Shown: one piece after another, positions 1 to 25,178 of the stretch | How positions within the stretch are numbered: position 1 is the stretch's first letter | How the letters are laid out: the number at the start of each line of letters is the position of its first letter | Assembly (NCBI GenBank): GCA_964454395.1 | Contig: CAYVTN010000001.1 | Location: 1-25,178, forward strand | DNA length: 25,178 bases | Direction of reading: 5' to 3' | Source: an uncultured bacterium | GTDB taxonomy: Bacteria > Oederibacteriota > JAAXVQ01 > JAUVAV01 | The notes under the pieces: generated by a model | The model's input: the letters and a program-made list of their open reading frames with translations, nothing else | What the model was told of the DNA's origin: nothing | Databases searched by the model: none | Position numbers and translations under genes: made by a program

Positions 1-589
1 CAAAAGGTTTTTTGGAACGGGGGCTTTTTTTGTGCAGCGCGCGGGCCACCAATTCCTTGCCCGTGCCGCTTTCCCCATGAATCAGGACCGTGGTATCCGA
101 GTCCGCCACTTTATCAATCATGGAATAAACACCACGCATGGCATCGCTGTTGCCGATAATGTCATATTCCACCAGCCGTTCGATTTCAGATGACAAGACT
201 TCCGTAAGTTTGGATAGATTGCGTTTTTCCAGGGCGCGGTTGATAATTGCCTTTAATTCGGCGTTATCAAAAGGCTTGGTCACGTAGTCATACGCACCAT
301 ATTTGATGGTTTTAACCGCTGCTTCCGTAGTGTTGGTGGCGGTTACCATAATGACATCAAGATAAGGTTCAGTTTCTTTAATTCTTCTGAGAACTTCCAG
401 GCCGTCCATTTCAGGCATGGTAATGTCAAGAAGCACCAAGTCAATATTGGAGTTTTTATTAACCTTGTCCAAGGCTTCCAAACCGGAAGTCACTGCGATG
501 GGATTGTATTCATCTTGGAGCATGAGGGTTAAAGCTTCGTTGACTTGCTTGTCATCATCAACAACTAAGATTGTTGGCTTCAAAATCAT
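1..589 (-). CDS. Sigma-54-dependent response regulator (NtrC/AtoC family, REC + AAA+), truncated by the left window edge
   Basis: Not in the ORF track; translated by hand from ATG at 589: MILKPTILVVDDDKQV...LVLLDITMPEMDGLEVL...GAYDYVTKPF (receiver domain), then IIGNSDAM...TVLIHGESGTGKELVARALH (Walker A of bacterial enhancer-binding proteins). The frame stays open to the edge. Confidence 0.95.
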   Translation of the reverse strand, partial: MILKPTILVVDDDKQVNEALTLMLQDEYNPIAVTSGLEALDKVNKNSNIDLVLLDITMPEMDGLEVLRRIKETEPYLDVIMVTATNTTEAAVKTIKYGAYDYVTKPFDNAELKAIINRALEKRNLSKLTEVLSSEIERLVEYDIIGNSDAMRGVYSMIDKVADSDTTVLIHGESGTGKELVARALHKKSPRSKKPF

Positions 590-614
590 CCCCCACTCTT
601 TTAAAGTTGGCGTT

Positions 615-643
615 ATTTTACCTGCTTTTTATTATGGTGTCAA
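615..643 (-). promoter_or_regulatory. Sigma-70-type promoter for the NtrC-family gene
   Basis: On the minus strand: TTGACA (643-638), exactly 17 nt spacer, TAAAAT (620-615), 26 nt upstream of the ATG, with a G-rich RBS (GAGTGGGGG) next to the start. Confidence 0.75.
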
Positions 644-862
644 GGAATATTCCGACTTTTTATGTGCACTATGCACAATTAATTGTATATAAAATATTTT
701 TTATATTGGTTTTATTGACGTTATAAGAAATTTATAAGCATATACTTGATACTGGAATGCATAATTTTCATTGCAAACTATGGAATCCATTCCGTATATC
801 ATATCCGTTTTTCTTGCAAAAATCTATAACTTTATCCGCAGCAAGTTGTGGAGCATTAATGG

Positions 863-1088
863 CCCCCTCACCTTAATCCTCTCCCCCAATGTTTGTTGGG
901 GGGGAGGCAGGGTGAGGGGGAAAAGCCTTTGATTTTAAAGATAATCCCTCACCTCCATCCTCCCTGTGCCCGGAACGGGTATCCGACTTCGCTGGACTAT
1001 AGTCCCAAGAGGAGAGGACTATTTTATTGAGATCCTCAACTTTAGCAAAGTTGAGTAAGATCAAAAAAACCCTTTCCGCAACAGAAAC
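863..1088. repeat. Mosaic extragenic palindromic element, copy A
   Basis: Hairpin CCCCCTCACC(863-872)/GGTGAGGGGG(911-920) with a 12-bp inner stem. Core 954-1034 is repeated at 6677-6756. Palindrome at 1035-1055. The right end CTTTCCGCAACAGAA (1072-1086) is the exact reverse complement of 6615-6629. Confidence 0.85.
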
Positions 1089-1099
1089 TAATTAATGAA

Positions 1100-1834
1100 C
1101 TATTTATCCCACAGTGTAAGCCCTCGCGCCAGGGTAACAGCGAAAACCTGTTCAGCCCCGGCTTTTTTCAAGGCCCGGCTGCATTCATTAAGCGTGGCTC
1201 CGGTGGTAAGCACATCATCCAGTAAAATAACATTGCGATGCTTGACAGCACTATTGGCTTCCATGCTATGGCGCATATTTTTCAACCTATGTTTCCGTGT
1301 CAGGTGATGCTGCTGCTGTGTGGGGCGGACATATTTCAGGGCATTTTTAAAGTAGTCCAGCTGAGATTGCCGAGCGGTTTTCCCCGCTATTGTGGCCAAG
1401 GCATGCGGCTCATGACCAGACCGGGCCGGCACATTGATCATCATTGACTCCGGCAAAGGCTTGATTTGTTTTCTGATTATTTTACCAAGCCTGTGGGCCA
1501 ACTGAGTCATCACATAAATATCAGGTTGTTGTTTTAGCACAAGGACAAGTTCTTTCCAAGCGCCTGTATATGGCCCCAGGCAAAAGACTTTATCAAAATG
1601 GAAGTTCAATTTTTGACAGTAGCGGCAGCCGTCTATTGAATATGGAACGGTCATCGGCAGCAGCCGCCCGCATTTAAGACAACGGGGGCGTTTATTTAAC
1701 GAGGGAAAACAGCGGGAACAAATCAGAGGCAATGCACTCCGGTTGGCCGGACGGTGACAAGCAGGGCAATCGGGCGGGCTTAGGAGAGATTTAAAATGGG
1801 CCAGCCATTGCAGCGGTTGGGGTAATGGTTTCAT
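1100..1834 (-). CDS. comF: ComF-family protein (double zinc ribbon + phosphoribosyltransferase-like domain)
   Basis: Four CxxC motifs (CPAC, CSRC, CLKC, CRYC) and the C-terminal PRT motif VILLDDVLTTGATLNECSRALKKAGAEQV. RBS AAGGAG lies upstream of the ATG. Confidence 0.85.
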   Translation of the reverse strand: MKPLPQPLQWLAHFKSLLSPPDCPACHRPANRSALPLICSRCFPSLNKRPRCLKCGRLLPMTVPYSIDGCRYCQKLNFHFDKVFCLGPYTGAWKELVLVLKQQPDIYVMTQLAHRLGKIIRKQIKPLPESMMINVPARSGHEPHALATIAGKTARQSQLDYFKNALKYVRPTQQQHHLTRKHRLKNMRHSMEANSAVKHRNVILLDDVLTTGATLNECSRALKKAGAEQVFAVTLARGLTLWDK

Positions 1835-1970
1835 TGCAGGCTCCTTGCAGGTTTAATGATTAGACCGCAAGAAACCCAATTCCTTTTCCTTAAATTATGA
1901 TTTTTTTATATATTGACGGTTCCACGCCTGCCTGTTTCAACAATCTTAGCGCCGGACCTTATTATTTCCA

Positions 1971-4148
1971 TTAAAATTTCAGCGTATAGGACGCATTGAC
2001 GCGATAAATGGGTTCGGACTTCAGATAATCGTCTCTAAAGGTATCGTAGGATACCGGATCATTAAACAGATTATAAATCACCCCTACCACACTTAGTGCC
2101 TTATAGGTGCATCCCACGCTCAAATCACATTGCCTGATCCATTTGGCTTTGACTTCATTAAGACCAACGGTCATGGGTGTGCGGCTGAAATTAGTGTAAA
2201 AATTCATAAACAGCAGATCCTGATAATGTAATTCCAGAATGCCATTGCCCACATCGGCCACGCCCTGGGCCCAGGCGGGATGCTCCGGCTGCTTTCGGGC
2301 GTATAAATTGATCCGGCTGTAGTTTAATTTAACCCGCACATAGTCATTAGGCGCCACGCTGGTTTCCAATTCCAGTCCATGGCCAATGCGGCTGTTGGAG
2401 TTATCCCAAGATACCAAGGAAGGTGCGGCGTTTAATTGAGCGGCATAAAACAACCCCGGCGCGGGAGGCAATAAAGAACTAATCAGGCTGAGATCAGGAC
2501 TGTATACATACAAAGATCCATAGGTGTAGGCAAATTGGATTTCGTTGTGCGTTTCCCAGTAAAAATAACCGGCCTTGGCTTGGAACCATTTACCCAGTTC
2601 ATATTCCACGCTGGCTTCACTTTGCTGAATGCTCTCGGGTTTCAAATCCGGATTGCCTGTCCCTTTATAAAAGCCATAATCGGTTTGGGTATATCTCTCC
2701 AGAATCACCGGCGAACGGAAAGCACTGCCGTAGAGCCCTTTTATCCGCAATCCCTTGACCGGTTGGTAGATCAAACTTTCCCGGGGGCTGAGGTTGCTGC
2801 CATAATCCTGGTTATAATCATAGCGCAGTCCGCTTAAAAGAATCAGTTCTTCTCCAAAATGGTATTCATCCTGAACAAAAGCAGCGTAATTGTTATCCGC
2901 GACCTCATCGGTCACATAATAATCCTGGTTGGACCAATCGAATTTCACATTAAGCCCGGCCAAAAGATAGTTATTTTGCGGCCAGGAAAGGTTATATTGG
3001 AGTTCGGTCATAAATTCGTTCATCTGCCCTTGGCCTAAATCCGTTACATCCAAACCGCTGCCGCTCACGATTCTGAGGAAATCATTGAGGCCGATGTAAT
3101 AATTGCCTATGGCCTCGGAAATTAGTTCCATCTGGCCTTGATCAGTAATGATAATGCCCGGCGTAGGGTCCGGAAAATCACTGATACTGTTAATTTTTTT
3201 ACGGTCAAGGTTCCACAACTCCGTCTGAACCGCTTTATTCAAATTGTAATTATCGGTGAGATGTAATTGTAATTTGGACAACTCATTCAATCCCAAGGTA
3301 TAAGTACTGTCCAAATAGATCATTTCCAATTTCTCTACGTTTCTGGGCGTGGGCGTGTAGGCGGAGCCCGGCCATGGGTCATTGGAACGATGGTAGCCGG
3401 CCCGCAGGGTCCAAATATCCTTAAGATTAAGGCTGAAACTGGCCTCGTCCCCGTCATACAAGTCATTGGGATGGTGGCCATTTAAAGTGTCAACGCCCAA
3501 TTGCCGCCAATAACTGGCCGACACTTTGTAATCCAGGTCATTCTGCTTGGTACCGTAGGTCAGGCTGTATTTTTGCGACGCTTCGAAATCACCGGGTTTG
3601 TTGTCTACACTCACCTCTGTTTTCAGCCCTCCAATTTCAGCGCCGGTTTTGGTGATAATGCTGATGACGCCCGCATAAGCATTGGCGCCGTATAGCGATG
3701 ATCCCGGACCTTTGATCACCTCGATCTGTTTGACATTAGCCAGGTTGGTGCCAAACTGGCCGTCATAATTGCCCCAATCCAGGCAATTAACTTTCCTGCC
3801 GTCCACCAAAACCAGGATCTTGTTATTATAGGACGCTTGCATGCCCCGGAATCGCATGGTATTAAAAACGCTGTCATTGGCAAAGCTGACGCCGGTCATA
3901 TTGGCCAGGGCTTCGTAAATGGTCAAAGCGCCGCGCTCCCTGATTTCCTTTTCCGTGATAATGGTCACCGACCCCGGCACTTCCGAAAGCTTTTGCAGGC
4001 GCTTGGTGGCGGACATGACCATGATGTCGTCGCTGAACAGCATGAGTTCCGTCACTTGGCCTAAATTATCCATAGCTTTTACAGGCACAATTGCGCCGGC
4101 AACCCAAATCATTACCATAACTATGGCCAGTGCGGTTTTGCTGATCAT
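1971..4148 (-). CDS. TonB-dependent receptor, paralog 1
   Basis: Signal peptide (…VPVKA), TonB-box-like DIMVMSA, plug motifs PGSVTIITEKEI and QIEVIKGPGSSLYGANAYAGVISIIT, barrel motifs GLRYDY and GNPDLKPE, C-terminal Phe. RBS GGGAGG. Confidence 0.92.
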   Translation of the reverse strand: MISKTALAIVMVMIWVAGAIVPVKAMDNLGQVTELMLFSDDIMVMSATKRLQKLSEVPGSVTIITEKEIRERGALTIYEALANMTGVSFANDSVFNTMRFRGMQASYNNKILVLVDGRKVNCLDWGNYDGQFGTNLANVKQIEVIKGPGSSLYGANAYAGVISIITKTGAEIGGLKTEVSVDNKPGDFEASQKYSLTYGTKQNDLDYKVSASYWRQLGVDTLNGHHPNDLYDGDEASFSLNLKDIWTLRAGYHRSNDPWPGSAYTPTPRNVEKLEMIYLDSTYTLGLNELSKLQLHLTDNYNLNKAVQTELWNLDRKKINSISDFPDPTPGIIITDQGQMELISEAIGNYYIGLNDFLRIVSGSGLDVTDLGQGQMNEFMTELQYNLSWPQNNYLLAGLNVKFDWSNQDYYVTDEVADNNYAAFVQDEYHFGEELILLSGLRYDYNQDYGSNLSPRESLIYQPVKGLRIKGLYGSAFRSPVILERYTQTDYGFYKGTGNPDLKPESIQQSEASVEYELGKWFQAKAGYFYWETHNEIQFAYTYGSLYVYSPDLSLISSLLPPAPGLFYAAQLNAAPSLVSWDNSNSRIGHGLELETSVAPNDYVRVKLNYSRINLYARKQPEHPAWAQGVADVGNGILELHYQDLLFMNFYTNFSRTPMTVGLNEVKAKWIRQCDLSVGCTYKALSVVGVIYNLFNDPVSYDTFRDDYLKSEPIYRVNASYTLKF

Positions 4149-4175
4149 GTATTTATCCTCCCATTTTAAATTTCA

Positions 4176-6401
4176 TTAAAATTTCCATGTATATCCCAAA
4201 TTCACCCGGTAAAGGGTCTGGCCCTTCAGGTAATCATCTATGGCGCCGTTATAGGCTATCGGATTTTCAAAAACATTATACGCCGCGGCCACAAAGCTAA
4301 ATTGATCAATATTAAAGCCCAGGCTGACGTCGTATTGCGGCAACCATTTGGAAGCCCTGTAAACTTCGCTAACTATATTACCATCCTTATTGATCTTTGT
4401 CGGGCTGGCGGCCACGTGGGCATAGAAATTAAGAAAAACCATATCTCTATAATGCAATTCCAGCACCGCGTTGGCAATGTTGGCCACGCCTTGATCCCAG
4501 GAAGGATGAACCGGTTCCTTCCGGGCATAGAGGTTGATGCGGCTGTAATTCAGCTTGACCCGGGTATAATCGGTGGGCGCAATGTTGGTTTCCAATTCAA
4601 ATCCGTGGCCAATGCGGCTGTTGGAATTGTCCCAGCTTACAAAGGCAGGCGCCACATTCAACGCTTGCAGATAGAGAAATCCGGGCGTGGACGGCTGCAT
4701 GGGATCAAGTAAGCTGAAGTCAGGCACATAGGCATAAAGGTTTCCAAAGGTATAGGCGAATTGGATTTCATTCTGGGTTTCCCAGTAAAAATAATCGGCC
4801 TTGGCCTGAAACCATTTGCCGATTTCATATTCCACGCTGGCCTCGCTCTGCTGGATGCTTTCCGGCTTAAGGTCCATATTGCCTTGGACCTCATAAAAGC
4901 CGTAATCCATCAAGGCATAGCGTTCAAAAATAACCGGCGAACGGAAGGCGCTGCCGTAAAGGGCTTTGAAACGCAATCCTTTAAGGGGTTCATAGATCAA
5001 ACTTTCCCTGGGACTGAGGTTGCTGCCGTAATCGAGATTGTAGTCGTAGCGCAGGCCGCTCAAGAGGATCAGTTGATCCCCCAAGTGATATTCGTCCTGC
5101 AAAAAAACGGCATAGTTGTTGTCCGTCACCTGGGCCTGATTATAATAATCAATGTTGGACCATCCCAAGTCCACATTCACGCCGGCCAGGAGGTAGTTGT
5201 TTTGCGGCCACGACAGGTCGTATTGCGCCTCGGCGATTAAATCATTCGTCTGACCCCGGCCCAAATCCACCACATCCAGGGCGCCACCGGTAGCGATTTT
5301 AAGAAAATCATTAAAGTCTATGTAATATTCACCCACGGTATTGTTAATGTCGAAGTCCATATTGCCCTGCTCATCTACAATAACCCACGGCGTCGGTGTG
5401 GGCAGGTCGCTCGAGCTGTTGATCTTTCTTCGGGTGATATCCCAATATTCACTGCGCAGGGTCCTGGTCAGGTTATAATTGTCGGTAAGATGGAATTTAA
5501 GATTGGACAGCTCGTTGAGGGTCAGCTTGTACGTGCTGTCCAGGTAGATGGACTCCAATTCTTCCGTATTTCTCGGGGTCGGCGTCCATTCCGAACCGCT
5601 CCAGGGATTGCTGTTTTTTTGATAGCCGCCCTTCAAGGTCCATTGGTCTTTCCATTTCAGGCTGAAGTCCGCCGAATCCCCGGTATACAGGCTGTTGGGA
5701 TCAGTGCCGTTGTAAGGATCAATGCCCAATTCCCTCCAGTAGCCGGCCGAGACTTTATAATCCCAGTCTCCGGTTTTATGGCCGTAAGTCATGGTATATT
5801 TCTGCGAAACTTCAAAGTCACCGGCTTTGTTGCCCACGCTGACTTCGGTGGCCAGCCCGCCAATCTCCGCACCGTCCTTGGTCACGATATTGATCACCCC
5901 GGCATAGGCATTGGCGCCATAAAGCGATGAGCCAGGACCTTTAATGACTTCGATTTGTTTGACATCGGTCAGGTTAGTGCCGAATTGGCCGTCATAATTG
6001 CCCCAATCCATGTTATTCACTTTACGGCCATCCACCAGGACCAGGATTTTATTGTTGTAGGAAGCCTGCATGTCGCGGAAGCGCATGGTATTGAACAGGC
6101 CTTCATTGTTAAAACAAACACCGGTAATATTGATCAGGGCATCATAAATGGTGAGCGCTCCGTATTCCTTGATTTCCTTTTCCGTAACAATGGTCACCGA
6201 CCCGGGCACTTCCGAAAGCTTTTGCAGGCGTTTGGTGGCGGACATGACCAAGATGTCGTCACTGAACAGCATGAGTTCCGTCACCTGGCCAAGGTTGTCT
6301 CCTGCTTTGGCCAAGCCGATCAGACTGTTTGACAAAATCACCATCATGGTAAAACAGAGAATAAGTTTTGCTGGAGTTCGCACGGCCAACCTCCCTCTCA
6401 T
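4176..6401 (-). CDS. TonB-dependent receptor, paralog 2 (alternative start GTG at 6383)
   Basis: Same plug and barrel motifs as paralog 1 and a C-terminal Phe. GGGAGG lies 6 nt before the in-frame GTG at 6383, which may be the true start. The gap to paralog 1 is 27 nt. Confidence 0.92.
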   Translation of the reverse strand: MRGRLAVRTPAKLILCFTMMVILSNSLIGLAKAGDNLGQVTELMLFSDDILVMSATKRLQKLSEVPGSVTIVTEKEIKEYGALTIYDALINITGVCFNNEGLFNTMRFRDMQASYNNKILVLVDGRKVNNMDWGNYDGQFGTNLTDVKQIEVIKGPGSSLYGANAYAGVINIVTKDGAEIGGLATEVSVGNKAGDFEVSQKYTMTYGHKTGDWDYKVSAGYWRELGIDPYNGTDPNSLYTGDSADFSLKWKDQWTLKGGYQKNSNPWSGSEWTPTPRNTEELESIYLDSTYKLTLNELSNLKFHLTDNYNLTRTLRSEYWDITRRKINSSSDLPTPTPWVIVDEQGNMDFDINNTVGEYYIDFNDFLKIATGGALDVVDLGRGQTNDLIAEAQYDLSWPQNNYLLAGVNVDLGWSNIDYYNQAQVTDNNYAVFLQDEYHLGDQLILLSGLRYDYNLDYGSNLSPRESLIYEPLKGLRFKALYGSAFRSPVIFERYALMDYGFYEVQGNMDLKPESIQQSEASVEYEIGKWFQAKADYFYWETQNEIQFAYTFGNLYAYVPDFSLLDPMQPSTPGFLYLQALNVAPAFVSWDNSNSRIGHGFELETNIAPTDYTRVKLNYSRINLYARKEPVHPSWDQGVANIANAVLELHYRDMVFLNFYAHVAASPTKINKDGNIVSEVYRASKWLPQYDVSLGFNIDQFSFVAAAYNVFENPIAYNGAIDDYLKGQTLYRVNLGYTWKF

Positions 6402-6479
6402 CAGTCTTTAACCTGTCAATAGTTTCGGCATGCTGATTATAAGCTTAACGGGAAATTAACCGGACGGTCTTCTGTTTGA

Positions 6480-6509
6480 CTCAACTTTAGCAAAGTTGCC
6501 AAAGTTGAA
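6480..6509. repeat. REP-like palindrome CTCAACTTT-AGC-AAAGTTG, second copy with a duplicated right arm
   Basis: 6480-6498 is identical over 19 nt to 1035-1053, and is followed by CCAAAGTTGAA. Confidence 0.8.
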
Positions 6510-6614
6510 TTTTTGATTTTTTCAGCATCACAACAACATGATTTTTGCGCTGTTCCGATTGAAAAGGCTGTGAAATCTTAATTTTACATACATTTTTTTC
6601 GCTGTGTAAATAGC

Positions 6615-6781
6615 TTCTGTTGCGGAAAGAACAATTTCTCTATCTCCTCTCCCCCCATGTTTGTTGGGGGATCACATCCATCCTCTCTGTGCCCGGAACG
6701 GGCATCCGACTTCGCCGGACTATGGTCCCAAGATGAGAAGAATATTTATTAAGATCAAAAAAATCTTTACGCAATAGAAAC
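6615..6781. repeat. Small element bounded by inverted repeats (MITE-like), copy B
   Basis: Left end TTCTGTTGCGGAAAGA (6615-6630) matches the reverse complement of the right end 6764-6779 at 14/16. The interior is homologous to 877-902 and 954-1088. It starts about 10 nt downstream of the paralog 3 stop codon. Confidence 0.8.
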
Positions 6782-6790
6782 CGGACAGGT

Positions 6791-8986
6791 TTAAAAACCC
6801 AACGTATAGGAAGCATTGATGCGGCAAAGCGGCTTACCCCGCAGGTAATCCCCATTTTTTTCATTGTAGTCCAAGGGGTTGTTAAAAATATCAAGCGCGG
6901 CCACCACCACGCTGAGTCCGCCGATTTTACATCCCAGGCTAACATCGTATTGCTGCGTCCATTTGGATTCAATCTTTTTGCCTTTTATGTCCAAAAAATC
7001 ATCGCCATAAGCCACAGGCACGCGGGCCGTATGGGCATAAAAATTGAGAAATAGCAGATCCTGATAGTGCAGTCCCAACACCGCATTGGCAATGTCACTT
7101 ACGCCTTCAGCCCATTCGGGTGCCACCGGTTTTTTACGGCCATACAGATTAACCCGGCTGTAATTTAATTGGATCCGGGTGAACTCCGTAGGCGCTATGG
7201 TTATTTCCAGTTCCAGGCCATGTCCAATACGGCTGTTGGAATTGTCCCAGCTCACAAAGGCAGGTGCGATATTCAATTGATCAGTATAAAACAATCCGGG
7301 AGCAGCGGGCATCAAGGGGCTGATCAGGCTCAAATCCGGCGAATAAACGTAAAGCGATCCCAGGGTATAGGCAAACTGAATTTCATTGGCTGTTTCCCAG
7401 TAAAAATAGGCGGCTTTGGCACGAAGCCATTTGCCTGACTCATATTCCACGCTGGCTTCGCTTTGCTGCACGCTTTCCGGCTTGAGGTCGGGATTGCCGT
7501 TGGCCTCATAAAAGCCGTAATTGGTCTTGGTGTAACGTTCCAGGAAAACCGGGGCTCTAAAGGCGCTGCCGTAAAGGGCTTTAAAGCGAAGTCCCTTGAA
7601 GGGTTCATAGATCAGGCTCTCCCTGGGACTGAGGTCGCTGCCGTAATCCTGGTTGTAGTCATAACGGAGGCCGCTGAGCATGATCAAGCGGTCCGCCAGA
7701 TGGTATTCATCCTGAAGGTACACGGCATAATTTTGATCGGTCACTTGACCGCCCAAAATATAATTTTGATCAACCCAGTTATAGTTGAAATTGATGCCTG
7801 CCAACAGATAATTGTTCTGAGGCCAAGCCAGGTCATACTGAAGCTCCAGCACGAGCTCGTTGAGACGCCCTTTGCCCAGATCGACTACTTCAAGCGCACT
7901 GCCGCTGGTAACACGCAATAAATCATCGACGCCGATATAGTATTGTCCCAGCGCGTTGTCCGGGAGTTCTATCTGCCCTTGGTCCGTGAAAATCATCGAT
8001 GGCGTCAGCGAGGGAAAATCGGCAATGCTGTTTATTTTTTTTCGATGCAGATCCCAAGTTTCGGTTTCCACCATCCGATCGGCGTAATAATTGTCGGTCA
8101 AATGCACCTTAAGACTGGAGAGATCATTAAGTTCCAGTTTGTAGGTGCCGTCCAAATAGAGCATGTCCTGCTTTTCATGGTTGCGTGGTGTAGGCGTGAA
8201 GGTCGAGCCATCCCAGGGGGTGGTGGAGTCAAGATAGCCGCCCTGTACCATCCAATCGTCCTTGAACTTGAGCTTAAAATTGGCGTCCGCCCCGGTATAC
8301 AGATCATTGGGATGGTCCACATTGACCGGATCAACGCCCAGGGCGCGCCAATAACCGGCGGTCACCTTGTAATCAAGAGTGCCTTTTTTACCGCCATAGG
8401 CAAGATTGTATTTTTGGGAAATTTCAAAATCGCCCGGTTTATTGGCGAGGCTGATGTCGGTTTTTACCCCTCCAATATCAGCACCATCCTTGGTGACAAT
8501 ATTGATGACACCGGCGTAGGCATTGGCCCCATACAAGGAAGACCCCGGGCCTTTAATGACTTCGATCTGTTTAACGTTGCTTAAATCCGTCCCGTATTTC
8601 CCATCATAATTGCCAATGTCCATGGTGTTGATCTTCCGGCCGTCCACCAAAACCAGGATTTTGTTATTATAAGCTGATTGCATTCCCCGGAAGCGGAGCG
8701 AATCGAACAAGCCCTCATTGATAATGACCACATCGGTCATATTGCGCAGGGCTTCATAGATCGTCAAAGCCCCGCTCTCCTTGATCTCTTTTCCCGTGAT
8801 AATGGTCACGGACCCCGGCACTTCCGAGAGCTTTTGCAGGCGCTTGGTGGCGGACATGACCATGACCTCGTCGCTGAAGAGCATCAGTTCCGTGACAGGA
8901 CTTAAATTATCCATCGCCATAAGGATGGGACTGCACCAAGCGGTCATCACCATAGCCATCAGACCCATGGTAAGATATTTTTTCAT
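6791..8986 (-). CDS. TonB-dependent receptor, paralog 3 (start revised from 9037 to 8986)
   Basis: Strong RBS AAGGAGGGGG before ATG 8986 (MKKYLTMGLMAMVMTAWCSPILMA signal peptide). Same plug and barrel motifs, C-terminal Phe. Confidence 0.92.
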   Translation of the reverse strand: MKKYLTMGLMAMVMTAWCSPILMAMDNLSPVTELMLFSDEVMVMSATKRLQKLSEVPGSVTIITGKEIKESGALTIYEALRNMTDVVIINEGLFDSLRFRGMQSAYNNKILVLVDGRKINTMDIGNYDGKYGTDLSNVKQIEVIKGPGSSLYGANAYAGVINIVTKDGADIGGVKTDISLANKPGDFEISQKYNLAYGGKKGTLDYKVTAGYWRALGVDPVNVDHPNDLYTGADANFKLKFKDDWMVQGGYLDSTTPWDGSTFTPTPRNHEKQDMLYLDGTYKLELNDLSSLKVHLTDNYYADRMVETETWDLHRKKINSIADFPSLTPSMIFTDQGQIELPDNALGQYYIGVDDLLRVTSGSALEVVDLGKGRLNELVLELQYDLAWPQNNYLLAGINFNYNWVDQNYILGGQVTDQNYAVYLQDEYHLADRLIMLSGLRYDYNQDYGSDLSPRESLIYEPFKGLRFKALYGSAFRAPVFLERYTKTNYGFYEANGNPDLKPESVQQSEASVEYESGKWLRAKAAYFYWETANEIQFAYTLGSLYVYSPDLSLISPLMPAAPGLFYTDQLNIAPAFVSWDNSNSRIGHGLELEITIAPTEFTRIQLNYSRVNLYGRKKPVAPEWAEGVSDIANAVLGLHYQDLLFLNFYAHTARVPVAYGDDFLDIKGKKIESKWTQQYDVSLGCKIGGLSVVVAALDIFNNPLDYNEKNGDYLRGKPLCRINASYTLGF

Positions 8987-9046
8987 TTCCCCCTCCTTAG
9001 TATCGTCGCCCCCCTGAGAAACGCTAATAATCCTCACGCTAATAGT

Positions 9047-9250
9047 TCAGGGTATAATGGCGACCGATCTGGGCACTTCCGAAAGCTTCTGCAACCGTTT
9101 GGTGGCGGACATGACCATGATTTCGTCGCTGAACAACATGAGCTCCGTCACCTGCCCAAAACTGTCCAGAGCCTGAACCCCTTAAAATGAACTCAGAAGC
9201 GCTGAAGCAAATACCAGCATGGTTATAATTATTCTCATGAGAGCACGCAT
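9047..9250 (-). pseudogene. Truncated 5' remnant of a fourth TBDR paralog
   Basis: Hand translation: MRALMRIIITMLVFASALLSSF*GVQALDSFGQVTELMLFSDEIMVMSATKRLQKLSEVPRSVAIIP*. There is an in-frame TAA at codon 23, and homology to the paralogs stops at the start of the plug domain. Confidence 0.9.
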
Positions 9251-9486
9251 AATCCCGCCTCTTATCAAGCTTTCAAGGCAATGGAAGTTACGGCATTTTT
9301 TGCTTTCACTTGATAAATCCAGGCAGGTTTGGGCTCAAGCAGCAGCCTAAAGGCTATCCCAGCCCTTGGATTTTTGGGGGGATTCATTAAGGTGGCATCG
9401 AACATGGACTGAAGCAGCTATTGAATCTATGCAGGTCCGGGTTGAAGGCCGGATGGGTTTAACTGAGACGAGCGCGTTGGCATGCT

Positions 9487-9540
9487 GTTGAAAAAACCGG
9501 ATGGCTCTCTTCCCGGGCAACCTTGTAAGGATTTTTCAAC
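9487..9540. repeat. Inverted repeat GTTGAAAAA/TTTTTCAAC downstream of the SprA-like gene
   Basis: Perfect 9-bp arms at 9487-9495 and 9532-9540, extendable by CC/GG after one mismatch. It lies 24 nt after the stop codon and has no classical U-tract. Confidence 0.45.
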
Positions 9541-9564
9541 CATGTGTTAGAATTTGCATCGGAA

Positions 9565-12500
9565 TTAAAATACGGCCGTAATACCCGCTTTGACACTGAT
9601 GGCCCAATAATCGTGATCAACTTCAATGTGGTCAAAGTACCATTGATTGGTCACTTTGATATCGCCTTCCACATTGCGCCAGAGGGAGTAGTTGATGGTC
9701 GTATCATTGGTGTATTCGTTGACATTTTTATTGTAGAGGGACGTTTTGATGGGTTCGTTATGGTAATATTCTTTATTGTCGGTAAACTTGATATTAAAAT
9801 AATTGGTTAGCCTTAACGTTTGCTCAAGTTTAATCAAGGCGCCGTTAAAAGGCCAAAAATTGGGCAGCCGGATGGGATCTACCATGTTCAAATTATAGTT
9901 AAAAGAAATACCGGCATCGTATTCATTTTGCACCAGTTCCTTGCTCAAATCATCCCCCGAGGCCTGGTGCTGCGTCATCAATTTCCCGGTCAAGGTGCCA
10001 CTTAAATCCGCGGTAAGACGGAACGGAACGGTAAGCGAAGTGGTGTGGGTGGTATTAAGCGTGGAGACGACATTTTTGGCATTAAGCTGCTTGTTCAAAT
10101 CGTAACGGTAATCCAAATTGAGGGTTTGAAAAGCCAGCCAATCAAAAGACGGCACTTTGGACCAATTAAAAGTTCCGCCCAGGGACTCGGTCTCGGTCGT
10201 GATATAATTGTCCCGGGTATTCATGTTTTTGGTCCAGGTGGTGGAGTATTGCGGGGCCAGGGTGACATTGGGAATGAAATTGACACTGGTCGTAAGGCTG
10301 TCCGTCTTCTTTCTGGAGTTAATATACGCGTTGTTTAATTTTTCATCGTCATCCTGAAAGGTCTTGGGATCAATAAGCCATTGATCCTGAAAATCGAGTT
10401 GATCAATGGTTTGGTTGTCCTGTTCATATTTATAAGTCGCCGAACGGGTGTATGTTTCATTGAAACTGAATTGCGGGAAGGCATTCCATCCCAGGATATC
10501 CCCCAGATTAATGCCTGATTGGATGCTCAGGGTGCCCGGCGTGGAAAGTGAATCCTGAATATAATCGCGGTTATTGGTCATGGTATAACTCAGCGACGGT
10601 GAAAGCACGGGAATGCTGCTGATATTAACATTTAGTTTGGCAATCTTGTCCAATTGGGCATTGCGTAACTCATCGGATTTGTAACGATCCGCGGGATTGA
10701 GTTCATAATTGTCACGGTAATAATAACGATAGAGAGACAGAAAACCTCGGTTGCGGGTGCGTGAATAGGTAAATTGGGGGGTGAGGCGCAAAAACCGAAC
10801 GGGCGAATAGTTGCCGGAATAGGTGTAACTTTCCTCCCAACTGTGCTCCCACCGCGAATAATAGGCATCCCGGGCTGAAATGCTGTTGCTCAGGCTGTCG
10901 ATGTCTTCTTGATTATACATGGTATGGGTGTCGGTGTAAGTCAGTTTGCCGCTCACGGTGGTGGTGCCAATGGGAAAATTAAAGATCCTGTCCGGCAAGG
11001 AATAAGAAACCTGCGGATTGACCGACGAAGTTTCCTCGATACTGTTGGGCTGGGTGCGCTGTACAATATACTCACGCACGCTGCGGCTCCGGTTGGTGTG
11101 CACTGAAATATCAAGCCCGGGAATTTGGCTATATCCGATGCTGCCGGATAAGGTTTCAGTGGTCAAATCAGGGTTGGTAAAATTGTTGGAATAAGAAAAA
11201 TCGTCACGGTTTTCCTGCTCGGTGTAGCTTTCATTTCTGGACCAGCTCATCTCGACCGGCATAAAACTGAATTTGGTGAGCGACCCGGACACCTGCTCGC
11301 TGACCTGGCGCTGCTTGCCCACCGGCGATTGATCAATGGTAAAGAAGTCGGAATCCACGTCACGGTGGTCGGTACGGATGGTGAACACGTCACCCCACTT
11401 GGTGGCCGTGCTGACGCGGTAAGCCATTCCCTGCTTGGAGCGGGCGCCGGTCACACGCAGGTTGTTGATCCAAATGGCCTCCACCCCGGATGTGGCGTTG
11501 GGATTATAAACCCCGATGGAGATGGTTTTAATGTTATTGAGGCCGGGCAGGATATTTTCCCCGAACACTTCCTTCCTTTTCCCGTCGCTGTCGTCCAACT
11601 CCAAAGTGACCGTATTCCAGGCGCTTATGGGCTGCAATTGATCCAGGGGCAGGCGGTATTCATAATAATTATTGTCGTCAATGCCCAGGCGTACAAAGAC
11701 ATATTCCCCGGCCGCGGTCTGGGTCTGTTTATAAATATCAAGCCGCAAATAGCGGTAACGCGAATAATCATAACCCTGGCTGGCCGTGGTGAGCGTCCGG
11801 GTAAAATAATAGGCCGGCGTATTGCACTGGCTGTCCGCCGGATCGGTCACATCCCGGTTGGTCAGGTTATACTCCAATTTGAGTGATTTCTCGTTGAGCA
11901 ATTGTTGCTGTTCATTTTGTGTCTCATCAATGATGTAAAAATAAGTGTTAGGCACATACTGACTGTCGGTTTCCAGGCTGATGGCCGTGGTGTTGATTTT
12001 GTCGGAAGGCACGGCGCTGATGGAATTGCCCAGGCTATCCACGGCGCCCGGGGCAACCACAGGCTGCCATTTATTGCCGGTCAGATTAATGGATTCGAAT
12101 TGAACGTACCCGCTCTGGTCCGCCGCGCTCTGCCCGGTCATCCACATGCGGACATGTTTGACAAAACTCATAAAGGCCTGGTCCTGCGGGTTGATATTGA
12201 CCGCGCCGCTGGTGGTGGTAAAGGCACTCAGGGGAATTTTATAGATATGCCAGCCCGGCTGCAGGTTAACACTGTATTCATAGTAGCTCTCCACCGTGTC
12301 CAACTGGTCGTTATTATCCATATCCTCGTTGTCTATCTGACTGTTGCCGTCTCCCCAGTAACCGGCGGGCGCACCCTGGGGAAAAATCCCTTCTCCGATG
12401 TTCCCGGCTGTCTGATCCCGGCCAATGACAGGCTGATTGGTGATGGGATCGTAGCCTACAATGGTATTAACCGGTCCCACGTCATAGCCCTCTATTTTTT

Positions 12501-15500
12501 TCTGACGGTCCCCTTCAAAATTGAGCTTCCCGTTGCCATTGCTGTCTTCGCTGACCAGCCCCAGATCCACATTAAGCTTAACGGCGGTGGATGACGGTGC
12601 GGAGGAATAGATAACCATTTCCAGGAACCGGTATTCATGCAGGTTGGACCCGGAACTGCTCAAAGGATAGACAAAGCCGTCCCAGCGGTTGCTGTTAAGG
12701 CCGTTGTATTCCCAGCGCAACTGGTGCTTTTTATCATTGCTGTCCACCGGCGTGCGCCCGTACTCATAGACCACGGACGGTTTGATGTACTTGCGCTGGT
12801 TCGGATCAGGAAAACTGCCGGTGGAAGGCCGGCTGGAGGGCGACCAGATATTGTTGGCATTGGCGCCGACAGGCAAAGAGAGCACATTGTCCGACCCGTC
12901 CATGTTGTCCACCATGGCCACGCCGTCTTCCCCGGCTTTGCGGTAAGTGTTCAATTCATAGTGGCTGTAGGCGCCCTCAGCCGACACATTAACCGAGAGC
13001 GGTATCTTGGCGTCTCCGAAAAGAGGATGCAACATGTCGGAAAAATCCTTGGGGTTGAGGTTGAGTTGCATATCGGCGTCGTAGATGGCAAGGGATGTGG
13101 GCGCTGAATTGACATCGGGAATATCCAGCGGCGTTTGGCTGGCATTGTATAAAAAAGTGGATCCTATGGTCAGCCGCTTGTCGATAACATCATATTCCGC
13201 CCGGGCGCCGAATAAATTGGTCTGATATTGCCCGCCAAAAGGCAGGTATTCGTAGGTAATGCTGATATCACTGCTGCTGGCAATACTGTCGGGGTTAAGA
13301 AAGGTGATGAAGCCCGTATCGTAATCGATGAAGTAATCCGTGTTGCGTTGCATTTTCAACCCGTCCTTGCGGATCACTTCCGAATCCTTGATGACATTCC
13401 AATGGGAAAGGTTGAAAGTGGAAATGGTGTTTTTAAATTCCACATGAATGGAGATGTTGTTGGCAATGCTGTTGTTGCTGCCGCCAAGGGTGGTGTTGTA
13501 AACCGAACTGTAGGCGTCTTTCAGGCTGTTGTTATAAGCATCCGATTTATAGCGCAGCGACGGATTCCCGAGGGTGTCGGCGGTAAAGGGATAATCATGC
13601 CTGAAGGTAATGGTGCCGAAGGTGGAATCAATCGTGTAAATCTTTTCGGCATTCAGGGTATCCGTGGGCAGGGGCAAGGAATACTCTTCGCCGTCACTTT
13701 TGGTTATTTTCATGACAAAATCACGGTCACTCTGGGGATCCACAATGTTCTGATAGCCCAGAGTATAGCGCTGCATGAGCATCATGATGTAATTATTGGA
13801 GAGGGCGGGATTGCTGGTATTGTAGTCCTGAATAAGGTGGGCGTTGTCATTGGTCTTGCCGTCAGTGGGAACATTGAGGGTGCTGTAATCCAGATTAATC
13901 TCCCCGTTGAGGTCATAACCCACGCTGTGTTCCGCGCCGGCGTTGTCCGTGTAGCGGTAGGCCACGGCCACAGACCAGGTCTGGGCAACCGGCTGGGTAA
14001 AGGTTACAATGCCCAACTGATAGTCCACCGTATAATCGATGCCCGGAGAAAGGCGGTTGTAAAAAATATTGTCGGTGGGCGCATTACTGGCCGGCCGGGA
14101 ATTGGTGTCATTCACGCCGTTGCGCACCCAAATCTCGACCGATTGGGGCACAATGCCGTGAATCGTCTGGTTAGGGTTGCTGCTGCTGTAAAAGTCCTGT
14201 TTGGAGTTATAAATAGGCAGGTTATAATTATTGACCTGAGCGGGCCAATCCTTGGTTAAATAATAATACCGGTAGGCCACAAAACTGGTGTCCGGAATGT
14301 CGATTTTTTTGGGGGACGTATTGCCTTTGAAACTCTCGGTGACCGTGATGCCCTTGGTTTGCGCGCCAATGGCGGTAAGGTTAAAGCCACCGTAGCCTAC
14401 CTTGACCTTGGCGCCAAAGAGATTTTTGTTGTACCCCGCAAATTCGGTCTTATCCAGATCCAGGTTAATGTCGCCAAAGGCTGCTTCCTGGACCACTTCA
14501 TCCGGATCCCCGGCGTACTTGATGGAAATTTTGCGCTGTTCCTCCTGGGTGTCGTCATAATCCACGTCCACCGTGATTTTTTTGCCCACTTTGCCTTCCA
14601 GGCGCACCTGTAGCTCCTGCTCCAGGTTAAACCCTTTTGTCAACCCTGAACCCAAAGCAGGTATGGGATTAGCGTCATCGGATTTGCTCAAACTGACGAT
14701 ATCAGTGTATCCAATATCAATTTTTTTCCGTCCTGATATCGTCAGGGATGAATTGGGTGGCAGCCCGGGAATGGCGGTGGAGAGAATCCCCTGTTTGGGA
14801 ATGGCGACGGGTTTGAGGGGTGAAGCCGTGACTTCCTCCGAAGGCGGGCTTTCATGATCCTGATTATCCACAGCCTTCACCAGGTAGGTATATTCCCTCC
14901 CCAGAATAGGTTTGGTGGTGCTGTTTTCCTCCGAGTCCACAAAGGTGGTTCCAGCCACCATTTTTTTGTTAATGGGCTCCCCGTAACCGGTCTCCTTGTC
15001 ACTTTTCCGGTAGATTTGATAGCCTTTCAGGCCATAACTGCCTGCGGTGGAAGGGGCCCAAGTCAAGCTGATCATGTCATCCGATTTCGGAGTGGCGTCG
15101 GGTTGCAGCGGCGAGGTGGGCGGAGCAAAAGGCGTGCTCTCCACCGCCACGGCCGGTTGGGAACGGTTGCCGGCATTGTCCTGGGCAAAGAAGGTGTAGT
15201 AATAGGTCCTGCCATTGACCAAGCCATGTTGGTTGTCGCCGCGATCGGTGTACGCCTCCGCTTTCAGGGGTTCGGTAAATAAAGGTTCTCCCAGTTGTCC
15301 TTTTTCAGTGGACCGGTAAATCATATAACCGCACAAGCCGAATTCCCCGCCTGAAAAAGAAGGCAACCATTTCAGATGCACTGATTGGTTGCCGGCCGTG
15401 GCTTCTACGGCCCCTGGTTGGCAAAGCATGGGAATATTCAGTACCTTAAGCGGTGTGGAGGAGGAGTTACCCCGGCCGTCGATGCTGATAACGCTGTAAT

Positions 15501-16008
15501 AGTAGGTCTTGCCATTTTCAGGCGGACTGGTGGAAAAGCCGGACACGTCCAGGAAATACTCATCCATCAGAGGGGAAGGATTGACCGGCGCCGGCCAGTC
15601 CGCAGCCCAGTAACCCGTAAGTGGAGATTCTGCGCGGAACAACTGGTATTTGGGTTTACTGCCGTTGATCAAGGGAGCCGGTTCCCAGGCAATTAACACG
15701 CGGTCGCCGCCGCTTCGGGCCTCCAGCCCGGTTGGCGGCATCAGAACACTATTGTTAACCGCCGTAGTGACCGTATTGCCCGTGCTGGAAGCTGTTGCCG
15801 GGGTGGATGGATTAAGGCTTCCGGACGTCGCGGCTGCAGTCGGTGTGGCCACGGCTGCGGTTGGAGCCGACACGGCTTCAGTTGGCTTTGCCACGGGCTC
15901 TGAGGCCGCCGGCTGGGCAGCCCAAAGAGCGGACCAACTTACTATGACAGCAAGGAATAACAAAGACGTTATTCCGGCACTAACCCTCAAGACGCGTTTC
16001 AAGAACAT
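9565..16008 (-). CDS. sprA: SprA/Sov-like large outer-membrane beta-barrel protein (T9SS translocon family) with an N-terminal linker and three FN3 domains
   Basis: Signal peptide, then motifs in the order I recall for SprA: LQVRLEGKVGKKITVDVDYD, ISIKYAGDPDEVVQEAAFGDI, GAKVKVGYG, GIDYTVDYQLGIVTF, NTDYFIDYDTGFITFLNP, GARAEY..IGSTFLY, VKHVRMW, NYYEYRLPL, WINNLRV. It ends in amphipathic strands and a terminal Phe (AGITAVF). TTG at 16002 is an alternative start, with GGAGG 6 nt upstream. Confidence 0.75.
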   Translation of the reverse strand: MFLKRVLRVSAGITSLLFLAVIVSWSALWAAQPAASEPVAKPTEAVSAPTAAVATPTAAATSGSLNPSTPATASSTGNTVTTAVNNSVLMPPTGLEARSGGDRVLIAWEPAPLINGSKPKYQLFRAESPLTGYWAADWPAPVNPSPLMDEYFLDVSGFSTSPPENGKTYYYSVISIDGRGNSSSTPLKVLNIPMLCQPGAVEATAGNQSVHLKWLPSFSGGEFGLCGYMIYRSTEKGQLGEPLFTEPLKAEAYTDRGDNQHGLVNGRTYYYTFFAQDNAGNRSQPAVAVESTPFAPPTSPLQPDATPKSDDMISLTWAPSTAGSYGLKGYQIYRKSDKETGYGEPINKKMVAGTTFVDSEENSTTKPILGREYTYLVKAVDNQDHESPPSEEVTASPLKPVAIPKQGILSTAIPGLPPNSSLTISGRKKIDIGYTDIVSLSKSDDANPIPALGSGLTKGFNLEQELQVRLEGKVGKKITVDVDYDDTQEEQRKISIKYAGDPDEVVQEAAFGDINLDLDKTEFAGYNKNLFGAKVKVGYGGFNLTAIGAQTKGITVTESFKGNTSPKKIDIPDTSFVAYRYYYLTKDWPAQVNNYNLPIYNSKQDFYSSSNPNQTIHGIVPQSVEIWVRNGVNDTNSRPASNAPTDNIFYNRLSPGIDYTVDYQLGIVTFTQPVAQTWSVAVAYRYTDNAGAEHSVGYDLNGEINLDYSTLNVPTDGKTNDNAHLIQDYNTSNPALSNNYIMMLMQRYTLGYQNIVDPQSDRDFVMKITKSDGEEYSLPLPTDTLNAEKIYTIDSTFGTITFRHDYPFTADTLGNPSLRYKSDAYNNSLKDAYSSVYNTTLGGSNNSIANNISIHVEFKNTISTFNLSHWNVIKDSEVIRKDGLKMQRNTDYFIDYDTGFITFLNPDSIASSSDISITYEYLPFGGQYQTNLFGARAEYDVIDKRLTIGSTFLYNASQTPLDIPDVNSAPTSLAIYDADMQLNLNPKDFSDMLHPLFGDAKIPLSVNVSAEGAYSHYELNTYRKAGEDGVAMVDNMDGSDNVLSLPVGANANNIWSPSSRPSTGSFPDPNQRKYIKPSVVYEYGRTPVDSNDKKHQLRWEYNGLNSNRWDGFVYPLSSSGSNLHEYRFLEMVIYSSAPSSTAVKLNVDLGLVSEDSNGNGKLNFEGDRQKKIEGYDVGPVNTIVGYDPITNQPVIGRDQTAGNIGEGIFPQGAPAGYWGDGNSQIDNEDMDNNDQLDTVESYYEYSVNLQPGWHIYKIPLSAFTTTSGAVNINPQDQAFMSFVKHVRMWMTGQSAADQSGYVQFESINLTGNKWQPVVAPGAVDSLGNSISAVPSDKINTTAISLETDSQYVPNTYFYIIDETQNEQQQLLNEKSLKLEYNLTNRDVTDPADSQCNTPAYYFTRTLTTASQGYDYSRYRYLRLDIYKQTQTAAGEYVFVRLGIDDNNYYEYRLPLDQLQPISAWNTVTLELDDSDGKRKEVFGENILPGLNNIKTISIGVYNPNATSGVEAIWINNLRVTGARSKQGMAYRVSTATKWGDVFTIRTDHRDVDSDFFTIDQSPVGKQRQVSEQVSGSLTKFSFMPVEMSWSRNESYTEQENRDDFSYSNNFTNPDLTTETLSGSIGYSQIPGLDISVHTNRSRSVREYIVQRTQPNSIEETSSVNPQVSYSLPDRIFNFPIGTTTVSGKLTYTDTHTMYNQEDIDSLSNSISARDAYYSRWEHSWEESYTYSGNYSPVRFLRLTPQFTYSRTRNRGFLSLYRYYYRDNYELNPADRYKSDELRNAQLDKIAKLNVNISSIPVLSPSLSYTMTNNRDYIQDSLSTPGTLSIQSGINLGDILGWNAFPQFSFNETYTRSATYKYEQDNQTIDQLDFQDQWLIDPKTFQDDDEKLNNAYINSRKKTDSLTTSVNFIPNVTLAPQYSTTWTKNMNTRDNYITTETESLGGTFNWSKVPSFDWLAFQTLNLDYRYDLNKQLNAKNVVSTLNTTHTTSLTVPFRLTADLSGTLTGKLMTQHQASGDDLSKELVQNEYDAGISFNYNLNMVDPIRLPNFWPFNGALIKLEQTLRLTNYFNIKFTDNKEYYHNEPIKTSLYNKNVNEYTNDTTINYSLWRNVEGDIKVTNQWYFDHIEVDHDYWAISVKAGITAVF

Positions 16009-16380
16009 CCTCCAATTGCACTACACCTTTGTAAAACAAGGTCACTGGTTGCGGAACCGGGTGGAAACCTATCTTTTTGGTGTACAGATCATTAATATTG
16101 ACAGTTTATCATTATCTTCTTACAAATAACCTTTCAAAATATCATTGATGAAATTTTCCCTAAAAATCTGGTTCCTTTATTATCCCCGACCTTTTGGGTA
16201 GTGGCAAGTTTATTCTCTATTAGCTTTAAAAATCAAAGCCATTATATTTGTCCATTGTATATTAACGGCGATTTTAGTAAAATTCCTAACATATATGATT
16301 TCCGGGGAAATGTATTTTCGTACCTGCCGGGATGGTCATTTTTGGTTCAATCCCCTACATGGGCCGGCAATGTCCGCACA

Positions 16381-16415
16381 AGGCAGGGGCTCAAGATGCT
16401 GCCGAGCCCCTGCTT
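16381..16415 (+). promoter_or_regulatory. GC-rich hairpin just upstream of the glycosyltransferase RBS
   Basis: GCAGGGGCTC (16383-16392) / GAGCCCCTGC (16404-16413) form a perfect 10-bp stem with an 11-nt loop. The GAGGAG RBS follows at 16423-16428. Confidence 0.4.
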
Positions 16416-16434
16416 CAATTCTGAGGAGTTTGTC

Positions 16435-17943
16435 TTGAAATTAACCTCTACCGCAAAATTTTATCTCACCCTGGCGCTCCTGACGGTTTTCAGGCTTTTG
16501 ATCATCGGCCATTTTGAATTGGCTCCTGACGAGGCCTATTACTGGACCTGGTCGCAGCATCTGGACTGGTCCTATTATGACCAGGGGCCCATGCTGGCGC
16601 TTGTTATCAAAGCCTTCACCTTGCTCTCCGGCCATGTCAGCGAATGGTCCGTGCGCCTCGGTTCGGTGCTCCTTTCCGTCATTAGTTCCATGTTGATTTT
16701 CTATACCACCAAAAGGCTTTTCCGGAGCGAGCGTGCCGCTTGGCTGGCTTTTTTAGGGCTTAACATCACTTTGCTTTTTTCAGCCGGCGCCCTTTTAATG
16801 ATGCATGACAGCATCATGGTCATGTTTTGGATGGCAGCCCTTTATTTCTTTTACCGGGCCGTGGTGGAAAACCGGCACTGGGCTTGGGGGTTGGGCGCCT
16901 TGATGTTGGGCCTGGGCGGGCTTTCCAAATATACCATGGCTTTGTTCGTTCCCGGTCTGTTGTTGTTTCTGCTGCTTTCTCCCCAAGGCCGGGCTTTTTG
17001 GAAAAAACCTTACCTGTACCTGGCCGGAGCACTGACCATAATTCTGGTCTCGCCCATTGTTTTCTGGAACATTGCCCACCATTGGGCATCCTTTAACCAT
17101 ATCGGGGATCTGGGCGGCGTGCATCAACGCCACTGGTTGCATATTAAATCCGTGGGCGATTTTTTGGGCGGCCAACTGGGCGTATTGTCGCCGTTGATGG
17201 GCCTGTTTTGCCTGGCCGCACCCTGGATCGGATGGCAAGAATGGCGGAAAAAGGGGGATTATGCCCAAGCCTATCTTTGGCTGTTTTCCTTTTCCGCACC
17301 AACCCTGCTGTTCTTTTTCCTGTTGTCCTTTAAAACCGAGGTTTACGCCAACTGGCCCGCCCCGGCTTATCCGGCGGCCTTGATGCTGCTGGCCGGCTGG
17401 ACGGACAGGTTGTTGCAGGGTCCGATGGGCCGGCGTACCAAAACATGGCTGGCCGCGACGCTGATCGTTTCCTTTATTTTTACCGGTGTGGCCCATCTGC
17501 AAGTGCTCCATCCCTTCCTGCCCCTTACCGGCAGGGCGGCTGATTCCGTCAATCGTATCCGCGGTTGGCGCGAAGTGGGCACCCAGGCCGGCATCTGCCT
17601 GCGGCAATTGCAAAAGCAAAGCCAAGCGCCCGTTTTTTTGGCTGCCCGGCGTTATCAAATCGCGGGGATTCTTTGGTTTTACACCCCCGGCCATCCTGAA
17701 GTTCAGTTGCTGGCGCGGTATGATCCTGCCAAAAGCCAGTTTCAAATTTGGGACCGCAGGGATCAACTGGCAGGTCATAATGCGGTCTACGTTTGTCAGG
17801 ATCAGTGGGAAGTGGATCATGTACGCCGTTTTTTTGAAAAAGTGGTGGCGTTGCCCGACTTTGAGGTCATCCGTGGCCGTGACCACATCAGAACCATCAA
17901 ATATGTTTTCTGCTATCATTTCAAAGCCGGGAAGCAGCAGTGA
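16435..17943 (+). CDS. Membrane glycosyltransferase, GT-C fold (ArnT/PMT_2, GT39/GT83-like); start revised from 16201 to TTG 16435
   Basis: APDEAYYWTWSQHLDWSYYDQGP motif after the first TM, SVRLGSV, LGLGGLSKYT and many TM helices. RBS GAGGAG lies 6 nt before the in-frame TTG. The upstream ORF extension has no family features. Confidence 0.85.
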   Translation: MKLTSTAKFYLTLALLTVFRLLIIGHFELAPDEAYYWTWSQHLDWSYYDQGPMLALVIKAFTLLSGHVSEWSVRLGSVLLSVISSMLIFYTTKRLFRSERAAWLAFLGLNITLLFSAGALLMMHDSIMVMFWMAALYFFYRAVVENRHWAWGLGALMLGLGGLSKYTMALFVPGLLLFLLLSPQGRAFWKKPYLYLAGALTIILVSPIVFWNIAHHWASFNHIGDLGGVHQRHWLHIKSVGDFLGGQLGVLSPLMGLFCLAAPWIGWQEWRKKGDYAQAYLWLFSFSAPTLLFFFLLSFKTEVYANWPAPAYPAALMLLAGWTDRLLQGPMGRRTKTWLAATLIVSFIFTGVAHLQVLHPFLPLTGRAADSVNRIRGWREVGTQAGICLRQLQKQSQAPVFLAARRYQIAGILWFYTPGHPEVQLLARYDPAKSQFQIWDRRDQLAGHNAVYVCQDQWEVDHVRRFFEKVVALPDFEVIRGRDHIRTIKYVFCYHFKAGKQQ

Positions 17944-19139
17944 TGAAAACCCTGCGCGCTTATGTCCTGAAGGAGTTAATCTTTCCCTTTTTAATGGGGC
18001 TGACCGTGTTTACCTTCATCCTGGTGATGGACCGTATTTTCACGCTCACCGACCTTATCGTGAAGTACGGCGTATCGGTATTCACCGTACTTAAATTGCT
18101 GTTTTTCATCCTGCCGTCCACCTTCGCCATCACCATTCCCATGGCTTGCCTGGTGGCGGTCATGGTGGCTTTTTCCCGCCTCAAAAGCGACAATGAACTG
18201 ACGGCCATGAAAGCTTCGGGCATCTCTTTGCTCCCCCTGGTGGGCACCACCCTGGGATTGGGAGCGGTTTTAACCGCGGCCATGATCATCTTCAACAACA
18301 CCGCCCTGCCCTATGCCAATTACGCCTACCGTGATCTGTATTTCAAGATCGTCAGCCAGCGCGCGGCCATTGTCATCGAAGACCATGTTTTCGTCGAGGA
18401 TTTTGACGGTTACGTTTTTCGCGTGGGACAGAAAAATCCCATTACGGGTCAGTTAGAAGACGTGGTGGTCTTTGTGCGTGACAAAAAAAAAGACAAGGAT
18501 TTCAGAACCATCGTGGCTAAACGGGGACAACTCATCAGCGACCAGGAGAATCACCGGGTTATGCTTAAACTGGAAGACGGGTACATGCAGATGGTGCAGC
18601 GCAACGACCTGAAGACTTTTTCCCAAATTTACTTCCGCACCAATTTCCTTGATCTGGATATCAACCGCGAGCTGGCCAATTCCGACCGCCAAGCTTCACG
18701 CAGCGCCCGGGAAATGACCATGGGTCAGATCAAAAAGGAGATTGCCAAACGGCGCCAAAATGGCGGCGATATCCGGCTGCTGTGGGTGGAGTATTTCAAG
18801 AAAACATCCATTCCTTTTGCATGTTTCGCTTTCTTTTTGATCGGTGCGCCGCTGGGCATTCTGGCGCCGCGTTCGGGCAAATATTTTTCTTATTTCATCG
18901 GGGTTCTTTTGATTTTTGTTTATTATATTTTCATTTCCCTGGGGGAAACCTTCGGGGCTGACGGCAAAATGTCTCCCTTTTTGTCCATGTGGCTGCCCAA
19001 TTTAATTCTGGTGGGCGCCGGCGCCTACTGCCTGGCCTGGGTAATCATGGAAAAAGCGCCCTTTTTGGCCGGTTTGCAGCAGCGCTGGTCGCAACAGACC
19101 ACCGGGCGTTCCGCTCCCCGGCAGGAGTCAAGACGATGA
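17943..19139 (+). CDS. lptF: LPS export ABC transporter permease LptF (YjgP/YjgQ family)
   Basis: YVLKEL..PF N-terminus, SRLKSDNELTAMKASGISL, a periplasmic beta-jellyroll region, and C-terminal KKTSIPFACFAFFLIGAPLG and WLPNLI. The ATG overlaps the upstream TGA. Confidence 0.9.
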   Translation: MKTLRAYVLKELIFPFLMGLTVFTFILVMDRIFTLTDLIVKYGVSVFTVLKLLFFILPSTFAITIPMACLVAVMVAFSRLKSDNELTAMKASGISLLPLVGTTLGLGAVLTAAMIIFNNTALPYANYAYRDLYFKIVSQRAAIVIEDHVFVEDFDGYVFRVGQKNPITGQLEDVVVFVRDKKKDKDFRTIVAKRGQLISDQENHRVMLKLEDGYMQMVQRNDLKTFSQIYFRTNFLDLDINRELANSDRQASRSAREMTMGQIKKEIAKRRQNGGDIRLLWVEYFKKTSIPFACFAFFLIGAPLGILAPRSGKYFSYFIGVLLIFVYYIFISLGETFGADGKMSPFLSMWLPNLILVGAGAYCLAWVIMEKAPFLAGLQQRWSQQTTGRSAPRQESRR

Positions 19140-20245
19140 GTACCTTGTCCAAATATATTTTGAAGGAATTCCTCAAACCGCTCTTTTTCACCATTCTTGT
19201 GTTTGTCGGCCTGTATATCATTTCCCAGATGGTGGATGAGATGCGCTCTTTCGTCAACAACAAACCCGACCTCATTTTGATCGTGCTCTATTACCTTTAC
19301 CGCGTGCCCTATTTTTTCGTGCAAATCCTGCCCATGTCCGTTCTGCTGGCGTCCTTGTTTTCCCTGGGCCAGTTGGCCCGACAAAATGAACTGATCGCCA
19401 TACGCAGCTGCGGCATAGGCTTTTTTAAAGCAGTCTCCCCCATTTTGGCGGTTTCATTGGTTTTGGTCGTCATGGTGCTGGCGTTCAATGAACTGGTGAT
19501 CCCCTACACCAATCCGCGCGCCAGCCGCATCAAACGGGTCTCCATCGAACACAAAGACGATGAGTCCCTGCATTTGCAGCGCGATTGGATAACCCGCAGC
19601 GTTTCGGGCAACAGAATCCTGCACGCCCACCATTTGGATGCCCGGTCCGGGACCATGCAGGATGTAACGCTCTTAAAATTCCGTGACCAGCTGCACATGG
19701 AGAGCAGAATTGATGCACCGACCGCGCATTGGATAAAAGGCCATTGGATCTTCATGCGGGGCGTCCTGCGCCGCTTTGATGAGAAAGGACGCATGACCGC
19801 TTACGAACGGTTTTCCAAGCTGGCCTTGCCTTTCCGGGAGCTGCCCCGGGAGTTTATCCGCCAGGAAAAAAAGGACGACCAGCTGCTTTCCACGCCTTTG
19901 CGGGAACTGAGCTACCAGATAAAGCTTTTAAAAGAGATCGGCATTGACCCGAAAAAAGAAGAAGTCTATTTTCATTTAAAAATTGCCTTTCCTTTTGCCA
20001 ACTTCATTCTGGCCTTGCTGGGCGTGTCCCTGCCTTTTGTTTTCCCCACCGGCAGGCGCAGCATTGTCTGGACAGCCATCGGTTTTGTGATCACCATCAT
20101 CACCGCCTTTTTTTATATCGGCTTTATTGCCGTGGGATCGTCCTTTGGAAAAAACGGCATGTTGTCACCCATGCTGTCGGTTTGGATAGCCAATATGGTG
20201 TTCGCGGTGATCGGCATCTGGCTGATGACCAAAGCCCGCAGTTAA
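19136..20245 (+). CDS. lptG: LPS export ABC transporter permease LptG (start revised from 18989 to 19136)
   Basis: LSKYILKEF N-terminus, LARQNELIAIRSCG, KIAFPFANFILALLG and WIANMVF. ATGA overlap with the lptF stop, RBS AGGAG. Confidence 0.9.
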   Translation: MSTLSKYILKEFLKPLFFTILVFVGLYIISQMVDEMRSFVNNKPDLILIVLYYLYRVPYFFVQILPMSVLLASLFSLGQLARQNELIAIRSCGIGFFKAVSPILAVSLVLVVMVLAFNELVIPYTNPRASRIKRVSIEHKDDESLHLQRDWITRSVSGNRILHAHHLDARSGTMQDVTLLKFRDQLHMESRIDAPTAHWIKGHWIFMRGVLRRFDEKGRMTAYERFSKLALPFRELPREFIRQEKKDDQLLSTPLRELSYQIKLLKEIGIDPKKEEVYFHLKIAFPFANFILALLGVSLPFVFPTGRRSIVWTAIGFVITIITAFFYIGFIAVGSSFGKNGMLSPMLSVWIANMVFAVIGIWLMTKARS

Positions 20246-20258
20246 AAGAGGAATTTGG

Positions 20259-20735
20259 TCAAGCCAGCACAATATCCAATATTTCGTATTTCTTCAATCC
20301 GGCCGGAATCTTGATTTCTATCACTTCCCCTACCGAATGGCCGATCAAGCCTTTGCCAATGGGCGAGGTGGCGGAAAGTTTTCCACTGTTAAAATCAGCT
20401 TCAGCCGGAACCACCAGCGTATATTCCAATTCATCTTCATTATTCAAATCCTTGAGTTTAACCTTTTGGCCCACCGACACCTTGCCCTCGGGAATATTGG
20501 ACCGGTCGATAATCTGGGCGCTTGCCAATTGGTTTTGCAATTGTTGAATTCTCAGCTCCAATTTGGCTTGTTCTTCCTTGGCCGCATCATATTCGGCATT
20601 TTCCGATAAATCGCCGTGTTCCCGTGCCACCCTTATCGCCTCCGTAATTTCACGGCGCTTGGGCCCTTTCAAATAAGTCAATTCTTCCTGCATTTTGTCA
20701 TACCCTTCCTGGGTCAGGTAAACCTTGTCCGACAT
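20259..20735 (-). CDS. greA: Transcription elongation factor GreA
   Basis: YLTQEGYDKMQEEL, AREHGDLSENAEYDAAKEEQ and SATSPIGKGLIG. RBS GAGGAGG. Confidence 0.97.
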   Translation of the reverse strand: MSDKVYLTQEGYDKMQEELTYLKGPKRREITEAIRVAREHGDLSENAEYDAAKEEQAKLELRIQQLQNQLASAQIIDRSNIPEGKVSVGQKVKLKDLNNEDELEYTLVVPAEADFNSGKLSATSPIGKGLIGHSVGEVIEIKIPAGLKKYEILDIVLA

Positions 20736-20928
20736 AAAAACCTCCTCGTTTATCCGGGTTCTGGCCTAGGACCCCGGGTATTGAGCGCCCGGGCTCCAGT
20801 GCATTTGAAATCCGCTTCCGCTTAAAAACCTCCATTTTAGTCACAAGCAAAAAAAATGTCAAATGGATGAATCCGGGCATCTGATGGATTGCTTTTTTTC
20901 TCATTTCTTTCTAAAATAAACGTAACTG

Positions 20929-21101
20929 GTTCTTTTTGCGGAAAGACAAATTTTCCGAAAAGCCGTCATGGGTATTGTATCCATCCTTAGGCGGCATTGA
21001 GAAAAAACGCTTCAGCGAGCGTTTTTTCTCTCTGAAGCGGTTTGCTCTGCAAACCGCTGACCGCCTAAGGATGGGTACAATACCCAATCCGCAACAGGAA
21101 C
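20929..21101. repeat. Nested inverted-repeat element, copy C (same end family as A and B, different interior)
   Basis: Ends GTTCTTTTTGCGGA (20929-20942) and TCCGCAACAGGAAC (21088-21101) are inverted at 12/14. Inside is a 26-bp stem (20969-20994/21061-21086, one G-T) enclosing perfect 13-bp and 10-bp hairpins. Confidence 0.85.
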
Positions 21102-21158
21102 TAACTACTCAGGTTTTTTGCGTTTCCGGCTTGGATACGCAAGAGACCTGAGTAGTTA
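21102..21158. repeat. Long hairpin TAACTACTCAGGT...ACCTGAGTAGTTA (REP-like)
   Basis: Perfect 13-bp outer arms (21102-21114/21146-21158). The stem continues to 26 positions with two G-T pairs and one mismatch, and has a 5-nt loop. Confidence 0.8.
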
Positions 21159-21231
21159 CAAATAAATTATTATTCGGCAAGGTACAACCCCTCTCACAGG
21201 AGGCGGGCATTCGCATCAATGGAATGAAAAC

Positions 21232-23619
21232 ATGAAAAAAAGAGTGCGTCTTACCATAAAAAGATTCTGGAGAAAGCTGCGTCTGTGGTCCGGCTTGGAG
21301 AGCAAACTCCGATACAAGCTGTTTTTCATGCTGTTTATTCTGCTCAGCCTGCCCTTTATATTTTTCTCTTATTTGGCCATTCATAAAACATCCAATTATC
21401 TTTTTTTGGAAGCCAAACAGGAAAGCCAGTATCTGTCTGTGCGATTGCAACAGTTCGTGGACCATTATTTCATCGATCTTTTCAACAACACGGAAAACCT
21501 GTTTCAGGATTTTTTGGTTGCCCATCCGTCGGCTACCATTTTCAACCAAATCAACAGCCCCCTGCTCCGCAGCATCAATGCCAATCCCGCACTTTTGGCC
21601 TTTAGTGTCGAAGGACCGGGGCACAGACAATTGTTGTCCTTAAACAAAAGCAAATTCAAAAAGGAATGGCGCGTCCAGTTGCGCTGGCGCCGGATCCGGT
21701 ATGATAAAAGAAGTTTCGAAATCGCACCGCCCCATTTTGACGAGCAGTTTAAAACCACGGTTCTACCCGTCCGTTTCAACGTTACCAGCCACGAACACCG
21801 GCGCTTCAGGGTCATCGTCCTGGTGGATGTGGGCTATTTCGAAAACGCCTTGCTCAAATGGCGTTTCGGGGATGATACCACGGTCACAATGGCAAGTGAG
21901 GACGGCACCGTCATCATCCCTCCCACGTTCCCTCCCAATCGCCCCTTGGCCATTGAAAAACTGCGCCTCCATCAGTCAGGGCGCTCATCTTATATCGAAC
22001 TGGTGACCAGGAAGCGCGGCCACGCTTTTTACCTGTCTTACATCCGCAGTACTTTTTTAAAATGGGGTATTTTCGTGGAACGGCAAACAACGATTGCCTC
22101 CGACCTGGTCAGGCGGCTGCGCACCATCTTTATCTTTTTTATTGCCGGTACGCTTCTCATCAGCCTTTTAGGCAGTTTGTGGATCGTCGCCAAAATCGTC
22201 GGCCCCATTGAGGCTCTGGACGCGGGCATCAAACTGATGGAAAACGGCTTGTTGATGGAGCCCCTTCCGGTCATGTCCAAAGATGAAATTGCCCGCTTGA
22301 CCATCAGTTTCAACCAGATGATGCAAACCCTGAAGGTACGCGAGGAAGAGATCAAACTTCAAAACAAAAAACTGGCCTTCTTAAACGATATTACCCGGAC
22401 CATCAACCAGTCGGCCAATTTGCACGATATTCTATCGCTGGCCATGAAAAAAATCATCACCCAGTTGCAAGCTTATTCCGCTTGGGTTTATATCCTCGAT
22501 CGCCAAGGCAGTTATTTGCATTGCATGGCCCACCAAGGCCTGCTGAAAGACCCGGTGCCCGAACTCAATCTGACCGTGGAAGAGCATCAACCGTGGGTCA
22601 AGGTCATTACCAACGACCAGGTGCACATCCTGCATGAGCCCCCTTCCTCCAGCGCGCATTTTCCCGAGATGCCCTTTCCCGGCTCCACGGAATTGATGCT
22701 GATTCCTTTGCGTTCCCAAAAGAAAGTCGTGGGTCTAATCGGCATTGGCAGCCGTCGTCAGGCAAGGTTTAAAATGCGTGATCTGGCTTGGGCGGAAAAA
22801 ATCGGGAATGAGCTTGGCATTGCGATTGAGAACGCGCAGCTTTATTCGGAGCTGCAGTTGCGGCTCAATGAATTGGAAGCGGTGAACAAGGATTTGCAGG
22901 AACTGGATCAGTTTAAAACCAGAATTTTATCCAATGTTTCCCACGAACTGAGAACCCCCCTGACATCGATCAAATCCTATGTGGAATTATTTTTGGACGG
23001 CAAAATCGGCCCGCTGGACAACATGCAGAAAGATAAACTGGCCATCATCAAACGCAATATCACCCACTTGCTCACCCTGATCGAGGATTTGCTGGTTTTA
23101 TCCAAGCTCCAGGACCAGAAGAAACATTTTAAAAATCTCGAGGTGGTCAATTTGCAGGAATTGGTGGATGAAGTGATTGCGGCCACCGAGGAAATGGCCA
23201 GGGCCAAGGGGCTGCAATTACAGCGGATGGGGGCCAGCCAGTCCGTCATGGTACGCATCAACCGGTCCAAAATTGTGCAGGTTCTGCACAATTTGGTTTC
23301 CAATGCCATTAAATTCACTGATCAGGGCGGCATCACCATTCGCTTAAGTCTGAATGCCTCCAAGCAGGCGCCGCTGGTCAAGGTTGAAGTGATTGATACA
23401 GGCACTGGCATCCCGCAAAAGTTGCTGCCCAAGATTTTTCATCGTTTTTATCAAATTGACAATTCTTCCACCAGAAAATATGTGGGCACGGGCCTGGGAC
23501 TCTCGATTGTCAAGGAAATCCTGGACGCCCATCAAAGCCTGATCCATGTCCAAAGCGAGGAAAATAAAGGCAGCACTTTTTCCTTTGAATTACCGGTTGT
23601 TAACCAGGTGGTGATTTAA
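21232..23619 (+). CDS. Membrane sensor histidine kinase (periplasmic Cache-like sensor, HAMP, GAF, HisKA, HATPase)
   Basis: Two TM segments, HAMP (IVGPIEAL…SKDEIARLTISFNQM), GAF-like (IPLRSQKKVVGLI…IAIENAQLYSE), H-box NVSHELRTPLTSI, N-box NLVSNAIKFT, G1 DTGTGIP and G2 GTGLGLSIVKEI. Confidence 0.95.
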   Translation: MKKRVRLTIKRFWRKLRLWSGLESKLRYKLFFMLFILLSLPFIFFSYLAIHKTSNYLFLEAKQESQYLSVRLQQFVDHYFIDLFNNTENLFQDFLVAHPSATIFNQINSPLLRSINANPALLAFSVEGPGHRQLLSLNKSKFKKEWRVQLRWRRIRYDKRSFEIAPPHFDEQFKTTVLPVRFNVTSHEHRRFRVIVLVDVGYFENALLKWRFGDDTTVTMASEDGTVIIPPTFPPNRPLAIEKLRLHQSGRSSYIELVTRKRGHAFYLSYIRSTFLKWGIFVERQTTIASDLVRRLRTIFIFFIAGTLLISLLGSLWIVAKIVGPIEALDAGIKLMENGLLMEPLPVMSKDEIARLTISFNQMMQTLKVREEEIKLQNKKLAFLNDITRTINQSANLHDILSLAMKKIITQLQAYSAWVYILDRQGSYLHCMAHQGLLKDPVPELNLTVEEHQPWVKVITNDQVHILHEPPSSSAHFPEMPFPGSTELMLIPLRSQKKVVGLIGIGSRRQARFKMRDLAWAEKIGNELGIAIENAQLYSELQLRLNELEAVNKDLQELDQFKTRILSNVSHELRTPLTSIKSYVELFLDGKIGPLDNMQKDKLAIIKRNITHLLTLIEDLLVLSKLQDQKKHFKNLEVVNLQELVDEVIAATEEMARAKGLQLQRMGASQSVMVRINRSKIVQVLHNLVSNAIKFTDQGGITIRLSLNASKQAPLVKVEVIDTGTGIPQKLLPKIFHRFYQIDNSSTRKYVGTGLGLSIVKEILDAHQSLIHVQSEENKGSTFSFELPVVNQVVI

Positions 23620-23640
23620 CCGTCTGAAGCTCCAGGCACT

Positions 23641-24816
23641 TCAGGCCGGAACATTAAACATCCTTTTAATGCCACGCAGCGCTTGCTTGGTGCGCTCCTC
23701 ATTTTCGATCAAGGCAAAGCGCACATAACCCTCCCCGCCTTCACCAAAGCCCGCGCCCGGGGACACGGCCACCTTGGCTTCGCTCAGAAGTTTCATGGAA
23801 AATTCCACCGAAGAAAGATCCCGGAACGGCTCCGGAATCTTTGCCCACAGGAACATGGTCGCTCTCGGTTTAGGCACTTGCCAGCCCAGTTTGTTCAAAC
23901 CATCCACCAGTACGTCGCGGCGGCACCGGTAGGTCTCCACAATCTGCCGGACACAATCCTGGGGCCCGTTGAGGGCGGAGATGGCGGCAATTTGGATGGG
24001 CGTGAACATGCCGTAGTCCAGATAACTTTTTATCCTGGTCAACATGGCCACGGCCTCTTTGTTGCCCACCATGAATCCCACCCGCCAACCGGGCATATTG
24101 TATGTTTTGGAAAGCGAATAGAATTCCACCCCCAGCTCTTTGGCCCCGGGCACTTGCAGCAGACTGGGCGACTTGTAACCATCAAAACAAAGCTCCGCGT
24201 AGGCATGATCATGAATGATCAATAGATTTTCAGATTGCGCCAGGGCCACTACTTGTTCAAAGAACCCGTAATCCACGGTGGTCCCGGTGGGATTTTGGGG
24301 AAAGGACAGCAATAATGCTTTGGGTTTGGGCCAGGAGTTTTTACAGACATTGATAATCTTGGTCAAAATATTTTCATCCGGCTCAAAGGGAATGCTGATC
24401 ACATTGCCTTCCGCCAAAATGGTGGAGTACGCATGAATGGGGTAACAAGGCGATGGCACGATCACCGTATCTCCCGGATTGAGCATGGCCAGCATAAAAT
24501 GGGAGATGCCTTCCTTCGCGCCGATCGTGGCAATGGCCTCCGTATCCGGATCAAGGTCCACGTCAAAACGGCGTTTATACCAACGACAAATGGCTTCCCT
24601 TAATTTATAGACGCCTTTGGACACGCTGTAACGATGATTTTGCGCTTTGGCCGCAGCTTCCACCAGTTTATCCACGATATGCCGCGGCGTGGCCATGTCA
24701 GGATTGCCCATGCCAAAGTCAATGATATCTTCTCCCCGGCTTCTGGCTTTTTTGGTCTCCGCCGTGACTTTGGCCAGGACATAGGGAGGAATGCGTTCTA
24801 ACTTATTGGAAATCAT
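23641..24816 (-). CDS. alaC: PLP-dependent class I/II aminotransferase, AlaC (YfdZ)-like; start revised from 24924 to 24816
   Basis: LERIPPYV, RGEDIIDFGMGNPD, YPIH, HDHAYAEL, PLP lysine in EFYSLSKTYNMPGWRVGF, and KSYLDYGMFTPIQ and VRFALIENEER, which I recognise from AlaC. A DapL-like function is not excluded. Confidence 0.8.
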   Translation of the reverse strand: MISNKLERIPPYVLAKVTAETKKARSRGEDIIDFGMGNPDMATPRHIVDKLVEAAAKAQNHRYSVSKGVYKLREAICRWYKRRFDVDLDPDTEAIATIGAKEGISHFMLAMLNPGDTVIVPSPCYPIHAYSTILAEGNVISIPFEPDENILTKIINVCKNSWPKPKALLLSFPQNPTGTTVDYGFFEQVVALAQSENLLIIHDHAYAELCFDGYKSPSLLQVPGAKELGVEFYSLSKTYNMPGWRVGFMVGNKEAVAMLTRIKSYLDYGMFTPIQIAAISALNGPQDCVRQIVETYRCRRDVLVDGLNKLGWQVPKPRATMFLWAKIPEPFRDLSSVEFSMKLLSEAKVAVSPGAGFGEGGEGYVRFALIENEERTKQALRGIKRMFNVPA

Positions 24817-25021
24817 AGGGGCCTCTTTCATCTGCATTAAAAAGTTGCTGAATAAAATAGCGTTTTTTTGGCGTTTGGTCAATGCCTTTGAACATGCCTT
24901 TGAATAACCAAAATTCACCGTCAAATTCCGAATCGGCTTTTAGGCACAAAGGTGTTTATGAAAAATAGGTTCACCTGAATATCAAATCACCTATGCGGAT
25001 ATAGGAGGCCTACCTCGGGCT

Positions 25022-25177
25022 CATTTTCTTTTTCGGGCTTTGGACACCTTCCCTGCCGCCGGGGTAGGCAAGACCGCAGGGCATCACCCCTAATCCCAAA
25101 GGTTTTCAAAGGGGGCTGAGGTGCGTCCTCGCGATCGGCGTGAGTCGAGTCCCAATTTAAGCCCGAAAAAGAAAATG
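25022..25177. mobile_element. 156-bp element with perfect 19-bp terminal inverted repeats (MITE-like or structured RNA)
   Basis: CATTTTCTTTTTCGGGCTT (25022-25040) is the exact reverse complement of AAGCCCGAAAAAGAAAATG (25159-25177). The interior is GC-rich and non-coding. The right flank is cut by the window edge. Confidence 0.55.
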
Positions 25178-25178
25178 G

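Follow-up and report, generated by a model that had tools for sequence, protein, structure and literature searches.

The stretch of DNA analysed here (the window) comprises 25,178 nucleotides from an uncultured bacterium and carries three palindromic blocks, A (871-1088), B (6613-6781) and C (20929-21101), all of them in intergenic DNA. The genes nearby, which include TonB receptor genes, greA and a histidine-kinase gene, are functionally unrelated to each other. B and C are bounded by inverted pairs of a single end motif, which in A forms the right end. In its 15-nt form, TTCTGTTGCGGAAAG, the motif is found exactly at 6615-6629 on the forward strand and, inverted, with 15 of 15 matches at 1072-1086; it recurs with two mismatches at 6765-6779 (reverse strand) and with three at 20931-20945 (forward) and 21085-21099 (reverse). 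These five matches at three or fewer mismatches compare with 0.87 expected, and a count of five was reached in none of 100 shuffles. The 17-mer GTTTCTGTTGCGGAAAG likewise has five sites in the window (0, 1, 2, 3 and 3 mismatches), where 0.10 would be expected at three or fewer. All strings quoted in the original prediction are present, at coordinates at most 3 bases off, and the flank likenesses it described, between GCGGAAAGAACAATTT and GCGGAAAGACAAATTT (B and C) and between TCCGCAACAGAAACTA and TCCGCAACAGGAACTA (A and C), are as stated. Aligned locally with A and B, the interior of C scores 10 and 8, where shuffles average 9.5-10, and it is indeed unlike them. No transposase was found in the window by tblastn (best E 0.22). 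The homology between A and B is clear: their local-alignment score is 65, no shuffle exceeds 15, and 76 nt align at 89%.

Alignment of A with loci L019, L106, L227 and L041 shows that this element, about 218 nt long, is a left-truncated copy of a MITE of about 170 nt of the type found in candidate division FCPU426; blastn also matched A to L043 and L082. The right inverted repeat of A (1072-1088) is perfect, with 17 of 17 motif positions matched, and is followed by TAATTA (1089-1094), a hexamer that fits the TANNTA target consensus obtained from a position table of 318 ends. The left end, previously called degenerate, lacks the inverted repeat. Two insertions interrupt A, one of 40 nt at 963-1002 and one of 27 nt at about 1029-1055. 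B belongs to this MITE family too and is 169 nt long. It has inverted repeats at 6613-6629 (one mismatch) and 6765-6781 (two mismatches), a 40-nt insertion at 6686-6725 that is specific to A and B, and a deletion of about 45 nt relative to the canonical form. Its flanks, TAAATA on the left (6607-6612) and CGGACA on the right, do not form an intact target duplication. A single ORF overlaps B (6640-6972, starting at TTG), a mechanical one that reads into the next gene. Both elements align with 168-171-nt MITEs of FCPU426 MAGs, the lineage of the window's source organism (77-80% amino acid identity), in which the family is present on several contigs. A 25-nt pattern taken from the A/B-specific insertion had no match in GTDB genomes, and the insertion is private to this lineage. 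By these comparisons, A and B represent decayed copies, with indels, of an approximately 170-nt MITE family of FCPU426. With one end lost in A, and a diverged end and no duplication in B, both would now be immobile relics.

C represents another MITE lineage, of which the source metagenomes contain multiple copies. It is 173 nt long and has inverted repeats at 20929-20945 and 21085-21101, each with three mismatches, and a left subterminal hairpin, CGGAAA..TTTCCG, like that of the insertion sequence (IS) ends described below. Putative copies of a 6-bp target duplication lie on the left at 20923-20928 (TAACTG) and on the right at 21102-21107 (TAACTA), with five of six positions identical. In metagenome run X1 the depth over C is 17-29 against 3-6 in its flanks (4-6x), and other C-type copies in runs X1-X3 have other flanks, such as TAATTA or TAGTTA. 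Nested inside C is a palindrome (20969-21086) whose 26-nt arms (20969-20994 and 21061-21086) enclose two small hairpins. This inner palindrome is missing from shorter C-type copies, of about 70 nt, in runs X2 and X3: a joint in X2 passes from 20967 to 21071, skipping 103 nt, and the copy in X3 has TAGTTA on both sides, an exact duplication. C may still be mobilisable.

The right target-duplication copy of C also provides the first six bases of a separate repeat, a 57-nt mini-palindrome (21102-21158) with 26-nt arms and a 5-nt loop. It is very abundant, reaching a depth of 83.7 in X1 where the sequence to each side has 2-6, and its arm had no match in GTDB genomes. Together with C and a further 73 nt, the mini-palindrome makes up a 313-nt block (20919-21231). 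The syntenic relative L319 lacks this block and has just 5 nt between the corresponding flanks (blastn breakpoints 20918/21232 against 5061/5055 in L319); the footprint is imprecise, and L319 belongs to another species with a genome about 25% diverged. The neighbouring genes are intact in L319, and relative to it the whole 5' region of the histidine-kinase gene is new. An empty allele had been one of the expectations for a mobile element, and L319 provides it in this imprecise form for C; among the near-identical strains of runs X1-X4, no joints indicating empty alleles of A, B or C were seen.

The pronounced secondary structure of these blocks invites comparison with REP/BIME repeats, moved by a RAYT (Y1, IS200/IS605-like) transposase, or with structured small-RNA genes. 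The elements are intergenic, multicopy and strongly palindromic, the palindrome of C folding at -84.6 kcal/mol, far more stably than shuffles (z -17). However, interiors are not conserved between element classes, and the elements have terminal inverted repeats, target duplications and, as partner, the ends of a DDE IS, features that REPs lack. Rfam gave no match for A, B or C at the gathering threshold, which led us to reject a known RNA identity. An origin as REPs or small-RNA genes is accordingly very improbable. A terminator scan of B and C found none.

A scan of public sequences for the end motif found it in over 116 stretches from genomes and over 120 from metagenomes, often about 100 nt from a contig end. 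Inverted motif pairs cluster at two spacings, 1638-1684 bp and 113-240 bp. The long class comprises about 30 elements (1638-1684 bp) bounded by GTTTCTGTTGCGGAAAG, each with one ORF of 453-493 aa for a DDE transposase and with non-coding parts of 45-115 nt (5') and 181-197 nt (3'). Full-length copies lie, for example, at L113:818-2464 and L227:216-1857. Some of the exact agreement of the repeat among loci is an effect of ascertainment, since the search pattern demanded it at one end. The NCBIfam model NF033593 (transpos_ISNCY_1) is the best family for all 20 transposases tested; that of L113 reaches 366.9 bits, above the curated cut-off of 325, which some members miss (L133 at 278, for example). 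Models of the IS5 family match these proteins more weakly (NF033578, 1e-43; 149 against a cut-off of 275). In the 20 transposases, which are 40-78% identical, residues D150, D364, E416, R412 and K423 are invariant, with a predicted DDE triad, and the R(3)E(6)K signature is present. Judged from sequence, an IS family of about 1.65 kb has the motif as its 17-bp terminal inverted repeat (GTTTCTGTTGCGGAAAG), and its transposase is of ISNCY type and IS5-related. Samples of the kind from which the source community came also contain full-length members; none was found in the window or in the FCPU426 loci fetched.

The distribution of the 17-mer also bears on a different proposal, namely that the motif is an operator, a palindrome bound by a host regulator through which the elements control their neighbours (TonB receptor genes, greA, the histidine-kinase gene). 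The intergenic position of A, B and C would suit such a role, as would the sigma-70-like -35 box that adjoins B and the location of C between divergent genes. Yet transposase genes of Nitrospirota, Planctomycetota, Kiritimatiellia and other phyla are flanked by the identical 17-mer, target duplications are present, the C site is empty in L319 with its genes intact, and the neighbouring genes share no function. We regard regulation by an operator as highly unlikely. The original prediction had also considered a protein-binding scaffold that attracts other repeats; the sole support for this is that the inverted repeat is presumably a transposase-binding site.

The position table of 318 ends reads TA[A/G][T/C]TA followed by GT-TTCTGTTGCGGAAAG. 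Identical 6-mer flanks were found in 10 of 36 ISs (permutation mean 2.9) and in 9 of 29 MITEs (permutation mean 0.7, maximum 4). Because the ends read TAnnTA followed by GTTTCTG, and matching flanks of 6 bp greatly outnumber those in permuted controls, the target duplication of the family can be given as 6-bp TANNTA. In the window, C retains five of six positions (TAACTG/TAACTA), B has no duplication and A has a single end only. As to the concern that the motif might be found mostly unpaired, 74 of the 122 good ends with room for a partner are paired, against 2% by chance, and among those with a TANNTA flank the figure is 44 of 56. A second concern, that the motif might simply be the end of a known IS without variation in cargo, was justified in its first half, the end being of ISNCY type, but not in its second.

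Such variation is in fact extensive. Classification of the interiors of 42 small elements bounded by the 17-mer (about 110-360 bp) yielded 19 unrelated classes, and comparison of all 42 interiors with the 30 ISs by blastn gave no match, in keeping with the proposal of unrelated interiors behind one end. Similarity to the IS extends no further than the 17-27 terminal nucleotides, and an origin of the MITEs by internal deletion of the IS was rejected for the sampled set. It is tempting to see here, as was originally proposed, inverted-repeat pairs that actively capture and exchange palindromic modules. One repeat encloses 19 interior classes of which none comes from the IS interior, palindromic insertions are nested in A, B and C, and the second palindromic repeat adjoins C exactly at the target duplication. 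Nevertheless, no interior module was seen in more than one of the 19 classes. Abutting insertions are to be expected from a regenerated TANNTA, and ISs next to MITEs are found in L227, where a 171-nt MITE adjoins a full IS with a TAATTA flank common to both, and in L135 and L216. The two short C variants, with 7 nt of junction homology, are explained by slippage at short repeats, and MITE families that resemble their IS at the ends alone are already known. We found no indication that the ends collect cargo, and consider such a device improbable; independent MITE lineages, indels, nested palindromes and abutting TANNTA insertions suffice.

The reading we favor, with a probability of roughly 0.87, is that the three elements are transposase-less MITEs of an ISNCY-type IS and thus ordinary bacterial mobile DNA. 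This retains the earlier proposal of a non-autonomous family with a shared terminal inverted repeat and no transposase nearby. Inverted repeats lie at both ends of B and C and at the right end of A; the elements are small (169, 173 and about 218 nt) and non-coding, without a tblastn match to transposase; copies are dispersed, the A/B family over several FCPU426 MAG contigs and the C type in X1-X3; an autonomous partner exists in the approximately 30 ISs with the same 17-mer, found outside the source genome; and an empty site is seen in L319 only, a different species with an imprecise footprint. The repeats would be bound by a transposase that is acquired transiently or has its gene elsewhere in the genome, and that moves the elements in trans by cut-and-paste or copy-out. 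Their interiors would have come to differ through independent MITE births, indels, growth or loss of palindromes and new insertions at regenerated TANNTA sites, rather than through dedicated cargo capture.

A broader scenario can be envisioned, in which every insertion regenerates TANNTA on both sides, seeds further insertions beside and within the elements and so gives rise to "repeat nests" (C with the mini-palindrome; MITE with IS in L227), to new MITE interiors from unrelated palindromes and to rewritten promoters, one 17-bp end generating many MITE lineages across phyla. We hold this to be unlikely, if somewhat less so than the cargo-collecting alternative.

In this interpretation as mobile-DNA relics, three odd palindromic intergenic blocks find an ordinary explanation, and a very large IS group that has been poorly described gains a defined end (GTTTCTGTTGCGGAAAG) and a defined target (TANNTA, with a 6-bp duplication). 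MITEs of this group are established in an uncultured candidate phylum, whose MAG assemblies they fragment; knowledge of them should improve repeat masking and annotation and could supply markers of strain-level variation. No new mechanism is revealed, the elements being of a known kind. Bacterial MITEs that share only inverted repeats with the parent IS include the Correia elements of Neisseria, IS630-related MITEs and the cyanobacterial Nezha. The present elements resemble these in size (70-240 nt), inverted repeats, target-site duplications and lack of an ORF, in their intergenic, multicopy and hairpin-rich nature, in their presumed mobilisation in trans and in breaking short-read assemblies. 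They differ in the inverted repeat itself, the target (TANNTA, 6 bp), the parent family and the host, the uncultured phylum FCPU426; the number of unrelated interiors per 17-mer end is also unusually large here, in a sample that is biased. REP/BIME repeats, imperfect palindromes tied to a RAYT gene, do not combine inverted repeats with duplications; the present elements have both, and a DDE IS as partner.

The parent ISs agree with ISNCY (NF033593) in having a single DDE transposase, about 455 aa long, that matches the model over its full length and shows a secondary likeness to IS5 and IS1182 models. They also agree in size (about 1.65 kb), in their terminal inverted repeats and in having a target duplication that is short; the window differs in holding transposase-less derivatives only. 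Two large ISNCY subgroups are ISDol1 and IS1202 (PMC8147514). Our literature search found no paper tying ISNCY or ISDol1 to these MITEs, and the motif string gave chance primer matches only. The parent ISs probably belong to the ISDol1 group of ISfinder. Members of that group measure 1.6-1.9 kb and produce 6-7 bp duplications, and the parent ISs fit in both respects. Among named and annotated relatives the closest is ISRm17 of Sinorhizobium, with a transposase only about 31% identical; its putative ends (TGTGCGGGCAA) bear a loose likeness to the motif that we judged uninformative. Annotation of the group is inconsistent between sources ("IS5" or "ISNCY"). JGI names these transposases IS5, which has the same DDE fold class but gives the weaker HMM match, and the 6-bp TANNTA duplication is unlike those known from the IS5 groups. 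The CTGTTGC core of the motif had suggested an IS6/IS26 identity, which was dropped in view of the ISNCY/IS5-like transposase. Ends of IS6/IS26 read GGCACTGTTGCAAA and the core is common to both inverted repeats, but the transposase here is not of IS6 type and the likeness to IS26 ends is thus coincidental.

The 15-nucleotide motif TTCTGTTGCGGAAAG occurs at five sites in the window when up to three mismatches are allowed (0.87 expected), and its extended 17-nucleotide form, GTTTCTGTTGCGGAAAG, identifies the same five (0.10 expected). These are the inverted pairs bounding elements B (6613-6629 and 6765-6781) and C (20929-20945 and 21085-21101), and the solitary right end of element A (1072-1088); on re-reading, every string and coordinate in the original prediction was found in the sequence. 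The interiors of A and B are homologous (89% over 76 nucleotides; alignment score 65 versus a maximum of 15 after shuffling), and comparison of alignment scores bears out that C has an interior related to neither.

We scanned a set of GTDB genomes and a set of metagenomes for the exact motif plus NNNNNTTT, a pattern that in itself skews how conserved the inverted repeat looks; the family-wide figures refer to the matches listed from the two sets. These matches came from Nitrospirota/Thermodesulfovibrionia, Planctomycetota, Kiritimatiellia, FCPU426, Bacteroidota and others, and many lay about 100 nucleotides from a contig end, the signature of an assembly-breaking repeat. Among the matches listed, inverted pairs spanned either 1638-1684 bp or about 113-240 bp. 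The larger class has a constant anatomy: 45-115 non-coding nucleotides on the 5' side, a single open reading frame of 453-493 amino acids and 181-197 non-coding nucleotides on the 3' side. Its product is a predicted DDE transposase, which matches Pfam DDE_Tnp_1 weakly and NCBIfam NF033593 ("ISNCY family transposase") over its full length (366.9 bits for the L113 copy; cut-off 325), the IS5 and IS1182 models being a distant second. NF033593 was the best family for 20 out of 20 diverse copies (40-78% identical), across which D150, D364, E416, R412 and K423 are invariant, with an R(3)E(6)K signature. The transposase family comprises more than 5661 clusters at 90% identity (E <= 1e-20), mostly on contigs of about 1.6-2 kb and named "IS5 family transposase" by JGI. 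Among plasmids, the nearest named annotated relative is ISRm17, whose transposase is about 31% identical. ISNCY contains two large subgroups, IS1202 and ISDol1 (PMC8147514).

A position table of 318 ends among the matches listed gave the consensus TA-[A/G]-[T/C]-TA / GT-TTCTGTTGCGGAAAG. Identical 6-mer flanks surrounded 10 of 36 listed insertion sequences (permutation mean 2.9, maximum 9) and 9 of 29 listed miniature elements (MITEs; mean 0.7, maximum 4), and in 19 of these 29 the central dinucleotides matched (4.1 expected). The end table and the excess of identical flanks indicate that the element reads GTTTCTG...CAGAAAC and duplicates a 6-bp target of consensus TANNTA. Size and duplication length would fit the ISDol1 subgroup. 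Flanks that differ are to be expected where copies have recombined with each other or where metagenome contigs are chimeric. In one Thermodesulfovibrionales MAG the flanks of two insertion sequences (L018 and L096) are reciprocal, TAGTTA...TACCTA and TACCTA...TAGTTA, as would follow if the two copies had recombined and inverted the segment between them. Head-to-tail elements sharing one TAATTA also recur, a MITE beside an insertion sequence or two insertion sequences side by side (L227, 37-1855; L135; L216), which fits a target duplication that recreates the preferred target. The motif is mostly paired rather than solitary: among the matches listed, 74 of the 122 good ends that had 1.8 kb or more of room were partnered, versus 2% by chance, as were 44 of the 56 whose TANNTA flank was intact.

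The original observation that one end motif surrounds unrelated interiors extends far outside the window, where the matches listed include 42 small elements (110-360 bp) in 19 interior classes. None of these 42 interiors matched any of 30 insertion sequence interiors, and at L227 a 171-nucleotide MITE and the adjoining insertion sequence have only 17-27 terminal nucleotides in common. MITE families that share nothing but the transposase-binding ends with their insertion sequence are a known pattern, and the 19 classes are an instance of it. A non-autonomous family, as originally predicted, is supported. The further ideas, that the ends collect exchangeable cargo or form a scaffold attracting other repeats, were not borne out; separate MITE lineages, indels, unstable palindromes and reuse of regenerated TANNTA sites are enough to explain the pattern. 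What is new here is the MITE families of FCPU426; the kind of element was already known and the parent family is recognisable.

A (871-1088) and B (6613-6781) align to a MITE of 168-171 nucleotides present in FCPU426 MAGs (L019, L106, L082) and at L041 and L227. Both carry a 40-nucleotide insertion (963-1002 and 6686-6725) that the canonical MITE lacks in other FCPU426 genomes; this sequence, CCTGTGCCCGGAACGGGYATCCGACTTCGCYGGACTATRG, contains two small hairpins and matched nothing in the GTDB genomes. Some 45 nucleotides of the canonical form are missing from B. A lacks its left 35 or so nucleotides, inverted repeat included, and has a further 27-nucleotide insertion between GAGATC and AAGATC with the palindrome CTCAACTTTAGCAAAGTTGAG. 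This palindrome, which may be another tiny mobile repeat, occurs twice in the window, at 1035-1055 inside A and at 6480-6500, 113 nucleotides left of B. Canonical copies have perfect duplications (TAATTA in L019, TATTTA in L106), and B is flanked by TAAATA to the left and CGGACA to the right. In the syntenic locus L319 of a relative, MAG MFD02923.bin.1.27, an additional TonB-receptor paralogue occupies the place of B, so that a rearrangement or deletion could account for the missing duplication. The tandem receptor arrays differ (window 1971-9179, L319 17006-26401), L319 having two more paralogues; where the second lies, the window keeps only a 126-nucleotide 5' fragment (9054-9179), about 80% identical to receptor 5' ends.

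C (20929-21101) lies between TAACTG and TAACTA, has at its left end a CGGAAA...TTTCCG subterminal hairpin like those of the insertion sequence ends, and folds into nested palindromes (-84.6 kcal/mol, z -17). In metagenome runs with near-identical strains (X1-X4), its depth was 17-29 versus 3-6 for flanking genes (X1); its left end was reached from other flanks, ending TAATTA and TAGTTA (X2, X3); one contig held a C-type copy of about 70 nucleotides with an exact TAGTTA duplication (X3); and another skipped 103 nucleotides (20967>21071) at a 7-nucleotide junction homology (X2). From this, C is a MITE of a separate lineage, present in multiple copies, and its inner palindrome (20969-21086) is gained or lost independently. 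Exactly at its right duplication begins a 57-nucleotide mini-palindrome (21102-21158; 26-nucleotide arms TAACTACTCAGGTTTTTTGCGTTTCC and GGATACGCAAGAGACCTGAGTAGTTA), which at a depth of 83.7 in X1, versus 2-6 around it, is the most abundant repeat seen here. GTDB genomes gave no match to it, and its arms bear a loose likeness to the insertion sequence inverted repeat (GTYTYTTGCG).

Between the receptors and the aminotransferase, L319 and the window are collinear (75-81% nucleotide identity), and in L319 5 nucleotides correspond to 20919-21231, a 313-nucleotide block comprising C, the mini-palindrome and 73 nucleotides more; the kinase ATG directly follows the conserved sequence upstream of greA. 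C is absent from L319 together with this block. The near-identical X1-X4 strains showed no empty alleles. The 26 kb of L319 contain no copy of the motif, and the same MAG has a 169-nucleotide MITE at another locus (L082).

The window is an ordinary stretch of Gram-negative bacterial chromosome, in which A, B and C all lie between genes. Among its genes are those for a ComF-like phosphoribosyltransferase, three tandem TonB-dependent receptors, a PMT_2 glycosyltransferase, LptF, LptG, GreA, a GAF/HAMP histidine kinase, an aminotransferase and, on the minus strand (9565-16008), a 2147-amino-acid protein with the SprA_N domain of type IX secretion and gliding; along its entire length this protein is 84% identical to one of MAG MFD02923.bin.1.27. 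Salt-marsh and wetland metagenomes are the source of the DNA, and the aminotransferase, 80, 79 and 77% identical to those of FCPU426 and "Goldiibacteriota" MAGs, places the organism in candidate division FCPU426. A search with the transposase confirmed that the 25,178-nucleotide window encodes none, and none was present in the FCPU426 loci fetched; MAGs typically lose insertion sequence copies, so the latter absence is weak evidence. Transposase fragments of the family are present in X1-X4, the same sample types as the source; one 2973-nucleotide contig (X4) has inverted repeats 1633 nucleotides apart; and L227 physically links an FCPU426-type MITE to a full insertion sequence. The family members in these sample types and the L227 linkage suggest that elements of the A, B and C type may be mobilised in trans in the source organism. 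An Rfam search at the gathering threshold returned no match in the window, including for a perfect 19-nucleotide inverted repeat at its end (25022-25177; CATTTTCTTTTTCGGGCTT and AAGCCCGAAAAAGAAAATG around 118 GC-rich nucleotides); one portion of the enclosed sequence, CACCTTMCCNGCCRCCGGGG, is conserved in L319.

Follow-up and report, generated by a model that had tools for sequence, protein, structure and literature searches.

The single intact gene at 9565–16008 on the minus strand of the window (the whole stretch of DNA analysed, 25,178 nucleotides) is probably the gene for an outer-membrane translocon serving a T9SS-like (type IX secretion system) export pathway in a bacterium of the FCPU426/Goldbacteria group, as judged from its sequence and the predicted fold of its product. 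A translocon of the T9SS type is the most likely function because in related genomes the gene clusters with genes for PorV/PorQ-type barrels and for proteins with a T9SS C-terminal sorting domain (CTD). The gene, its parts and the neighbours discussed below are as follows.

1100..1834, minus strand: ComF-family gene (family HMM scan)
9565..16008, minus strand: SprA-family outer-membrane translocon gene (ORF; TIGR04189; SprA_N; profile match to 6h3i_A; hhalign)
9568..11229, minus strand: C-terminal barrel region, about residues 1594–2147, with terminal Phe (predicted fold, model of residues 948–2147)
11230..14811, minus strand: SprA core, about residues 400–1593, colinear with canonical SprA about 97–1535 (hmmsearch against 6h3i_A; hhalign)
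14815..15747, minus strand: three tandem FN3 domains, about residues 88–398, N-terminal to the SprA body (profile, Pfam and alignment offsets)
15919..16008, minus strand: putative signal peptide, residues 1 to about 30, ...SALWA/AQ (from the translation by eye)
16009..16200, no strand: intergenic DNA separating the SprA-like gene from the divergently oriented PMT_2-lptF-lptG operon (sequence)
16201..17943, plus strand: PMT_2 / ArnT-like membrane glycosyltransferase, with which the divergent operon begins (PF13231, 127 bits)
17940–19139, plus strand: lptF (PF03739)
18989–20245, plus strand: ORF of lptG, true start probably later (PF03739)

An SprA-family gene with an N-terminal FN3 extension

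The open reading frame extends for 2147 aa from ATG 16008 to a C-terminus reading ...GITAVF*. TTG 16002 is the likelier start, giving 2145 aa, because a GGAGG (16009–16013) abuts the ATG directly but sits 6 nt before the TTG, and because the database copy (P0001) is 2145 aa long. The protein begins with MFLKRVLRVSAGITSLLFLAVIVSWSALWA, in which a signal peptide can be recognised by eye, and continues with an Ala/Pro/Thr-rich linker up to about residue 87, likewise read from the translation. Both the signal peptide and the C-terminal aromatic residue are expected of an outer-membrane protein. For the FN3 domains that follow, Titin/fibronectin FN3 matches cover profile positions 77–385 and Pfam fn3 scores 35 bits at residues 300–393. 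Some or all of these N-terminal domains are missing from the homologues of Elusimicrobiota and Firestonebacteria, as seen from alignment offsets.

By curated HMM, profile comparison and predicted fold we assign the gene product to the SprA family as a homologue of SprA. The curated SprA model TIGR04189 gave 273.8 bits (cutoff 200) in five stretches and Pfam SprA_N (PF14349) 38.2 bits (cutoff 27), so that the HMM search proposed as a check in an earlier sequence-only reading of this DNA, which had described a 2147-aa protein with SprA-type features and a terminal Phe, bears that description out, together with the ORF and the profile matches. A family profile matched the solved Flavobacterium johnsoniae SprA (6h3i_A) by hmmsearch at E 9.6e-42 in four colinear stretches, and hhalign against canonical SprA reached a probability of 100% and E 1.5e-70 over 1160 aligned columns. 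The C-terminal ~550 aa gave no sequence alignment to canonical SprA in hhalign; the likeness there is one of predicted fold.

SprA folds as a giant 36-strand outer-membrane beta-barrel. An AlphaFold2 model of residues 948–2147 (pLDDT 67) has about 25 long beta-strands, a count that covers only the last 1200 aa. Its best four matches in a Foldseek search of the PDB were all SprA structures (8gl8, 8gl6, 6h3j and 6h3i; E 3e-31 to 4e-26, TMq 0.48–0.51), followed by MtrB at E 1.7e-6. The model agrees with the large-barrel fold anticipated in the sequence-only reading, although the strand count that was to accompany it is a partial one. By this prediction the C-terminal third is SprA-like. A second model, of residues 400–1599, had a pLDDT of 50 and was unusable.

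Host and descent

The nearest labelled relatives come from candidate division FCPU426 and Candidatus Goldiibacteriota. The gene order of the window is common to MAGs of both, and its flanking housekeeping genes match FCPU426 loci best. From the gene order and the housekeeping proteins, which match MAGs of both, and the use of Shine-Dalgarno sites we place the host in FCPU426/Goldbacteria, a group that in a marker-gene tree stands beside Firestonebacteria and Elusimicrobia, outside the FCB group (PMC7031533), in keeping with the earlier suspicion that it did not belong to Bacteroidota. Identities to these relatives are 50–53% for SprA, 56–65% for LptG and 64–68% for GreA, and GC stays between 0.43 and 0.57 throughout the window with no island. 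The SprA-like proteins form a deep clade, separate from canonical SprA, with members in FCPU426/Goldbacteria, Firestonebacteria, Elusimicrobiota, a Coatesbacteria-like group and one Spirochaetia MAG; a rough tree of the clade tracks host phyla. Because the gene order is shared, the identity of SprA is comparable to that of its neighbours and the tree follows the phyla, we read the gene as inherited vertically along with the housekeeping genes around it.

A recent horizontal transfer from Bacteroidota, or a contig that is a mis-binned Bacteroidota fragment, is contradicted by the synteny and identity data and appears extremely improbable. Nothing specific speaks for it, beyond the fact that published descriptions, in the portions available to us, classically confine T9SS to Bacteroidota or the FCB group. 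Canonical SprA proteins are just weak matches in sequence searches (about 22–25% identical, E 1e-15 or worse), and all the flanking housekeeping genes match FCPU426 loci best, with their order kept. The Shine-Dalgarno sites in use, the GC content and the agreement of the clade tree with host phyla argue against such an origin as well. A host outside FCB is in itself a matter of the taxonomic range of T9SS and no mechanistic requirement.

Regarding expression signals, four genes are preceded by GGAGG/AGGAG sites at a distance of 9–13 nt: ComF, the first receptor gene, GreA and, counted from its TTG start, the SprA-like gene. GGAGG as such is not enriched across the whole window (39 observed against 47.8 expected). 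While the Shine-Dalgarno sites of the sequence-only reading held for these four genes, its exact TTGACA/TAAAAT promoter pair was not found in the window; a promoter-like TTGCCA-17-GATAAT was found instead at 16207–16179 on the minus strand, and a plus-strand TTGACA lies at about 16098–16103.

Genomic neighbourhood and pairing with lptF-lptG

The SprA-like gene shares the window with a partial NtrC-type regulator, ComF, three TonB-dependent receptors, the PMT_2 glycosyltransferase, LptF, LptG, GreA, a histidine kinase and an aminotransferase. The PMT_2 gene holds the same position in 12 loci, only in FCPU426/Goldbacteria. PF03739 scores 297 and 269 bits for the lptF and lptG pair, with TIGR04407 just under its cutoff (220.6 bits, cutoff 230) and TIGR04408 at 241.2 bits (cutoff 240). 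ComF directly follows the SprA-like gene in 16 related loci; in the window the TonB-dependent receptor array intervenes.

The head-to-head arrangement of LptG/LptF and the SprA-like gene recurs in 25 loci, plus L046, the 25 coming from FCPU426, Goldiibacteriota, Firestonebacteria, Elusimicrobiota, Fermentibacteria and other MAGs; the single canonical locus inspected shows no linkage of sprA with lptFG. The genes of the clade sit in core housekeeping neighbourhoods, among them lptFG, the far end of rpoA-rplQ, secDF and lolCD. LolC/LolD lie downstream in Elusimicrobiota, pepA lies upstream in Coatesbacteria-like loci, and other subgroups have the ribosomal operon. Small upstream genes in one subgroup, considered as ExbBD-like, were rejected, being ribosomal protein genes. 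The conservation of the lptF-lptG pairing across phyla suggests that translocon and LPS export may be regulated together within outer-membrane biogenesis, an unexpected, new and testable link of protein export to LPS export.

T9SS components in related genomes

Neither CTD cargo nor motor genes were found in the 25-kb window, and HMMs for PorV-like proteins, PorL and PorM had no match in it. At the sensitivity of these searches and of the HMM scans of neighbours, the statement of the sequence-only reading that no other T9SS gene lies in the 25 kb holds. The PorL and PorM HMMs, made from published sequences (PMC7323717 supplement), likewise had no match when the flanks of 45 loci, about 843 kb in all, were searched; this covers flanking DNA only. 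With these HMMs and NCBIfam scans of about 60 neighbouring proteins, in which matches to PorU and PorZ were at CTD level only, no motor, ring, sortase or SprE homologue appeared in the flanks.

As it stood, the idea of a lone pore drawn from the sequence-only reading finds no support in related genomes. In a Coatesbacteria-like locus (L004) the SprA-like protein passes TIGR04189 (263.5 bits), and the locus also encodes an FN3 protein and a barrel that scores 106 bits for PorV/PorQ (cutoff 90). In Firestonebacteria (L023) a CTD protein (TIGR04183 23.4, cutoff 23) and a PorV-like barrel adjoin LptGF/SprA-like, as does a PorV-like barrel in two Elusimicrobiota loci (L024 and L029). Two PorV/Q proteins, at 118.9 and 93.8 bits, accompany CTD cargo (31.8 bits) in a Goldiibacteriota locus (L040). 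In an FCPU426 locus (L001) a distance of 4 kb separates the SprA-like gene from the gene of a CTD protein (26.1 bits), and in an Elusimicrobia locus (L047) giant surface proteins are repeatedly paired with PorV/PorP_SprF-like barrels. Because both PorV/PorQ-family barrels and CTD-tagged proteins are encoded in the genomes of relatives, frequently next to the SprA-like gene, we take the gene, from its genomic company, to be part of a T9SS-like outer-membrane module and not an orphan.

Several of the PorV-like and CTD matches are at or under curated cutoffs, and none of the relatives' PorV/PorQ-family proteins scores as an equivalog of PorV itself. The family is very widespread (e.g. Margulisbacteria, Saganbacteria, Spirochaetia), and therefore membership alone is no proof of T9SS. 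No FCPU426-labelled protein is among the best 120 PorV-like proteins, and for the FCPU426/Goldbacteria clade the PorV evidence is that of Goldiibacteriota MAGs. Goldbacteria PorV/Q genes lie among LPS-core glycosyltransferases (GT2, GT9).

Proposed export pathway and alternatives

In the pathway we propose, the Sec system would bring CTD-bearing cargo proteins to the periplasm. The very large SprA-like barrel would be their passage across the outer membrane, and on leaving it they would, by analogy with F. johnsoniae, move laterally to shuttle barrels of the PorV/PorQ/PorP type. A periplasmic location is probable for the N-terminal triple FN3 arm. In Goldbacteria, surface proteins of the FG-GAP, FN3 and carbohydrate-active kinds may be among the cargo. 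Published work portrays Goldbacteria as degraders of cellulose that possess many CBM-bearing enzymes (PMC7031533), for which SprA-like export suggests a surface route.

Chances seem about evenly balanced that a GldLM/PorLM-type motor is encoded elsewhere in the genome. Were GldK/L/M/N, PorU/PorZ and SprE all encoded there, we would be dealing with an ordinary complete T9SS, which is a sub-case of the translocon explanation with the energy question settled and, in our judgement, a serious possibility that falls somewhat short of even. The gene passes the 'equivalog' SprA model TIGR04189, the genomes of relatives have PorV/Q-family barrels together with type A CTD cargo, and sprA lies apart from the gldKLMN motor genes in Bacteroidota as well. 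Against this, the flanks of the 45 loci yielded no motor, ring, sortase or SprE homologue, and a search of the literature accessible to us found no published report of T9SS or its genes in FCPU426, Goldbacteria, Firestonebacteria or Elusimicrobia. The same lack of nearby motor genes would suit an older, simpler T9SS-like module confined to the outer membrane, without GldLM/PorKN or energised otherwise, which was the idea of the sequence-only reading and which we find somewhat unlikely. The depth of the clade and its branching apart from canonical SprA, the core housekeeping neighbourhoods and the lineage-specific addition of the FN3 arm are in its favour, but absence from flanks is not absence from a genome, the motor genes of Bacteroidota being themselves unlinked to sprA, and no positive sign of an alternative energy source was seen, the small upstream genes being ribosomal and not ExbBD-like. 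Rather unlikely, too, is an ancient outer-membrane export module (SprA-type translocon, PorV/PorP-like shuttles and CTD cargo) that descended vertically in the Elusimicrobiota-Firestonebacteria-Goldbacteria/FCPU426 and Coatesbacteria-like lineages, coupled to lptFG and working without GldLM/PorKN or otherwise energised; in such a module the fused periplasmic FN3 arm of FCPU426 might have a coupling role.

The pairing with lptF-lptG (25 loci plus L046) also allows the protein to be seen as an outer-membrane biogenesis factor for LPS export or for surface attachment of LPS-linked molecules, and not mainly as a protein-secretion pore. The ArnT-like glycosyltransferase in the operon, the GT2 and GT9 surroundings of Goldbacteria PorV/Q and the downstream LolC/LolD of Elusimicrobiota would fit. 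However, both the homology and the fold indicate the protein translocon SprA in particular, the SprA-like gene has CTD-tagged proteins and barrels of the shuttle type encoded near it, and gene order may persist without functional meaning, as the pepA and ribosomal operon neighbours of other subgroups illustrate; we consider this function quite improbable. A link to LPS is compatible with secretion in any case, because the cargo of the Bacteroidota T9SS is itself anchored to LPS, according to the part of PMC8545088 available to us.

Comparison with known systems

With SprA (Sov) of F. johnsoniae and Porphyromonas gingivalis (PDB 6H3I, 6H3J, 8GL6, 8GL8; TIGR04189; Pfam SprA_N), the window protein has in common a length of more than 2000 aa, a signal peptide, a colinear core, a terminal aromatic residue and, by prediction, the fold of a large beta-barrel to which the C-terminal third also belongs; its relatives also share the PorV/PorQ-type barrels and CTD-tagged proteins. 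It differs in having about 22% identity in the aligned core and a last ~550 aa that cannot be aligned by sequence, in the added N-terminal Ala/Pro-rich linker and three FN3 domains, and in its setting, head-to-head with lptF-lptG in an FCPU426/Goldbacteria host outside FCB; no motor, ring, sortase, plug, PPI or SprE partners of the window gene were identified.

The SprA-like proteins of Elusimicrobiota, Firestonebacteria and the Coatesbacteria-like group, unpublished database records mostly named 'hypothetical protein', fall in the same deep clade and likewise score above the TIGR04189 cutoff (263.5 bits in L004), and the first two share the LptG/LptF pairing and the downstream ComF. They are shorter (about 1700–1950 aa), lack some or all FN3 domains and have 26–38% core identity, and their loci have PorV-like barrels directly adjacent, unlike the window. 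Cargo-like and barrel genes alternate in L040 and L047 as in the PorV/PorQ/PorP(SprF) shuttle and CTD cargo pairs of Bacteroidota described in the part of PMC12618676 available to us; the window has no such genes. The PorV/PorQ family is also present in phyla with no known T9SS, and many of the barrels carry a fused TPR or OmpA domain.

The window protein belongs to a known family, SprA, and what is new is the FCPU426/Goldbacteria lineage. Translocon, shuttle-type barrels and sorting-domain cargo extend to a deep, apparently vertical clade beyond Bacteroidota/FCB, which moves the origin of the outer-membrane part of T9SS back in time, and the clade offers a natural test of how much motor, ring and sortase an SprA pore needs.

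Assignment to the SprA family

The large protein of the window, which the sequence-only reading had taken for a SprA-like type IX secretion system (T9SS) translocon, scored above cutoff with both the equivalog model TIGR04189 ("T9SS outer membrane translocon Sov/SprA", 273.8 bits, cutoff 200) and Pfam SprA_N (38.2 bits, cutoff 27), in agreement with that reading. A single-sequence phmmer search against the PDB sequences missed SprA and matched FN3 proteins only; a family profile was needed to reach it, and one built from 23 members recovered F. johnsoniae SprA (6h3i_A, E 9.6e-42) over four colinear stretches. Compared profile against profile, four canonical SprA_N proteins matched with a probability of 100% (E 1.5e-70, 1160 aligned columns), residues about 365–1593 pairing with canonical SprA positions 97–1535 at 22% identity; by sequence, the C-terminal ~550 aa stayed unaligned.

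Residues 948–2147, modelled with AlphaFold2 (pLDDT 67), showed about 25 long strands in the last 640 residues. The best PDB matches of this model were four SprA structures (8gl8_A, 8gl6_A, 6h3j_A and 6h3i_A; E 3e-31 to 4e-26, TMq 0.48–0.51), the first non-SprA match being MtrB (1.7e-6). The predicted fold of residues 948–2147 is SprA-like; the strand count covers this C-terminal model only, the model of residues 400–1599 (pLDDT 50) being too poor to use. By HMM, profile and predicted fold, the protein is a member of the SprA family and a probable translocon; existing databases would call it SprA, and JGI already gives one relative this name.

Gene and protein architecture

Features of the window and of its SprA-like protein
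2–589 (−): N-terminal portion of a response regulator of the NtrC type (receiver and sigma-54 interaction domains), running off the left contig end
1100–1834 (−): ComF
1971–4148, 4176–6401 and 6791–9037 (−): three tandem paralogous TonB-dependent receptor genes, within 1971–9250
about 9054–9172: truncated N-terminal remnant of a fourth TonB-dependent receptor, located in the gap that follows the SprA-like gene
16008 to 9565 (−): SprA-like gene, a single ORF of 2147 aa counted from ATG
16009–16013 (−): GGAGG
16009–20245: region holding the LptG/LptF genes, with lptG at 18989–20245 (longest ORF)
16201–17943 (+): ArnT-like PMT_2 glycosyltransferase (longest ORF)
23641–24924: aminotransferase (longest ORF)
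SprA-like protein, N-terminus: signal-peptide-like segment (…SALWA/AQ), then an Ala/Pro/Thr-rich linker
SprA-like protein, about residues 88–398: three FN3 domains with titin and fibronectin matches (Pfam fn3, 35 bits on residues 300–393)
SprA-like protein, C-terminal to the FN3 arm: SprA body of about 1750 aa, ending …GITAVF

The SprA-like gene probably starts at TTG (16002) rather than at ATG (16008), because the GGAGG lies 6 nt from the former and 0 nt from the latter, and the public database copy of the protein (P0001) has 2145 aa. For lptG, PMT_2 and the aminotransferase, the longest-ORF starts give N-terminal extensions without a ribosome-binding site; translation probably begins further inside these ORFs, given that LptF/LptG of relatives measure 369–395 aa and their PMT_2 about 505–523 aa. 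A search for a riboswitch or other RNA in the gap of 528 bp on the downstream side of the SprA-like gene gave no Rfam match and no tRNA. Among the TonB-dependent receptors, the first and third share 65% amino acid identity, and a near-identical plug-proximal segment is common to all three; the relative with the most similar SprA-like protein has five receptor copies at this position, which in other FCPU426 loci is occupied by an FN3 protein and ComF. The NtrC-type regulator implies sigma-54-dependent regulation in the host.

Host and descent

The closest relative of the SprA-like protein (83% identity) comes from a MAG (MFD02923.bin.1.27), and about twenty others show 46–62% identity, some of them labelled candidate division FCPU426. 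A scan of species-representative genomes yielded 35 loci, spread over FCPU426, Candidatus Goldiibacteriota, Firestonebacteria, Elusimicrobiota, Coatesbacteria, Fermentibacteria and a single MAG of Spirochaetia. The gene order of the window (aminotransferase, GAF/HAMP histidine kinase, GreA, LptG, LptF, PMT_2, SprA-like and, further on, ComF) is common to FCPU426 and Goldiibacteriota MAGs, and the best matches of its housekeeping proteins fall in loci of these same groups (GreA 64–68%, LptG 56–65%, aminotransferase 77–79%). Against these loci the SprA-like protein shows 50–53% identity, comparable to its housekeeping neighbours. Shine-Dalgarno sites precede several genes of the window, and its GC content reveals no island. 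In the work of Doud et al., the FCPU426 16S cluster corresponds to Goldbacteria, which adjoin Firestonebacteria and Elusimicrobia in the marker-gene tree (PMC7031533). Given these relatives, synteny, housekeeping identities, ribosome-binding sites, composition and published tree, the host is not a member of Bacteroidota, as had been suspected from the sequence, and the SprA-like gene is no recent import; horizontal transfer from Bacteroidota was rejected, since synteny, identity and composition speak against it.

In a rough neighbour-joining tree built on the core conserved among the SprA-like proteins, the window fell within an FCPU426/Goldiibacteriota group, with a divergent FCPU426-labelled group, Coatesbacteria-like sequences, Firestonebacteria, Elusimicrobiota and the Spirochaetia MAG as sisters; Fermentibacteria and three further MAGs clustered with canonical SprA_N proteins. 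The clade is deep and apparently vertically inherited. The homologues of Elusimicrobiota and Firestonebacteria (about 1700 aa) are missing the FN3 arm. The second, very divergent FCPU426-labelled group (L013, L015, L017, L019 and L021) has 28–33% identity to the window protein; its SprA-like gene is preceded by rpsM-rpsK-rpsD-rpoA-rplQ, with a 2000–2500-aa FN3 protein and secD-secF behind it. This group may be a paralogue carried by the same genomes or a distinct lineage that shares the label.

Genomic neighbourhood

In 25 loci, LptG/LptF and the SprA-like gene are arranged head to head. FCPU426, Goldiibacteriota, Firestonebacteria, Elusimicrobiota, Fermentibacteria and other MAGs contribute to these loci, and no fewer than five named phyla, candidate or formal, are represented. 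The same arrangement is found in L046, a locus with a more canonical SprA_N protein; the canonical SprA locus L045 is without it. The insertion of PMT_2 between lptF-lptG and the SprA-like gene is seen only in FCPU426/Goldbacteria. Downstream of the SprA-like gene, ComF comes next in 16 loci, L046 has a ComEA-like HHH protein and MshE/PilB, and the Fermentibacteria loci have PilB. More generally, DNA-uptake or type IV pilus genes recur just downstream (L023–L029, L031, L033, L046).

With lptFG, ComF/ComEA/PilB and, in the divergent subgroup, rpoA-rplQ before it and secD-secF after it, the SprA-like gene occupies core, envelope-related neighbourhoods. The pairing suggests that it is co-regulated with outer-membrane biogenesis, although the conserved order with lptFG may simply have been inherited without functional meaning. 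A candidate bamA-skp-lpxD cluster downstream in Elusimicrobiota was rejected: the actual genes are lysS, lolC/E, lolD, ilvE, mcsA, mcsB and clpB, of which only lolCD fits the idea of an outer-membrane-biogenesis supercluster.

T9SS partners and the motor

HMM scans of the 25-kb window found no PorV-like gene, no C-terminal sorting domain (CTD) cargo and no motor gene, so that the earlier statement that no other T9SS gene lies here stands at the sensitivity of these scans. The SprA-like gene is an orphan within the window but not in its relatives. In Coatesbacteria-like loci it precedes an FN3 protein, after which comes a barrel of the PorV/PorQ family (106 bits, cutoff 90). In the Firestonebacteria locus L023, LptG/LptF and the SprA-like gene have as immediate neighbours a protein with a CTD (TIGR04183, 23.4 bits against a cutoff of 23) and a PorV-like barrel; in the Elusimicrobiota loci L024 and L029, that place is taken by a TPR lipoprotein together with a PorV-like barrel. 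One Goldiibacteriota contig carries the run GT2, PorV/Q (118.9 bits), FG-GAP protein bearing a CTD of type A (31.8 bits), PorV/Q (93.8 bits) and GT9, and the FCPU426 MAG locus L001 encodes a CTD protein (26.1 bits) at a distance of 4 kb from its SprA-like gene. Members of the PorV/PorQ family occur very widely, also in phyla without a known T9SS, and the evidence is the clustering with SprA-like genes and not the family name. Two PorV-like profile searches recovered proteins of Goldiibacteriota, Firestonebacteria and Elusimicrobia, with no FCPU426-labelled protein among the matches listed. Shuttle-type barrels and CTD cargo accompany this clade of SprA-like genes.

In ten loci (L003:16449–19085, L004:15870–17987 and eight others), the gene directly downstream of the SprA-like one encodes a large FN3 protein (473–2512 aa), which the window lacks; the C-terminus of this protein weakly resembles T9SS CTD or FlgD-Ig folds.

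The sequence-only reading had considered a system that may work independently of the motor or be energised in another way. HMMs for PorL and PorM, built from published seed sequences (PMC7323717 supplement), had no match in 843 kb of flanks from 45 loci, a result that concerns flanks only and is neutral on the genomes. ExbB/ExbD candidates of the right size upstream in the divergent FCPU426-labelled subgroup proved to be rpsM, rpsK, rpsD, rpoA and rplQ. Absence of a motor, if true, would raise the importance of this SprA-family member.

Comparison with known systems

In the literature library searched, none of FCPU426, Goldbacteria, Firestonebacteria or Elusimicrobia was linked to T9SS, and Gld and SprA terms are absent from the supplements of the Goldbacteria paper (PMC7031533). 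According to reviews, T9SS is restricted to Bacteroidota or to the FCB group; the SprA-family translocon described here belongs to a lineage outside this published range, and what sets it apart is its arm of FN3 domains and its pairing with lptFG. The Elusimicrobia locus L047 (GCA_028718185.1, 5147–17825) contains repeated gene pairs in which a giant protein (about 1550–1600 aa, Laminin_G_3 and FN3; a third one starts at the locus end) is followed by a TPR-PorV/PorP_SprF-like barrel, one with an added OmpA domain. These pairs resemble the cargo-shuttle pairing described for Bacteroidota (PMC12618676).
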